Shown here: one piece after another, positions 1-64,000 of the stretch
Layout: each line of letters opens with the position of its first letter
Numbering within the stretch: position 1 is the first letter of the stretch
Source: Candidatus Bathyarchaeota archaeon
GTDB lineage: Archaea > Thermoproteota > Bathyarchaeia > Bathyarchaeales > Bathycorpusculaceae
DNA: 64,000 nt
Direction of reading: 5' to 3'
Assembly (NCBI GenBank): GCA_963770935.1
Contig: CAVYRJ010000001.1
Coordinates: 128,001-192,000 of the forward strand
Notes under the pieces: generated by a model
Databases searched by the model: none
What the model was told of the DNA's origin: nothing
What the model saw: the letters and a program-made list of their open reading frames with translations, nothing else
Position numbers and translations under genes: made by a program

Positions 1-785
1 AACGCATTAGTTTATCAAACGTTCCAGTTAAGGACATGCATTTGGAAGGCACTGCAAACTCGGAGTCAATTGTTGTTACCCATGGCAATAGCCTCTTCAA
101 TTTCACTCAGACAATCACCATTTTCACAGGTTCAAACTCGACGGAAGAAACAAAGTTAGCTTCCTGTTTTGCTACTATGACTGAAAGCATCCGAACGGAC
201 AACCCTGATGTTACTTTAGTTATGTTAGAGTTTGATTTACAAACAAAAGGAACAAATCCACCAGTAAAAGGTGAAGACAACTCCTATATTGGGCTAATAG
301 ATATGGGCATGAAAACAATTGGAGAGTTGATTTTTTCAAACCAGTCACGTCCAGACCAAATTGTTACTCCTTCAGATAAAAATGCGCAAGATAACAATAT
401 GTTTACACCGATAGAACTGTCTTATAGCCTTGATTCGAAAAAAAACATAGAGTTTAGCTATCACATAGGGGTCTACCAATACACCGATAACCAATTAGAT
501 AGCATTCAAAAGGGAACATTGTCATTTGAGAAACTTATTAGAATCAATACCCAAGCGGTCCTTGCACAATTCTCAAATGTGCCGCCGCCAAAAGATTCTG
601 GCTTTTATGTCTTTGATTATAAGCAACAAATGTCAACGTGGAACGTAACCTACATTGCAGTTCGCGATTTTGGTCACTTTCCCCGCTTTGCAAATGACCC
701 AACGTTTAGCCTTGTATTTATTAACAGATTTGACAAAGCTATTGACAATGGAGTAGCCATCTTTAAGGCTAAAGGGGAACTTTAG
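1..785 (+). CDS. C-terminal part of a large surface/membrane protein, probable paralogue of the next gene; 5'-truncated by window edge
   Basis: Frame is open from position 3. C-terminus (WNVTYIAVRD...FSLVFIN...VAIFK) parallels the end of 795..3101 (NEIGFIVYDR...LQLIYSN..YAIFK). Confidence 0.6.
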   Translation, partial: RISLSNVPVKDMHLEGTANSESIVVTHGNSLFNFTQTITIFTGSNSTEETKLASCFATMTESIRTDNPDVTLVMLEFDLQTKGTNPPVKGEDNSYIGLIDMGMKTIGELIFSNQSRPDQIVTPSDKNAQDNNMFTPIELSYSLDSKKNIEFSYHIGVYQYTDNQLDSIQKGTLSFEKLIRINTQAVLAQFSNVPPPKDSGFYVFDYKQQMSTWNVTYIAVRDFGHFPRFANDPTFSLVFINRFDKAIDNGVAIFKAKGEL

Positions 786-794
786 TCAAAAAGG

Positions 795-3101
795 GTGAAC
801 ATTATCGCCTTAATGGATAAGTTTACAAGAGAGAAAAAAATCGAAATCGCATTCATCACTATTTTCTCAGTACTGATTATAGCCATTTTCTATTTTGTCA
901 TATCAATGAACGGGGTAGTATTAGGGAATGATCCAGCCGTTCACTTAGAAAAAGCCAAGATCTTTCTAGAAACAGGAAAAATACCTTTAGTCAATTTAGG
1001 TTGGACACCACCACTCTATGAGATTGTGCTTGCAATGTTTATTTCTCTAAGCGGCGCAAGCGACATTGGTCAACTGATTTTTATGGTTAAGGTGTTAACT
1101 GTGATTGTCAATTGGCTTATGTTCATGGCTGTTTATTTAATTGGCAGCAGATTTTTTAGCAAAAAAATTGGGGCTGTAGCGGCAGTTTTGTTGTTAATGT
1201 GTTTTCCCATATACGAACTTAATCAGTGGGGTGGACAAACAACCGTTTTGGGAATAGCTTTCTTGATGTTACTTCTTCTTTACTTGCCTTTGTCAATTGA
1301 GAAATTCGGGTATTTACTAGTTACTTTTTTTGTTGCTTTTTCCGTGGTGTTGTCTCATCAACTTGCCACTTTCCTTGCGGTTCTAATTCTTCCACCTATT
1401 CTGATTTATTTGTTGATAAAATCCAGAGGAGCTTACCTCAAAGTCTTAATAGCATTAATCGTTGGAGGTGGCATAGCGTTTTTCCTCTATTACTTCCAAG
1501 CCATGATAGGTTATGTCGACATAATCATTGAGCACCTATTTTTCAGTCAAAAAACCTATGCTTACCAGATTGGAGCTGCAAGCCTTAATTCGTTCATAGT
1601 TAATTTCGGCTTCATCTTAATTCTCTGTTTAGGCGGATTTTTCCTCGCTTTTAAAACGTTAAGAGCATCCAAAAAAACGGCTTTCTATATAGTATTATTT
1701 TTCAGTTTCTTAGTACCATTTGTTCTATCAGAATCAAATGTTTTTGGGTTGTACCTACCCTTCCAATGGTTTATTTATTATTTGACTCCACCAATGGCGG
1801 TTTTAGCAGCGGTTTCAGTGGATTTCTTGGCCGAAAAAGTACCAGTTTTTTATGCAAAGCACAGGACAAGTTACCGCAAGAATTGGGTAAAAGCAGTCAC
1901 AATTTTTCTGATTGTTTTGGTCTCGTTGGTAATTGTTGTTCGCGCGGGTACTGTATATGGTAAAATCATGGAAGCCAGCGTTTTCTACTCAACCACCGAC
2001 ATTAAAGCATATGACGCAGGCATTTGGTTAAGAGACAATTATGCTGACAATACCAAAATTGTGGCAACTGAAGTTCCCGGCTTTTGGTTTCAAGAGTTTT
2101 CAGATAAGAACGTGATTGCCCAAACCAACCCCATAATAGAAAGAAACACAATCGCCGAATCTGTTTTGACTTTATCTTATGAATTTGAGCATCCGAAAAC
2201 TTTGGTTAAGGCATACGAAGCTAAAGGTGACATTTCCGATGAAAACTATGTTTCATTAAACAATGTTTGGGAGCGTATCTCATACTCATCTGCGAGTGGC
2301 AACAAATTGTCATTTACCCAAGATGGAATAGACTATAAAATTTGGCTCTCAACTTTAAGTAAACAGATAATTTTTAATGACCAAAACCCTTCAAAAAAGA
2401 TAGAGCTTGTTTATTCCAATGAAAACATATCTTTAACAGAGACAGTGCTTGTCCAAAATATCACTTACCCACTCATTGTTTCATGGACGTTAACGCCCCT
2501 AAAGAGTGAAGTTACCAATGCCTCATTGTACCTGAGTACTTTTTTTGATCTCCAATTCAGATTCGACAAAGCCCAAATTCTACAGTTACTGGATTGGGTA
2601 AATCCATGGAGTGCACCTGAATCCATACGAACCGTTGGACCAGACTGGGCAGTGGCTAACTTCTCAGCTACAGACTTGAAAGATAATTATCTTGGTCTAT
2701 ACGACGACACAAACAACTTAGCTTTCGCGTTTAAGTTTAATGACTTACCTGATTGGGGAAACATCGGCGCATTGGAGAACAGACAGATTGATGCGGTAAG
2801 GTTCCAGTACCAATTCAAGGACCTAAACGTAAATCAAACTGATTCGCGTTCGTATCAGGTTCTTACTTTGTCAAAAAACAGCTTTTCACAATTGCAGCCG
2901 GAATCATTGATAGAATTATTTGACTTCAAATCTAGTGAATTTACAGTGGTTTCTCGCGATTTTAGAGACTATATCAAGGAAAATGAAATTGGATTTATTG
3001 TTTACGATCGAAACCAGCTAGACATTCAAATGGTCCACAGCAAACTCCTGCAGCTAATCTACTCAAATGATCGATATGCAATATTCAAAATTATAAAATA
3101 A
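795..3101 (+). CDS. Multi-pass membrane protein, GT-C-like glycosyltransferase with large extracellular C-terminal domain
   Basis: About 11-13 hydrophobic segments in the N-terminal ~390 aa, GNDPAVH motif in the first loop, AGIWLRDN after the last TM, soluble C-terminus. Confidence 0.6.
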   Translation: MNIIALMDKFTREKKIEIAFITIFSVLIIAIFYFVISMNGVVLGNDPAVHLEKAKIFLETGKIPLVNLGWTPPLYEIVLAMFISLSGASDIGQLIFMVKVLTVIVNWLMFMAVYLIGSRFFSKKIGAVAAVLLLMCFPIYELNQWGGQTTVLGIAFLMLLLLYLPLSIEKFGYLLVTFFVAFSVVLSHQLATFLAVLILPPILIYLLIKSRGAYLKVLIALIVGGGIAFFLYYFQAMIGYVDIIIEHLFFSQKTYAYQIGAASLNSFIVNFGFILILCLGGFFLAFKTLRASKKTAFYIVLFFSFLVPFVLSESNVFGLYLPFQWFIYYLTPPMAVLAAVSVDFLAEKVPVFYAKHRTSYRKNWVKAVTIFLIVLVSLVIVVRAGTVYGKIMEASVFYSTTDIKAYDAGIWLRDNYADNTKIVATEVPGFWFQEFSDKNVIAQTNPIIERNTIAESVLTLSYEFEHPKTLVKAYEAKGDISDENYVSLNNVWERISYSSASGNKLSFTQDGIDYKIWLSTLSKQIIFNDQNPSKKIELVYSNENISLTETVLVQNITYPLIVSWTLTPLKSEVTNASLYLSTFFDLQFRFDKAQILQLLDWVNPWSAPESIRTVGPDWAVANFSATDLKDNYLGLYDDTNNLAFAFKFNDLPDWGNIGALENRQIDAVRFQYQFKDLNVNQTDSRSYQVLTLSKNSFSQLQPESLIELFDFKSSEFTVVSRDFRDYIKENEIGFIVYDRNQLDIQMVHSKLLQLIYSNDRYAIFKIIK

Positions 3102-3179
3102 TCAGCTTTTTCCCAAAAATATGGTGCTGGGAAATAAGATAGCCTCCTAATATATAGCCCCATTTTTGAAAACAGTTTT

Positions 3180-4631
3180 TTAGAAATTATTTTTGGTTTT
3201 TTGGAACAACTCAATTATGTATTGGTTGACGGTTTTCTGGTGGTCTTTCGCGATCCTTTGTATGGCGTTGTTTATTCCTGTTGAGTACTGCACAGCTTTC
3301 TTGGGTTTTTCTATGATGAAGTTTGGCAATCCGACATTGAAAGCGACTTTTCTCAACACAAGCTTACGGAGAGTGTTGGTTTTGTTTTCGATTTTTAGTT
3401 CAATAGGCAAACCAAGCGCAAACTCTGCCAAATCAAAAGAGCCAAAAGGCACCCGCAATTCGACATCATGAAAACTGGTAATTTTCAAGTCGCGTTCAAG
3501 GTTGCTCTCATGAATCCTGACTACATCGTTAAACATGGTTTTTCTTACTTTTTCGGTTCCATCTTTACAACATTCGTTCACGTAGCGCTGGTAGCCTCCA
3601 AACAACTCATCGGCGCCCTGACCAGCCAACATCACCTTGAAATCTGACTCAGCCGCTTTTTCTGCAACCCAATAAAATGATACACCGATGCTTGCCTTCA
3701 CTGGATCTGCTTCCTCGATTAACTCGACCACTTTAGGCAACGTTTTCTCGACGTCAGAGTCTTTAAATAAATCCACCTGCAAAGGCAAATTCAACGCTTC
3801 CGCGGCTTTGATGGCAACTTCGGTTTCCGCTTGATTCTCCAAACTCACGTGCAACAAGTTAACTTTGACGCCGCATTTGTTTATCAAAAAAGCTACCAAG
3901 CTACTGTCTAAGCCCCCCGAAAACGCTACGGCAACCTCCTTTAAGCCGTTTATCCTCCGCTGGATGGACTGTTCAAGAAGGGCTTGAAGCGTTTTGGCGG
4001 CGTCATCCATTTTTATTGGTTTAGGTTCTGTGTAAGTTAGTGTTTTGACAGGTTTGAACTTGAAGCCTTCTTTGTTGACAAGCGCCAAATTTCCCGGTGG
4101 AAAAGACAGGGGAGTTTCTATTCCGAGTTTCCAGAGGGCTTTTCTGTTTGTGGCAAAAGCTGCGATATCTCTGTTTTCGCCAAAATAGAGTGGTTGAACT
4201 CCTATTGGATCTCTTCCGGCTGCAATCCAGCCCTCCTTGAGCATTAGGATGGCATAGTCTCCATCTGCTTGCTCTATTAATGTCTGCAGGCTTGCCTCGC
4301 AGTAAAGTGGCGCTTTCGCAACCTGCTCCATGAATGCTGTTTTTGGAGTGGGCGAATAAACTCTACCCTCTAAGAGAACAGCGGCATCATCCAATTGCAA
4401 TTGTTCATAGTCGCTGTTCGATTTGGGTTTAGAGGTAACATAGCCTACTGCAGTTGACGATTTTACGCCCTGTTTTTTGATGATTTCAACGTTCTTTTCA
4501 AACAGGCTTTTCTTTGGGGTAATTAACCCAAAACGCGGCGGCGCGAAAACTTCAAACGAGTTTAACAAGTTAAGAACCCTTTCAACTGCGCTATCGCCGT
4601 TTTTATTTAAAACCGCAACTGTAACTTTCAT
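3180..4631 (-). CDS. asnB: Asparagine synthetase B-like protein (N-terminal Cys absent)
   Basis: RDPIGVQPLY, SGGLDSS, GQGADELFGGY, ELRVPF, KKAVQYSTG motifs. Confidence 0.85.
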   Translation of the reverse strand: MKVTVAVLNKNGDSAVERVLNLLNSFEVFAPPRFGLITPKKSLFEKNVEIIKKQGVKSSTAVGYVTSKPKSNSDYEQLQLDDAAVLLEGRVYSPTPKTAFMEQVAKAPLYCEASLQTLIEQADGDYAILMLKEGWIAAGRDPIGVQPLYFGENRDIAAFATNRKALWKLGIETPLSFPPGNLALVNKEGFKFKPVKTLTYTEPKPIKMDDAAKTLQALLEQSIQRRINGLKEVAVAFSGGLDSSLVAFLINKCGVKVNLLHVSLENQAETEVAIKAAEALNLPLQVDLFKDSDVEKTLPKVVELIEEADPVKASIGVSFYWVAEKAAESDFKVMLAGQGADELFGGYQRYVNECCKDGTEKVRKTMFNDVVRIHESNLERDLKITSFHDVELRVPFGSFDLAEFALGLPIELKIENKTNTLRKLVLRKVAFNVGLPNFIIEKPKKAVQYSTGINNAIQRIAKDHQKTVNQYIIELFQKTKNNF

Positions 4632-4725
4632 GCTTCAAACACCAAGATTCTATTTGCATTGTGTTAGTGCATTGGTAAAACATTAATCTTTAATCTGCGT
4701 AACAATTCGTTGAGGTTACACATAC

Positions 4726-6063
4726 TTGCCTATCCTTCCAATCGATACTGGCCGTTATGGAACGCCAGACATGCTTAAGATTTTTGAAGAAGAGACCCGC
4801 GTCCAGAAGCTGCTGGATGTTGAAGCGGCTTTGGCTTTGGCGCATGCTGAAGTCGGTAACATTTCACGAAAGGATGCTGAAAAAATCGCCGAGATGGCAT
4901 CCACCAAATATGTGAAAGTTGAACGCGTGAAAGCAATTGAGAAAGAGATTAAGCACGACATTGCCTCGCTGGTTCGAGCTCTCTCTGAGCAGTGTGGTAC
5001 CAGTGGTGCATATGTGCATCTTGGAGCGACAAGTTACGACATCGTAGACACAGCCAATGCCCTGCAACTTAAAGATGCCTTGGCCGTAATCGAGAGAAAA
5101 CTTAACGATTTCAAAGCCATCCTACAAAAACAAGCGTTCCTGCACAAAAGTACGGTTATGATTGGCAGAACCCATGGACAGCACGCTTTGCCAATTACGT
5201 TGGGCTTCAAATTCGCCGTTTGGGGATACGAAGTCAACAGACACCTTGAACGGATTGATGAATGCAAGAAACGGGTATTAGCGGGCAAAGTCAGCGGCGC
5301 CGTCGGCACACAAGCAGGTTTAGGAGATCACGCCGAGCAAATCCAGGAGCTTGTAATGACACGTTTGGGCTTGCAGGCTGCAGAGATATCCACGCAGATT
5401 GTCCAACGTGACCGCTACGCCGAATTGATTTCCATTTACGCAATGGTGGCTTCTTCGCTGGAGAACTTTGCAACCGAAATCCGCGAGCTTCAACGCCCCG
5501 AAATCGCCGAAGTCTTCGAATCCTTCGAAGCTAAAAAGCAGGTGGGAAGCTCTACGATGCCTCACAAGCAGAACCCTGAGACATGCGAGCGCGTCTGCGG
5601 TTTAGCAAGAATTGTCCGAAGTCTCAGCACACCAGCCATGGAGGATATGGTTACATGGCACGAACGCGACTTAACCCAGTCTTCAGCCGAACGCTTTATC
5701 CTGCCCGAATCAAACATACTGCTCGATTACCTGCTTAACCTCATGTGCAACATCGTGACCAACTTGAGGGTTGACAGCGAACGTATGCTAGCGAATCTAT
5801 CGATTACTCAGGGACGCGCAATGTCGGAAGCCGTCATGATGACACTGGCAAAGAAGGGCGTAAACAGGCAAGAAGCCCATGAACTTTTGCGGCAGCTAAC
5901 TATCCAAAGCGCAGTCGAGAAGAAACCGTTTAAGCATATTCTACAAGAAGACAAACTCATAAGCAAAACGCTAAGTGTAAAAGAAATCGACAAGGCTCTG
6001 GATCCAAAAAACTATTTGGGAACCGCGGTTAAACAGGCGGAAAAATTCGCTAAAAGCGCTTAG
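4726..6063 (+). CDS. purB: Adenylosuccinate lyase
   Basis: HLGATSYD, GRTHGQHA, GSSTMPHKQNP fumarate-lyase signature, HERDLT. Confidence 0.97.
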   Translation: MPILPIDTGRYGTPDMLKIFEEETRVQKLLDVEAALALAHAEVGNISRKDAEKIAEMASTKYVKVERVKAIEKEIKHDIASLVRALSEQCGTSGAYVHLGATSYDIVDTANALQLKDALAVIERKLNDFKAILQKQAFLHKSTVMIGRTHGQHALPITLGFKFAVWGYEVNRHLERIDECKKRVLAGKVSGAVGTQAGLGDHAEQIQELVMTRLGLQAAEISTQIVQRDRYAELISIYAMVASSLENFATEIRELQRPEIAEVFESFEAKKQVGSSTMPHKQNPETCERVCGLARIVRSLSTPAMEDMVTWHERDLTQSSAERFILPESNILLDYLLNLMCNIVTNLRVDSERMLANLSITQGRAMSEAVMMTLAKKGVNRQEAHELLRQLTIQSAVEKKPFKHILQEDKLISKTLSVKEIDKALDPKNYLGTAVKQAEKFAKSA

Positions 6064-8379
6064 AAATCAAACAAGCCCTTCTGCTCGGCTTCATCTGGCG
6101 CTTTTGCCAGGTTTTCCCATGTTTCCTTCTTGACAAAACCACCGACTTGCTCCTTGATTTTCTTCGCTAATCTCGGACCCACAGAAGGCAGATTGGTTAG
6201 GTCTTCGACTTGGGCGTGTTTAAGGTCTTCTATGGTTTTGTATCCGGCATTGAATATTATACGTCCTCGGACTCTGCCCACACCCTCCAGCGCCACTATG
6301 GGTAGCAGCTCACGTTTTATGCCTTTGGAAACCCTTTCCACAAGCTCATGGCACAGCGAGGAAACTTCCTTGTTTTTGGCGACGACAGGCGAGAGTTCGT
6401 CTATGGCGTGCAATAGCCACTTGGCAGTTTCGATGGTGCGGTAGAGATCTCCGGGTTGCACACTGAAGCGTTCTATGATTTTTTCTTCCGGCAACTCCTC
6501 TATCCAGTTGTTCATAACCATGCCGGTTTTGACCTCGCCTAGAAAATCTGCGTAGCCGATATGGTCGCTCCATTGATCGGGGATTTCTATGAAGAGTTCC
6601 TGTTTGTGGTCTTCAGTTTGCACTGCGAGCGCATCCATTTCCCGCTGGTATGGGCGCATGATTGGACCCATGTCGGGCGTGTGGGAAACCAGGTGGAGTA
6701 GGCTAAACTCGGTCAAGATAGGTGGGTTGATCTGTAGTGCGTCGCGAATTATTACGCCTGAGAGTGGGTCGATGTAGAGTTCGCTTATACGTTTGCCAAA
6801 TTTAGTGGGAAGGATGTGGTCTCCGGCAACAAGAATCATTTCTTCGTCGTGGAGAAAACGAAGGATTTTGTCGATGATGCTTTTAATTGCCTTTACGTCG
6901 AATTGATAGGCGTAGAAGGTTTTGCCGAAAAACTCATAGATGCCACGTTCCGTGTCAGCGTAACCTGAGGCAATCGTTGAAAGCACGTGTGTTCGGATGA
7001 TTCTCTCCACAGCTAGGCGGGACCAGATTTTCTCTGTTTTTGCCAAAACATAGTTTTCCATGAGGAAGTCGGCTTCGTCTGCGGTTTTAGCGATTAAGAC
7101 TGATTCGCCAAATTTGTCGTATTTTGGTCTGCCCGCCCGTCCAGCCATCTGCTTGTAATCCAAGACGCTAATAGGGTAGTTGCCCAATCCAGCTTCAAAG
7201 CGCCGATAGTCTTGGATTATGACTGTTCTTGCGGGAAGATTGACGCCCCAAGCTAAGGTGGGCGTAGCAGTTAAGACTTTGATTTTTCGTTCTTTAAAGG
7301 CATCTTCGACGACTTTGCGGTGTGCCCCTGAAAGTCCAGCGTGATGATAAGCCGTGGCACAGCGAACCAACTCGGAAAGCTCCTCGCTCATCCCAGTACG
7401 TTCGCCCGCGTCAAGGATTTTTTTTGCTTCTTCGTCAAGAACCTTCCTTATATACTCCTCGTGGGAGCGTTTAACCAATTTTGAGCCTGATTTCTGGTAA
7501 AGCGCCTTATCCATGTGGCTGGCGACGGTTTTAGCCGCGGAAACCGCGTTGCGCCGTGTGGAAGCAAAAATCAGGGCTTGTCCCCCGTTCTTAAGTGTGT
7601 CTAAAACCATATTTATGACGGTTAAGCGGGTTTCCTGCTCCACCTTCCTTGAGGAGCCATCCTTGTACTGCACTTCAGCTTGAAGCATGACGCCTTCTTT
7701 TAGGTTAATGGGGCGCCACTCGGTAACGATGTATTTGGCGTTAAGCCACCCTGCGATTTCATCCACGTTGTTTATGGTGGCGCTTAGAGCTAAGATTTGG
7801 ATGTGAGGGTTAACCTGCATCAGACGCGCCAACACAATCTCCAATGTTGGACCCCGCCCACCATCGTTTAAGAGGTGAACTTCGTCGGCAACCACCAATG
7901 AAATGTTATCCATCCATTTAGCACGGTGACGTAACAGTGAATCTGCTTTCTCGTTGGTGGTAACAATGATGTCATAACGTTCAAGCCAGTTGTCGGCGCT
8001 GTCAAAATCCCCAGTGCTGATACCCACAGAAACCCTTCCACCATCCAGGTTTCATGATGGAAGTGTACTTCTTGAAATCCTCAAACTTCTCACTTGCCAG
8101 GGCGCGGAGCGGAGAAAGGTAAATGACTTTGCCGCCCCTCTCGAGCACATGTTTGAGAGCACAGAGTTCAGCAATCAAGGTTTTACCCGAGGCGGTTGGG
8201 CTAGCAAGAACCATGTTTCTTCCCTCTAAGACTCCTGCTAGTACGCAATCTTCTTGCGGTGGAAACAACTCTGCAATTCCTAAGCTAAGCAGGACTTCTT
8301 TTACGGATTCTGGCACAACCAACTCTGCAATCTTCAAATTTTTCTCGCCAACACTAATTATTTTATCAATATTGAACAT
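6060..8379 (-). CDS. hel308: Ski2-like DNA helicase Hel308/Hjm, split by one extra base near 8045; probable TTG start at 8337
   Basis: PTASGKT in the 5' ORF; DEVH, LSAT, HHAGL, QMAGRAGRP and C-terminal HhH in the 3' ORF. Removing one base at cct-G-gat joins the frames. Confidence 0.93.
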
Positions 8380-8496
8380 GCTAATTAATAGTATTAGCTG
8401 TAAAGGAAACGATTTTCAGCTACGTTTTTCTATTTGAACTTGATATTAGCAAAGTAACGAGTTTATCTGTCCCAAAAATTTTAGGTAGGATACTGT

Positions 8497-9720
8497 ATGG
8501 TTGAAAACGTGAAAGAACTCCTCAAGCTGCATGAGGGCATTAGGCATGAAGTCTACTTAGACAATGAAAACAGCTGCATTGTTCCCAAAGAAGTGATAGA
8601 CGCAATGCTGCCGTACTTTAACAAGATCGCCTATGGCAACCCAACCCTTACGCATAAACCCGGCTGGGAAGCCTTCGAAGTCATAATGAACAGCTTCCAA
8701 AAAATCTCAAGGTACATAGGCGCAAAGAATCTTGAAGACATAACGTTTACCCCAAGCGAAACCGAAGCCAACAACCTAGCCATCATGGGCTCATGCTTCT
8801 CGCAGAAGGGCAAAGGCAAAAAAATTGTAATCTCAGAAATAGAACCTATCAATGTATTACAAGTGGCAGAGATGATGGAAAAATTCGGTTTTTCAACCAC
8901 CAAAATCCCAGTCAATAATGAAGGATTAATCAATCTAGAAAAACTCAAAGAAGCAGTCGATAACGAAACCGTGTTAGTCAGCATCTCAGCAGTAAATAAC
9001 GAACTGGGTACCATCCAACCCATTAAAGAAGCTGTAGACATCGTTAAATCCAAAACGCCCCAAGCACTCTTTCATACTGACGCATCTGACGCCTACGGTA
9101 GAATTCCATTTAACGTACAGGACCTGAATGTGGATTTGGCCACTGTAAGTAGCTATAAGATTCAGGGTCCACGCGGTATGGGGGCATTTTACCTCAGGGA
9201 TGGTGTAAACATGGAAAGAATCCTTGAAGGGCAAATCGGAACCCAAAAACTCTGGCCAGGCATCGAAAACACACCCTTAATCGTCGGCTTCACCAAAGCG
9301 TCCGAGCTGGCTTTTGAGAATTTTGAGGCAAACACTACCAAAATGAGAAACCTCCGAGACAAGTTGGTAGATGGAATATTCAATGAACTCGGTGACCTAA
9401 GATTCAACGGTCCAAAGGGCACCAAACGCTCTCCCGACAACGCTAACATAAGCATACTTCGAGCAGAAGGTGAAGCATTAACCATTGAACTCAGCCTCAA
9501 AGGTATATACGTTTCAAGTGGAAGCGCTTGTAGCAGAAGATTATTGCAGCCCAGCCACGTTCTCATCGCTATCGGACGCATATTTGAGGAAGCACATGGC
9601 AGTATACTTATGAAAGTAACCCGCAGCCACACAGAAGAGGATATAGCCTACGTTCTCAGTGTTTTACCTACAGCTGTCAACCGTATTAGGGGGATAGTTG
9701 GCTCAACAGGAGTTCATTAA
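8497..9720 (+). CDS. iscS: IscS/NifS-type (group I) cysteine desulfurase-like protein with divergent PLP site
   Basis: YLDN, NNELGTIQP, SSYKIQGPRG, SSGSACS Cys loop; directly upstream of iscU. Confidence 0.85.
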   Translation: MVENVKELLKLHEGIRHEVYLDNENSCIVPKEVIDAMLPYFNKIAYGNPTLTHKPGWEAFEVIMNSFQKISRYIGAKNLEDITFTPSETEANNLAIMGSCFSQKGKGKKIVISEIEPINVLQVAEMMEKFGFSTTKIPVNNEGLINLEKLKEAVDNETVLVSISAVNNELGTIQPIKEAVDIVKSKTPQALFHTDASDAYGRIPFNVQDLNVDLATVSSYKIQGPRGMGAFYLRDGVNMERILEGQIGTQKLWPGIENTPLIVGFTKASELAFENFEANTTKMRNLRDKLVDGIFNELGDLRFNGPKGTKRSPDNANISILRAEGEALTIELSLKGIYVSSGSACSRRLLQPSHVLIAIGRIFEEAHGSILMKVTRSHTEEDIAYVLSVLPTAVNRIRGIVGSTGVH

Positions 9721-9722
9721 GT

Positions 9723-10238
9723 ATGTCACGTATACCTTTACCCTACAATACAAAAGTTATGGATTTATTCCAACATCCAAAGAATCTTGGAAAAATGGAA
9801 GATGCGACAGTCGTAGCCGTCGCAGGAAATCCTGCATGCGGGGATATGATTACCTTCTACCTGAAAATCGACGAAGCAAAACAAGTCATCGAGAAAGCAA
9901 GTTTTGAAAGCTATGGCTGCGCAGCCAACATCGCTACCTCCAGCATTGTTACCGAAATGATAAAATGCTTGACACTCGAAAACGCATGGAACAACATAAC
10001 CTGGAAAAAAGTCACCGAAGAAATCGGCGGCTTACCAGCTGTCAAGTTCCACTGCGGAGTCCTCGCCGTCGGAGCCCTCAAACGCGCAATAAGACAATAC
10101 TTCATTCAGAAGAAAGTTGAAGCACCTATCTGGTTACCAAGTGAACACACTTTTGAGGAAAAGCAGGCGTTAGAGGAAGAGGAACTGGCAAAGACACTCT
10201 CTAAGAGGCTAAAACCTGAGGCAGAAAAACAATCATAG
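9723..10238 (+). CDS. iscU: Fe-S cluster scaffold IscU/NifU-N with charged C-terminal extension
   Basis: NPACGD, YGCAANIA, KFHC: three Cys plus Asp and His. Confidence 0.93.
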   Translation: MSRIPLPYNTKVMDLFQHPKNLGKMEDATVVAVAGNPACGDMITFYLKIDEAKQVIEKASFESYGCAANIATSSIVTEMIKCLTLENAWNNITWKKVTEEIGGLPAVKFHCGVLAVGALKRAIRQYFIQKKVEAPIWLPSEHTFEEKQALEEEELAKTLSKRLKPEAEKQS

Positions 10239-11472
10239 ATTCTCAAGCAATCAGGCAAGACTTCCCCATTTTACAAAGGCAAGTCAACGGCAACCCATTA
10301 ATCTACTTTGACAACGCGGCGACAACCCAGAAACCCCGCCAAGTCATCGACGCCATGATAGATTTCTACCTGAACCACAACGGAAACGTCCACCGAGCCG
10401 TCCACACCCTGTCTTTGGAGGCAACTGACCTCTACGAGAAGTCTCGGGAATCAATCGTAGAATTCATCAACGCCAAATCCGCATCTGAAGTAGTTTTTGT
10501 TAAGGGCACAACTGAAGCAATCAACTTGGTTGCTTATTCTTTGGGCTGCAGCAGTCTGGGTAGAGGCGACGAAGTTCTGGTTTCGCTTATGGAGCACCAC
10601 AGCAACATTGTGCCCTGGGAAATCATATCTAAATGCAGAGGCTTCTCAATCAAATACGCTAACGTCCACGACGACGGAACATTGGACTACGATGATTTTG
10701 AGAGCAAAATAAGCGGCAAAACCAGAATCGCCTGTCTAAGCCACGTTTCAAACGTCACAGGCGTCATCAACGACGTAAAACGAATCGCAAAGGCTGCGCA
10801 CGACAACGGCGCCTTGATGCTTGTGGATGGTGCCCAATCGGTGCCGCATATGAAGGTTGATGTTCAAGATTTAGGCATGGATTTCCTAGCTTTTTCAGGA
10901 CACAAAATGCTTGGACCAACAGGCATCGGAGTTCTATATGGAAAGAAGGACGTGCTGGAAAAGATGCCTCCGTTTATGGGCGGCGGCGAAATGATAAAAG
11001 AAGTTTCCTACAGTCAAACTCAGGGACAATGCAACGTCTCTTGGAATGAGTTGCCTTGGAAGTTTGAGGCGGGCACCCCAAACACTGGTGGAGCAATCGG
11101 ATTAGGCGCTGCAGTGAATTACCTTGAAGGTTTAGGCATGGATAACGTTTTGAGCCACGAGAAAGCTTTAACTGAATACGCGACCAAACGCATGAAGGAA
11201 TGCAGTAAAATTTCAATGTTATGGACCAACCAATCTTTCTCAATAAGCTTGGAATCATACCGTTTGGTGTTGACGGCTTATCGTCTCATGACGTCGCATT
11301 ATTCTTGGATAATTACGGTGTGATGATGCGTAGCGGTTTCCATTGTGCGCAACCCTTGCATGAGACGGTTCTTAAACTGCAATCTTCGGCGAGGGCAAGC
11401 TTTTACGTCTACAACACGGAAGAAGAAGTTGATCGCTTCATCGAAGTCCTGAAGGAGCTTGAGCAACTCTAA
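10235..11472 (+). CDS. sufS: SufS-type (group II) cysteine desulfurase; frameshifted near 11210-11245; homology starts at an ATA codon
   Basis: IRQDFPIL..LIYFDNAATTQKP lies upstream of the annotated ATG; EHHSN, DGAQS, FSGHKMLGPTG, EAGTP; RSGFHCAQPL in the second frame. Confidence 0.9.
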
Positions 11473-11742
11473 TGGCAACCATCGACGACTACGTGTCACG
11501 TGTCGAAGGAACCTGCGGAGCAGAAAAAGACGTCATTGTAGTATTCAAATACGAAAAAAAAGACGAAGCAATCGCCAATATCCTCAAAAAAGCCTACACT
11601 CAAGAACAAGATTGCCGGGATAATTTTTGAGTTAACTTTTAAAGACACATCTTTTAGGCTTTACTCAAGCGGCAAAGCGATTTTCCGCAGCATCAAAAGT
11701 AAACGTGAACTCACGGATTACTTGGCTAAACTTTTACTGTAG
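11472..11742 (+). CDS. Small (~89 aa) hypothetical protein with one Cys, split by one extra base near 11594; absent from the ORF track
   Basis: ATG overlaps the sufS stop (TAATG). Reads MATIDDYVSRVEGTCGAEKDVIVVFKYEKKDEAIANILKKA / TLKNKIAGIIFELTFKDTSFRLYSSGKAIFRSIKSKRELTDYLAKLLL*. Confidence 0.7.
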
Positions 11743-11850
11743 ATCACTTAAACAGAAAAAATTTGGAAGTGCCTATCGCTATTACCAACTCCAGAATGCT
11801 TAAATCATCTGGAGAGGAACAATTAACAATCCATTCAAGGATTAAGAGAA

Positions 11851-12594
11851 ATGCGTAAGCCCTTTGCAAGAACCTTAATAGTCGCCAAACAAAAAGGCAT
11901 TCGATCTGCACTAACCGTCAGCGCGGGCGAAATCAAGCGGCAGTTAAAATTATCTCGGAGCCTGTGGCGTTTCCGAATAATCAAGTCATGGAAGTCATTC
12001 ATATTCGACAACTGCAAATACCGATACTTCTATCATAAATACAACGTTACCTGGCAAAATGAGCGAACCGTAGAAGTTCCTATCGTTTGGGAAATCGTCA
12101 AGAAGCATCCTAACGCGCGGGTGCTTGAATTCGGAAATGTTCTACAACATTACCACAGGTTCCCCCATGACATCGTAGACAAATATGAGAAAGCCAAGGG
12201 AGTCATAAACAAAGATATAATCAATCTTGACCTTGAAAAAAAATACGATTTGATCATAAGCATTTCAACGTTGGAGCATGTGGGGTGGGATGAGAATCCC
12301 GATAGAAAGGACAAACTTAATGCTCCAGAGAAAACTCTGCAGGCTATAGGCAACTTAAAGCGGCACCTCAACTCTGGAGGCACTCTGGTTTTCACTTTTC
12401 CAGTCGGCGCCAACCCAAACCTTGACGCTCTAATGAAAAACCGCAGGGTAGGTTTCACTCAGATGTTCTATATGAAACGAATTTCAGCGGATAACCGTTG
12501 GAGACAAACAGATTGGGAGGACATCGAAAACAGCAAGTATGATGCGCCTTTTCCAGCCGCCAACGGCTTAGTCATCGGTATAATCAAAGTATAA
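11851..12594 (+). CDS. Class I SAM-dependent methyltransferase-like protein
   Basis: ERTVEVP, VLEFGN, YDLIISISTLEHVG, LNSGGTLVFTFP. Confidence 0.75.
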   Translation: MRKPFARTLIVAKQKGIRSALTVSAGEIKRQLKLSRSLWRFRIIKSWKSFIFDNCKYRYFYHKYNVTWQNERTVEVPIVWEIVKKHPNARVLEFGNVLQHYHRFPHDIVDKYEKAKGVINKDIINLDLEKKYDLIISISTLEHVGWDENPDRKDKLNAPEKTLQAIGNLKRHLNSGGTLVFTFPVGANPNLDALMKNRRVGFTQMFYMKRISADNRWRQTDWEDIENSKYDAPFPAANGLVIGIIKV

Positions 12595-12732
12595 CAAAGT
12601 CCACTGCAAATCCAGCTTATGTAGCTAAGCAAATGATGACTGCAAGTTTTGGGTTCATTATAATTATTTAACTTGGTGATACTAAACATTAAAAAATAGA
12701 GTAATACAGTCAATTCTTGATTTGAAGAGGGC

Positions 12733-13974
12733 TTGATTGATGTGAGAATCGCTATGCTGCATCCATCTCTAACCTGGAGAGGAGGCGCCGAAAGACAAAT
12801 CCTCATCTTGGCAACGGAACTGCAACGGAAAGGGCATCAAATAGAGATTTTCACATGTGCCCTCAACAACAGTTGCTTCCCTGAACTCGCAGACAAACTA
12901 AAAATAAACGTGGTAAAAACCCCATTCATCCAAGCAACCCCTAGCAGCACTCAAAAACGCACATTGAGCACTCGTCTAGCAGGTAGATTCCGAGGCTACA
13001 CCTCAGAACTGCCTTATATGATCTACATGGCTCAAAAAATCAGTAAGGACTTCGATTTGATCAACAATCACAATTCCCCAACAGAGTGGGCAGCATACTT
13101 CGCAAAAAGAAAACTCGACGCTCCCATCGTGTGGAACTGCAACGAGCCGCCCTTATGGTACTCTGATCCTAAACAGAGGCGGGGGCTGGGTAAAATCAAC
13201 CTACCGCTATATAGAGGATTCGACAAAATCGCAGTCAGCTACATCGACAACATAGTCGCCAATTCTGTTGCGGATAGCCAACGCATAGAGCGAGCTTATG
13301 GCAGAGCATCAATGATTGTTCGACCCGGCATCACCACCGACTTTTTCCATAGAGCTCAAGGCAAAAAGGCGCGCAGCCGATATGGATTGGAAAACAATTT
13401 TGTCCTCCTCCAAGTAGGCAACATCGCCCGAGACAAAGGGCAAAGTGACTCAATAACCGCCCTCCACTACCTCTCCAAAAATCACCGCAACGTCAAGTTG
13501 GTTTTGGTTGGTCAAGGCCCAAGAGACAAGCTGATTACGTTGAGCCGAAGATTGGGTGTAGAAGAAAAGGTTCTGTTTCTGCAGGATTGCTCTGATGAAG
13601 AGTTAGCTGACGTTTATGGCGCATGCGACGTGTTTGTTTTCCCTGCCCAGATAACGTGGGGGCTGGTTGTTATAGAGGCGATGGCAACGTCTAAACCAGT
13701 TGTTGTGTCAATAAAAGCTGGGGTTTCCGAAATCATCCAGAATGGCATGAATGGTTTTGTTTTCGATGAACCAAACGCTGCAAACATGGCTGCCTTGGTT
13801 GAAAAATTGATAGCTGACCCTGAGCTAAGCCGTAGAATAGGCGCTAACGCTTATGCGTATACCAAGGAAAACCTATCTTGGAAAAAATACGCTAAAAACA
13901 TGGAGAGGGTTTTCGAAAAAGCCGTAGACAGTTTTAAAAGCAATCGTAAAACGACGATTTATGTCGATCGCTAA
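12733..13974 (+). CDS. Glycosyltransferase family 4 (GT-B)
   Basis: HPSLTWRGGAER, DVFVFPA..TWGLVVIEAMA..KPVV. Confidence 0.92.
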   Translation: MIDVRIAMLHPSLTWRGGAERQILILATELQRKGHQIEIFTCALNNSCFPELADKLKINVVKTPFIQATPSSTQKRTLSTRLAGRFRGYTSELPYMIYMAQKISKDFDLINNHNSPTEWAAYFAKRKLDAPIVWNCNEPPLWYSDPKQRRGLGKINLPLYRGFDKIAVSYIDNIVANSVADSQRIERAYGRASMIVRPGITTDFFHRAQGKKARSRYGLENNFVLLQVGNIARDKGQSDSITALHYLSKNHRNVKLVLVGQGPRDKLITLSRRLGVEEKVLFLQDCSDEELADVYGACDVFVFPAQITWGLVVIEAMATSKPVVVSIKAGVSEIIQNGMNGFVFDEPNAANMAALVEKLIADPELSRRIGANAYAYTKENLSWKKYAKNMERVFEKAVDSFKSNRKTTIYVDR

Positions 13975-14906
13975 AGGTCACGGATTGAATCCAAAACTTC
14001 TTCCCTGACACGGTAACTTGTAAATGAAGTATCCGCAATCAAATCTCTCACAACTTTTGGATGCTCCTCTAACTTAACCATGCCTAAAGCGTCCGGGTAG
14101 TGAAAATTCAGTTCTTTTCTGCGTATCTCAGCCGCCGCCCTCCAGAAGGCGGAGGGGTCATCTAAATGGTTTTTTAGGAGTTGGATGTCTTCTCTGAGGT
14201 TTTCAAGCCCAAACATTTCTATGTGCTTCTGGCATTTTTCAAGGTAATCGATTGGAAACAGCGACCAGTACCTGTAGAGGGGTTTTGCAAGGTAGATAGC
14301 TTTAGAGTGGGGTGATGAGATAGTGTTGGCATACGTCCATTCTATGCCTTTGTTAATGTATTGTCGCAGTCGACGCGGATGGGTTAGGGCTTTGCGGCAT
14401 TCTTGGTTGGTGAACGATTCGCTTGGGCCAAGTGTCCATGCATCGCAGACGGCCACGACGACGCCGATGTTTTTGGAGAAACGCAGACGAAAATCTTCAT
14501 AGAACTTGTAATCCTTTACTATATGAACAAAGGGTAAGCTGAAAGTGTTAATCTCTGGACGCATTTCAGGCAAGGCTTTGATGAATTCAACGCTATCTTC
14601 ATGCACAACCTCATTTGCTTGAACAGAGAAAATATAGTCACCACTGCATTTAGCTCTTACAAGATTGGTTACTTCTGCTATGACACTGTATTTTTTTGCG
14701 CTGGGCCACTGTTGCCTGAAAACTTTTATTTTCGGGTTTAGTTTAGCGATTTTTTCTAACACTTCAAACGTGCCGTCGGTAGAGTACCCTTCAGAAATCA
14801 GAAACTCATCGCAAATCTGCAAACTGGCGGCTATTGATTCCACAAAGGGATAACCAGTTTTCAGCACGTTTTTTAGCACCATAAATCCCGAGATCAGTGC
14901 AACCAC
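13971..14906 (-). CDS. Glycosyltransferase family 2-like (GT-A)
   Basis: YPFVESI, EGYSTDGT, QANE at the DxD-equivalent position. Confidence 0.8.
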   Translation of the reverse strand: MVALISGFMVLKNVLKTGYPFVESIAASLQICDEFLISEGYSTDGTFEVLEKIAKLNPKIKVFRQQWPSAKKYSVIAEVTNLVRAKCSGDYIFSVQANEVVHEDSVEFIKALPEMRPEINTFSLPFVHIVKDYKFYEDFRLRFSKNIGVVVAVCDAWTLGPSESFTNQECRKALTHPRRLRQYINKGIEWTYANTISSPHSKAIYLAKPLYRYWSLFPIDYLEKCQKHIEMFGLENLREDIQLLKNHLDDPSAFWRAAAEIRRKELNFHYPDALGMVKLEEHPKVVRDLIADTSFTSYRVREEVLDSIRDL

Positions 14907-14983
14907 AGTAAAGAGGTTTCAAGTGGGTGCTTATTAATTTACTTACAAAACGCTTGCAAAGCAAACCCCAAAATCAATGACCT

Positions 14984-16141
14984 TTAAACTCTGGTTTGCG
15001 TCTGCATCAGTGTGGCTGTGTTACTCCAAATATTCTGCTCAAAGTTTGCAGGCTTCAAGACAGCTATCTTATCCTGCAACTCCTTTTTCTTAAAGTTCCA
15101 ACGCGCAAAAAAGGGCGGTTTTAGCAACTGAGCTATTTTTCCGCGTAAGTCGTCTATGGTAGTCCAGCGGAACTCGGGAGGGATGAATTCTCCGCTTCCC
15201 CCGCTGTTATGAACAAGCGTTACGCATCCGCTTGCCAGTGCTTCCATGGGGGCAATACCGAAGTGCTCGCCCTCCATAAGGTGGCAATAGACTGTTGAGT
15301 TCTGTAGTATCTTTATTTTTTCGGTTTCAGGCAGGTTGGGTTTTAAGGTGAAGTTTGGGGGCAAGTCTTTTGAGAATGCATCAAACCATGCCTGTTCAGT
15401 ATCCCTAAGCAAGCCAATGCTGACAAACTGCAGCTGCGGAAAATCGGTTGCCAGTTGCTTTAGGATTTCATGTCTTTTCTGAGGAATAAAACGTGCAGTG
15501 TAAACCACGCGGTTAAATCTGTTCTCTAAGGGTTCATCTGACCAGAAGGGCGCTTCTACCGGAGGATAAGCAACAACTGACTCTTTGACTCCGAGTTTGC
15601 TCCAGTACTTCTGCGTCATATCCTTAGTGTAGCTGCTATTGCAGAACAGCAATCCAAACTCGGTTATGTGCCCCTCCAGCAGCCTCTTATAGAGCCAAAG
15701 GTACACTCGTCTGCTCCGTTTGGAGTGTTCATAGTCATAGTGGATTTCTGGGAAATGTACGTAGGCAATATTGTGTTGGCGTGTCTTCAGAAGTGTGGTT
15801 TCGAATGCTGAGATCATTTGGGTGCTGAACATGTAGTCATATTTTGCGGTGGCTTTGTAGGTTTTCAGCAGCTTGATAATGTTTCTCCGGCGCTTGTACA
15901 CCGAGAACGGCGGGTCTGCCTCAACAATTTCACGGTTGCCCAGCATATGCAGCGTTACTTCGGCAGGCAGTTTTTCACCTATGATTTCTGCATAGCGGTT
16001 TTGATTAAAATCAAACGATAGCAGCTCTACCTGCTGGCCATGCGCAATGAGGGCTTTGATTATGTGGTGGCAGACGCGTTCGCCGCCGCCATAAATGTCA
16101 ACGTTAGGGTGTACTGTAAGGAATTTTGCCACTGACGCCAT
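14984..16141 (-). CDS. Glycosyltransferase family 4, ALG11-like
   Basis: HPNVDIYGGGERV, AYVHFP, NSSYT, YPPV, ARFIPQKRH, HLMEGEHFGIAPMEA. Confidence 0.88.
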   Translation of the reverse strand: MASVAKFLTVHPNVDIYGGGERVCHHIIKALIAHGQQVELLSFDFNQNRYAEIIGEKLPAEVTLHMLGNREIVEADPPFSVYKRRRNIIKLLKTYKATAKYDYMFSTQMISAFETTLLKTRQHNIAYVHFPEIHYDYEHSKRSRRVYLWLYKRLLEGHITEFGLLFCNSSYTKDMTQKYWSKLGVKESVVAYPPVEAPFWSDEPLENRFNRVVYTARFIPQKRHEILKQLATDFPQLQFVSIGLLRDTEQAWFDAFSKDLPPNFTLKPNLPETEKIKILQNSTVYCHLMEGEHFGIAPMEALASGCVTLVHNSGGSGEFIPPEFRWTTIDDLRGKIAQLLKPPFFARWNFKKKELQDKIAVLKPANFEQNIWSNTATLMQTQTRV

Positions 16142-16273
16142 CTCTTTTATGAATTAGGTTTATGTTCTAATCAAGATTTCGCTGGATACAAAAATGGGCG
16201 TCACTATTTGGGGGCATAAGGCATATTACATTAACAACCAAACGGGTACTATGCCTTAAACTAAGATGGTAAT

Positions 16274-17270
16274 ATGCACATTAACTTTAACAGTCTTGGG
16301 TTGAATCTCTCGGCTGGAACCCGATTCATTTTTGAATTAAAAAACATTTTGGTGGACTCAAGCCACCATGTAACGATTTACTCATCTTGGCGACAAAAAT
16401 GTTTACTCTTGGTAACCAGATGTGAAAGCCGAAGTCATTAACGTACCCAATGTACCTTTTAGTGTACCAGAACGGTTTATGCGGAAATTTTTTGGGCGCT
16501 TATTTTGCTGGGTGTGTCTATGGTAATCTGTTTGATAGAGAACGGCGGATAATGATGGAAATCCCCGACTGCAACGTCAACGTGGCAACCTTTAGTTTCA
16601 CCGCTTATCCCATGTACTATAGCCATAAAGGCAGAGGAGTTTATCTATTTCAACATTATGAAACATGGTTTTTCACAGATAAGCCTAGTCAGGAGAGGAA
16701 AAAGTTGACTTATTCACTTCCTCTAAATAAGCTGTGTGTTTCTCAATGGTTGACCGAAAAAGTCGGCGGAGTAAACATCGGCAATGGCGTCAACCTCAAA
16801 AAATTCAAGATGACTACTGAACCGAAGGTTTACGACGTCATGGTGATTAAACGGCGAAGCAATTGGAAAGGTGACTGTGACCCCGTAATCGACGTTCTCT
16901 CCAATGGCGGTTTAAAGGTTTTTGTTGTCAACGAGAAGCTCTCCGAAGAAGAGTTAATCAAGTCCTATAATGCGTCGCAACTTTTCCTATTTCTTAGCAA
17001 ACATGAAGGCGTCGGCTATCCCCATCTAGAGGCGATGGCTTGTGGAGTTCCCGTTGTCACCAGGTAATGCCTTGAATATGCAACCCATCTGCAGAACGCA
17101 TACGTACTAAACAGGCAATACACCAAAGAAGAGGTCTAAGCTACAGATCTTCAACTCCTAAAGGATGATAAACTATATGTCAAGCTAAGGAACGGTGGGC
17201 TTCAAACAGCCCGAAATATGATTCCCAAAAAGTAGTCCATAACTTCCTTGGGGAAATTTCAAGGCTATAA
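16274..17270 (+). pseudogene. Decayed GT4 glycosyltransferase
   Basis: MHINF...LSAGTRFIFEL N-terminus at 16274; FQHYE and SKHEGVGYPHLEAMACGVPVV in 16450..17067; frameshifts and in-frame stops on both sides; end approximate. Confidence 0.75.
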
Positions 17271-17271
17271 A

Positions 17272-18753
17272 TTAACTCCGTATTGCAAGCTTTACTCGTG
17301 CTTTGGTTCGGCTAACCCAGTTCACCGCGGGCAGCAGTGAGTATTTTATGGAATCGGGAAGGGCGTCTTTGAGTTCTCGGTGCAGCCCTAGCTCAATCGC
17401 CCACCGCCCTTTTGCAGTGAGGGGGATGTAGTAGCGGGTTACGGAATATTTGACAAAGCCGTTGTTCTCTTTAAACCTGTCAAGGGACGGGTGATTTCCT
17501 ATTCTTCCGTACATGAGCCATCGGTTGCCATTTGTTGTGCAGACTTCAAGCGCTTTTGCAAGCATCGCGTTGTTCACCGATTTATCAAGATGCCTTTGCA
17601 TAGTCAGTATGTTTGAAATTATGGCTATTTTGTCGCCATAAAGAATTTGGATGAACCCGACAAGTTCATCTCCGATATACGCCCCTATGAACGTGGATTT
17701 TTTGGCTGCATACATGTTGCTAGCTACAGTTTCAAGCGGTTCACCGTAGTGTGGAAAAGCACGTTCCTGCCGTATAGGTGTTTCATTGTAGATTTTCCAT
17801 ATGCCTTCAGCCAATTCGTCGCTGGCTTCAACAACCGAAACGGTCACGTAGTTTTTCTCGGCTTTACGAACCATGTTTCGTGTTTTCTTTCCTATGGAGC
17901 TCCACCAGTTCTGGTAATCCTTTATCTCTAGCAAAGCAATGTTATCATTGGTCCTTGTCCAAGATGGCGATGGATTAGAAATGGGGCAACACCAGCGTCG
18001 TTCAATAAAGGTAAAAATGTCTATACCTCTTCCGTCTAGCTTAAAAAATAAATCGTTGGTGGGAGTGACGCTTTTCTCGTATTCTCGATAGTCACGCGCA
18101 ATCTTGAAACCGAACTTCTTGCGTACGCTAATCGTATCGAGATCCGCGTCTGCTTCCAGGATGCTTTTTAGTGGTTCATAGTAAGGTCCTCTTCGGCTTC
18201 TGCCCGCTTGAAAAAGCCACTCAGGATGAACAGATACAACATAGCCTTTGCTGATCCACAATTCACCTTCCTTTTTAACTACTTCCATGTCTGCCTGAGC
18301 GCACAATGCATCCAAACTGTAAGTTTCAAATTCATGAAATGATTTTAGCAGAAAGTCACTTGGGATTTCAACTTGGCTCCCTCGGAGTTTACGATGCCAA
18401 AGTAACCTTGCAGCAACGCTTTTAGTGCCATGGACAGTGTAGTATTTTATTGTCCTTTGAGTTTGGTTTTCTAAAATTTTCCATTCTTTAAGAGCGTCGT
18501 TGGCTACGTGTAGACCTACTTCATGCTTTTCTGGATTTAACAACCAAAGCAGCCTCTTATCTGGAATTGTATAGGGAGTAAAAAACCAGTAAGCCTTCAC
18601 GTCTTTAGATGATTCATTAACCATTTTGGCGATAATACGTGCGTTCCTGAGATAATCTTTGGCGCTTTTGCTTTTGATTCCTAAAGCTACATAAAGAAAA
18701 CTTTTAGTTCTTGACCTGTAAGGGTAGTCAACATCGAATCTTAGCTTAATCAT
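17272..18753 (-). CDS. Fusion of polysaccharide-deacetylase-like domain and GNAT/FemAB-like acyltransferase domain
   Basis: N-terminal RFDVD, HEVGLH, HG, VHPEW; C-terminal KKTRNMVRKAEK and SLDRFKENNG. Confidence 0.7.
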   Translation of the reverse strand: MIKLRFDVDYPYRSRTKSFLYVALGIKSKSAKDYLRNARIIAKMVNESSKDVKAYWFFTPYTIPDKRLLWLLNPEKHEVGLHVANDALKEWKILENQTQRTIKYYTVHGTKSVAARLLWHRKLRGSQVEIPSDFLLKSFHEFETYSLDALCAQADMEVVKKEGELWISKGYVVSVHPEWLFQAGRSRRGPYYEPLKSILEADADLDTISVRKKFGFKIARDYREYEKSVTPTNDLFFKLDGRGIDIFTFIERRWCCPISNPSPSWTRTNDNIALLEIKDYQNWWSSIGKKTRNMVRKAEKNYVTVSVVEASDELAEGIWKIYNETPIRQERAFPHYGEPLETVASNMYAAKKSTFIGAYIGDELVGFIQILYGDKIAIISNILTMQRHLDKSVNNAMLAKALEVCTTNGNRWLMYGRIGNHPSLDRFKENNGFVKYSVTRYYIPLTAKGRWAIELGLHRELKDALPDSIKYSLLPAVNWVSRTKARVKLAIRS

Positions 18754-18922
18754 CGCTGTTCAATTGTCAACTAAGGGAGGCTATTTTAGTTATAAACCCT
18801 CTGCCATAAGTAATTGTTGTAAAATGTCTGTGAATTGGGGATTGGACAACACAGACGAAAAACCTGGTTTCACAACAAGGTTAATATAGAATTTTTTATT
18901 TATCGCCTTACTCTTTAAGCGG

Positions 18923-19700
18923 GTGGCTAATAGTCTGTTAAGAAAGGTGTTGAAGAATCCTCATCATCTTCCTCACTTCATATACTGGAAATCAAAGCAT
19001 TTTTTTATTCAAAGTTATTTTGCACTAAAACGTGGAACTAAAGCCTTCATTTTCAAGGGCGTGTTAACCATTATTACTGCAATAACCTCAAAATACCATG
19101 TGGAATAACTGAAGAATGATTGAATGTCTATTGTAGTTGAGATTATCAAGAACTGCAACGGAAAAATCTTAGAGGTCGGAAACCTTCTGTCTCATTATTA
19201 TCGTTTTACCTAGGATGGCTTGGATAAGTACGAAAAAGGGAGGCATGATTAATGAAGGCATGGTTGATTTCCACCCTTCTAAACGTTATGACGTTAGTGT
19301 GAGCATATCAACTTTAGAGCATATTGGTTGGGATGAAAAACCGAAAGACCTTAAAAAAGTCCTGAAGGCTATAGAAAATCAGAAAACGAATTTTTTAGCA
19401 TATGGAGGCATCATGGTTATTACCTCGCCTTTAGGTCTTAACCCAGAACTTGACGAGTTACTAAAGCAAGGTTGCTCTGATTTAGGAAAGCAATATTTCT
19501 TAAAAAGACTAACAAAGGAAAATTTATGGAAGGAAACAGAGCTAAAAGATGTTCAGGACGTAAAGTATAACACCCCATTCCCAAGAGGTAATGACAATAG
19601 TTGTATCAATCAAAAGATAACTCAAAATCAAAAAGTTTTGGAAAAATTATCTAATGAAAAAACAAGCTTGAGAAGTGGATTCGTCGTCACATTCGTTTGA
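18923..19700 (+). pseudogene. Decayed paralogue of the 11851..12594 methyltransferase
   Basis: KILEVGNLLSHYY, SISTLEHIGWDE, KYNTPFP match the intact copy; several stops and frameshifts. Confidence 0.8.
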
Positions 19701-20514
19701 AGCAAAGTATTGAGATTTGTCGATCCTTTTCTTGCTCACCTTTTGCAATAATAAATCCTGAGTCTTTGAATTTCTGAATAAGTGCCTGTCTGATTTGTGG
19801 TGAATGTACTTCGACTATTATATATTCTAAGCGTAGGAGGATTTCTTTTGGCACATTAACCAAGGATATTTCGGCGCCTTCGCAATCAATTTTTGCAATC
19901 TCTGCCTGGCTTTCCGTGATAACTTTGGAAATATCCTTAATCTTGATTATCATCTTATTTGTCAATCCTTCCCTTTCCAAGCCGAAACAGTTGTCTTTAG
20001 AATCATAAGCAATTTCTAATTCTCCATCTCTATCGCCTATGCCTTCTCCGTGAATTTCAGCTTCCATTCCATTTAGCGAAACATTTTCTTCTATGAGCTT
20101 TAGATGTTCCAAAACTGGTTCGTATATTATGACTTTCCGTGCGCCTTTTGACCAAAAAAACACAGCGGACTCGCCCTCAAAACCACCGACATCTAAAACT
20201 ACTTTTCCATTGCAATTATAATTGTAAATGCCAGATTCAATTTCATCAAAGATGCAGATCATGACCAGTGATCCGACTAATTGAAATCGGTCAGTTTGTA
20301 TTTTGAATGTTTCGTTATTTACCTGTTTCAGATTATATTTTTTGACCAGAGCATAATTATCTCTCAGAAAACGAAACTGAGGCCAGGTTATCTTAAATTC
20401 GGTGCCGTTTGTGAAAGTCATTTTTTGTCTTTTTTTTGTGAATTTAGAAAAAAGGGCGCCTGACGGATTTTTGACAACTTTGAAAGTATCAATAATTCCT
20501 TTTAGGGTCACCAT
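19687..20514 (-). CDS. FkbM-family methyltransferase
   Basis: VLDVGGFEGES, YEP, KIDCEGAE, IVEVH. Confidence 0.9.
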   Translation of the reverse strand: MVTLKGIIDTFKVVKNPSGALFSKFTKKRQKMTFTNGTEFKITWPQFRFLRDNYALVKKYNLKQVNNETFKIQTDRFQLVGSLVMICIFDEIESGIYNYNCNGKVVLDVGGFEGESAVFFWSKGARKVIIYEPVLEHLKLIEENVSLNGMEAEIHGEGIGDRDGELEIAYDSKDNCFGLEREGLTNKMIIKIKDISKVITESQAEIAKIDCEGAEISLVNVPKEILLRLEYIIVEVHSPQIRQALIQKFKDSGFIIAKGEQEKDRQISILCFKRM

Positions 20515-20600
20515 TGTATTTCTTAACCGTAGAGGACATTAGAGATGGTAATAAAATTTTTCTAGGAAAACAATAATTTGCCGATCCCAAACTTTTTAAC

Positions 20601-22109
20601 TTATTTGTATTTTGTGGCATAGACTGCAGCAGCCAGGATAAAGCCATTGGTAAGGCTACCAGTTATAGATAGTGCGCGTCCCCTTTCATCGATACCTTCG
20701 CCGTAGCCACGTTCAGGGTATGGGAGAGCCTGTTCTAAATACGTGCACATGTTAATAGCAAATGTGGTGTTGCGCAATGCCATTAAGCCGTAGGCAATCT
20801 TTGTATAAATAATTGGGGTTGTGGTGACATTTTGATAAAATGTATTCAGGGTAATCCATGTTCGTCCATCGGAGAATACCACCCATTCCCATTGCCAATC
20901 TGTATCAAGTTCAGGACCTTCACCAAAAGCTCTGAAATTACCAGTAGTATTATAATAGGCTTCATGAGCTAGAAACACCTGATTTGCTAAAGCCATTAAC
21001 CGTGAATCATTGTTATTAAGATCAAAAAGCGAGCCAAGCAACGGGTCACCAGTTAGCGAGGAAAGGGGCAAAGATACACCGTAAGTTGTAACGTTTGCAG
21101 ATGAAAGTATATTGTTCAAAACCATTCTGGGATAACCACCCAATTCATTTGGCCAAAAAAATGCAAACCCACTGGCAACATAGTATGTATAGATGCTATT
21201 CGAAGTTAAGCAGTCGTCTTTTACATAAGGCACTAATACAGAATAGTTTGATCGGCCGTTGAAAACGAAATTATTTACTCGCGCTGCCAGGTTGGGAGCA
21301 TAAACTCTGAGGTTGTTAAGCGCAACAAATAATCGACCAGTATCAACACTATCAACGGGTACCGTGGCTTTATCCGAGTTTTGACGCCAGTTTTTACCGT
21401 CCGTTGCTTGGTAGAACCAGTATGGATAGTTAGTTGTAGAATTGATTTCCCGATTTTCCAAAAATGATAAAACCTTATCCATCCGGTCATTAAACCCCCA
21501 ACTGCCATTGATGGCAACCAAACCTAACTTTGCCGCATCTACCACAGCTTGAATATAAACACCTACATCCCAATCCGTAATGTATGGGGAACTTTCAGTC
21601 GTCCAAGGAATTCCTGTATTGACGTCTACACCCACACCTGGCTTATAATAATTCCAAGCATTTGATGCGATAGCCAACCAAATAGTGCTGTTAACTTCTT
21701 GAGCGTTTTTTAAGGGACCTGGCGGTGTAGGAGTAGGTGAAGGTTGCATAATCTCTGTTATGCCAATAATTATGTTAGTAAATTGACTAAGTGTATTTGT
21801 TGGACTGTTTGTAGGTTTAGGTGTCTGATTAACCGTCTGATTATGGTGATTAGTTGGCGTTGAAGTAGGATCGTCAGTGGGTTGTGGAGCTGCCGATAAT
21901 GTTTGGTCTCCTTTCGGCAAGAAAGCAAAAATCGAAACCAAAACAAAACAAATAATTACGGCTGTCCCTACGATTTTCACCTTCTTATTAAGTCGCAAGG
22001 GGTGATTAAAACGGATTTTTCTACCATCAGGTATCACGGATGCATTTCGCAAAATGGAATTCAACACATTAGAGAACTGAGTTTTTTTACATGCTGAAAT
22101 TTGCCGCAT
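20601..22109 (-). CDS. Membrane-anchored DUF3131-like protein (glycoside hydrolase-like)
   Basis: N-terminal TM, Pro/Thr-rich linker, AWNYY, TDWDVGVY, DTGRL motifs. Confidence 0.65.
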   Translation of the reverse strand: MRQISACKKTQFSNVLNSILRNASVIPDGRKIRFNHPLRLNKKVKIVGTAVIICFVLVSIFAFLPKGDQTLSAAPQPTDDPTSTPTNHHNQTVNQTPKPTNSPTNTLSQFTNIIIGITEIMQPSPTPTPPGPLKNAQEVNSTIWLAIASNAWNYYKPGVGVDVNTGIPWTTESSPYITDWDVGVYIQAVVDAAKLGLVAINGSWGFNDRMDKVLSFLENREINSTTNYPYWFYQATDGKNWRQNSDKATVPVDSVDTGRLFVALNNLRVYAPNLAARVNNFVFNGRSNYSVLVPYVKDDCLTSNSIYTYYVASGFAFFWPNELGGYPRMVLNNILSSANVTTYGVSLPLSSLTGDPLLGSLFDLNNNDSRLMALANQVFLAHEAYYNTTGNFRAFGEGPELDTDWQWEWVVFSDGRTWITLNTFYQNVTTTPIIYTKIAYGLMALRNTTFAINMCTYLEQALPYPERGYGEGIDERGRALSITGSLTNGFILAAAVYATKYK

Positions 22110-22277
22110 CCCAATCCCCCATTCTTGAACTTTGATTTTTAATTTTTGGATCTATTTGTATTTTAACAACGGCTGATTGATTTAAAGCTATGGTGAAAAA
22201 TGCATTCTTACTTTCTGCAGAACGATGATCTATTCAGAAAATTAGAAACCTGAAGCGTCATGTTAAACTTACTTTTT

Positions 22278-23414
22278 TTATTGAGCATTCATTAGGTTAT
22301 GAATGTGTGTCCAAATTGTATTTTGAAAAGTCTGAGGAGTCAAAACAAAGATTTTGCGCAATAGCTCTTGCCGTATCTCTCCCCACTTTATATCAGCCAT
22401 CGCTTCCATTTCCTTAACGACCTTAGTTTTCAAATCCTTATAATTCTCCCAACGGAACTCGTCAGGAATAAACTCCACCATTCCGCCGCTGTTATGGACT
22501 AACGTGATGCATCCACTGGCTATCCCTTCAATTGGGGCAATACCGAAATGTTCCCCTTCCATCAGATGAACATAGATACGTGAGTTCTGCAAGATACCTA
22601 AAAGTTCAGGTCCAGGTAAATTAGCTTTTGTTATATAGTTTTGGGGCAGGTCTTGGATGAAATGGTTAAACCAGCCTTTGTCTGCGTCGATTAAGCCGCC
22701 AATACTAACAAACTCGTATGAGGGCAAATCTTTAGCTAGCTGTTTCAAAATTGCGTGTCTTTTAACTGGTATAAATCGGGCGACGTAGACAACCCTTTTT
22801 CGCCTTTCTGATAAAGGCTTGTCACACAAGAACTTTTGCACATTCACAGCGGGGTACACAACAATCGGCATTTGTACATGGTATCTTTTCCAATACCGTT
22901 CTATGGCTTGTTTTGTGTAGTTGCTGTTGCAGAAGACCATGTCCAACTTGTCTATGCCTTGTTCAACCCATCGTTTAAACAGCCAAAGGTAAATTTTCCT
23001 CTTCAGATGCGAGCGAGCATAATCGAAATGGATTTCTGGGAAGTGAACGTAGGCAATGTTCTTCTTGGCTTTGTTAAGAAAAACGGGTTCAAATGGAGAG
23101 GAGGACTGGGTTGAGAACAAGTAATCGTATTCTAAGGTTTCACGGTATTTTTTTAGCAGTTTCACGAATGCGCGGTGTCTTTTGTAGATGGTGAAGGGCG
23201 GCTTGACCTCTATCCGTTTCCCCAGCGAATGAATTGCTACTTCTCTTGGGAAATCTTCCCCCACAATATCTCGGTATCTGCCTGCATCAAAATTAAAAGT
23301 CAACAACTCCACCTTTTGCCCATGAGCGACCAAAGTTCTAATTACATTGTGGCAGACGCGTTCGCCGCCACCGTAAATATCAAGGTATGGGTGAACTACC
23401 AGAAAAGTTGCCAA
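22278..23414 (-). CDS. Glycosyltransferase family 4, ALG11-like; paralogue of 14984..16141
   Basis: HPYLDIYGGGERV, AYVHFP, NSNYT, ARFIPVKRH, HLMEGEHFGI. Confidence 0.88.
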   Translation of the reverse strand: MATFLVVHPYLDIYGGGERVCHNVIRTLVAHGQKVELLTFNFDAGRYRDIVGEDFPREVAIHSLGKRIEVKPPFTIYKRHRAFVKLLKKYRETLEYDYLFSTQSSSPFEPVFLNKAKKNIAYVHFPEIHFDYARSHLKRKIYLWLFKRWVEQGIDKLDMVFCNSNYTKQAIERYWKRYHVQMPIVVYPAVNVQKFLCDKPLSERRKRVVYVARFIPVKRHAILKQLAKDLPSYEFVSIGGLIDADKGWFNHFIQDLPQNYITKANLPGPELLGILQNSRIYVHLMEGEHFGIAPIEGIASGCITLVHNSGGMVEFIPDEFRWENYKDLKTKVVKEMEAMADIKWGEIRQELLRKIFVLTPQTFQNTIWTHIHNLMNAQ

Positions 23415-23568
23415 CTCAATCTTTCCTCAGGTCAGTGTTGCGTAACATTCTACTTTGTGGGAGTTTATGAAGTTACCTGCAACGCTATCATAAATGCCTA
23501 ACGTAGCAAAAATATATACGGCTGATTGGAAAGTGAGTAGTGGATAGCGGTTTCGGTGACACAACGAT

Positions 23569-24963
23569 ATGACACCCATAGAAAAAAAGTTCAAAGTCGT
23601 TTTGGCTGACCCGCCTTTTGGTCGTGAATGTAAAGGGGAAGCCGTGACTGAGTCACCAAACCTTGGAATCCTCTACATCATAGGCTACGCAAGAGAACGT
23701 TTGCCGCAAGTGGAGTTCCATTATTTAGAACCCTTCATCTCCATGCAGGAACACCTCCAGAAAGTGAAGGAAATCAAGCCCGACGTTTACGCCTTGTCTT
23801 TCACCACACCCAGAAGAGACCTCTCCTTTGAAACAATAGTTCAAGGTAAAAGAGTTGGGTTTGAATATGCTTATGGCTGCGGGTGGTGCCCATCCAACTA
23901 TAGACCCTCAAGACGTCCTAAAGAACACCCCTATTGATGTATGCATCATCGGTGAGGGTGAAGAAACTACAACTGAATTAATCAGACAAGTCCAAGGCAA
24001 TAAATCCATCGCAGATGTTGTTGGAACAGTCAATAGGCAAAAAAACAACGGCATAAGACCACTATTAAAAGACATCGATTTCTTCCCAGCATGGGACATA
24101 ATAGACTTTGAAAACTATGACGTTGCGGTGAGTAGAAAGAAGCGTATGGCATATCTGCTTCCAATCCGCGGGTGCCCCAATTACTGCACTTACTGCTCAA
24201 ACCCTGTTTGGAAACTTGAAAAACCTTGGATACGTCAGCGTTCACCCAAGAACATAGCAGAAGAAATCCGCTACCTCTATGACAGAGGCATTAGAGAAAT
24301 CTATCTCCGCTCCGACACATTTAATGTCGATGTTAAGTGGTGTCTTGAAGTTTGCAATGAAATTGAAAAATTACACCTTAAAGGTATGACGTTTCAGTGT
24401 AATCTGCGGGCAGACAAATTAACCGATGAATTAGCCCAAAGATTTCATGACATGCACGTTTGGCTCGTCCACATCGGACTTGAATCCGCCAATGATCGTG
24501 TGCTCAGAGGAATAGGCAAAAACGCGACCCAAGCCGACAACGTCCGCACACTTGAGCTACTTAAAGAAGCACCACATCAAAGTCTACGGGTTCCTAATGC
24601 TCTACAACGCATGGGAAACAAAAGGCAAACTTGAATACGAAACTCCTGAAGAAGTAAACAACACTTTAGAGTTTGCAAAGACCTGTCTAAGAGACAACCT
24701 GATTGAATATATTTCGTGGTCCATTACTAACCCAATAATTGGCTCAAAACTCTTTGACATAGCTAAAAAGTTTGATATTGCGAGCCTACAACGTTAAAAT
24801 CGGCAATTGTATGCGTCTGCCAGGCATCAGCGAGCAACAAATGGTTGAGCATGTGAAACAAGGAATGATTCTGCAGCTCCTCAACGGCATCCAGAAGGGT
24901 ATGATAACCAAAAAAAGCTACAAGCGAGCTGCCCAGAAAGCGGTTAAAATCTTGAATATGTAA
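23569..24963 (+). CDS. B12-binding radical SAM protein, split by three apparent +1 insertions
   Basis: PNLGILYI, GGAHPT, GEGE, RGCPNYCTYC (CxxxCxxC), GLESAND across four consecutive ORF pieces. Confidence 0.87.
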
Positions 24964-25036
24964 TTTTTTTATATACCCAGAATCGCGTTTGTCTGTTGCG
25001 ATAAACTATTTAACTTAAGCAAGAACATTATGCCAT

Positions 25037-25769
25037 ATGCCATCTTGCTCCGACGAAAATATCAAAGTCGATTTTGTGGTACCCTCAAGAGACGAGGCTA
25101 ATCCAACACTGATTCGGCAACTTAAGCAATATGCCATGCGCGGGGGAAATCTTCAATACTCATGAGAAACCGCTTAGCATAGCACGAAAAAACGGGGTTT
25201 TACTAGGCTAAACACTGAGTGGGTGGCGATGGTTGATGACGACATGCTTTTGCCTGATAATTGGCTGCAACTGGTTACCAAAGCAATGAACCTAAAGTGG
25301 GCGCAATTGGAACTGTGGCAGTTCACAAGAACAGACATGTAGCAGCATACGAACGTGTCGTCGGCTCGGTATATAATTTAAGCAAGTTAGATACGAACCC
25401 ACACATCAACAACATAATTGTACGTCGCAAACTTATGGAAAACTACAACCCGCCAAAGCTGTTCTTCGGAGAAGACCAATACTTCAAACGTTACGTACAA
25501 AAAACAGGCTATAAATGGAAAGTTTTACCATTTCTTAGGTGCAACACACTTAGGAACCTCAAAAAACTACGTCACCATCGGCATGTCTTATAGGCGTTAT
25601 GGACATTTTGGACTTATACAAGTTGGCACGCCGCATGCTTGCAAGGTTTATTTTTACGCCGTTTGCAGCAATGAGCAATTTGAGTGTAAAAACATTTTTG
25701 TATCTAACAAAATTAAACGTTGAATTCATTGCAGGTTTTGCAAAAGAACTGGTTGTAGAAAAACTCTGA
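25037..25769 (+). CDS. GT2-family glycosyltransferase with multiple frameshifts (sequence error or pseudogene)
   Basis: VDFVVPS, LSIARKNG, EWVAMVDDD, FGED pieces in shifting frames. Confidence 0.7.
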
Positions 25770-25874
25770 TAAATGATCTTGGCTATCTTATATCATATAA
25801 AATAGAAGGAATTAGATCGCAAGACCATTCAGTTTTCAGAAGGTTAACTGCATTAACATGCGAATTCTGTCTAA

Positions 25875-26742
25875 TATTACGTTTTTTGGTCCTGCAAGCT
25901 GTTTCTCCAGTGCAATTGCCCTCACTCGCAACCTTTTCTGCTTCGGCTTTAACAGTTGCATTCTTTGATTTCTTCTTTACGTTTTTCGTTCGATTTCAAG
26001 ATTAATCTTAGCAAATCTGAGTCGTAGCTTTTCAGCAGTAGTTCCGTGTTCGGAATGAGGCAGTGTCCGCCGATAACTCCCGGAAACATAACTGGCCTGT
26101 CAAAACGCTCTTTATGTGTGTCCTCGATGAAGTCGACTGTTTCGTCGAAGTCTGCGTCGAAAGCCCGTGAGATTCGATGCATTTCCTGGAAACATGTAAT
26201 CATCCAAGCACGGTAGGTTGTTTCAAAGAGCTTAGCAAGTTCAGTTTCGACGGCAGCTTTTGAGAGATCTTAACTTTTAAGACCATAGCTTTTCAAAATG
26301 GTCCTTAGCTGCGTTGGATGCTGCTGTGTCTGCACCGCCAACGTACTTGGTCCAGCGCTTCATCTCCCAAATCATGTGTTCAGCGTTTATGTGGACGCCT
26401 CGCGCGGGGGAATGGGCAACAAGACAGCTGCAGTTTGCCGCGACTTTAAGCGTGGTTCCTGGTGGAACAGTGCTGTTGATGATGGCGAGTTTGGGCTTGT
26501 ATTGTTCCACATAGCCCTTAATTATGTCGACGAATTTTTCAGGGCTGCCGCATGGAAGACAAACCTGTAGGGTATCAACTTTGGCTGGAACCTGATCCTT
26601 GCTTTGGTCAAGCGACTCCATTTTCTTTTGGTCTAAGTCTAAACCATAAACGGTAAATTTCATCTTTAGCTTCACTGTACAAAGCGAAAAGAGTGTGTCC
26701 AATTTCGCCTAAACCAATAATTAGAACGATTTCCTTAGCCAA
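25875..26742 (-). CDS. UDP-glucose/GDP-mannose dehydrogenase family protein (short form), frameshifted; 3' end approximate
   Basis: TTG start at 26742, IIGLGEIG Rossmann motif, STVPPGTT, ELAKLFETTYR, PGVIGGHCL. Confidence 0.8.
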
Positions 26743-26775
26743 ACCTCTGCCTCCATCAATGGAGAAGTCAAGTTA

Positions 26776-27321
26776 ATGTCAAACTATTTAAAGTTGGAGC
26801 CCGAAAAGAAATGCATGCAGAATCCAAAGAAAGGCACCGGCATAGTCACAGGCGCCAATGTCGAAATAGGCAAAGACGTCTCCATCTGGAACTACGTCGT
26901 CATCGGTGACGGCACAAAAATCGGCGACGGCACACTCATCGGCAGCTTTGTTGACTTAGGCAAAAACGTTACATTAGGCAAAAACTGCAACATCCAAGCA
27001 CACGTAACCATCTCAAACGGCTGCGTCCTTGGCGACAACGTCTTTATCGCCCCAAACAGCAGCCTACTAAACGACAAGTACCCAAAAAGTAGCTTCATGA
27101 CTCCGCCAATCATAAAAGACAACGCAGCAATCGGTGGAGGAGTCACCATTCTGCCAGGAGTGACTGTTGGCGAAAAAGCGGTGGTTGGTGGAGGAAGCGT
27201 GGTTGCTAAAAATGTAGCACCAAGAATGGTAGTTGCTGGGTGCCCAGCCAAAGTAGTTATGACTCTTGAGCAGTTTGAAGCTAAACGTGAAGCTTTCCTT
27301 ACCCAGCATAAGGTGAAGTGA
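26776..27321 (+). CDS. Hexapeptide-repeat N-acetyltransferase (WbpD-like)
   Basis: Left-handed beta-helix repeats, VFIAP..NDKYP, VAGCPA. Confidence 0.88.
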   Translation: MSNYLKLEPEKKCMQNPKKGTGIVTGANVEIGKDVSIWNYVVIGDGTKIGDGTLIGSFVDLGKNVTLGKNCNIQAHVTISNGCVLGDNVFIAPNSSLLNDKYPKSSFMTPPIIKDNAAIGGGVTILPGVTVGEKAVVGGGSVVAKNVAPRMVVAGCPAKVVMTLEQFEAKREAFLTQHKVK

Positions 27322-28304
27322 TGAGGATTTGGTATGATGCATGCACGGGCAAACAAGCCCGCTACGCAACTGCAATAGCCCAGCGCCTAAGAAAATCTGG
27401 GCACGAATTTGTTTTCACAACACGGGAACACCCTGATACTATACCGCTCGCACGAATTTTAGGCGAAAACCCCATTGTTGTTGGCAAATATAACCCATCC
27501 ACGCTTACTTCAAGGCTTGAAGAAAGCGCAGAACGCATTCTAGAATTCGCAAAACTTTTCAGAGAAAAATTGCCAGACATCGCCATTGCACACCAATCAG
27601 TTGAGCTTTGCCGTACAGCTTTCGGTTTGGGAATTCCGATAATTTTGACTGCTGATACACCTTACGCTTATGCTGTAAACAGATTAACCATACCCTTCGC
27701 ACACACCATAGTGGTTTCGGAGGCATTACCGAAGAGTTTCACAAGAAATTACTGCGCCAAAAACGTTGTACCTTTCAAGGGTGTAGACGAGGTTGCGTGG
27801 ATTAAAGATTTCAAGCCAACAAAAATCGTTGGTCTAAAGAAACCCCTAATTGTTGTGAGACAGATAGAATCTAAAGCAGCATACGCCCAAGGCAAAAGAG
27901 ACCTCGCAAAAATCATTGCCGAGAAACTTGGAAAAATAGGAAACGTACATCTTATTCAACGATACAATGAAGAAGGCAAAGCGTTTGGTGTAAAGGAAGG
28001 GTTTGTGGATTCAGCAAACCTAGTTGCAAACGCAGAGTTAGTGGTAAGTTATGGAGGCACGATTGCCCGTGAAGCTGCATTGCAGGGTGTTCCAAGCATC
28101 GCAATATCTGACATGGCAAAAACCTATGTGAACAGATATATAGCGCAGAAAGGTTTTCCACTGTTTATCACAACCGAACAGGGAATCCTTGGGTACGCCA
28201 AGAAGTACCTAGGCAAACGGTTTGATGTGAAAGATAAACTCGCTGAATTAGAAAACCCTGTTAGTGTCATCGAGAGAGTTGTAGAAAACTTAAAGCTTAA
28301 ATGA
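27318..28304 (+). CDS. DUF354-family (GT-B-like) protein
   Basis: RIWYD..T.K, TTREHP, FKGVDEVAW, GGTIAREAALQGVPSI. Confidence 0.8.
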   Translation: MMRIWYDACTGKQARYATAIAQRLRKSGHEFVFTTREHPDTIPLARILGENPIVVGKYNPSTLTSRLEESAERILEFAKLFREKLPDIAIAHQSVELCRTAFGLGIPIILTADTPYAYAVNRLTIPFAHTIVVSEALPKSFTRNYCAKNVVPFKGVDEVAWIKDFKPTKIVGLKKPLIVVRQIESKAAYAQGKRDLAKIIAEKLGKIGNVHLIQRYNEEGKAFGVKEGFVDSANLVANAELVVSYGGTIAREAALQGVPSIAISDMAKTYVNRYIAQKGFPLFITTEQGILGYAKKYLGKRFDVKDKLAELENPVSVIERVVENLKLK

Positions 28305-28306
28305 AG

Positions 28307-29080
28307 TTAAGCGGGTGTTACTTGTATTTTGTCTCCTGCAGTCACATGGAACTTTTCGGCTACATTATCTTGATTTAAGGCTATTTCCAAAAAACCGTGG
28401 CTCCCAAAGAGCGCAATAGGTTCTTGAAATTTGGCTTCCGAATAAGTTTTCTTTAAAGCTAATGCAAGCGAAAAGTTTGGGAATTTTACCTTAACTGATT
28501 TAGCGTCTGCGACTTCTTTTTGGGTTATATTTGTGATAATGTTGCCGAAGCCGTCTATATACAATACCTCCCCGGTAAAGGAGCCATTTATCTTCTCCAC
28601 TTTGACAAATTCGGGGTTGATGGCATCGCTTATTTCTGGACCAAACTCCGAAGGCTTCGTACCCATATCCAAGTATGTTGCTGCAGGTGCAAAAACATCT
28701 CTACCATGGAATGTACTGGAGATTTTAGGCAACATGAACTTGGGATTATTAAGCTCGAATGTGTGTTCACTTCCCAGTTTTTGGGCAGCTAACATCAAAA
28801 CGCCATTATCTGGTCCCACAAAAAAACCCTGCTTACTCTCCACAAGAATCGATCGTCTATTAGTGCCGACGCCTGGGTCCACCACAACTATATGCACGGT
28901 GCCTTTGGGAAAGTAAGGCACAACGGAAGCCAATATGAATGCACCCGTACGGATATCAAATTTTTCTATGCCATGCGTTATGTCAACTATAGTAGTTTTT
29001 GAGTTGATGCTGAGGATAACGCCTTTCATCTCTGCAACATATGGGTCTTTTAGGCCAAAATCACTGGTCAAAGTAATCAT
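28307..29080 (-). CDS. SAM hydroxide adenosyltransferase / SAM hydrolase (DUF62 family)
   Basis: ITLTSDFG, VVDPGVGT.R, GPDNG, STFHGRDVF, IDGFGN. Confidence 0.93.
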   Translation of the reverse strand: MITLTSDFGLKDPYVAEMKGVILSINSKTTIVDITHGIEKFDIRTGAFILASVVPYFPKGTVHIVVVDPGVGTNRRSILVESKQGFFVGPDNGVLMLAAQKLGSEHTFELNNPKFMLPKISSTFHGRDVFAPAATYLDMGTKPSEFGPEISDAINPEFVKVEKINGSFTGEVLYIDGFGNIITNITQKEVADAKSVKVKFPNFSLALALKKTYSEAKFQEPIALFGSHGFLEIALNQDNVAEKFHVTAGDKIQVTPA

Positions 29081-29083
29081 AAG

Positions 29084-29368
29084 TTATCCACCGTGAACTA
29101 CTGGGACAAAAACGATTTCGTCTCCATCGCTTAATTTAGTTTCAAATCCTTTTAGCACACTGATTTCTCTGCCGTTAACAAGTATCAGCGAATTTGACCT
29201 TGAATCGTTAAGTTCTTGGTCGCTAAAAGTGTGTTTTAACTCTGGCATTTCTTGACAGATTTTACCAACCAAATCTTTTATGGAAATGCCATCTTGAAAG
29301 GTGACGACGAATTGGGTTTTTCCTGAAAGGTGGCGTAGCGCACCGATGAATTTGACTGTTAAAGGCAC
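29084..29368 (-). CDS. Ubiquitin-like beta-grasp protein, MoaD/SAMP/Urm1 family
   Basis: ILVNG, L.DGDEI, C-terminal VHGG. Confidence 0.9.
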   Translation of the reverse strand: MPLTVKFIGALRHLSGKTQFVVTFQDGISIKDLVGKICQEMPELKHTFSDQELNDSRSNSLILVNGREISVLKGFETKLSDGDEIVFVPVVHGG

Positions 29369-29415
29369 CTGTTCTCACTTACGTTCTATAGAACAATTAA
29401 GGTTATTAAAAAATT

Positions 29416-29820
29416 TTAACTGAAGCTTTCAAGTTTTTCCTGCGTTAGAGTTTCGACAATGTCGGTTGCGATGTCAACGATTGAATTTGCCTGTTTCATC
29501 ATTGCGTCGCCATTAACTTCTTCTAACTGAGATATTTGTTGTACGATGGTTTCGATTTCGATTAGAAAACGCAGAACAGAGTCGTTGGTGACTGGGTTTT
29601 TGGTTACTTCTTCACGGATAAGTATTTCTATAAAAGCAGGTTCACCAAGGCTGTAGTAAATAGCGTTTCGGGCTTTCCTGATTGCTTCTACAACTAAACC
29701 TGGTGCCATATAAGGAATTTTTCGTGCTGCTTCCAATTCAGCTTTTGCTTCACGAAGGTACCGGAGCGCCCAACCTTTCCTATAATCATCCATCATGAAG
29801 CTTTTCTTTCCAAAAGTCAT
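29416..29820 (-). CDS. Hypothetical helical protein, weakly HEPN-like
   Basis: YLREAKAELEAA helix pattern; start overlaps the eS17 stop; no RxxxxH motif. Confidence 0.5.
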   Translation of the reverse strand: MTFGKKSFMMDDYRKGWALRYLREAKAELEAARKIPYMAPGLVVEAIRKARNAIYYSLGEPAFIEILIREEVTKNPVTNDSVLRFLIEIETIVQQISQLEEVNGDAMMKQANSIVDIATDIVETLTQEKLESFS

Positions 29821-30056
29821 TCTGCGATTTCTTCTTGATCGTCCATTTCAGATTCAGTTGCTGAGTTGGCTTGAGCTAATGCGAGTGTGCGTGTTATGTA
29901 TCCTGCAGTTTGGTTTCTAACCCTGGTCGTTGAACCTTTGGTCAACTCATCAACTGCACCTTTATTATCATCAAAGCTAGTGTTGAATTTGCTTGGAAAC
30001 CTAGCCATTAGTTCTTTGCCCAGCTTTTTGATCTGATCAGTCTTTACTTTTCCCAG
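29817..30056 (-). CDS. rps17e: 30S ribosomal protein S17e (CTG start)
   Basis: (M)GKVKTDQIKKLGKELMARFPSKFNTSFDDNK..RVRNQTAGYITR; GGAGG lies 9 nt upstream of CTG. Confidence 0.92.
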   Translation of the reverse strand: MGKVKTDQIKKLGKELMARFPSKFNTSFDDNKGAVDELTKGSTTRVRNQTAGYITRTLALAQANSATESEMDDQEEIAE

Positions 30057-30218
30057 ATAGTATTCCTCCGAATTTAACGATTTTAGTTTTCTCCGACGTT
30101 TAAAAGCGTAAGAGCAACTCTCAATAGATGATAGGCTTAATTTAAGTTTACGGCTTAAAGCAGCGAATTAGGCAACCGATAAGTTCTGAGATGAAGTTTG
30201 AAGAAAAAAACGAACTAA

Positions 30219-30992
30219 TTAGTTTACTTTAATGTCAAAGAACATCTCAAAGTTCTTGATTATTTGCTCAGCGACATCGTCCACCTGCATTTTCTTGATT
30301 TCAGCCACTGCACCAACAACATTGCGTATGTATGAGGGCTTAGTTAATTGCCCGTTGAAGGGTTGTTTCCAATATGTTACTGGACCATCGGTTTCTGTTA
30401 ACAGATTAGTTATTGGGGTTTTGTCAACGACTTCGCGTATGCCGTTAGAGTAGGTTACTGGTGGACCTTCAGTTATGAAGTAGCCGTTGTCCAAGGCTTT
30501 GGATAGTACGCTCATGGGGTGGCTAAACCAATGCAGCAATACATGGTTGAGACGGTATGATGGGAGCATTTCAACTATTTTGTCGGTTGTACCACGGCTA
30601 TGAATTATGACGGGCAACTCAAGGAACTCAGCCAGCCTAAGCATCTTGTCGAAGACCATCATTTGCTTTTCCCAGATGGTCTCGTACTTGTAGTCTAAGC
30701 CTATTTCGCCGATTGCCTTAACGATGCTTCTTTGTTCTTGGATAAAGTCAATGGTTTCCTGAATTTCCTCATCTTTAAGAACATTTACGTTCCAGGGGTG
30801 AATCCCGAGTGCAGGATAAACAAGGTCTGGGTAGGTTTGGGCAAGCTTAATGTCATTTTGACATGTTTTTAGATCCATTGAATTAGTGATTAAAGCGGTC
30901 ACACTTGCGTTTTTTGCATCCGCTATCAATTCATCAATATGTCCGAAGTATTCTGCGTCGGAGAGGTGAACATGGGCGTCTATTAACTTCAT
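30219..30992 (-). CDS. tatD: TatD-family deoxyribonuclease
   Basis: IDAHVH, GIHP, IGEIGLD, IHSR, ETDGP. Confidence 0.95.
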   Translation of the reverse strand: MKLIDAHVHLSDAEYFGHIDELIADAKNASVTALITNSMDLKTCQNDIKLAQTYPDLVYPALGIHPWNVNVLKDEEIQETIDFIQEQRSIVKAIGEIGLDYKYETIWEKQMMVFDKMLRLAEFLELPVIIHSRGTTDKIVEMLPSYRLNHVLLHWFSHPMSVLSKALDNGYFITEGPPVTYSNGIREVVDKTPITNLLTETDGPVTYWKQPFNGQLTKPSYIRNVVGAVAEIKKMQVDDVAEQIIKNFEMFFDIKVN

Positions 30993-31142
30993 TTTTGCTC
31001 AGCGCTATATTCATGTTTGAAGGTTTTATAATTTTTCTTTCCTTAAACGGATGCTTTTTGGTTAACGGTGATTTAGGGAAAAAAGAAATAACAAAGGTTA
31101 AATATTGCCTTAAAGAGAAAAAGAAGCTACGGAGATGTCGAT

Positions 31143-31364
31143 ATGACTGAATTAGAAATAGCTGTAGCTCCCATGCATAGATTATGTAAGAAAGCTGGCG
31201 CTGACAGGGTAAGTGAAGCAGCAGCAAAAGAACTCGCAAAGGCACTAGAAGATATTGGCGTAAAAATCGCCAAAGAAGCACTCGATTTTGCGATGCATGC
31301 TGGAAGAAAAACCATCAAAGCGGAAGATATAGAAATCGCCGCTAGAAAAATCATGGGAAAATAA
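31143..31364 (+). CDS. Archaeal histone (HMf family)
   Basis: APMHRLCKKAGADRVS...AMHAGRKTIKAEDI histone fold. Confidence 0.96.
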   Translation: MTELEIAVAPMHRLCKKAGADRVSEAAAKELAKALEDIGVKIAKEALDFAMHAGRKTIKAEDIEIAARKIMGK

Positions 31365-31384
31365 AGTAAGCTCACAACTTAACC

Positions 31385-31410
31385 ATTTCTCCCTTTCTTC
31401 TTTTTTGTTT
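31385..31410 (+). terminator. Oligo-T/pyrimidine tract after histone gene
   Basis: tttctccctttcttcttttttgttt about 20 nt past the stop. Confidence 0.5.
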
Positions 31411-31672
31411 AATTCTGCACTAATCGCGATGCTTTTTGAGTTTTCTATTTGGTTGTTGTCGGAGTGTTTTGGGTGCTCAGCTTTGCTGGGCGGCTGTGTT
31501 TTGGGTTTGTTTGTTGTGGTGGTTGTGGAAGCGTTTTTTCAACAAGGTTGTAGCACTTTGAACGATTAATTACAGCAATAAAAGCTAAAAAGCCACTAAA
31601 AAAACTCAAGTGACTAATTTCTAGCTTCTATTTTGCCAATCACATATGTTTTTGACTTAGCATTATTGAACT

Positions 31673-32425
31673 TTAGGCGGTCTCCGAGGAATCCCAAAGG
31701 AACTGGAAGTATTCTCGTGCGAACCCAACTAAGCCGACGTGGTTACTCCAAATGACAAGGGTTGGTTTGTCTTCCCCGAGGAACAGCATGGCTTCTTTGC
31801 CGTCCGCAATTACTCCGCCGCCGAACATGTGGTCACGGATACGCAGCTCGCTCAAGCCAGAGTATTTCTTTAAGAAAAGCCAATCTTCCTTTTTCCCAGC
31901 CGCCATAAGTTTAATGCGTACTGTCTTCTTTAAGCCGCTACCAAGCAAAGGTTCAGCAAGGGCAATAACTGGTTTAGCGAACTCAGGGGCAGCAATCACT
32001 ATTTCCATAGAAGCTTTTTTGAGGACTTCTTCAAGCTTTGTTAAAACTGCCTGTTGCCCCCGCAGAATCAGCATATCTGGTCGTTCAACGAGTTCCCGTT
32101 TTTCGTAGAGAGGTTGGAGGTTTTCAGCAACGGTGTTTTCCCAATTGAGGTATTTGTCTTCTAGCTGCAGTTTAGTGAACCTTGTTGCTTCCAAGGGTGG
32201 AACAGGGTAGTATTTGAAGGGTCGACTTTCAGTGTTTTTTATCCAGCCTTTCTCCTTGAGTGAGTTTAGGACTTCGTACATTTTGCTGTATGGCACCGTG
32301 GCTTGTTGGCTTATCTCCATAGCGGTCATTTGCCCGCCTTCTAGCAGCACTATATAAGCGTCGATTTCATAGGCGTTTAAACCCATTTCACGTAGAGCAG
32401 CCCGAGTGTCTTCATTTATTGACAT
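31673..32425 (-). CDS. TrmB-family transcriptional regulator
   Basis: GLNAYE...VPYSKMYEVLNSL..KGWI wHTH; C-terminal VIADGKEA effector domain. Confidence 0.9.
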   Translation of the reverse strand: MSINEDTRAALREMGLNAYEIDAYIVLLEGGQMTAMEISQQATVPYSKMYEVLNSLKEKGWIKNTESRPFKYYPVPPLEATRFTKLQLEDKYLNWENTVAENLQPLYEKRELVERPDMLILRGQQAVLTKLEEVLKKASMEIVIAAPEFAKPVIALAEPLLGSGLKKTVRIKLMAAGKKEDWLFLKKYSGLSELRIRDHMFGGGVIADGKEAMLFLGEDKPTLVIWSNHVGLVGFAREYFQFLWDSSETA

Positions 32426-32530
32426 ACTTTCCCCTCAATCACCTTAGGAAACGTTTGGAAACCTTATTATCATCACATCTGCACTTAAGCACTTCGAAAT
32501 TAACGCTTACATGCAAGAAGGCAAAATTAT

Positions 32531-34021
32531 ATGAAAGATATCAAACCTACAAGAAGCATCTGTCCAGAATGCCTAAAGGCAATAGACGCAACCATCTACG
32601 AAGACGATGGCAAAGTCTTCATCAAGAAAGCCTGCCCTGACCATGGAGCTTTCCAAGAACTCTACTGGTCAGACTACGATCAATATATGCGTGCAGAAAA
32701 ATTCCGCTTTGACGGCGACGGCATAGAAAACCCAAGGACCGAGAAAAAGAAAGGTTGCCCATATGACTGCGGCATCTGTCCTGAACATAAATCCCACACG
32801 GCCCTCGCCATCATAGACGTTACGAACCGCTGTAACTTGAAGTGCCCCGTCTGTTTTGCTAATGCATCGGCAGCTGGGTATGTGTATGAGCCAACAGCCG
32901 AGCAAATCACCGGCATGCTGGAGAACCTACACAATAACAAGCCGGTAGCTGCGACTGCGCTACAGTTTTCCGGCGGCGAACCCACCATACGTAACGAACT
33001 GTTCGATTTTATTCGAAAAGCAAAAGAAATAGGCTTCAAACATGTGGAGGTTAATACGAACGGCGTTCGACTTGCCTCAGACCCAGAATATGCCAAGAAA
33101 TTAAAAGCTGCGGGCGTCAGCACGATTTATCTACAGTTTGATGGTTTAACGCCTGATGTTTACAAGTTCATTCGTGGCTTAGATCTTCTGGATACCAAAA
33201 TGAAAGCTATTGAAAACCTTCGTCAAGCAGGATATGACAGCGTCGTCTTGGTAGTCACATTGGTTAAGGGCGTTAATGACCAACAGCTAGGCGACATTAT
33301 TCACTTCGCGGCCAAAAACTTTGATGTCATCCGATGCGTCAATGTCCAGCCCGTTTCCCTCTGCGGCAGACTTCCTCAGCAAGAGCGAGAAAAAATGCGG
33401 ATCACAATCCCAGATTTCATGAGCTTGGTTGAAGATCAAACAAAAGGAGAAATCAAAGTCTCTGACTTCTATCCTGTCCCAGTTGTTGTTCCTGTCTCCA
33501 AAGCAGTTGGAGCATTAAAAGACAAACGATACGTCGAATTTACTGCGCATCCACATTGTGGCATGGCAACCTTCTTGATTGTTGAAAACGGTAAAATGAC
33601 ACCAGTCACTCGCTATGGCAACATTGACAAGTTCGCTGGCTCACTAAAGCAGGTTTACGCTGATGCAATAAAAGGGAACAAAAGTAAAGCAAAACTTCGA
33701 CTCGTCGGCTCGGCACGTCACATAAAGTTCTCTTTCCTACGCAAATACTTACTCAAGGTTCTCATGGAAGGCGATTACCATTCCCTGGGAGACTTTGCAA
33801 GGAATATGCTGATGGTTTCATCAATGCATTTCATGGACCCCTACAACTTTGATCTTGAACGAGTGCAGCGCTGTGTCATCCATTACGCTGTGCCAGACGG
33901 CCGCATAATACCGTTCTGCACTATGAACTCCATCCATCGAACGGAAGTAGAAAAGAAACTTGGCATTCCAATCAAAGAATGGAAAGAGAAACATAAAGTT
34001 GAAATAAGCCAGGCAATCTAG
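32531..34021 (+). CDS. tes: Tetraether lipid synthase (Tes/GDGT-MAS, MJ0619-like radical SAM)
   Basis: SICPEC..CPDHG, GCPYDCGICPEH, RCNLKCPVCF, HPHCG, MHFMDPYNFDLERVQRCVIHY..PFC. Confidence 0.9.
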   Translation: MKDIKPTRSICPECLKAIDATIYEDDGKVFIKKACPDHGAFQELYWSDYDQYMRAEKFRFDGDGIENPRTEKKKGCPYDCGICPEHKSHTALAIIDVTNRCNLKCPVCFANASAAGYVYEPTAEQITGMLENLHNNKPVAATALQFSGGEPTIRNELFDFIRKAKEIGFKHVEVNTNGVRLASDPEYAKKLKAAGVSTIYLQFDGLTPDVYKFIRGLDLLDTKMKAIENLRQAGYDSVVLVVTLVKGVNDQQLGDIIHFAAKNFDVIRCVNVQPVSLCGRLPQQEREKMRITIPDFMSLVEDQTKGEIKVSDFYPVPVVVPVSKAVGALKDKRYVEFTAHPHCGMATFLIVENGKMTPVTRYGNIDKFAGSLKQVYADAIKGNKSKAKLRLVGSARHIKFSFLRKYLLKVLMEGDYHSLGDFARNMLMVSSMHFMDPYNFDLERVQRCVIHYAVPDGRIIPFCTMNSIHRTEVEKKLGIPIKEWKEKHKVEISQAI

Positions 34022-34055
34022 ATGTTGAGAATAAAAAGTTTCGGCAAGTGAAAAT

Positions 34056-34385
34056 ATGGGTGGAAAAAAGAAGCTCGGCATAAAGCAGATGGAAAAACAG
34101 CAAGTTAAAACTGACGACGATAAAGCGAAAGAAGCAAAGAAGAAAGAGAAGGCGGGACCTCCAAAAGAGCGAAAAACCATTGGCATAATGGTTCCAGACG
34201 CAAAAGACCAAAAGAACATCGCCGAAATTAAAAAAATGGGTGTCTTAACACCATACTCAGTTTCTACACGATACGGCATACGTATAAGTGCAGCCAAAGA
34301 TTACCTCGAACAACTCGAAGCAAACGGTTCAATACAACTAGTCTCTGGCAGCCATAACATCAAAATCTACAAACCTGCAGCATAA
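34056..34385 (+). CDS. rps25e: 30S ribosomal protein S25e
   Basis: MGGKKK basic N-terminus, LTPYSV..RYGIRISAAK..L..L wHTH. Confidence 0.88.
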   Translation: MGGKKKLGIKQMEKQQVKTDDDKAKEAKKKEKAGPPKERKTIGIMVPDAKDQKNIAEIKKMGVLTPYSVSTRYGIRISAAKDYLEQLEANGSIQLVSGSHNIKIYKPAA

Positions 34386-34431
34386 CTGCAAAAATTTACT
34401 TTATTTAAAATAATGTTCTTTATATTGGAGT

Positions 34432-34920
34432 TTGTTTTTCGTGAGTTTTCCAGACAGGGTTTATACGACAGAAGAAGTAAAAAATGCTAAAACATTAGTT
34501 GACCAAGGACATAAACACAATCTGATAGTTGAGGGCACACCTGAGTTTAGAAAGCAAGTCAACAACGCCCTTGAACTAATCAAAACCGCAGAATACTACG
34601 ACTTCTTACAATCCTACATACGGAAAATAATGGAAATCGACGGCATTACCCAACTTCGTGAAACAGAAGTCGCAATCTGGGCAAACAAGTTCGCCGTGGA
34701 AAACCCTGTAGACGCCGCAAGCTTATTCATCCAAAAAGCCTACCACATGAAAGAGTACCTAGAAGGCGAACTCTATTATGGCGGCAACGCAGAAAAACGT
34801 TCTGTGGCAAAACGCATCGAGTTCTTGCAAAATCTCAAAACTAAAACCGAAGATAAAGAAATAAAAGAAGAGTGTGAGAGGTTGCTTGAAATGTGGAAAG
34901 ACAGCTCTCTTGCTTTTTGA
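34432..34920 (+). CDS. Hypothetical protein
   Basis: 162-aa ORF with normal composition between conserved genes; no motif recognised. Confidence 0.7.
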   Translation: MFFVSFPDRVYTTEEVKNAKTLVDQGHKHNLIVEGTPEFRKQVNNALELIKTAEYYDFLQSYIRKIMEIDGITQLRETEVAIWANKFAVENPVDAASLFIQKAYHMKEYLEGELYYGGNAEKRSVAKRIEFLQNLKTKTEDKEIKEECERLLEMWKDSSLAF

Positions 34921-34922
34921 GA

Positions 34923-35336
34923 TTAAGCCGTTAACAACTGGACTTTTATTGTTAATCCACTTTTAATCTGCTTAAAAAGTTCGAGGTTACTCGTTATTTT
35001 TCCTAGGATGCTCACTGGACTGTAGGGCTGAGATTTACCATAAAACACGCATATTGCGCTGCCCATAGGCCAGAAAGCAATTGTACCTTGCTCTACGGTT
35101 GGCTTGGCTTTTTCCTCACCCATTTTTAGGGGGACTTCAAAGTAGACCTCTTCCTTCCAAAGGGCGGCTCTGCCTTCCAGGGGAAGTTTACGAACGATAT
35201 AATCAATTGTTCTTGGTGCAAGGAACCTAACGAGTTCCCCCTCAGCTTCACCTAAGCCTTCGATGATAAACTTAATCTTTATGCGGGAAACCCCTTCTTC
35301 GTTGCTCAATTGTTTATCTCCTTGAATAAAACCCAA
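34923..35336 (-). CDS. Cyclophilin-like fold protein (DUF369-like); probable TTG start at 35309
   Basis: APRT..LP, W.EEVYF, G.IAFWP.G.AICVFYG, SPV..LG. Confidence 0.8.
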   Translation of the reverse strand: MGFIQGDKQLSNEEGVSRIKIKFIIEGLGEAEGELVRFLAPRTIDYIVRKLPLEGRAALWKEEVYFEVPLKMGEEKAKPTVEQGTIAFWPMGSAICVFYGKSQPYSPVSILGKITSNLELFKQIKSGLTIKVQLLTA

Positions 35337-35410
35337 TAATTACTGCGAATCAGAGGTTATAGTATGTGAAGTGTAATTTAACTCTTACACTCCATAGAAC
35401 GCAAAGGAGA

Positions 35411-36529
35411 CTAAAGGAGACTTTGGACGGTATCGCCTATGAACTGTACTTGTTCTTCAGTTACTCCTGGGTGAATGGGCAAGGAGAACACTTGCTTTGA
35501 AGCTTTTTCGGTTTCTGGGAGTTTGGGGGTTCCAAAGTTTTCTCGATAAAACGGCATCTGATGAACCGGGTTAACGTAATATGCTTCGGCGCCGATTCCT
35601 TTGTTTTTCAGTTCTTGCAGAAGAGAGTTGCGTTGGGTTTCTGTTGCATCTTTTAGTCTTGCAGTGTAGAGATACCAGCTGTGCAGCCTATCTTTGGATT
35701 CATAGGGTAAAATGAGTTTACGATTTTTTCCAAGTATTTTTGTGAGTTGCTGCGCATTTTGTCGTCGTTTAGCTAGGAAACCGGCTAACCTTTCAAGTTG
35801 CACGTTGCCTATAGCGGCTTGCATCTCAGACATGCGATAATTTGTTCCAAGAATCAGTGAGGCATATTTGGCTTTTTCGCCGTGCGTCCTTATCATCCGC
35901 AAGGTCTCAGCTATTTGGTCATTATTTGTTGTTATGACACCGCCTTCGCCAGTCATTATGTTCTTGGCAGCATACATGCTCCAGCAAGCAGCGTCTGCAA
36001 TGGCGCCCACAGATTTCCCTTCATAGGTTGTTCCGTGAGCTTGAGCGGCGTCCTCCACCAAAGCCAAACCATTTTTGTCCGCAATCTCTCTAAGCGGCTT
36101 CATGTCGGCAGAAAAACCATACAAATCCACAGGCAATATTGCTTTGGTTTTTTTGGTTAACGCTTTCTCCACCGCTGAAGGTGCCAAATTGTAGGTTTCG
36201 GGGTCGATGTCGGCAAAAACTGGATTTGCGCCCGCCAACGCGACGGCTTCGGCGGTTGCTACAAAAGTGAAACTGGGCAAAATAACCTCATCACCATGCT
36301 TTACGCCAATAGCCATTACAGCTGCATGTAAAGCGGCGGTGCCCGTGTTAACGGCAACCGCGTGTTTGGCACAAGCCATTTTAGCGAAGCCTTTCTCGAA
36401 CTCTGTCACAGCAGGACCCATACCGAGTCCACTGGTTAACATGCCGCTTCTCATAACTTTAATGACTGCTTCGATTTCTTCTTCGCCGATTTTTGGAAGG
36501 TTAATGTATATCAAGGTAAATACCCTCAT
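35411..36529 (-). CDS. DegT/DnrJ/EryC1/StrS sugar aminotransferase
   Basis: GTAALH, TFVAT, EDAAQAHG, SMYAAKNIMTGEGG, NYRMSE, SLPIHP. Confidence 0.95.
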   Translation of the reverse strand: MRVFTLIYINLPKIGEEEIEAVIKVMRSGMLTSGLGMGPAVTEFEKGFAKMACAKHAVAVNTGTAALHAAVMAIGVKHGDEVILPSFTFVATAEAVALAGANPVFADIDPETYNLAPSAVEKALTKKTKAILPVDLYGFSADMKPLREIADKNGLALVEDAAQAHGTTYEGKSVGAIADAACWSMYAAKNIMTGEGGVITTNNDQIAETLRMIRTHGEKAKYASLILGTNYRMSEMQAAIGNVQLERLAGFLAKRRQNAQQLTKILGKNRKLILPYESKDRLHSWYLYTARLKDATETQRNSLLQELKNKGIGAEAYYVNPVHQMPFYRENFGTPKLPETEKASKQVFSLPIHPGVTEEQVQFIGDTVQSLL

Positions 36530-36657
36530 TCTTTAGCATACGCACTTTTGCATATTTTAACGTTAATCAGAAAAAAATGCCGTTTACAGTGACTTCACCA
36601 TAAAAGTCACATAGACTAATTAGGACTCGCTAGTTTAGACTTTTAGAGGAAAAATAA

Positions 36658-37046
36658 ATGATTGGTGAATTAATCGGCGAATTCAAGGGTAAAAACATAG
36701 GGTGGCGAGTGCTCCCTGATGGAAAGATGGAAGTAACGACGCAGGGAACCGAGAAGCTGATGGGAATAGACGCTTTCTTACTTTCTACCAGTGTAGGAAC
36801 TATGGCAAACCGGCGTTTTCATGGGAGAAGGAAATGGGGTAATTACGACGATGGAGGGCGACAATGTTTTGATGAAGGGTATTGCAGTCGGTTGGCCTTC
36901 TGGAAACGGAGGAGCCACAAGAACAGCAACAATCCATACTACCCAGTCACAGAAGCTTACGGCGCTAAACAAAATTGTTGGCATGCATGAGTACGAAACT
37001 GATATGCAAGATAACTGGATTGGCAAAATCCGGGAATTGGAAATAG
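36658..37046 (+). CDS. Hypothetical protein (~128 aa) with two apparent +1 insertions
   Basis: GAGG RBS; MIGELIGEFKGK... continues as GEGNGVITT...YETD...GKI.EWK* after removing extra bases. Confidence 0.6.
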
Positions 37047-37047
37047 C

Positions 37048-38199
37048 TTACTCGATTTTCATTTCCAGCGAAGTCTTGTAGTCATTAGTAACCATAATCC
37101 CACGAGTGCGAAAATCACTGATCTAATTCAGGATCACCAGTATCCACCCTCAAACTCTGCAACCTATCCAGTTTGCTCTTAGTTGCAATAACAACTATTT
37201 TGTCTAAGCCAACTTTGCGTATTACTTTTTGGCTTATCTGTTGGTTGCCTCTGCCGAAAATGAAGCCCTGCCCTCCAATAGGCGTAACAATAATTTGAGC
37301 ATTTTTTCCGCTAATAGCTTCAAGGATTTGTTTTTCGTTTACATCGCGTCCAATTATTTTCTTATTCATGAAAAGGTCGACCCCGAGTAGCGTTTTTTTC
37401 TGGTCCAAGCAGGTCTGCGATGGTTCTTGTGGTTGTTCCAGGACCTACAATGTAGAGTACGTTTGGCTTCATTTCTTCGATTACAAAGATAGCTATGGCT
37501 GCTTGGTTTTCCACCTCGTTCTCTGTCATGGGGCTTGCCATCTTGTTGCCCTGAATCAGATGCGGCTCAAAGGGGCTTAACAGGATACCCGTAAAGCTTC
37601 GCGGACAGATGCCCCATCCGAAACTCTTTCTCATCTACATCCATAACTTCTGCTTCCCTAAGCGGCAACCCACCCCACAAAAAACCAACAGCTACTCTGG
37701 CAGCCGCTTGAGCGCTAATGGCAAATATGGCGCTGTGCATTTTAACGCCTGTGGGAACACCAAGCACTGGAACCTTCATGTCGATAGCTTTTAGAATATC
37801 CCTTGTGGTTCCGTCTCCACCGCAAAAAACAAGCAAATCAACTCCCACATCAACTATGCACTTAGCGATGAATTGGGTATCCTCGGGGGTAGTTTCCGTT
37901 TTTTTCTCGCCCACTACTTTGAAAGTAAAGCCACATTTTTCTACTTGGTTTTGTCCCATGTTGCCTGCACCGACAATTAATTTTATGTTGTCTTTGGCTG
38001 GGCTTAGCTGGGTCAGGAAGGTTTCTGCTCTTTTGGTGGCTATGGGTTGGGCGCCTAGAGCTATGGCTTCTTTAAGAATTTCTTTGCCGTCTGTACCTTT
38101 TAATCCGACTGCACCGCCCATACCTGCCACAGGATTAACGATAAATCCGACAGTCTTCGTCGGACCAGCCTTTTCTTTAGCATTCAAGGGAATACCCAA
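37048..38199 (-). CDS. ATP-NAD kinase family protein, three apparent +1 insertions
   Basis: NPVAGMGG..GLKGTDG, GGDGTTRD, GVKMHS, GPGTT, TLLGVD, GGQGFIFGRGNQQ, VDTGD. Confidence 0.88.
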
Positions 38200-38262
38200 A
38201 TTAGTAATAATTGATTCATAAATAAAAAGAAAAATAAAATTAATTGTGGGAAGCTGCGGTTT

Positions 38263-39675
38263 TTAGTATGTTTCGCAGCCGATATACTTCTTGTTGACGT
38301 CGTGTAGCCACGGATAAAGTTTGTGCAGTTTATCCATGGATTCTGCGACTTTTTCGGTTGGGTACTCGTATGGCAAGAGTTTGCCGCTGAAGTACTCATC
38401 GTATGCTGCCATGTCAAAGAAGCCGTGACCGCAGAGAACAAACAGGATAGTTTTTGCTTCACCGGTTTGTTTGCATCTGAGTGCTTCGTCGATGGCGCCT
38501 TTGATTGCGTGTGAGGGTTCGGGTGCTGGAATTATACCCTCAGTTTGTAGGAAAAGCTTTGCGGCGTCAAATACTTCTATTTGGCTGTAGGCTTCTGTCG
38601 TCATCTTCTTCTCCTGTACCAGTACGCTGATGGTTGGAGCAATGCCGTGGTAGCGAAGTCCTCCTGCATGGATTGGAGCCGGTATGAAGTCGTGCCCTAG
38701 TGTGTGCATTGGGACGAGCGGGGTAATTTTTGCAGTATCGCCATGGTCATACTGATATATCCCTTTTGTAACTTTGGGGCACGCGGTGGCTTCTGTTGCA
38801 ACGAACTTTGTTTCTTTAGGAGCTTTCTTGGAGACTTGGTCGTAGTAGAAAGGCCACATGATTCCTGAATAACTGCTGCCTCCGCCGATGCAGCCATAAA
38901 CAACGTCGGGGTACTCATCCACCATTTCGAGTTGTTTCTTAGCTTCTAAGCCTTCAACGGTCTGATGTAGACACACGTGGTTGAAGACGCTACCGATCGC
39001 ATAGTTGGTTTCAGCTTCGTTGACTAATGCATCTTCTACAGCTTCGCTTATGGCTATGCCAAGGCTACCCTTGTTGTCTGGGTCTTCAGCGAGAATTTTT
39101 TTTCCTGCCTCAGTCCTGTTGCTTGGGCTGGCGATGCATTCTGCGCCGAAAGCGTTCATCATCATTCGGCGGTACGGTTTTTGGTCGTAGCTTGCCCGAA
39201 CCATGTAAACGGTAGCTTTTAGACCGAACATGCCTGCTGCAAACGATAGAGCGGAGCCCCATTGCCCTGCGCCAGTTTCTGTTGAGAGGCGTTTGGTACC
39301 TTCTTTCATGTTGTAGAATGCTTGGGGCACGGCGGTGTTGGGTTTGTGGCTTCCCGCTGGGCTTGTGCCTTCGTATTTGTAGTAGATTTTGGCTGGTGTT
39401 TTGAGGGCTTTTTCTAAACCGAGTGCTCGGAAGAGCGGGGTTGGTCTCCAGATTTTGTAGACTTCTCGGACTTCATCGGGGATATTTATCCAGCGTTCTT
39501 GGCTGATTTCTTGACCGATGATTTCTTTGGGGAATATTCTAGGAACGATGCCGACACCTGGCTGTTTTGTTTCCACATCTATGAATGGCGGAAGGGGATG
39601 TGGCAGGTCGGGCACGATGTTGTACCATTGTTTGGGTATATCGTTTTCTTTTAATAGGATTTTTCTGTCTGGCAT
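38263..39675 (-). CDS. trpB2: Tryptophan synthase beta, TrpB2 type
   Basis: [42 protein letters not shown]. Confidence 0.95.
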
Positions 39676-39727
39676 TTTTTCGCCTTCTTGAGTTATAAAG
39701 CGTACTTTAAAGTTTTATTTAAGGCTT

Positions 39728-40306
39728 TTGCGTACAGTTATGTGCATATACAAACAACACATTTATACCCAAATGAGCAGAAATAAACACAAGCGACCCA
39801 AAATGTGGAACCAAATCAAAACCCAACTGCAAGAATATCCTGAACGCCTCAAAGTAGCGCGAGTATTAATAGAAAACGGCTTAAGCGCCAAAAACAACAA
39901 AATATACCTAAACCAAATCGAAATCCCACCAGTCCGCATAGCACGAGTGGCAGGAGTCGACAGACGAACAGTCAATGAAACTCTCAACACCATCAAAGAA
40001 AACCCTGAGCTAAGAATGATTTTTGAAGAAATCCGCCCAGCAGGACACTCCTTAAAAGAAATCGCAAAACACCTTAACTTAGGAGTTTTAGAGATTACAC
40101 CGATAAACGCAAAGTCGCCAGGAATCCTCTCCAACGCCGCCATGCTACTCAATAGGGCAGGCTTAAGCATACGACAAGCAATCGTCGATGACCCTGAACT
40201 CTCACCAGAACCAAAATTATCCCTGATTGTTGAAAAGAAAATTCCCGGAGAATTAATCCCTGAATTGCTAAAGATTTCAGGCGTAGCTAAAGTTTCAGTA
40301 TACTAA
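39728..40306 (+). CDS. Archaeal HTH+ACT amino-acid-binding regulator; probable start at 39803
   Basis: IARVAGVDRRTV HTH, PGIL, SIRQAIVDDPEL ACT-like domain. Confidence 0.82.
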   Translation: MRTVMCIYKQHIYTQMSRNKHKRPKMWNQIKTQLQEYPERLKVARVLIENGLSAKNNKIYLNQIEIPPVRIARVAGVDRRTVNETLNTIKENPELRMIFEEIRPAGHSLKEIAKHLNLGVLEITPINAKSPGILSNAAMLLNRAGLSIRQAIVDDPELSPEPKLSLIVEKKIPGELIPELLKISGVAKVSVY

Positions 40307-40393
40307 CTTGCGGAAATGAAATCTCAACATACTTCAAAATTAGCTAATGATGCAAAAACTGCTCACCTAGGCTTTGTTCGACATGTCTTGACT

Positions 40394-40408
40394 AGAAAAA
40401 CTTATATG
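40394..40408 (+). promoter_or_regulatory. BRE/TATA promoter of thermosome-rpo6 operon
   Basis: agaaaaa-cttatat about 50 nt upstream of the TTG start; GGAGG RBS at 40441. Confidence 0.6.
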
Positions 40409-40454
40409 GTTAGTAATGTCTTGTTGTTGTTCGCATTATTGGAGGTTACTTGAT

Positions 40455-42110
40455 TTGTCATCATCACAAACTGGGGTACCTGTTCTGGTTATGAAAGAAG
40501 GGTCAAAGAGGTCCCGTGGAAGAGAAGCCCAACACAGCAACATAATGGCTGCAAAAGTTGTAGCTGAAAGCGTCCGAAGTGCACTTGGTCCAAGAGGCAT
40601 GGATAAGATGCTTGTTGACAGCTTCGGCGACGTTACCATAACAAGTGACGGACGAACGATTCTTGATGAGATGGATGTTCAGCATCCAGCAGCAAAAATG
40701 CTCGTTGAAGTCGCTAAAACACAAGACAAAGAAGCTGGCGATGGAACAACTTCTGCAGTCATTATTGCAGGCGAGCTGTTGAACAGAGCAGAGGAATTAA
40801 TCGATAAAGACATCCACCCTACGGTTATAATTGACGGTTATAGGAAAGCCGCTGATAAAGCCCTGGAAACTCTTGAAAAAATCGCCGTTCCAATTGACCT
40901 AAAATCTCACGACTACCTCAAGAAGGCTGCAGCAACAGCTATGGGCAGCAAACTCGTAGCTGAATACAAAGATTACCTTGCTGACTTAGCCGTCAAAGCA
41001 ATGTTGGCAGTCGCCGAAAAACAAAGCGACGGCACCTACAGAGCAGATGTTGACGATGTGAAAGTTGAGAAGAAAACAGGCGAATCTTTGGCAGCTACAA
41101 GCCTAATCAACGGCGTAGTTTTGGACAAAGAAATCGTTCACTCAGGTATGCCCAAACGATTGGAAAAAGCAAAGATAGCCTTGCTTGAAAGTTCACTGGA
41201 GAATGAAAAACCAGAGATGGATGCGAAAATTAGCATTGAAACTCCAGAACAAATAGAGGCGTTCTTAAATCAAGAAGAAACCATGCTAAAAGACATGGTT
41301 GAGAAAGTCGTGGCTTCAGGCGCCAACATGGTCGTTTGCCAGAAAGGAATCGACGATATGGCTCAACATTTTCTTTCCCGAAAAGGCGTCATCGCCATTA
41401 GAAGAGCCAAGAAATCCGACATGGAAAAACTCGCCAGAGCCACAGGTGGCAAAATCATCAGCAACTTGGATGCACTTACATCTTCAGACCTAGGTTGTGC
41501 CGCTTTAGTTGAGGAACGCCGAACGGGTGATGACAAGATGACCTATGTTGAAGGCTGCAAGAACCCAAAGTCAGTAACGCTTCTAATTAGGGGTGGAACT
41601 CAACGGATGACTGCAGAAGCCGAACGCTCCATACATGATGCCCTCTGCGTTGTCAGGGACTTAATTGAGGAGCCAAAAATCGTCGCTGGAGGAAGCGCTC
41701 CAGAAATGGAAATGGCAAGCGTTCTTAAAAAATATGCTCAAACCGTTCAGGGAAGGGAGCAACTGGCAATCACAATATTCGCAGAATCCCTCGAAGCAAT
41801 AGCAAATACGCTTGCGGAAAACGCTGGCTTAGATCCAGTTGACATACTATCAGAATTACGAATTAGACATGAAAAAGGCGAAACGTGGGCAGGCATCGAT
41901 GTTCTCGCAGGCAAAGTCGAAGACATGACAAAAATAAACGTCTACGAACCTCTTGCAGTCAAGAAACAAATCATTAAGTCAGCAACTGAAGCCGCAACAA
42001 TGATTCTTAAAATCGACGACGTCATATCCTCAGGAAAAATGAAGACACCTCCTATGCCACCAGGAGGAGGAATGGGCGGTATGGGTGGAATGCCAGGCGG
42101 AATGATGTAA
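40455..42110 (+). CDS. ths: Thermosome (group II chaperonin) subunit
   Basis: [18 protein letters not shown]-rich tail; TTG start after GGAGG preferred over the ORF-track ATG. Confidence 0.97.
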
Positions 42111-42111
42111 A

Positions 42112-42354
42112 ATGTCAGAGCAAAAAATTATTGTAGGACCCCCAAAAATTACTCGCTTCGAGAAAGCAAGAATAGTTGGCGCACGTGCGCTTCAAATCTC
42201 GATGGGAGCACCAATCTTGGTAGATGCAGCTGAAAACACAAACCCAATTGACATAGCATTAAGCGAGCTTGACGCGGGAATCTTGCCAATCACAATCAGA
42301 AGAACCCTGCCAGATGGGACTTTTCAAGATATTCCATTAAAATGGCTATCTTGA
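42112..42354 (+). CDS. rpo6: RNA polymerase subunit Rpo6 (K)
   Basis: [21 protein letters not shown]...LPITIRR.LPDG. Confidence 0.96.
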
Positions 42355-42622
42355 GCCTAAATTTTTCTTAATTTTTTTTGTTTTAGATAGCTATGCTTTT
42401 TTGTTGATGTTGCTAGTTGACTCTGTTCTTAGAGGTTACAACTGATACCCCTCTGATGACGCCTCAAAAGCCATGCAAAGCACATTCAAAAACCCAACTC
42501 AAATCAACGACTTTGAAGAGAAGTTGTTGCTGTTGTTGTTGCTGCAACCCATTCCCACCAGTCAGTTGCAACAATCAAACCTTACAAAATAGCCCTAAAA
42601 CAGAACAGAAAAAAACGCGGAC

Positions 42623-43099
42623 CTAAAGGCAAAGCCTTAGTTGTCTTGCTTGTGTTAGCGTGTTGTTGATTTGTTTCCAGTGGGCTCCCTTCCAATAGAT
42701 TTGTCTGCAGTTTGGGCATTTCCAGAATTTATCGTAGTAAGTGAAGGTGTTTTTCTCCAGTTCGCCTTGAAGCTTCTCTTTGGGGGTTGCTGTAAGTTTA
42801 GTGTTGCATATTGGGCAATGCGACTTATCCATATCAATCGTTAGTAGCAGGCTATATCGTTTGGCGACTTCTGCAAGATGCTCCGACTCCGACTTGCCTT
42901 CAACATAATAAGCATCTAGGCCTCTGATAATGGCGCGTTTATAGAGCTCAAAATCCTTAGTCAATAAAACCCGCTCTTCCTTTTTTGCTAACTCTAAAAG
43001 CTCAGAATCGTTAAATTTAACCGAATAAATGACATCTTGCCCTAACATACGCAACCAGCGTGCCAATTTTCCCATCATACCATCTGCAAGAAACTTCAC
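42623..43099 (-). CDS. Mut7-C RNase (PIN-like) domain protein
   Basis: FLADGMMGKLARWLRMLG, LLTKD, CPICN, CPNCRQIYWKGAH. Confidence 0.92.
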   Translation of the reverse strand: MKFLADGMMGKLARWLRMLGQDVIYSVKFNDSELLELAKKEERVLLTKDFELYKRAIIRGLDAYYVEGKSESEHLAEVAKRYSLLLTIDMDKSHCPICNTKLTATPKEKLQGELEKNTFTYYDKFWKCPNCRQIYWKGAHWKQINNTLTQARQLRLCL

Positions 43100-44442
43100 A
43101 CGCTGCTTCTCCGAATAATCAAGCCGCTTCCACCTTTCGCAACAATTTCGCCTTCATCAAAGATCAAGATCCCGTTCACAATGGTTTTTACCACTTTACC
43201 TTGAACATCCCAGCTATCATAGGGTGAAAACTTAGCTTTGGACTTAAATTTAGAAGCTTGAATTTTGAATTTGCTGTTAAAGTCCACAACTGTTATGTCA
43301 GCATTTTTGCCTTTTTCAAGTCGCCCGCGGTCATTTAAGCCGTAGATTTCTGCAGGTTTCTCAGCAAGCAACCAAATCGCTTGGGAAAAGGTTAACCTAT
43401 TCTTCTTTACAAGCGTCAACAAAAGGGGCAGAGAGGTCTCCAATCCTGGCACGCCCACTTTTACGTCCCAAACGTTGCTGGCTGACTTCTCACTTTGCGC
43501 ATGCGGCGCATGGTCTGAACCTATCGCATCAACCCAACCATCTTCTATGCCCTTCCATAGGGCGTCAACATGAGATTTGCTGCGAAGCGGAGGGGCCATA
43601 ATAACCATCGGTCCATAAGCTTTCAAGTCTTCACTTGACAACAAGAGGTGGTTTGGGGTCACTTCACACGTTACTTTTCTGCCAGATTTTTTAGCCTCAA
43701 CAATCGCGCTTAAACCTTCTTGTGTTGAAACATGGCAGAAATGCAATTGCACATCGGTTTGCACACTTAGTTTTAGGAGCCGATGGATAGCTTCTATCTC
43801 AACCGTTTCTGTGTGTGCCCTCAGAAAGTCGTCAACACCGCTTTTCTTGGCGTCTTTAAGTTTTTTCTCGTTAGCTGTGAGTATTGCCTTATCCTCGGCG
43901 TGCACAGCTATAGGCACACCTAACTTTGCAACCACTTTGAACCCATCCAGCAAAGCTTGGTCGTCGTCTACGTTCAATCCACCTATTTGGCAGCCCATAA
44001 AAAGCTTGAAACCTACCGCCCCTTGAGCAACAATGTCAGTTACTTCAGGAAGTTTTGTTGGGAATTCGGAGTAGAAACCGACGTTTACAAGGAGTTTTTT
44101 TTTGGCAACTTTCATGCGGTTTTGCAGGCTTTGGGCACTCATCGTAACTGGTTCGTTGTTTGGCATGTCTAAGACGGTGGTGAATCCTCCTGCAGCTGCG
44201 GCAGCGGTTCCCGAAGCGAAATCTTCCTTGTATGCTTTACCTTCATCCCGCAAATGAACGTGTTCATCAATCAAGCCAGGCAACACCAGCAGGTTGTGGA
44301 GGTCGGTTTTTTGATCGGCAATGGGCATTTGGGTTTCTTTGCCGATTTTGTGTATTTTACCTTCTTCGATGGCGATGCTGCAGTCGACGATTTGCCCGTT
44401 GAGATAGGCTTTGGCGTTTGTGAGTATAGAGTCAACAATCAA
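43096..44442 (-). CDS. pyrC: Dihydroorotase
   Basis: PGLIDEHVHLR, DMPN, HAED, PPLR, SDHAPH, PGLET. Confidence 0.9.
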   Translation of the reverse strand: MIVDSILTNAKAYLNGQIVDCSIAIEEGKIHKIGKETQMPIADQKTDLHNLLVLPGLIDEHVHLRDEGKAYKEDFASGTAAAAAGGFTTVLDMPNNEPVTMSAQSLQNRMKVAKKKLLVNVGFYSEFPTKLPEVTDIVAQGAVGFKLFMGCQIGGLNVDDDQALLDGFKVVAKLGVPIAVHAEDKAILTANEKKLKDAKKSGVDDFLRAHTETVEIEAIHRLLKLSVQTDVQLHFCHVSTQEGLSAIVEAKKSGRKVTCEVTPNHLLLSSEDLKAYGPMVIMAPPLRSKSHVDALWKGIEDGWVDAIGSDHAPHAQSEKSASNVWDVKVGVPGLETSLPLLLTLVKKNRLTFSQAIWLLAEKPAEIYGLNDRGRLEKGKNADITVVDFNSKFKIQASKFKSKAKFSPYDSWDVQGKVVKTIVNGILIFDEGEIVAKGGSGLIIRRSSV

Positions 44443-44540
44443 CTGTAGTCACGGTCTATTGAATAGCGCGTGATTTGGTTAATTAAAGTTTATTTTATGG
44501 TACAACAAAGTTATTGTGAGGATTTTAGGAGTGGTTCTTA

Positions 44541-46502
44541 TTGCCCAGAAATGTTTTAGTTAGCAATGGCAGATTCGCAGTAGCTCTCGATGATAAAGCT
44601 CGCATAAGAGATGTATATTTTCCCTATGTTGGGCTTGAAAACCATGCAGTTGGTCACCAGTTCAGGTTCGGAGTCTGGGTTAACAGCAAATTCGAGTGGC
44701 TAGAAGAAGACTGGGACATAGTGATGACTTATTTGCCTGAAACCCTCACGAGCCGCTACAAAATAAGAAAGCAATCGTACGGTATTGAGTTGGAAGTCAA
44801 TGATTCTATCCACAACTCCAAAGACGTTTTTCTACGCAAAATAAAAGTCTCAAACAACCTTAATCGCGATCAAGAAGTGCGCCTGTTCTTCACACAGGAT
44901 TTTCATATATACGGTTACGAGGCTGGAGACACCGCATTCTTTGAACCAAACACTAACGGAATCGTCCATTACAAGGGTAAACGCTACTTCCTGGTCGGCG
45001 GAGCCACAAGCGGCAAAGGCTTCTACCAGTACGCGGTTGGACACAAGGAGGGTGAAGGCAAAGAAGGCACTTGGCGGGATTGCGAGGATGGGCAATTAAG
45101 CAGCAACCCCGTTGCTCAAGGCTCAGTTGACTCAGCCGTCTCTTTCCAATTGGAGATTCCCCCTCATGGATACGGAATTGTTCACTATTGGATTACTTGC
45201 GGAACCCATCTTAACGAAGTCACAGCCTTAGATGCACAGGTCAAAGAAACAGGAGTTGAGCAAATGCTTTTGGAGGTAGAAAATTACTGGAGCGCCTGGC
45301 TAAACCGATTAAAACTGGACCTAAACACTCTGCCCCGAGAAGTCGCTCGTCTCTTTAAACGGTCACTACTCATAATGCGCACCCACGTTGACAATCACGG
45401 CGGCTTTTTGGCATCATTGGATTCTGACATAATGGAGATTCACAAAGATACCTACGCTTATGTTTGGCCAAGAGACGGTTCGATGGCGGCTTTAGCTTTT
45501 ACAAGCGCTGGCTTCACGGACGTGGCAGCCATGTTTTTTGGATTTTGCAACAAAGTAATTGGCGAAGACGGCTTTTTCCGCCACAAATACCTGCCAGATG
45601 GTTCAATTGGAAGCACTTGGCATGCGCTTATAGATTCGACGGGCCACTTGCAGTTGCCTATTCAGGAGGATGAAACCGCAAGCGTACTTTATGCACTTTG
45701 GAAGTATTATGAAAAGAACGGGAATTTAGAGTTCATCACCAAAGTTTACGACCGTCTTGTGGTGAAAGCGGCAGATTTCATGATGAACTACCGCGACCCA
45801 GACACTCTGCTGCCTAAACCGACGTTTGATGAATGGGAAGAAAAAGTCGGCGTATTCACCTCAACGGTGGCATCGGTCTGTGCTGCATTGGATGCAGCTG
45901 CCAAATTCGCCAAAGTGTTCTATGATAGCAACAGGCAAGAAATCCTCTCAGAAGCGTCTGCCCAAACTAAAGTAGCGATGATTAAGCACTTGTACAGCCC
46001 GCAGTTGAAACGGTTCATAAAGGGTATCTACCCAAACGGCGAAAAAGACACAACACTTGACAGTAGCGTTTCAACGATTTTTTCCTATGAAGTCCTTGAT
46101 GCCAAAGACATCAAAGTCAAGAACACAATGGAGGCTTTATCAAGCAATCTGCGAGTTAACATTGGCGTCGGCGGCTTGGCAAGGTACCAAAACGACCGTT
46201 ATCGAAGAGTGTCGCCCGAAATTCCCGGAAATCCCTGGTTTATTTCCACACTCAGGCTCGCAAGGTGGCATATTGCCACAGCCTCATCCGTAGAAGATTT
46301 AGCAAATGCAATGGATCTTCTGAAATGGGCAACAAAAAACGCATTGTCCACAGGAGCATTAGCCGAGCAACTTAACCCATATTCGGGCAAACCAATATCT
46401 GCGACGCCTCTGCTCTGGAGTCACGCCGAATTCGTCCTTGCAGTCACCGAGTACATAAGCAAACATGAAGAAATAACTGCATTAAATCGACCACAAGGTT
46501 AG
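44541..46502 (+). CDS. Glycoside hydrolase family 15 (glucoamylase-like)
   Basis: YAYVWPRD, QEDET, DEWEE, LAEQ, PLLWSHAEF. Confidence 0.93.
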   Translation: MPRNVLVSNGRFAVALDDKARIRDVYFPYVGLENHAVGHQFRFGVWVNSKFEWLEEDWDIVMTYLPETLTSRYKIRKQSYGIELEVNDSIHNSKDVFLRKIKVSNNLNRDQEVRLFFTQDFHIYGYEAGDTAFFEPNTNGIVHYKGKRYFLVGGATSGKGFYQYAVGHKEGEGKEGTWRDCEDGQLSSNPVAQGSVDSAVSFQLEIPPHGYGIVHYWITCGTHLNEVTALDAQVKETGVEQMLLEVENYWSAWLNRLKLDLNTLPREVARLFKRSLLIMRTHVDNHGGFLASLDSDIMEIHKDTYAYVWPRDGSMAALAFTSAGFTDVAAMFFGFCNKVIGEDGFFRHKYLPDGSIGSTWHALIDSTGHLQLPIQEDETASVLYALWKYYEKNGNLEFITKVYDRLVVKAADFMMNYRDPDTLLPKPTFDEWEEKVGVFTSTVASVCAALDAAAKFAKVFYDSNRQEILSEASAQTKVAMIKHLYSPQLKRFIKGIYPNGEKDTTLDSSVSTIFSYEVLDAKDIKVKNTMEALSSNLRVNIGVGGLARYQNDRYRRVSPEIPGNPWFISTLRLARWHIATASSVEDLANAMDLLKWATKNALSTGALAEQLNPYSGKPISATPLLWSHAEFVLAVTEYISKHEEITALNRPQG

Positions 46503-46515
46503 GGAGGGTGATTGT

Positions 46516-46818
46516 TTGTTTGTTAAATTATGCGACAAGAGCGTTCTTCCCCTTGGAGAATTGAAGGCTTTCAAAATTAAAGGGCACGAAGTCTTAGCTG
46601 CGAATGTTGACGGCAAAATCTTTTGTCTAGATGCAAGATGCACACATGCTGGAGCGCCGCTTGCTGAAGGCTCATTAAACGGTGAGGTGCTCACTTGCCC
46701 ATGGCACTACTCCCAATTCAACATAACAAACGGCACCGTGCTTGGTGGACCTGCGTATAAACCGCTTAGAAATTACCTTGTTGAGGAAAGAGAAGATTCT
46801 GTGTTTATCGATTTGTAA
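46516..46818 (+). CDS. Rieske [2Fe-2S] ferredoxin
   Basis: CTH and CPWH motifs. Confidence 0.93.
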   Translation: MFVKLCDKSVLPLGELKAFKIKGHEVLAANVDGKIFCLDARCTHAGAPLAEGSLNGEVLTCPWHYSQFNITNGTVLGGPAYKPLRNYLVEEREDSVFIDL

Positions 46819-46830
46819 AGCGAAAGAGGA

Positions 46831-47409
46831 TTATTTTTCTTGTTCGAGTTCTACGCGGCATTCATCGCAGATGTTCTGCCCGTTGCTTTCTTTTAGGCTT
46901 TCCGAGTAAATGTTGCAGCGGTCGCAGTATCCTGAAAGTGGAACCTCATCAGGTTCTTCTGTTATAGCAGCGCCCTCGATGCGTGAACGCTCCTGCATAA
47001 TTTCTATTAACTCTGGCATGACACCTAAGATATCTTTGCTTGAGATTATTCCAAGCAGGTTGCCCTTGTAAATTACCCCGAGCCGTCTAATATCAAGTCG
47101 CGTCATTCTTCTAGCCGCATCGCTTATCGTGGCTTCAGGCTCAATGGTAACAAGTGGAGTTGTCATAATTTCCTTAGCTTTGACAGTGTCTGGTTTGAGG
47201 TTCTTTGCCAAAACCCTGATGACAAGGTCGCGTTCGGTTATGATGCCGATTGATTTTCCAGCTTTGTTGGTGACGATTACGGCGCCTACATCATTCATAT
47301 CCATTTTGGCGGCAGCCTTGTTCGAAGCTTCATCCTCATCCATAGTTATGACGGGGTTACTCATTACGTCTCTTACTAACATCTTTGTTCTTAAACCAAT
47401 TTCAGACAT
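46831..47409 (-). CDS. CBS-pair protein with C-terminal Zn ribbon
   Basis: GIITERD and GIISSKD CBS motifs; CDRC and CDEC. Confidence 0.9.
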   Translation of the reverse strand: MSEIGLRTKMLVRDVMSNPVITMDEDEASNKAAAKMDMNDVGAVIVTNKAGKSIGIITERDLVIRVLAKNLKPDTVKAKEIMTTPLVTIEPEATISDAARRMTRLDIRRLGVIYKGNLLGIISSKDILGVMPELIEIMQERSRIEGAAITEEPDEVPLSGYCDRCNIYSESLKESNGQNICDECRVELEQEK

Positions 47410-47562
47410 GTTTTTTCACTTCCAACAATTTAGATAAGCTTAGCTTCTACTTCAACAATAAAGAGACGAATAATTTAAGAGTTGCTTAACCCCGAGACAG
47501 CACTTCTGTGAAGTTTTTATTAGACTCAACGCAATAGACCACAATGCCCCAAGGAACAATTT

Positions 47563-48010
47563 ATGCTTAAAACAAACGCTGAAAAACTAATAAAAATCTC
47601 AGTTATGGGCGAAATTGCCAGCCCAACCATCCGCTCGGTATACAATGTTTCAGCCACAGGAAAACCACTAGTATTGCGGGAGTTGGTGGCATAACTCATA
47701 ACCTGCGTGTGGGTGACCCAGCGTGCGGTTGGGAAGCAGACCATGTAGAACCCTGTGTGAGTGTGGAAAATAAGGAAAACGATGGGCGCTCAGGACAAGC
47801 TGCAAACACTGCTTTCAACGTACTATCATGCATTGGAAACCAGCGTCAAGGCGCTGTATCAGTGGCGTGGTTGTTCACACAAACTGCGTAACTGCTGGTC
47901 ATGGACCCGGTGTCACAACTTTAATGACTTCGTCCGAAGGAAAAATTTTTCCCAAAATAAGTGAGACAGCAAACATTGCTTCCCTTCTTAGATTACGGTC
48001 AGATATATAA
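47563..48010 (+). pseudogene. Internally deleted DUF4438-like gene
   Basis: MLKTNAEKLIKISVMGEI, GVGGITHN.RVGD..CGWEADHVEP, then a jump to the C-terminal GVVVH..C..AGHGPGVTTLMT; frameshifts present. Confidence 0.65.
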
Positions 48011-48059
48011 GATAGTTAAGTCAATAAATGGAACAATAGAAGAGAAAGAGGACAAAATA

Positions 48060-48353
48060 ATGCCCGTTAAACGAAAAAGCCGAGGAAGATCAAAAGGAAA
48101 CAAAGGAAGCAGTACTCTTGTTCAATGCGCAAATTGCGGGGCTTCGGTGCCACGTGACAAAGCAAAACGCTCCACCCGTCGAGTATCCTTTGTTGAGCCG
48201 CAACTTGCTAAAGAGCTTAGGCAAAGCGGCACGTACTTAGCCTCGTGGGTTGACACAAAATTCTACTGTATCTCTTGCGCAGTTCACCGCGGCATCGTTA
48301 AAGTCCGCGCTGAAAATGAACGTCATTCAAAAGCCTATAGACGAAGATACTAA
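48060..48353 (+). CDS. rps26e: 30S ribosomal protein S26e
   Basis: MPVKRKSRGRSKG..VQCANCG..VPRDKA..YCISCAVHRGIVKVR. Confidence 0.95.
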   Translation: MPVKRKSRGRSKGNKGSSTLVQCANCGASVPRDKAKRSTRRVSFVEPQLAKELRQSGTYLASWVDTKFYCISCAVHRGIVKVRAENERHSKAYRRRY

Positions 48354-48357
48354 TCAG

Positions 48358-49002
48358 CTATACTGCTGCTTTTTTCTTTAATGTTTTGTAAACGTGTAGT
48401 GTTCTTTGTAAAACTGTCAGGTTTGAGAGCACCGCCAGCAAGGCTATACCGTAACTTAAAGCAGGCAACCAGAAGAACCCAACTATAGACACGGCAGCTA
48501 AAATGAGCATACGCTCTGCACGTTCAGCAAGTCCTACTGACTCCATTTTTATCCCTGCTGCTTCTGCTCTTGCACGGGTATAACTTACCATCATGGAACC
48601 TGTTAGAGCCGCCAAGCCCCAAGCTGAACCCCAAATGGGTCCCCAGACTGGGTTGACTAATCCAGCAACGATTATAGCGGCGTAGACCGCAGCGTCAGCG
48701 TATCGGTCAAGGACTGAATCAAAGAAACCGCCAAAAACGGTTTCTTGCTGAAATGTTCGAGCCACTATTCCGTCGAGGGTGTCGCAGAATCCTGAAGCTA
48801 AAAGGAAAACAACAGCCAAAACAAGTAGCCAAAGGGTCTGGGGTGTGATTATGACGTAAGAGACTGCCGAGGCTAATACAAGTATGAAGCCGATTAGGCT
48901 GATTTGGTTAGGGGTTAAACCTATTTTATGTGCTGCGTTTGCTTGTGAAGTGAGCATTTGCTGGATTTGTTTTTTCAGTTTGGTTAGCAAGTTAACTCTC
49001 AA
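48358..49002 (-). CDS. CDP-alcohol phosphatidyltransferase (archaetidylinositol phosphate synthase-like)
   Basis: TPNQIS, DTLDGIVAR..GGFFDSVLDRYAD, SYTRARAE, ERAER. Confidence 0.9.
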   Translation of the reverse strand: MRVNLLTKLKKQIQQMLTSQANAAHKIGLTPNQISLIGFILVLASAVSYVIITPQTLWLLVLAVVFLLASGFCDTLDGIVARTFQQETVFGGFFDSVLDRYADAAVYAAIIVAGLVNPVWGPIWGSAWGLAALTGSMMVSYTRARAEAAGIKMESVGLAERAERMLILAAVSIVGFFWLPALSYGIALLAVLSNLTVLQRTLHVYKTLKKKAAV

Positions 49003-49098
49003 CTAGGCAAGTGTTATTCCACATTACTGGGCAGCTGTAGAAAAGCCTTTCTTAAGTAAATTGTTGAACAATTTTTATGAAAAGGTGTTTTTCAATGG

Positions 49099-49169
49099 AC
49101 TTATAAGGAGTAATCAATAGTTTGGAAGTGACGTTCTGACGCGCAACAGTGCGCATAACAGAACGTTAC
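49099..49169 (+). promoter_or_regulatory. TATA box plus 42-nt stem-loop in alba leader
   Basis: cttataag at 49100-49107; GTGACGTTCTG..GCGCA-ACAG-TGCGC..CAGAACGTTAC at 49128-49169. Confidence 0.55.
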
Positions 49170-49200
49170 ACAAAGCAACATCAAAAGGAGTAAAAAAGAA

Positions 49201-49329
49201 ATGAGCCAAAATGCGCATGTTATCTTCGTCGGAAACAAACCTCCAATGAGCTATGTTCTGGCAATCATCACAAGCGTCTCAGCTGGGAACCTGAATGAAT
49301 TAGCATTGAAAAAACTGCAATTTTGTTAG
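49201..49329 (+). pseudogene. albA: Truncated Alba chromatin/RNA-binding protein; absent from the ORF track
   Basis: GGAG RBS; MSQNAHVIFVGNKPPMSYVLAIITSVSAGNLNELALK then unrelated KLQFC*, stopping just before the conserved KARG. Confidence 0.85.
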
Positions 49330-49393
49330 AGCGTCTTACATCACAAGGTTAAATAACTGATTTTGTTAGTAGAGATTTATTCCGTGTGAGAAC

Positions 49394-50683
49394 ATGTTAG
49401 ATATCAAGCTTATCCGTGAGAATCCTGAATTTGTGAAGGCTAATCTGGCTAAGCGTGGCAACCCCGAAGTTCTACAGATGCTTGAAGAACTATTGACCCT
49501 TGACAGAGGTTGGCGGCTAAATCTCACCAAACTTAACGAGTTGCGCCACGACCGAAAACTAGTCACTATAGAAATTGCTAAACTCAAAAAAGCAGGTAAA
49601 GAGGCCACAGACGAATTCATAAGGGCTCAGGACATTGATCAGAAAATAAAGCTAATTGAGAAAAATGTAACTGAACAAGAACAGAAAATACGCGATTACC
49701 TTTTGCGATTGCCAAACCTGCTGGAAGATTCGGTTCCGCAAGGAGAAGACTCAAACGATAACGTGCAGGTGAAAACTTGGGGAACAATCCCGCAGTTTTC
49801 TTTTCCGATAAAAAATCACATTGACCTTGCTCTCAACCTTGATTTAATCGACATGGAAAGAGCAGGAAAGGTTTCAGGTTCAAGGTTCTTTTATCTTAAA
49901 AATGAAATTGCTTTGTTAGACATGGCGCTGATGAGTTTTGCAATCGAAGAGCTCTCTAAAAAAGGCTACACAGCAGTTGTTCCGCCATTGTTGATGAAGC
50001 GTGAAGCCTACGAAGGAGTAACAGCCCTTGGCGACTTTGAAGAAGTCCTCTACAAAGTCGAAAACGAGGACCTTTACTTAATTGCCACTTCCGAGCACCC
50101 CATGGCAGCAATGCTCATGAACGAAACCCTAAAAGAACAAGATATGCCCATAAAACTTGCAGGCATGAGCACTTGTTTCCGCAAAGAAGCCGGGGCACAC
50201 GGAAAGGACACACGCGGCATCTTCCGCACCCACCAATTCAACAAGATAGAACAATTTATTTTCTGCAAACCTGAAGATTCAGCAAAACTTCATGAAGAAC
50301 TCCTGCAGAACGCCGAGGATATATTACAAAAAATCGGTTTAGCCTACAGAGTTGTAAACGTTTGCACAGGTGACATAGGCACGGTAGCAGCTAAAAAATA
50401 TGATATTGAGGCTTGGATGCCAGCGCAGAACGGTTACCGTGAAGTGGTTTCTTGCAGCAACTGCACCGATTATCAAGGCAGACGTTTAGGAATTAAGTAC
50501 CGTGAAAAAGAAGGCGCACCACCAAAAGGCATAGTGCACACATTGAACTCGACAGCCATCGCTACAGGCAGAACCATCGTCGCAATACTTGAAAACAATC
50601 AGCAATCAGATGGAACGATAATCATACCAGAAGCATTAAGAAAATATATGGGTGACAGAGAAAAAATAGACAGAAAACGCTAA
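49394..50683 (+). CDS. serS: Serine-tRNA ligase (bacterial-type)
   Basis: MLDIKLIRENP, LIATSE, CFRKEAG, GIFRTHQF, EVVSCSNCTDYQ, HTLN. Confidence 0.97.
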   Translation: MLDIKLIRENPEFVKANLAKRGNPEVLQMLEELLTLDRGWRLNLTKLNELRHDRKLVTIEIAKLKKAGKEATDEFIRAQDIDQKIKLIEKNVTEQEQKIRDYLLRLPNLLEDSVPQGEDSNDNVQVKTWGTIPQFSFPIKNHIDLALNLDLIDMERAGKVSGSRFFYLKNEIALLDMALMSFAIEELSKKGYTAVVPPLLMKREAYEGVTALGDFEEVLYKVENEDLYLIATSEHPMAAMLMNETLKEQDMPIKLAGMSTCFRKEAGAHGKDTRGIFRTHQFNKIEQFIFCKPEDSAKLHEELLQNAEDILQKIGLAYRVVNVCTGDIGTVAAKKYDIEAWMPAQNGYREVVSCSNCTDYQGRRLGIKYREKEGAPPKGIVHTLNSTAIATGRTIVAILENNQQSDGTIIIPEALRKYMGDREKIDRKR

Positions 50684-50733
50684 ACCTTTTAATATTCCCT
50701 TGAGAATGTTTGCGCACGTTTGGAGAAATAAAT

Positions 50734-51360
50734 TTGTCTTCCAAAACAAAACACGTACGCGATAAGTGGCGAGGCAAATCCTGGTATATGGTAGTTGCGC
50801 CACCGTTCTTTGGTAACATAGAGTTAGGTTCGATACCTGCACAAGAAGAAAAACAAATGATCGGCAGAGTTGTCGAAGCAACCTTATATGACATTACAGG
50901 TGACTTTTCTCATCATTACCTCAAAATGTTCTTCCAGATAAACCAGATTGACGGAAAATCTGCCAAAACTCTCTTCAAGGGACATGAATACTCAAGAGAT
51001 TACCTTCGCAGCTTGGTCAGGAGAAGAACCACTAAAGTTGACGGATTATTCAACTTAACCACAAAAGACGGCTACAAGCTCCGAATCTCAGTCTCTGCTC
51101 TGACGCTTTCAAGAATAAAGACTTCACAGGAAAAAATCATCCGCGTCATGATGACAAAGACAATCAAGGAAAAAGCCGCTGCTTTAACACTTGATCAGTT
51201 TGTTCAAGAAATGGTCCTTGGAAAAATCGCTTCAGACATCTACAACCAAGCCAAACTCGTTGCGCCACTAAGACACGTTGGCATAAGAAAATCCAAGCTT
51301 ATTTCGGCACCAGCCAATCTGCCGGAAGCACCAGTAGAAGAAGCGCTAGCCACGGCATAA
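50734..51360 (+). CDS. rps3ae: 30S ribosomal protein S3Ae (eS1)
   Basis: RDKWRGKSWY..APPFF, RDYLRSLVRR, PLRHVGIRKSK; TTG start after GGAG. Confidence 0.95.
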   Translation: MSSKTKHVRDKWRGKSWYMVVAPPFFGNIELGSIPAQEEKQMIGRVVEATLYDITGDFSHHYLKMFFQINQIDGKSAKTLFKGHEYSRDYLRSLVRRRTTKVDGLFNLTTKDGYKLRISVSALTLSRIKTSQEKIIRVMMTKTIKEKAAALTLDQFVQEMVLGKIASDIYNQAKLVAPLRHVGIRKSKLISAPANLPEAPVEEALATA

Positions 51361-51447
51361 ACACAATTTCTTTATATTTTTGTTTCATTTTACCGTAAAC
51401 AGTTTTAGATACGACTCTCAGTATTTTTTTATCAGGAGAATGTAATT

Positions 51448-51915
51448 TTGACCAATTCGGGGGTACATGAAAAAGGAACCTTCAACGCACAGGATGCCAT
51501 AGATAACATTAAGAAAGATCCAAACTATTCAAAAGCAGGTGCTATCGGGCTTTTCATTGGTGTGGTACGCGGGGAAACGCTGGAGTTGGAAAAAGAAACC
51601 GTTGAAGGGCTCACAATTGAAGCTTATGAGGAAAAAGCTGACCAAGTACTCACAAAAATTAGCGAGGAATTGTCCCAGAAGTCTGGAATAGTTAATGTTC
51701 AAATCCACCATCTCCTTGGTGAATTCAAAGTCGGCGACGACTTGGTCTACGTTGCAGTCGCAGGAGCACACCGAACAGACATTTTTCCCGTTTTGCGGGA
51801 AGCTGTTGAAAGGTACAAAAGTGAAGTGCCCGTTTTTAAAAAAGAACAAATAATCACAAAAAAAGGCAAAATATCCGAATACTGGGTTTCAGAAAAAAAG
51901 AGCCATAATCCCTAG
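51448..51915 (+). CDS. moaE: Molybdopterin synthase catalytic subunit
   Basis: GAIGLFIGVVR, EAY, HH.LG...VGD, GAHR, K..VPVFKKE, WV. Confidence 0.92.
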   Translation: MTNSGVHEKGTFNAQDAIDNIKKDPNYSKAGAIGLFIGVVRGETLELEKETVEGLTIEAYEEKADQVLTKISEELSQKSGIVNVQIHHLLGEFKVGDDLVYVAVAGAHRTDIFPVLREAVERYKSEVPVFKKEQIITKKGKISEYWVSEKKSHNP

Positions 51916-51930
51916 ATTGGATGTGAAAAA

Positions 51931-52848
51931 TTGATTACTGCTTTAGCAGGCGGGGTTGGTGCAGCCAGATTCCTAACAGGTTTAACTCGACTTGTCAAAG
52001 AAGAAGACTTGACAGTTATCGCAAACACAGGCGATGACATCGAGTTGTTCGGCTTGCACATTTCACCTGACATTGACATTGTTGCTTACACGTTAGCAGG
52101 CATTGTGGATGAGGAGAGGGGCTGGGGAATCAGGGGCGACACGTTTCAATGTCTTGAAACACTAAAGAAACGTGGCTTAGATACATGGTTTAGCTTAGGC
52201 GATAGGGACTTGGCAACGCATATTTACCGAACGAACCGCTTAAAGCAAGGCTTCACACTCGCACAAATTACTTCCGAAGTCTGCCAAAGTTTAGGACTCA
52301 AAATCAAGATTTTACCCATGACCAATGATAAATTTGAAACCAGAATAACAACTGGCATTGGCTCAATGCATTTTGAGGAATACTTTGTCAGAAGAAAATG
52401 CAAAGACGAAATCTTAAGCGTGGAATTTGTCGGTGCCGTTACGGCGAAGCCTTCACCAGGGGTTTTGGATGCGATTTTAGATGCGGAATTGATTGTTGTT
52501 TGTCCAAGCAATCCAATAGTTAGCATTGGCACTATTTTGGCGGTTGAAGGTGTTAGGGATGCGTTGAGGCGGACAATCGCGAGAGTTATTGGAGTTAGTC
52601 CTATTGTTGCGGGTTTTCCTATTAAAGGTCCGGCAGATAAGATTTTGCGGGGTTTGGGCTTGGAAGTTTCTGCTTTTGGTGTAGCGCAGCTTTACGCGGA
52701 TTTCCTTGACACCTTTGTTATAGACAGCAAAGATTCTGCTGCAAAAAGCAAGATTGAACAGCTTGGAGTCAACGTGAAAGTTACCAACACAATTATGAAG
52801 AGTTTAGATGATAAAGTCTCGTTGGCGAGAGTCGTTTTAGAGAACTAA
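51931..52848 (+). CDS. cofD: 2-phospho-L-lactate transferase (F420 biosynthesis)
   Basis: LAGGVGAARFL, NTGDD, SPDID, LGDRDLATH, PSNPIVSI, KGPA. Confidence 0.95.
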   Translation: MITALAGGVGAARFLTGLTRLVKEEDLTVIANTGDDIELFGLHISPDIDIVAYTLAGIVDEERGWGIRGDTFQCLETLKKRGLDTWFSLGDRDLATHIYRTNRLKQGFTLAQITSEVCQSLGLKIKILPMTNDKFETRITTGIGSMHFEEYFVRRKCKDEILSVEFVGAVTAKPSPGVLDAILDAELIVVCPSNPIVSIGTILAVEGVRDALRRTIARVIGVSPIVAGFPIKGPADKILRGLGLEVSAFGVAQLYADFLDTFVIDSKDSAAKSKIEQLGVNVKVTNTIMKSLDDKVSLARVVLEN

Positions 52849-53181
52849 GAATACAATATAGAATACGTTGTTCTCTATAGATTATTTGGGGATTCTAAAT
52901 AGGGCAGCTATAAGATATTCAATGCAGGGAAAGTCGTGCAAACAAAGAAGCAAAAAAAGCAGAAGGAAAAACCTGAGACTGCATGTTACTTCAATCACGT
53001 GTAGATGAGAGTCTATTGAGGGCAAAATAATGAAGGAAAAGATGAGGAATAAAAAGCAGGCATTAGCCAAGAGGGCTGATCTTATAGATTGGCTTTTGGC
53101 TATAGATGCTAATGTGCGGTGAAAACAAAATTAAGAGAAGGGTTATATTTGCAAACTAGAATTATTGTCTATTAAACGGAG

Positions 53182-53859
53182 ATGCTGTTGGTGGAGAAAA
53201 AAAGTTACGATTGGTTTGAGCAACGTCGCAAAACAAGAGGCTTAGAACTCGCTCACGAACAAATAACAAAGGCTTTTGATACAGTAACTTGGCTGAATAA
53301 AGCAACCAAAAGCTTTGCTGAGAAGAATTTTAAGGAATCCCAAAAGTACATTGACAACCTATACAAAGCTGAAGAAGAAGTTGACACTCTTCGAACAGAC
53401 GTTTTCATGGAGCTATCGAAGGGAGCAGCTCTTGTTGCTGATTACCGCGAAGACCTTCTGCACCTTGTAAAGAGGCTTGATACATTAGCAGATCACACTA
53501 AAGATGCAGCTAGATGCCTTGAAATGCTTGGTGAAGCTGAGATTCCACAGGAACTGTCTCAGAAGACGGTTTATATGACTACCAAGTTAGTGGAGACAGC
53601 TCAAACCTTAAGAGGCGCCATTGAGAAAATCTCATCCAACCCCAATGAAGCTATAAAAGAAGCAAAAGCCGTCGGAGATATCGAACACGCAATCGACGTT
53701 GAATATCTCAAAGCTAAAAGCCTATTCGTCAAGTACGGTGTAAACATAAACTGTGGAGCCATGGTAATCTTTGATGACTTAATTGAGTTCATTGAGCAAG
53801 CCGCAGACATGTGCGCTGACACTGCAGACTATATCATAGTGCTTTCAAGCAGAGAATAA
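53182..53859 (+). CDS. DUF47 / PhoU-like phosphate transport regulator
   Basis: EEEVD, REDL..L...LD..AD, EH..D, E..AD...DTAD. Confidence 0.88.
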   Translation: MLLVEKKSYDWFEQRRKTRGLELAHEQITKAFDTVTWLNKATKSFAEKNFKESQKYIDNLYKAEEEVDTLRTDVFMELSKGAALVADYREDLLHLVKRLDTLADHTKDAARCLEMLGEAEIPQELSQKTVYMTTKLVETAQTLRGAIEKISSNPNEAIKEAKAVGDIEHAIDVEYLKAKSLFVKYGVNINCGAMVIFDDLIEFIEQAADMCADTADYIIVLSSRE

Positions 53860-53972
53860 ATGTACCATTCTTTTCCATTTTATTATTTTTTTAAATATAG
53901 AGCAAAGAAAAAATTCTAGCTTACTTATTTAAGGAAAAGTTGATTTGAACGCTTACTCTTTGCAGATAGTGT

Positions 53973-54605
53973 ATGTTAGAATACTTGGTATTGGTTGCCG
54001 CCGTTGCGTCATTGCTTGCTGCCTTTATTTACATACGTTCCATGTTCAAGGGTCAAACCAAGCCAAACAGGGTTACCTGGTTTATGTGGTCGGTTGCTCC
54101 TTTCATAGCGACTTCCGCAGCGCTATCCAATGGTATAGGCTGGGCAGTCATACCCGTTTTCATGTCTGGGGTCTCCCCGTTTCTGATATTTACAGCTTCA
54201 TTTTTCAACAAGAGAGCATACTGGAAAACATCAGTAGTTGATTACCTCTGTGGAGTACTATCAGGTCTAGCCGTTGCCCTTTGGTTTGTAACCAATAATC
54301 CCAATTTAGCAATCACCTTTGCGATAGTGAGCGACGCACTCGCCGCAATACCAACTTTAACTAAGGTATGGCATAATCCAGAGACCGAATCTGCTTGGCC
54401 CTTCATTGTAGGTGTATTTAGTCCATTGACGAGTTTTTTGGTAGCCACAACTTGGGGCTTTTCCGAGTTGGCTTTTCCCATCTACCTGATAGTAATAAAT
54501 ACCGTGCTTGTTTTTTCAGTGTTAAAGAGAAATTTAGCGAACATTGAAGGAAACGGAAGATTAGCGGTCCGCGGGCATTCGACAACCCTGAGGCGATTTT
54601 TATGA
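53973..54605 (+). CDS. Multi-pass membrane hypothetical protein
   Basis: YIR..KG.TKPNRVTWF.W and D.LA.IPT..K..P.TE (PQ-loop-like duplication); 6-7 TM segments. Confidence 0.7.
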   Translation: MLEYLVLVAAVASLLAAFIYIRSMFKGQTKPNRVTWFMWSVAPFIATSAALSNGIGWAVIPVFMSGVSPFLIFTASFFNKRAYWKTSVVDYLCGVLSGLAVALWFVTNNPNLAITFAIVSDALAAIPTLTKVWHNPETESAWPFIVGVFSPLTSFLVATTWGFSELAFPIYLIVINTVLVFSVLKRNLANIEGNGRLAVRGHSTTLRRFL

Positions 54606-54829
54606 AGCTCACTGGATTGGGCTTGGCGATTCCTGAAAAGTCTTCTGTGGAAAATGCAGCTAATAAAGTTACTGAACAGCCCACAACAACAACGCAGATG
54701 CCAAGGCTGAAAGATGCAGAAGTTGAAGATTTGCCGACCGGTAATGATGCGATTGGGTTCTTATGGGCTGCTCTTCGAATTCTCAAAGAGCCAGAAGTCT
54801 GCAAAGACGAAGCAAAGAAGTTGTGTTGA
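54580..54829 (+). pseudogene. Fragment of a small hypothetical (possibly DNA-binding) protein
   Basis: PEAIFMKLTGLGL...TTTT...DLPTGNDAI..LWAAL looks like coding sequence lacking its N-terminus; family uncertain. Confidence 0.3.
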
Positions 54830-54994
54830 AAATTGCGCTTGGCAGACTAATAGGTACAGGATCCTTGCGCGAGAATTTTTTTCGATCTACAGTCACAGGT
54901 TTAGTCTAAGGTAATTTCATTATCAATAATTAGAAGAAAATTGAAAAGTTTAACAGTGCACTTGTGCTTTAACTGTTAAAAGGCATGAGTTATC

Positions 54995-55504
54995 TTGCAA
55001 TATGAAAATGTCATATTTCCTGATTCAGCAGGTTTTCAATGTAAGAACTGCGGTGTTTGTTGCAGAAACCAGCCGCCAGACATCAACTTGAAAGAACAAC
55101 ATAGGATAGAAGCCAAAGGATTCATGAATTTTTTGGAGGACTCCAATGATCCAAATAACAGAAACATCCGCAGAAACAAAGATGGAAGCTGCTTTTTCTT
55201 AACCGACGAAAACAAATGCAAGATTCACGCTGTCAAACCAGTAATATGCATTTTAGAACCATTCATTATAACAGACTTTGATTACAGGACAAATAGGATT
55301 TTTCTCAGCTTAAATCCGCTTGCAACAATAAATTGCAAAGGCATTTCTGGCGGAGACATTATCGCTCTGAAAGAAACAGTAAACGCGGCACAAACCATCG
55401 TTAAAGAGTTTTCAGAAATAATTGCAAAGAAAATAGGTCTTCCAGTTACTGACAAGAAAGTTGACTCTATAACAAAGAGACTATTTAGAGATTTCAATTT
55501 CTGA
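54995..55504 (+). CDS. YkgJ-family cysteine cluster protein
   Basis: FQCKNCGVCC, GSCFFL, CKIHAVKPVIC..PF, C.GI. Confidence 0.9.
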   Translation: MQYENVIFPDSAGFQCKNCGVCCRNQPPDINLKEQHRIEAKGFMNFLEDSNDPNNRNIRRNKDGSCFFLTDENKCKIHAVKPVICILEPFIITDFDYRTNRIFLSLNPLATINCKGISGGDIIALKETVNAAQTIVKEFSEIIAKKIGLPVTDKKVDSITKRLFRDFNF

Positions 55505-56388
55505 CAAGGTAGCGGCAACAAAGTTTTTTAGAAAAAGAAGGCCGCTTTAGCTAAAAGGGGAAACCAAACCGATAGCTTTTCTGTTTAATAAAAGAATACA
55601 AAAATTTCATTTATCAATTCCAAGTTCTAGCATCTATATGAGTTTTGATGAACCATTTGAAATGCTGAGCAAACATCGCGAAAAAGTCAGTTTCAAAAAA
55701 TCATATGCCTCTTGATATGTCGGACTGCTCTTACATCAGATAGGTGGCGGGTGTCTAAGTCTAGGAACTTACTAATATGTTATTTTTTTTTATAAGTTTA
55801 TGCACAGGTTTGAAGCTTAGAAGGCAACACGGATAAGGAGCGCAGGATAGTCTAATAGTAAAGGAGGGCAATCAAAATAAAAACAAAAGCGAAAAACAAA
55901 CCGAAAGATCAGAAAAAAATAAATCAAACAAAAAACAAAGGAAAAAAGGAATGGAAACAGAGATAAAAAGCAGATAAAATCAAAAACAAGCTTTAACCAT
56001 TTGCTTATGAACATTTCTTGCTCTATTGTCTAGCAGATATTTCATTAAGAAATACTTAATGTCGTTAACGCGTTTATTTTTATTTTCGTTTTTTAGTTTT
56101 TTTCTTTGTGTGGGTGTGGCGTCCTAAAATTGCACACCACACTCGAGGCTTTAGAAACGTTTGCTTTCCCGGTTAGGTTGCTTCCATTTGTATTTTGAGT
56201 TTACAAAGAGGATTTGTTCAACACATTCAACATGGAATTTATGTTGAACAGTGTGAATGTGAGTGTGCAAGCATGTTAACAACTCCATTCCTATGTCTTA
56301 AATGGGAATTGTTCCTAAAAAATCCGAAAATATTAGTCCCAACTTATGGCAGTGTCATCCGCTGCAGGGTTAAAGCAAAAAGCACTAA

Positions 56389-57195
56389 ATGAGCGAATCG
56401 GTGTTGCTGCTCTTAAAAGGTTGGCGGGCCCGCTGGGATTTGAACCCAGGACCTCCGGCTCCGCAGGCCGGTGTCATAATCCGTACTAGACGACGAGCCC
56501 CCAGCACTGGATTATGCTACAAATACGAAACAGAGATAATAAAAACGTTGCTTACGATGCGGAGCAACGGATTGAAAGAAGGCACACTTAGAGCAGTCAA
56601 CTATCAGCTAAAATACTTAGACAGAAATGCAGACCTAAAGAACCGTGATGAAGTGAAAGTGTTTATAGCATCGATGAAGCAAGCAAACAGCTACAAGCAA
56701 TGTGTGGTTAAAGCATACAATTATTTTGCAGACACAAATGGAATTAATCGCATAGAAACTCATTTCAAATACCAAAGAAAAATTCCATTGATACCTTCTA
56801 GCGAGAATGTAAATAAAATAATTTCAGCATCAAGCAAAAAATACGAAACCATATTTAGAATATTAGACGAAACCGGTTTAGAAGAACAAGAACTAAGAAA
56901 CGTCACACGAAACGACATAGACACCGAAAAAGGGATAATAAACGCTCAAGGATGCAAAAACCACAAATCACGCTCATTCAAACTAAAACCAGAAACTGCA
57001 GAAATGCTAAGACCTTACCTGTTCAAGTATTCAGATTTTCGACCATTTCCAGAAACGCACTACATGAGCGAAATATGGGCGAGAACAAGAAACAAGTTAG
57101 CAGATAAACTGCAACAACCAGAACTCAAGAAAATACCGCTGAGAAATCTTAGACACAAATTCGCAACACTTACCTACGATAAAACTAAAGATTAG
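56389..57195 (+). mobile_element. Tyrosine integrase remnant overlapping tRNA-Arg; C-terminus with catalytic His/Tyr missing
   Basis: ETGL..EL, K..K.R, LRNLRHKFAT..Y.KTKD then stop; frame reads through the antisense tRNA (WRARWDLNPGPPAPQAG). Confidence 0.85.
56422..56500 (-). tRNA. tRNA-Arg (anticodon GCG), intronless, CCA encoded
   Basis: Reverse complement reads GGGCTCG TC GTCTAGTACGGATTATGAC A CCGGC CTGCGGA GCCGG AGGTC CTGGG TTCAAAT CCCAG CGGGCCC G CCA; the cloverleaf stems pair. Confidence 0.95.
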
Positions 57196-58328
57196 CCTAC
57201 AGTATCAAACCAGGAGAAGAAGGACGTATAGTATGGATTCAAAATCGAACATCTATGTTTGACGTAGCACAGGGACCACAAATATACAAAGACGGAATCT
57301 ATTGGAAAGGCGACCAAGCAACATTAAAATGGTCATACTACGATGCTACAACAGGCAATTACTTGGGTGATACTGAACCAATCGATAATGGCTTAGCCAT
57401 CTATTCAATGTCAGGACGATCCGTTCTAGCCTACAACAACCTCTACAGCACAGGCTACGACGGGTATGTACGTGCGTGGAATCAAACAGGAGACAACATA
57501 TGGCAATGGTACGCTGGAAGCGCTGGATACGATACACCATATGGTTCATGGCCACTGCAGGGATCATACACTGGCCCAAAGGCAGCTGATGGAAAGATTT
57601 TCGTTGCAAACGGCGAACACACCCCAATGAACGAGTTATGACGAGGCGGCAGACTTTACGCAATAAATGCAACAACAGGAGAAGAAGTCTGGAGCATATC
57701 AGGAACACAGGCTGAAGCTTCTCCAATGGGAGTAGCTTGGGGCACTCTAGTTTACCTCAACGGATACGATGGAAAAGTGTATTGTTTTGGAAAAGGACAA
57801 AGCAGCACTACAGTTTCAGCGCCTCAAACAGCCGTAACACTCGGGCAGCAAATAGTGATAACTGGAACAGTTATGGATCAATCGCCAAATCAAGAAAACA
57901 CTCCAGCCATATCAGATGAGAGCATGAGTGCTTGGATGGAATACCTACACATTTAACAACCGATTCCCACTAATGCCACAGGAGTTGAAGTAACACTAGA
58001 TGTGATCGATTCCAACGGAAACTTCAGAAACATTGGAAAAGTTACATCCGACATTACAGGTTCTTATGGCTATACATGGCAGCCTGATATTGCGGGGCAG
58101 TATCAGCTCATCGCTACGTTCGCTGGATCAGAATCTTACGGTAGTTCGCGTGCACAGACCTATTTCTCTGCAGTCGATGTCCCGCAGGCGACACCTACTT
58201 CTCAGCCAGTGCAAGTTGATATGGCTACTCAAGCTGACCTAATGCTCTATGTCGGCGCTTCTACAATCGCTATAGTTTTAGCAATAGCTGTGACCGGAAT
58301 GCTAATGATCAGAAAAAGAACTAATTAG
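57195..58328 (+). pseudogene. 3' part of a PQQ-like beta-propeller surface protein with C-terminal TM; 5'-deleted, two nonsense codons
   Basis: Three ORFs in one frame; EL*RGGRLYAINATTGEEVW (TGA) and EYLHI*QPIP (TAA); YDGKVYCFGKG; TM plus RKR tail. Confidence 0.85.
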
Positions 58329-58693
58329 CAATTAACCGTTCCCTCCTTTTTTTATTTAAACTTACAACATATTCGATAGGCGTTGACATTTCCATTATCG
58401 CCAAATCGGGTATTTTGCTCAAGCACTTATTCACGAAAGTCCGATCAAAAGTAATCAATCGAATTTTCCTCCACACATGGGGCATTGTTTCTTTATTGTG
58501 TTTGAAGGTGTTGGAAGTTGGAAATTAATAATCCTGCTAAGTAAGAAGCGCCTAATTAGTGAATTAGAATAGGGCTTTTATAATCATTAAATAAATTATA
58601 TTGAGAACTGAATTTGCCAATTTACTACACTTGCAGAAAATGCAGAAAAGACTATTCAAAAGAAGAATATTCGCATGACAAATTCTGCAAGGA

Positions 58694-59848
58694 ATGCGGT
58701 TCATTCCTTCTGTTGTACATTCAAGAAAGAGCAGAAGCAAGCAGCAGTTCAAACTAACTCAAACTGCTCCTCCTGAAAGGTTTGCGCTACAAAGAGCGGC
58801 TGAAAGCCTTCGAAGTAGGGTAGGGCGCTCAAGAGATTATGAGGTAGTGCCTGATGCAGAAAAGGAGCAGTCAAAGGGACCTTCGTTTGAGAGTTGGATG
58901 TGGAACTCCGAATTTGATGAAGCATTAAAACTCAAAAGGGTTGTCATGAAAAAATACAAGGGCAAAGACTTGGAAGATGTCATTCCGGGTAAAGTGGTTT
59001 CAAACGAGCAGGGGGAATGCTATGCTGTTTCTGCTTCCTGCACTTCAAACTTCAAGAAAGCCACCTATGAAGATAGTAGACGGATAATAATTTCTGACCT
59101 CAAAGTTCTTTCTGGAATAGGACCTGTTCGAGAGTTGGCACTTCGGGAGCAGGGTTATAACACGATTGAAGACCTTTTGAATCATCCGATTTGGCAAGAT
59201 GAAGCTCGCAAATTCATGAAAATCGTGGACAAGAAAGATGTTGATTTAACCCAGAGGTGGCTTTGGCAACGACTGCCTAAATCCCATCCTTTTCTTCACT
59301 ATTTGGCTGGGTTTTGTCAGGATCAAGATTTTGCGATAATAGACATTGAGACTTTGGGGCTTTCTGAAAGACCCATAATTCTGTTGGGTATTGCTAAAAT
59401 AGATGGAGATAGAATCTGCACAAGCCAGTTTCTTCTCAGGGATATTCCCGATGAGCCTGGAGCTATCTGGGCGCTCGTCTCACAACTTGAACCTAAATCG
59501 TCACTGATAAGTTACAATGGTAGAAGCTTCGATATTCCATACATAAAACAGAGGCTTGCATACTACGGTTTAGATTCAGCTCTGGACAATACCCATTTTG
59601 ACCTCCTTCATTTCGCCAGAAGAGCACTGCGACCCAAGCTTTCGGATTGCAGGCTTGACACGGTTGAAAAATACATCGGCATAAGAAGAGACATCAACAT
59701 TCCAGGCGCGTTAGTTCCCCAATTCTACGAAACCTACCTAAAAACCAAAAACGTCGGACCACTGGTTCCCATAGTTGAACACAACAAACAAGACTTGCTA
59801 ACACTCGGTAGCTTATTCTCCAAACTCTATGAGGAATGGAACCTTTGA
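58694..59848 (+). CDS. YprB/MrfB-like DEDD exonuclease (RNase H-like) with an HhH motif; start uncertain
   Basis: GIGPVRE..L..QGYNTIEDL, DIETLG, YNGRSFDIPYI, HFDLL, HNKQDL. Confidence 0.88.
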   Translation: MRFIPSVVHSRKSRSKQQFKLTQTAPPERFALQRAAESLRSRVGRSRDYEVVPDAEKEQSKGPSFESWMWNSEFDEALKLKRVVMKKYKGKDLEDVIPGKVVSNEQGECYAVSASCTSNFKKATYEDSRRIIISDLKVLSGIGPVRELALREQGYNTIEDLLNHPIWQDEARKFMKIVDKKDVDLTQRWLWQRLPKSHPFLHYLAGFCQDQDFAIIDIETLGLSERPIILLGIAKIDGDRICTSQFLLRDIPDEPGAIWALVSQLEPKSSLISYNGRSFDIPYIKQRLAYYGLDSALDNTHFDLLHFARRALRPKLSDCRLDTVEKYIGIRRDINIPGALVPQFYETYLKTKNVGPLVPIVEHNKQDLLTLGSLFSKLYEEWNL

Positions 59849-62097
59849 TCGACGACTTCATCAAGAACATTAAGCAGATGCAGTCCTACAAGAAACAAAT
59901 CGTCCATGTCCAAAAAATTGCTGCTCAAAAAGCAAGCTTTGGCGAATTGGAAAAACCGCTCCCAGAAAACATCCATAACTGCCTACTTAATCGCGAAATC
60001 TCTTTCTACTCGCATCAAGCTGAGGCAATAAACAAAGCACGGCAAGGCAAGAACGTAGTCATAGTTACACCAACTGCATCAGGGAAAACCTTAGCCTTCA
60101 ACATCCCAGTCCTTGAAGCTCTAACAGAAGACCCGAAAGCAACTGCACTATACCTCTACCCCACAAAAGCGCTAACAAACGACCAGCTAAAAGTGCTAAA
60201 AGAATTGGAGAAAGAAATAGGAATCAAAGTATCCCCAAACATCTACGACGGGGACACTCCGCAAAGTCAAAGAGCAAGCATCCGCGAAAACTCAAAAATC
60301 ATTCTAACCAATCCTTATGGTCTGCATCAGTATTTGCCTTGGCATTATAAATGGCGGACTTTTCTGCAAAACCTAAAATTCATAGTAATAGATGAAGCAC
60401 ACGTTTACCGAGGAGTCTTCGGCTCCAACGTAGCCATGCTCCTCAGACGGCTAATGAGAATATGCAGCTATTACCATGCAGAACCCCAAATCATACTCTC
60501 ATCAGCAACTATTGCCAATCCAGAGGAACATGCCAAGAAATTAACTGGAAAAGACTTTGAAATTATCTCCAAAGACGGTGCACCGAAAGGAAAAAAGACA
60601 TTCATGTTTTGGAACCCACCATTCATCGATGACAACAATACAATTCGCCGATCCACCCACCAAGAAACCAAAGACCTCTTAACTCTTAGCATTCTGAAAA
60701 ACCTTCAAACTCTATGCTTCACCACATCAAGGCAAATGGCTGAACTCATAACAAGATGGACCAAAGAAGAACTTAGAAAGAGGTCACCAAAACTTCAAAA
60801 CGCAATTACTGCATATAGGGCAGGCTATCTCCCACAAGAGAGAAGACAAATTGAAAACCGACTAAAATACAAAGAATTAATCGGAGTTGTCTCAACCAAT
60901 GCTCTTGAACTTGGAATCGACATAGGCTCCTTGGATTCAGTGATAATCTCTGGCTATCCAGGAACAGTCATATCCACTTGGCAACAAGCTGGACGTGCAG
61001 GCAGAACCGAAGCAGATTCACTGGTTACTCTTGTTGCTTTTCAAAACCCACTTGACCAATACTTCATGAAACATCCAGAAGACTTCTTCGGACGACCGCA
61101 TGAACAAGCTATAATCGATCTGCATAACCAGTACATCTCTCTTGGGCACATAATGTGCGCTGCCAGCGAACTCCCAATAACTGAAGATGACAAAAGATTC
61201 TTCCCAGAACTCTTTTCAGAAAGCATCCAAGCATTGGAAGAGCAGCATCTTGTCAGAAAAACACCCAGAGGATATGTCTACTCAGGAACCGCAAGACCCG
61301 TTGAAGTTGTCAGCCTTGAGAGCATATCCGACAAAACTGTAACTGTCCTTGCCAATGGTAGCGTACTTGAAACGTTAACGCTAAACAAGGCCTATGAAGA
61401 AGTGCATGCGGGCGCAGTTTTGCTGCATCAGGGAGAAACCTTCATTTCCGAAGAACTCAACCTCGAAGATTTAACAGCAAAGGTCAGGCAGGAAGACGTT
61501 AACTACTACACAGAAGCACTGAAAACAGTCGATGTAGCCATAAAGAAGACCTTCGAAGAAAAACAAGACAAGGTCAAGATCGGTCTGGGAGAATTAACCA
61601 TAACCGAAAACTACCACCAATATATCACAAAAACCTACGATGAAATAATCAAGCGACAACCACTCGATTTGCCCCCGTTAACGTTCACAACGGTCGGCAT
61701 GTGGTTCTTGATTCCAGACAAACTCAGAGAAGAACTCGACGCCCAAAACCTCGATTTCGACGGCGGACTTCATGCGGTTGAACATGCGATGATAGCTATG
61801 TCGCCGATATTTGCCATGTGCGACAGATGGGACATAGGCGGATTATCAACGCCCCTTCACCCAGACACCGGAGAACCAACAATCTTTATCTATGATGGGT
61901 TTGAAGGAGGAATCGGAATATCAGAGAACCTCTACTCAAACATTAAACCACTCTGGGAAAAGACTTTGAAATTGATTGAAAATTGCGAATGCAAAGACGG
62001 ATGCCCCTCATGCATTTACTCACCAAAATGCGGCAACGAAAACGAACCACTAGATAAAAAAGCTGCAACTATCATCCTAAGACACTTAACAAGCTGA
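59836..62097 (+). CDS. DEAH helicase with DUF1998 (Hrq/YprA/MrfA family)
   Basis: TPTASGKT, DEAH, SAT, ALELGIDIG, QQAGRAGR, HAVEHA, MCD...IYD...GG.G, CECKDGCPSC. Confidence 0.94.
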   Translation: MEPLIDDFIKNIKQMQSYKKQIVHVQKIAAQKASFGELEKPLPENIHNCLLNREISFYSHQAEAINKARQGKNVVIVTPTASGKTLAFNIPVLEALTEDPKATALYLYPTKALTNDQLKVLKELEKEIGIKVSPNIYDGDTPQSQRASIRENSKIILTNPYGLHQYLPWHYKWRTFLQNLKFIVIDEAHVYRGVFGSNVAMLLRRLMRICSYYHAEPQIILSSATIANPEEHAKKLTGKDFEIISKDGAPKGKKTFMFWNPPFIDDNNTIRRSTHQETKDLLTLSILKNLQTLCFTTSRQMAELITRWTKEELRKRSPKLQNAITAYRAGYLPQERRQIENRLKYKELIGVVSTNALELGIDIGSLDSVIISGYPGTVISTWQQAGRAGRTEADSLVTLVAFQNPLDQYFMKHPEDFFGRPHEQAIIDLHNQYISLGHIMCAASELPITEDDKRFFPELFSESIQALEEQHLVRKTPRGYVYSGTARPVEVVSLESISDKTVTVLANGSVLETLTLNKAYEEVHAGAVLLHQGETFISEELNLEDLTAKVRQEDVNYYTEALKTVDVAIKKTFEEKQDKVKIGLGELTITENYHQYITKTYDEIIKRQPLDLPPLTFTTVGMWFLIPDKLREELDAQNLDFDGGLHAVEHAMIAMSPIFAMCDRWDIGGLSTPLHPDTGEPTIFIYDGFEGGIGISENLYSNIKPLWEKTLKLIENCECKDGCPSCIYSPKCGNENEPLDKKAATIILRHLTS

Positions 62098-62130
62098 CTT
62101 TCATTTACGCTAAAGCAACAAAAAAGAGGG

Positions 62131-62328
62131 CTATCTCAACCTGAAACGATTTTTCCACTTAGCATAAGAGGTGTCAAAGAGGTTTTTCCAGGGTTTGCGT
62201 TGAGTGATTTTGCAGTTCTGCAGGGTTCGTCTGTTTTGCCTTTGGCATCGTTGTTGTGTGTGAAAGCGCAGCTTCCTCCTCAACTCGGCGGATTGCAGAG
62301 CAGTATTATTTTTATCGATTGGGGATAA
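62131..62328 (+). pseudogene. N-terminal fragment of a RadA/RecA-like protein with degenerate P-loop; absent from the ORF track
   Basis: PLSIRGVKEVFPGFALSDFAVLQGSSVLPLASLLCVKAQLPPQLGGLQSSIIFIDWG*; CV.AQLP...GGL....FID matches RadA/Rad51. Confidence 0.65.
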
Positions 62329-62478
62329 AATAAAATCTCGAATTTAAAGTCGCTTTTGGGCGAGCCTTCCAGAAGCATTATTGCTTCACTTTTAACGCTC
62401 TTCTACTGTAATTCAAAATCTCTGACTAGTTCATTAGTTCGTCTTACTTAATACAATCCCCGAAGCGGAAGAACAGAT

Positions 62479-62802
62479 ATGAGCACAGCTGACACTGAGA
62501 AAGACTCTGGGAAAGAGGTTTGTTGTGAATATGCTACAGCTGTGACTGGTTTAGGCGAATTTGAATTATGTATTCGCGAGTGCGGCAATCAAACTTGTCC
62601 TCAATCTATTTTTTCTAATCCGGCAATCTACGAAAGATGCCCACAGCGGTTGAAGTACAAAAAAGACGGCTTGATTTTGAATCAAAGTGAACCGAAAAAG
62701 GTTTTTGTTCACGTTCACTCAAAACAAGAGTCTGTACCGAAATTCACCGGTATGAACTGCAACGGCTGCCAATACAAGGCTGGTTCTTATTGTTGGGGCT
62801 AA
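62479..62802 (+). CDS. Small Cys-rich hypothetical protein
   Basis: 107 aa with 9 Cys (CC, CxxxC, CxxC); taatacaa TATA-like upstream; no family recognised. Confidence 0.5.
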   Translation: MSTADTEKDSGKEVCCEYATAVTGLGEFELCIRECGNQTCPQSIFSNPAIYERCPQRLKYKKDGLILNQSEPKKVFVHVHSKQESVPKFTGMNCNGCQYKAGSYCWG

Positions 62803-62847
62803 TGCACAATGAACATTTGGAAAAGAAAACCTGATTGGTGAGGGTTA

Positions 62848-63060
62848 ATGAGTAAGGAAAAAAGCGTATCTTTGCAGTGGATGATGTGAATATTTTGAGA
62901 ATTTTTAGGAGTATTTTGAAAAAGAAGGATACGTAATTGATACGGTTGAGACCGGTAAAGATGCCCTTAAGAAAATCGAAAGGAGAAGTTCAACGTGTGC
63001 TTAGTTGACGTTAGGCTCCCTGACATGGAAGGAACTGAGCTTCTCCTCGATATGGCAGAG
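62848..63060 (+). pseudogene. Response-regulator receiver domain remnant
   Basis: GAGGG RBS; fragments VDD, VETGKDALKKIE, LVDVRLPDMEGTELL across frameshifts. Confidence 0.75.
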
Positions 63061-63657
63061 TTCTTTTACTTCGGCAATCCAACAAGTATGCGGCACAAAG
63101 CCTAAAGACGAATCAACCATAAAACTCACATGGCTATTTCTCTAATGACTTTAAGAAGCAAGGCGTTGAAACGACTAACACCCGTAATTGAGAGATAGTT
63201 AAAAGTGGAAGGCTGAGGAGCTGACGTTTCTTAGAAATACGTGTTAGCTAACAAGATGACTAATCTAAAAGAAAGCACCATAACGAACAATTTGAGTTAT
63301 TGCTCAAATCCTACATGCCTCAATGGGAACAAAGCAAACAAGAACTCAACAACGGCATTCTTAGTTATTCTGAATGGGCAGAGTAGACTTAGACTCTTGC
63401 TCCACAATGGGGACACTTATCTGCCGTCTCTTTGTAAATATTCTTGCAGTAGGCTCAGCTATTTTTAGTTAAATATTGGCAGTTATTAAATAAAGCAAAA
63501 CTCAAAATTACACGTTTCGGGCACTCAATGTAAGACAAATTAAGAACCAAGTGCTATATTATTTAGGTGAATATTTTTGCGTAAACAACACAGACCAGAA
63601 GGATCGACAACCTCCTCTCCAAACAGGAGCAGTATAGCAAGAAAAGCAAATGCCGCC

Positions 63658-63717
63658 AATAGTTCGAGACAGAAGCAAGCCAACGATAATCGTTCGAGAC
63701 AGACTCAAGCCGATAAT
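63658..63717. repeat. Two-copy imperfect 30-bp tandem repeat
   Basis: aatagttcgagacagaagcaagcc / aatcgttcgagacagactcaagcc. Confidence 0.7.
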
Positions 63718-64000
63718 TCAAAGAAGTAAAACAGTATTTTATACTTCTAAATTAAATTTTAATGCGTGGATTGAATATACTGTAATGAAACGGTTATGCG
63801 TTTTCGGCTTAGGCTGTCTACGGTTACTTCAATTCATTTTTTGTGATAGGAAGACTTAAAAAAGCAAGTCAACATAAAACTAAAGGAGAGAAAGTTTTTG
63901 GAAAAAACAGCGACGATTTATTCACTCTTGACTTTTTCGGCGTAGCTTTTTTGATTTTGGTGAAAACATATGAAAGATTTTAAGTGCCCAATATGTAGTG

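What the first reader, a model, noticed from the sequence alone, without database searches (positions are those of the whole stretch)
8497..11742. Hybrid Fe-S/sulfur operon: degenerate IscS + IscU + SufS + small Cys protein
Seen: four genes abutting or overlapping (gap of 2 nt, overlaps of 4 and 1 nt) carrying both a group I and a group II desulfurase around one scaffold; no sufBCD or sufE in the window. Known: IscS normally pairs with IscU, and SufS with SufE or SufU. Inference: a division of labour in which SufS releases sulfur, the small protein relays it and the IscS-like protein partners the scaffold. I do not recognise this as a described system.
Basis: partly seen in the sequence, partly recalled or inferred. 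Interest (0 to 1): 0.72.

Follow-up and report, generated by a model that had tools for sequence, protein, structure and literature searches.

The report
Archaeal Fe-S operon with candidate sulfur relay
A conserved archaeal operon joins an apparently inactive IscS look-alike, the IscU scaffold, a normal SufS desulfurase and an unnamed 89-residue single-cysteine protein that may be the missing sulfur carrier for archaeal SufS.

Summary
SufS has no canonical start codon (ATA overlaps the IscU stop). SufS carries two single-base insertions and the small gene carries one. These insertions are absent from every relative and from environmental contigs. Because 21 of 233 orthologous ORFs genome-wide show such frame changes, they are most probably assembly errors.

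The gene order is strongly conserved: 75 of 80 Bathyarchaeia loci have it, and the other 5 are cut by contig ends. Rearranged versions occur across other Thermoproteota families.

The IscS-like protein keeps the PLP lysine and the loop cysteine. It has conserved replacements at the catalytic His (Pro) and the substrate Arg (Leu), so it is probably not a desulfurase. SufS is canonical. The genome has no SufE, and its only NifU-type protein is the operon IscU.

The small protein is a single TBP-domain protein with one invariant Cys in a hairpin loop. It is homologous, Cys included, to the C-terminal domain of ThiF/MoeB-type E1 enzymes (hhalign 98%).

The best reading is a SufS-fed, IscU-based assembly line with the small protein as persulfide relay. 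This is inferred, not shown. The complex prediction could not be run.

The parts
8497..9720 (+). IscS/NifS-like type I desulfurase homologue (407 aa). It keeps the PLP Lys (SSYK) and the loop Cys (SSGSAC). It lacks the catalytic His (EIEP) and the substrate Arg (GSILMK).
   Evidence: NifS model 361 bits against a cut-off of 530.75; IscS model 293 against 643; alignment to PDB 9wer_A; motif columns in 27 orthologues.
9723..10238 (+). IscU scaffold, long form (171 aa). It has the Cys/Asp, Cys and His-Cys motifs and a roughly 40-aa C-terminal extension.
   Evidence: NifU_N E 1.2e-38; long 167-208-aa frames versus short 122-161-aa frames within the order; the only NifU_N match in the genome.
10235..11472 (+). 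SufS, a type II cysteine desulfurase. The likely start is ATA 10235, overlapping the IscU stop (ATAG). The frame is broken by two single-base insertions.
   Evidence: TIGR01979 472 + 88 bits in two pieces; invariant HH, SGHK, HCAQP in 29 sequences; aligned codon GTG 34, ATA 16, TTG 6 of 80.
11219..11241 (+). Stretch holding the two extra bases in SufS (about 11219 and 11241).
   Evidence: relatives read it in one frame; 'left out 1' at 11219 and 11241 in one X1 contig, depth 17.5.
11472..11742 (+). Monopartite TBP-domain protein (89 aa in relatives) with an invariant Cys15 in the motif E-x-x-C-G. It is the candidate persulfide relay. The frame is broken by one extra base.
   Evidence: (Cys invariant in 60 of 60).
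11595..11596 (+). Extra base in the small gene.
   Evidence: 'left out 1' at 11595 in 2 X2 contigs, and at 11596 in 1 X1 and 1 X3 contig; relatives read it in one frame.

Best explanation
This is one copy of a conserved archaeal sulfur-mobilisation and Fe-S assembly operon. SufS, a canonical type II PLP desulfurase, takes sulfur from cysteine as a persulfide. The 89-residue TBP-domain protein accepts it on its single invariant Cys, which sits in a flexible beta-hairpin loop. This would be the role SufE or SufU play for other SufS enzymes. The small protein then passes the sulfur to IscU. IscU is held by an IscS-like protein that no longer makes persulfide itself. As proposed for Archaeoglobus IscS, that protein would supply a docking platform and its loop Cys.

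Shown here: the identity of the genes, the conservation of the linkage, the residue pattern, the homology of the small protein to a Cys-bearing C-terminal domain of ThiF/MoeB E1 enzymes, and the absence of SufE and of any second NifU-type protein from the genome.

Inferred: every transfer step, the inactivity of the IscS-like protein, and the contacts between the proteins.

The three frame breaks in this window are most probably assembly errors, so the organism probably has all four genes intact.
For: Linkage:
- The full order holds in 18 of 20 loci and in 75 of 80 loci, the other 5 being cut by contig ends.
- In 19 loci from other families of the phylum, 14 have the small gene directly beside IscU or SufS, in five different arrangements. 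One more has SufS 1.4 kb away.
- All 5 of 5 genomes with IscS-like-IscU-small but no adjacent SufS have a SufS elsewhere.
- Within the order, families f11 (0 of 8) and f6 (0 of 4) lack both the small protein and SufS. They mostly carry a short IscU instead.

IscS-like protein:
- Lys and the loop Cys are kept in 27 of 27 sequences. The catalytic His is Pro in 24 of 27. The Arg position is Leu in 27 of 27. Other PLP-site motifs are replaced by equally conserved new motifs.
- His and Arg are among the four strictly conserved desulfurase residues (PMC8918507, section 5 passages).

SufS: HH, SGHK, HCAQP and Arg are invariant in 29 sequences.

There is no SufE, and the operon IscU is the only NifU_N protein in the genome.

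Small protein:
- The AF2 model has pLDDT 90.9, with the Cys in the lower-confidence 11-20 loop.
- Cys is invariant in 60 of 60 diverse members.
- hhalign against the E1 C-terminal domain gives probability 98%, E 2e-13, with Cys-Gly aligned on the E1 motif WLCG.
- Cys is present in 20 of 20 E1 domains.
- The modelled E1 domain has the same beta-beta-alpha-beta4-alpha topology.

Parallel case: in the same order, the Lys-less IscS (SSND, 8 of 8) with short IscU lies beside TusA and/or DsrE carriers in 4 of 4 loci scanned.

Frame breaks as artefacts:
- 21 of 233 orthologous ORFs show frame changes, spread over six contigs.
- SufS pieces are in different frames in 7 of 80 relatives' records too.
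- SufS shows no excess divergence: ratio 1.89 against 1.86 +/- 0.45 in 66 other pairs.
Against: - No interaction or transfer was tested; the complex job never ran.
- The fold shows no likeness to SufE, SufU, TusA or rhodanese. The best PDB matches are TBP and generic alpha+beta folds (Foldseek E 0.05; VIA Z 6.0 or less). The carrier role therefore rests on context, one Cys and analogy.
- The family is a true TBP-repeat homologue (profile against M. jannaschii TBP, E 2.6e-8) and is mildly basic (median pI 8.9). A DNA-binding role is not excluded.
- 4 of 19 distant loci (L143, L144, L145, L147) and a paralogue (L047) have no IscS-like, IscU or SufS nearby.
- The IscS-like protein keeps Lys, Asp and the loop Cys, and three orthologues keep His and SSHK. 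Some PLP chemistry cannot be ruled out.
- IscU lies directly before SufS and could itself accept sulfur from SufS, as SufU does.
- The environmental contigs that lack the extra bases are only 96-99% identical to the window, so they are not the same strain. The frame breaks could be real.
Confidence: 0.5

Rival explanations
1. The small protein is a transcriptional regulator of the operon. As a single TBP domain it would dimerise and bind DNA, with the Cys sensing persulfide, redox state or a cluster, much as IscR and SufR do in bacteria.
For: It is a true TBP-repeat homologue and weakly matches the DUF3378/RNase HIII duplex-binding domain. Median pI is 8.9. It is the last gene of the operon. 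Some members lie away from Fe-S genes.
Against: The same domain, with the same Cys, is fused to the C-terminus of ThiF/MoeB adenylyltransferases, where a DNA-binding role makes little sense. A single invariant Cys in an exposed hairpin is typical of carriers. No DNA-binding test was done.
Confidence: 0.12
2. The small protein is an accessory factor that carries no sulfur. It could be an adaptor or activator bridging SufS to the IscS-like-IscU complex, a cluster ligand, or a link to a downstream carrier. SufS would hand sulfur directly to IscU, as with SufU or NifU.
For: IscU and SufS are translationally coupled (ATAG overlap). IscU is the only NifU-type protein. The long IscU has a conserved C-terminal extension that could be a docking site. 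MinD/ParA-type ATPase genes recur near the small gene and after SufC-SufB.
Against: IscU here is of the IscU type (His-Cys; SufU model 59 bits against a cut-off of 92.5). According to the 2026 review, type II SufS enzymes depend largely on a dedicated acceptor (PMC13066941, passages). The invariance of the one Cys would need another explanation.
Confidence: 0.15
3. Two systems share an operon. The IscS-like-IscU pair builds clusters from free sulfide, as proposed for A. fulgidus. SufS plus the small protein feeds other thio-cofactor routes instead, such as E1/ubiquitin-like thiocarboxylates, tRNA thiolation or molybdopterin.
For: The small-protein domain is fused to ThiF/MoeB E1 enzymes. Two such E1 genes lie 1-4 kb from the operon in G278. 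SufS-small pairs occur without IscS-like-IscU in the locus (L138, L142, L146, L148). Sulfide use is proposed for inactive IscS (PMC8918507, section 10).
Against: The small gene directly follows IscU, with SufS elsewhere or on the other strand, in L044, L130, L132, L133, L137, L140 and L141. It therefore tracks the scaffold as much as it tracks SufS. The long IscU, the IscS-like variant, SufS and the small protein co-occur by family within the order.
Confidence: 0.15
4. In this particular organism SufS and the small gene are real, recently inactivated pseudogenes, so the operon is decaying here.
For: There are three insertions within 377 nt. The contigs lacking them come from 96-99% identical relatives, not demonstrably the same strain. 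No run held more than 0.44 of the sampled words.
Against: Of 233 orthologous ORFs, 21 (9%) carry frame changes on six contigs, several with 2-3 changes, including a Hel308-type helicase next door. SufS shows no excess amino-acid divergence. Similar breaks occur in 7 of 80 relatives' records.
Confidence: 0.12

Closest known systems
Archaeoglobus fulgidus IscS-IscU, the 'inactive cysteine desulfurase paralogue' (PDB 4EB5, 4EB7, 4HVK, 4R5F); MIS system (MisS-MisU)
   Same: A type I desulfurase homologue with a damaged active site but an intact loop Cys, encoded next to IscU. 4eb5_A and 4r5f_A are among the best PDB sequence matches (E 2.5e-78 and 3.6e-79). The proposed role is scaffold partner and Cys ligand (PMC8918507, section 10).
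   Different: A. fulgidus IscS has Asp in place of the PLP Lys. The window protein keeps Lys and instead lacks the catalytic His and the substrate Arg. The Lys-less type does exist in the same order, but in a separate TusA/DsrE cassette with a short IscU; it is 40% identical on average to the window type. The review describes MIS as two components only (PMC13066941, passages). Here SufS and a fourth protein are joined to it.
SufS-SufE and SufS-SufU two-component desulfurase/transpersulfurase pairs
   Same: A type II SufS encoded beside a small single-Cys protein. The Cys lies on a loop. SufS would need an acceptor, and this genome has no SufE.
   Different: The small protein matches neither SufE nor SufU by Pfam/NCBIfam. 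SufE, SufU, TusA and rhodanese are not among its fold matches. It is a TBP-domain protein. SufBCD is not in the operon; the scaffold here is IscU.
Monopartite TBP-domain proteins of Thermococcales and ThiF/MoeZ/MoeB-TBP fusions (Brindefalk et al. 2013, PMC3597702)
   Same: Stand-alone proteins of about 90-97 aa made of one TBP domain, function unknown. MoeB homologues with a C-terminal TBP domain are noted as having 'a lack of experimental information'.
   Different: That paper (abstract, section 24, passages of section 25) mentions no cysteine (the word occurs 0 times), no link to desulfurases or IscU, and no Bathyarchaeia. I could not test whether the Thermococcales proteins belong to this family.
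TusA-DsrE-IscS(Lys-less)-IscU cassette of anaerobic archaea and bacteria
   Same: An impaired IscS plus IscU joined to small persulfide carriers. It is present in relatives within the same order.
   Different: The carriers differ (TusA and DsrE versus SufS plus a TBP-domain protein). So do the IscS subfamily and the IscU length. The window genome has only the SufS-linked version and one TusA elsewhere.
Uba4/MOCS3: E1 adenylyltransferase with a C-terminal rhodanese domain bearing the persulfide Cys (recalled; only search listings of PMC2651780 and PMC12954526 were seen)
   Same: An E1-like ThiF/MoeB enzyme carrying a C-terminal domain with one essential Cys. Free-standing versions of the carrier domain exist.
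   Different: Here the domain is a TBP fold, not rhodanese, and its chemistry is untested.

Membership tests
Active type I cysteine desulfurase (IscS/NifS) | PLP-binding Lys (Schiff base) | tested here: met
   SSYK aligns with the T/S-A-H-K motif of PDB 9wer_A. Lys is present in 27 of 27 orthologues.
Active type I cysteine desulfurase (IscS/NifS) | Conserved acid-base His | tested here: not met
   EIEP aligns with EIEH. Pro is present in 24 of 27 orthologues and His in 3 of 27. The role of this His is taken from PMC8918507, section 5 passages.
Active type I cysteine desulfurase (IscS/NifS) | Conserved Arg binding the substrate carboxylate | tested here: not met
   GSILMK aligns with GSVRFS. 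The Arg position is Leu in 27 of 27. The equivalence to E. coli Arg354 is recalled.
Active type I cysteine desulfurase (IscS/NifS) | Catalytic loop Cys | tested here: met
   SSGSAC is present in 27 of 27.
Active type I cysteine desulfurase (IscS/NifS) | Score over the NCBIfam equivalog cut-off | tested here: not met
   NifS 361.4 bits against 530.75; IscS 293.2 against 643.2.
A. fulgidus-type Lys-less IscS | Asp (or another non-Lys residue) at the PLP-Lys position | tested here: not met
   The window keeps Lys. The SSND form is found in 8 of 8 'short IscU' loci of relatives, not here.
IscU scaffold | NifU_N domain with three Cys, Asp and His-Cys | tested here: met
   PF01592 scores 132.5 bits against a cut-off of 22. 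The motifs ACGD, GCAA and FHCG can be read. The NCBIfam IscU equivalog scores 100 against 192, which is not met.
SufS (type II desulfurase) | TIGR01979 score over the cut-off; HH, SGHK and HCAQP motifs | tested here: inconclusive
   The window scores 472.3 and 87.8 bits in two pieces against a cut-off of 475.1, because of the frame breaks. Intact orthologues score 565-598 bits. The motifs are invariant in 29 sequences.
SufE / SufU / TusA sulfur acceptors | Sequence or fold membership of the small protein | tested here: inconclusive
   No Pfam or NCBIfam match. None of these folds appears among the Foldseek or VIA matches, which does not exclude a distant likeness.
TBP-domain superfamily (monopartite TBP-domain protein) | Homology to one TBP repeat; beta-alpha-beta4-alpha fold | tested here: met
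   The profile A2 matches M. jannaschii TBP 2z8u_A at E 2.6e-8. The AF2 topology fits. Foldseek's best match is TBP 1ais_A (E 0.05, probability 0.91). The Pfam TBP model stays below its cut-off.
Persulfide carrier (functional class) | Cys persulfide formed by a desulfurase and passed on | not testable with these tools
   Only an invariant, loop-exposed Cys was seen.

The most novel reading that the evidence does not exclude
The 89-residue protein defines a third class of desulfurase partner, after SufE and SufU: a TBP-fold persulfide-relay module. It would work stand-alone between SufS and an IscU scaffold held by a catalytically silent IscS. Fused to ThiF/MoeB E1 enzymes, it would play the part that the rhodanese domain plays in Uba4/MOCS3. 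This would explain how archaeal SufS enzymes work without SufE or SufU, and where at least one kind of inactive IscS-IscU pair gets its sulfur.
Probability: 0.4. Interest if true: 0.82.

Novelty: new variant of a known kind. Interest (0 to 1): 0.66.

Why it matters
Two gaps are stated in recent papers. The SufS partner SufE/SufU is missing from most archaea (PMC12442378, introduction passage). It is also unclear how IscS-IscU pairs with an inactive IscS obtain sulfur (PMC8918507, section 10). The 2026 review lists only SufE and SufU as SufS acceptors and describes MIS as a bare two-protein system (PMC13066941, passages).

This operon puts a candidate answer to both questions into four adjacent genes, conserved in many Bathyarchaeia and other Thermoproteota. 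It also gives a function to test for two orphan groups noted in 2013: monopartite TBP-domain proteins and MoeB-TBP fusions. All four proteins are small, soluble-looking and suited to standard desulfurase and cluster-reconstitution assays.

Tried and rejected
The job was not sent on. One search gave no usable answer. There is therefore no result either way.
- A programmed frameshift was rejected. The three extra bases are absent from all relatives and from environmental contigs.
- A tree of the two IscS subfamilies failed because the tree programs were not available. I used identities instead: 40% on average between the groups, 66-67% within them.
I used A1, which reaches only close relatives.
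- A search from the distant member P0133, meant to reach Thermococcales, found only 3 proteins. Two cluster look-ups gave names only for Methanomethylicota, Njordarchaeia and Korarchaeota members.
- The ESM Atlas gave only unnamed Bathyarchaeota clusters, plus one TBP-labelled Thermoplasmatota cluster.
- Our own earlier notes had nothing for this genome or for this sequence.
- A first comparison of ORF lengths against relatives' loci was not decisive, because those loci are biased towards long genes. One search replaced it.
- Garcia et al. 2022, the paper that defines MIS and SMS, is not in the library. I know it only through the reviews that cite it, and its supplements may list such gene clusters.
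Full report
**What is in the window**

On the + strand, one search lists a 407-aa ORF at 8497-9720 and a 171-aa ORF at 9723-10238. Pfam and NCBIfam name them a class V aminotransferase closest to NifS/IscS and an IscU-type NifU_N protein.

A SufS-type gene follows. Its conserved N-terminus (..IRQDFPIL..) begins right after the IscU stop. The frame holds no ATG, GTG or TTG before 10355. The only way to include the N-terminus is a start at ATA 10235, which overlaps the IscU stop as ATAG. At the aligned position, 80 related loci have GTG in 34, ATA in 16 and TTG in 6, with a scatter of other codons in the rest from alignment offsets. ATA therefore looks like a tolerated near-cognate start, perhaps reached by re-initiation.

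The SufS stop and the start of the fourth gene overlap by one base (TAATG).

SufS is covered by the family model in two pieces, positions 2-324 and 327-400. Comparison with relatives shows that the window needs three frames to read what they read in one..KECSKVTIYGPSNLSEKLGIIPF... That means two extra bases.

The fourth gene reads 11472-11630 in one frame and 11542-11742 in another. Relatives have one 89-aa ORF.

I laid contigs of four public runs on 7800-11900. They lack one base at 11219 and 11241 (one X1 contig), at 11595 (two X2 contigs) or 11596 (one X1 and one X3 contig), and at 8044 (X1) or 8047 (X3) in the upstream helicase gene, which is also split. These contigs are 96-99% identical to the window, so they come from relatives and not necessarily from the same strain. 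The best run holds 0.44 of the sampled words.

To see whether this is local decay or a property of the assembly, I took 268 ORFs of 200 aa or more from 400 kb of a close relative (G002). Of these, 233 had an orthologue in this genome at 60% identity or more and 70% coverage or more. Of the 233, 21 (9%) change frame, with 29 changes spread over six contigs. The window's SufS is no more diverged, relative to the IscS-like gene, than is usual in the genus: ratio 1.89 against 1.86 +/- 0.45 in 66 other pairs. SufS is split in 7 of 80 relatives' records too. I therefore read the three breaks as assembly errors (about 0.85), with real recent inactivation as the alternative.

**Conservation**

The first 52 residues of the small protein found a match in 29 of 41 genomes, this one included, and in 22 of 24 other genomes of the genus.

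In 20 fetched loci the full order IscS-like, IscU, SufS, small gene is present in 18. One has IscS-like-IscU-small without SufS (L044). One is a lone paralogue (L047).

In 80 loci from a one-genome-per-species collection, 75 have the full order on one strand and the other 5 are cut by a contig end. Nearly all of these records are titled Bathyarchaeota or Bathyarchaeia MAGs. These 80 are the best of 281 matches and are close kin, so they are not independent.

Further out, I examined 19 loci from other families of the phylum.
- 15 hold SufS and/or IscS-like-IscU.
- In 14 the small gene directly adjoins IscU or SufS.
- The arrangements vary: the window's order; SufS first; IscS-like-IscU divergent from SufS-small; IscS-like-IscU-small with SufS convergent or absent; and SufS-small alone.
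- 4 loci show none of these genes.

Five of five genomes of the 'no adjacent SufS' kind have a SufS elsewhere.

In a draw of 401 genomes of the phylum, 100 match the small-protein profile (some only through the E1 domain described below) and 298 have SufS. Within the window's order, families f11 (0 of 8) and f6 (0 of 4) lack both the small protein and SufS. Several of their genomes carry a short IscU instead.

**The IscS-like protein**

Aligned to a canonical desulfurase of known structure (9wer_A, E 5e-84), the protein keeps the Schiff-base Lys (SSYK for S/T-A-H-K), the Asp before it, and the loop Cys (SSGSAC). It has EIEP for EIEH, DASD for DAAQ, EGQIGTQKLWPGIEN for EGGTQERGVRAGTEN, DNENS for DHAAT, and GSILMK for GSVRFS.

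Across 27 orthologues these replacements are themselves conserved:
- Pro at the His position in 24 (three keep His and SSHK);
- Leu at the Arg position in 27;
- Lys and Cys kept in 27.

The review PMC8918507 (section 5 passages) names Lys, Arg, His and Cys as the strictly conserved active-site residues. His is the acid-base catalyst and Arg binds the substrate carboxylate. Two of the four are missing here. The family models score far below their cut-offs. I conclude that the protein is probably not a desulfurase but is under selection for another role. This remains an inference.

The known precedent is A. fulgidus IscS. It has Asp for Lys and no activity, and it is proposed to give a Cys ligand to the cluster on IscU (PMC8918507, section 10, read whole). 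Its structures are among the best PDB matches.

The Lys-less type also exists in this order, but as a different subfamily: SSND in 8 of 8, and 40% identical on average to the window type against 66-67% within each group. It sits beside a short IscU, with TusA and/or DsrE in 4 of 4 loci scanned. The window type instead goes with a long IscU carrying a roughly 40-aa C-terminal extension.

**SufS and the missing partner**

SufS has all its hallmarks. HH, SGHK, HCAQP and two Arg are invariant in 29 sequences. Intact orthologues score 565-598 bits against a cut-off of 475.

The genome is 91% complete. It has no SufE match, and the operon IscU is its only NifU_N protein. One TusA lies elsewhere. SufC-SufB/D sit on another contig, followed by a MinD/ParA-type ATPase.

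According to the 2026 review, type II enzymes depend largely on a dedicated acceptor, and only SufE and SufU have been described (PMC13066941, passages). A 2025 paper states that this partner is missing in most archaea (PMC12442378, passage).

**The small protein**

- It has 2827 relatives in the 90%-identity clusters, most unnamed and some mislabelled 'ribonuclease HIII'. It has only 92 representatives at the 50% level.
- Named members come from Bathyarchaeia, Methanomethylicota, Njordarchaeia and Korarchaeota.
- No Pfam or NCBIfam family reaches its cut-off.
- The AF2 model is confident (pLDDT 90.9) and has the topology beta-beta-alpha-beta4-alpha. The Cys lies in the less confident 11-20 hairpin loop.
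- Fold searches give only TBP and generic alpha+beta matches: Foldseek E 0.05 and VIA Z 6.0 or less.
- The family profile matches archaeal TBP repeats at E 2.6e-8, so it is a true single TBP-domain protein.
- One Cys (E-x-x-C-G) is invariant in 60 of 60 diverse members, and 40 of the 60 have no other Cys.

**A link to E1 enzymes**

The profile also hit the last roughly 60 residues of 345-390-aa ORFs in many genomes, including this one at C4:16284-17319. These are ThiF/MoeB-type adenylyltransferases. Pfam ThiF covers residues 14-248 only. NCBIfam NF009123, 'MoeB/ThiF family adenylyltransferase', spans the whole length.

Their C-terminal 96 residues carry an invariant Cys in W-L-C-G (20 of 20; Gly in 19). 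A profile-profile comparison with the small-protein family gives probability 98%, E 2e-13 over 76 columns, with the two Cys-Gly motifs aligned. The modelled E1 shows the same beta-beta-alpha-beta4-alpha domain, with the Cys in the first hairpin. In one genome, two such E1 genes lie 1-4 kb from the operon.

Brindefalk et al. 2013 (PMC3597702; abstract, section 24 and passages of section 25 read) already noted monopartite TBP-domain proteins in Thermococcales and MoeB-TBP fusions. They assigned no function to either and do not mention a cysteine.

By analogy with the rhodanese domain of Uba4/MOCS3 (recalled), a Cys-bearing domain fused to a sulfur-carrier-activating E1 points to a persulfide-relay role.

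**Mechanism proposed, and its standing**

The proposed path is cysteine to SufS persulfide, to Cys15 of the small protein, to IscU held by the silent IscS-like protein. I put about 0.5 on this chain as a whole, about 0.85 on the four genes forming one sulfur/Fe-S functional unit, and about 0.45 on the small protein being a persulfide carrier.

The rivals are these:
- a TBP-domain regulator;
- a non-carrier accessory factor, with SufS feeding IscU directly;
- two independent systems sharing an operon;
- real pseudogenes in this strain.

None is excluded. The family is mildly basic. Four distant loci lack any Fe-S context. No binding was tested, because the complex job never ran.

**Is it described?**

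My searches found no paper on such an operon or on a function for the small protein.
- (IscS, IscU, SufS, archaea, Bathyarchaeota): 90 papers hold 4 of the 5 terms and 15 were listed.
- MIS and SMS literature.
- none of the 12 listed papers holds 'TBP-like' together with the desulfurase terms.
- only 2 papers use 'monopartite TBP' or 'TBP-domain protein'.
- 'TK1991' does not occur in any listed paper.

Garcia et al. 2022 was not available to me. Its text and supplements may bear on this.

Earlier notes of this scan describe Lys-less IscS-IscU cassettes with TusA/DsrE, and one Asgard operon with an unnamed 84-residue single-Cys protein. These are leads, not support. I confirmed only that the TusA/DsrE cassette occurs in relatives of this genome.

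**Verdict**

The finding is a real and conserved feature, not an artefact, although this copy is marred by probable assembly errors. It is a new variant of known Fe-S machinery. Its most interesting part is an uncharacterised, testable candidate for a new kind of sulfur-transfer protein.

Noticed in passing
window 6060-8379 (- strand): A Hel308/Ski2-type archaeal helicase (DEAD, Helicase_C and archaeal helicase domain 4) is split into 125-aa and 655-aa ORFs by one extra base near 8044. Relatives and environmental contigs lack that base.
   Followed up: partly
whole genome G000, e.g. window about 23566-24960, 26296-26659 and 37113-37570 (C1:151566-152960, 154296-154659, 165113-165570): 21 of 233 orthologous ORFs change frame relative to a close relative, several of them 2-3 times. 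The assembly appears to carry many single-base indels, so any 'pseudogene' seen in this genome needs checking.
   Followed up: partly
window 10232-10238: The SufS start appears to be ATA overlapping the IscU stop (ATAG). The aligned codon is ATA in 16, GTG in 34 and TTG in 6 of 80 related loci. It is a possible near-cognate start used by re-initiation.
   Followed up: partly
G000 contig C4:16284-17319 (L129:2285-3319): A ThiF/MoeB-type E1 whose C-terminal 96 residues are homologous to the small protein, including an invariant Cys (WLCG). Two paralogues lie 1-4 kb from the operon in G278 (L131:1872-2873 and 3954-4943).
   Followed up: partly
G000 contig C7 (L008:351-3158); L043:5014-5805; L045; L144:3947-4726; L047:7193-7957: A MinD/ParA-type P-loop ATPase follows SufC-SufB/D in this genome. 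Its orthologue lies convergent to the small gene in two other genomes, and similar ATPases (with a weak NUBPL/ParA match) sit near distant small-family members. It may be an Fe-S carrier link.
   Followed up: no
G163:C16:24315-25499; G143:C25; G089:C8; G011 (L032): Some SufS genes sit in open frames of 500-573 aa, and in G011 SufS and the small gene share one 499-aa open frame. These may be fusions or assembly errors.
   Followed up: no
protein P0143 (113 aa): One cluster representative reads as the C-terminal part of a long IscU joined to the small protein, with an internal piece of IscU missing. It could be a fusion, a miscalled gene or a chimera.
   Followed up: no
window 11851-16141: Downstream lie a 247-aa ORF and a 311-aa ORF with no Pfam family, plus two group 1 glycosyltransferases. 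Relatives do not share this neighbourhood: the 247-aa ORF matched none of the 20 loci.
   Followed up: no
L143:4110-5607 (G341): A distant member of the small-protein family lies close to a thioredoxin gene and an AhpC/peroxiredoxin gene rather than Fe-S genes. This hints at a broader thiol or redox role for the family.
   Followed up: no
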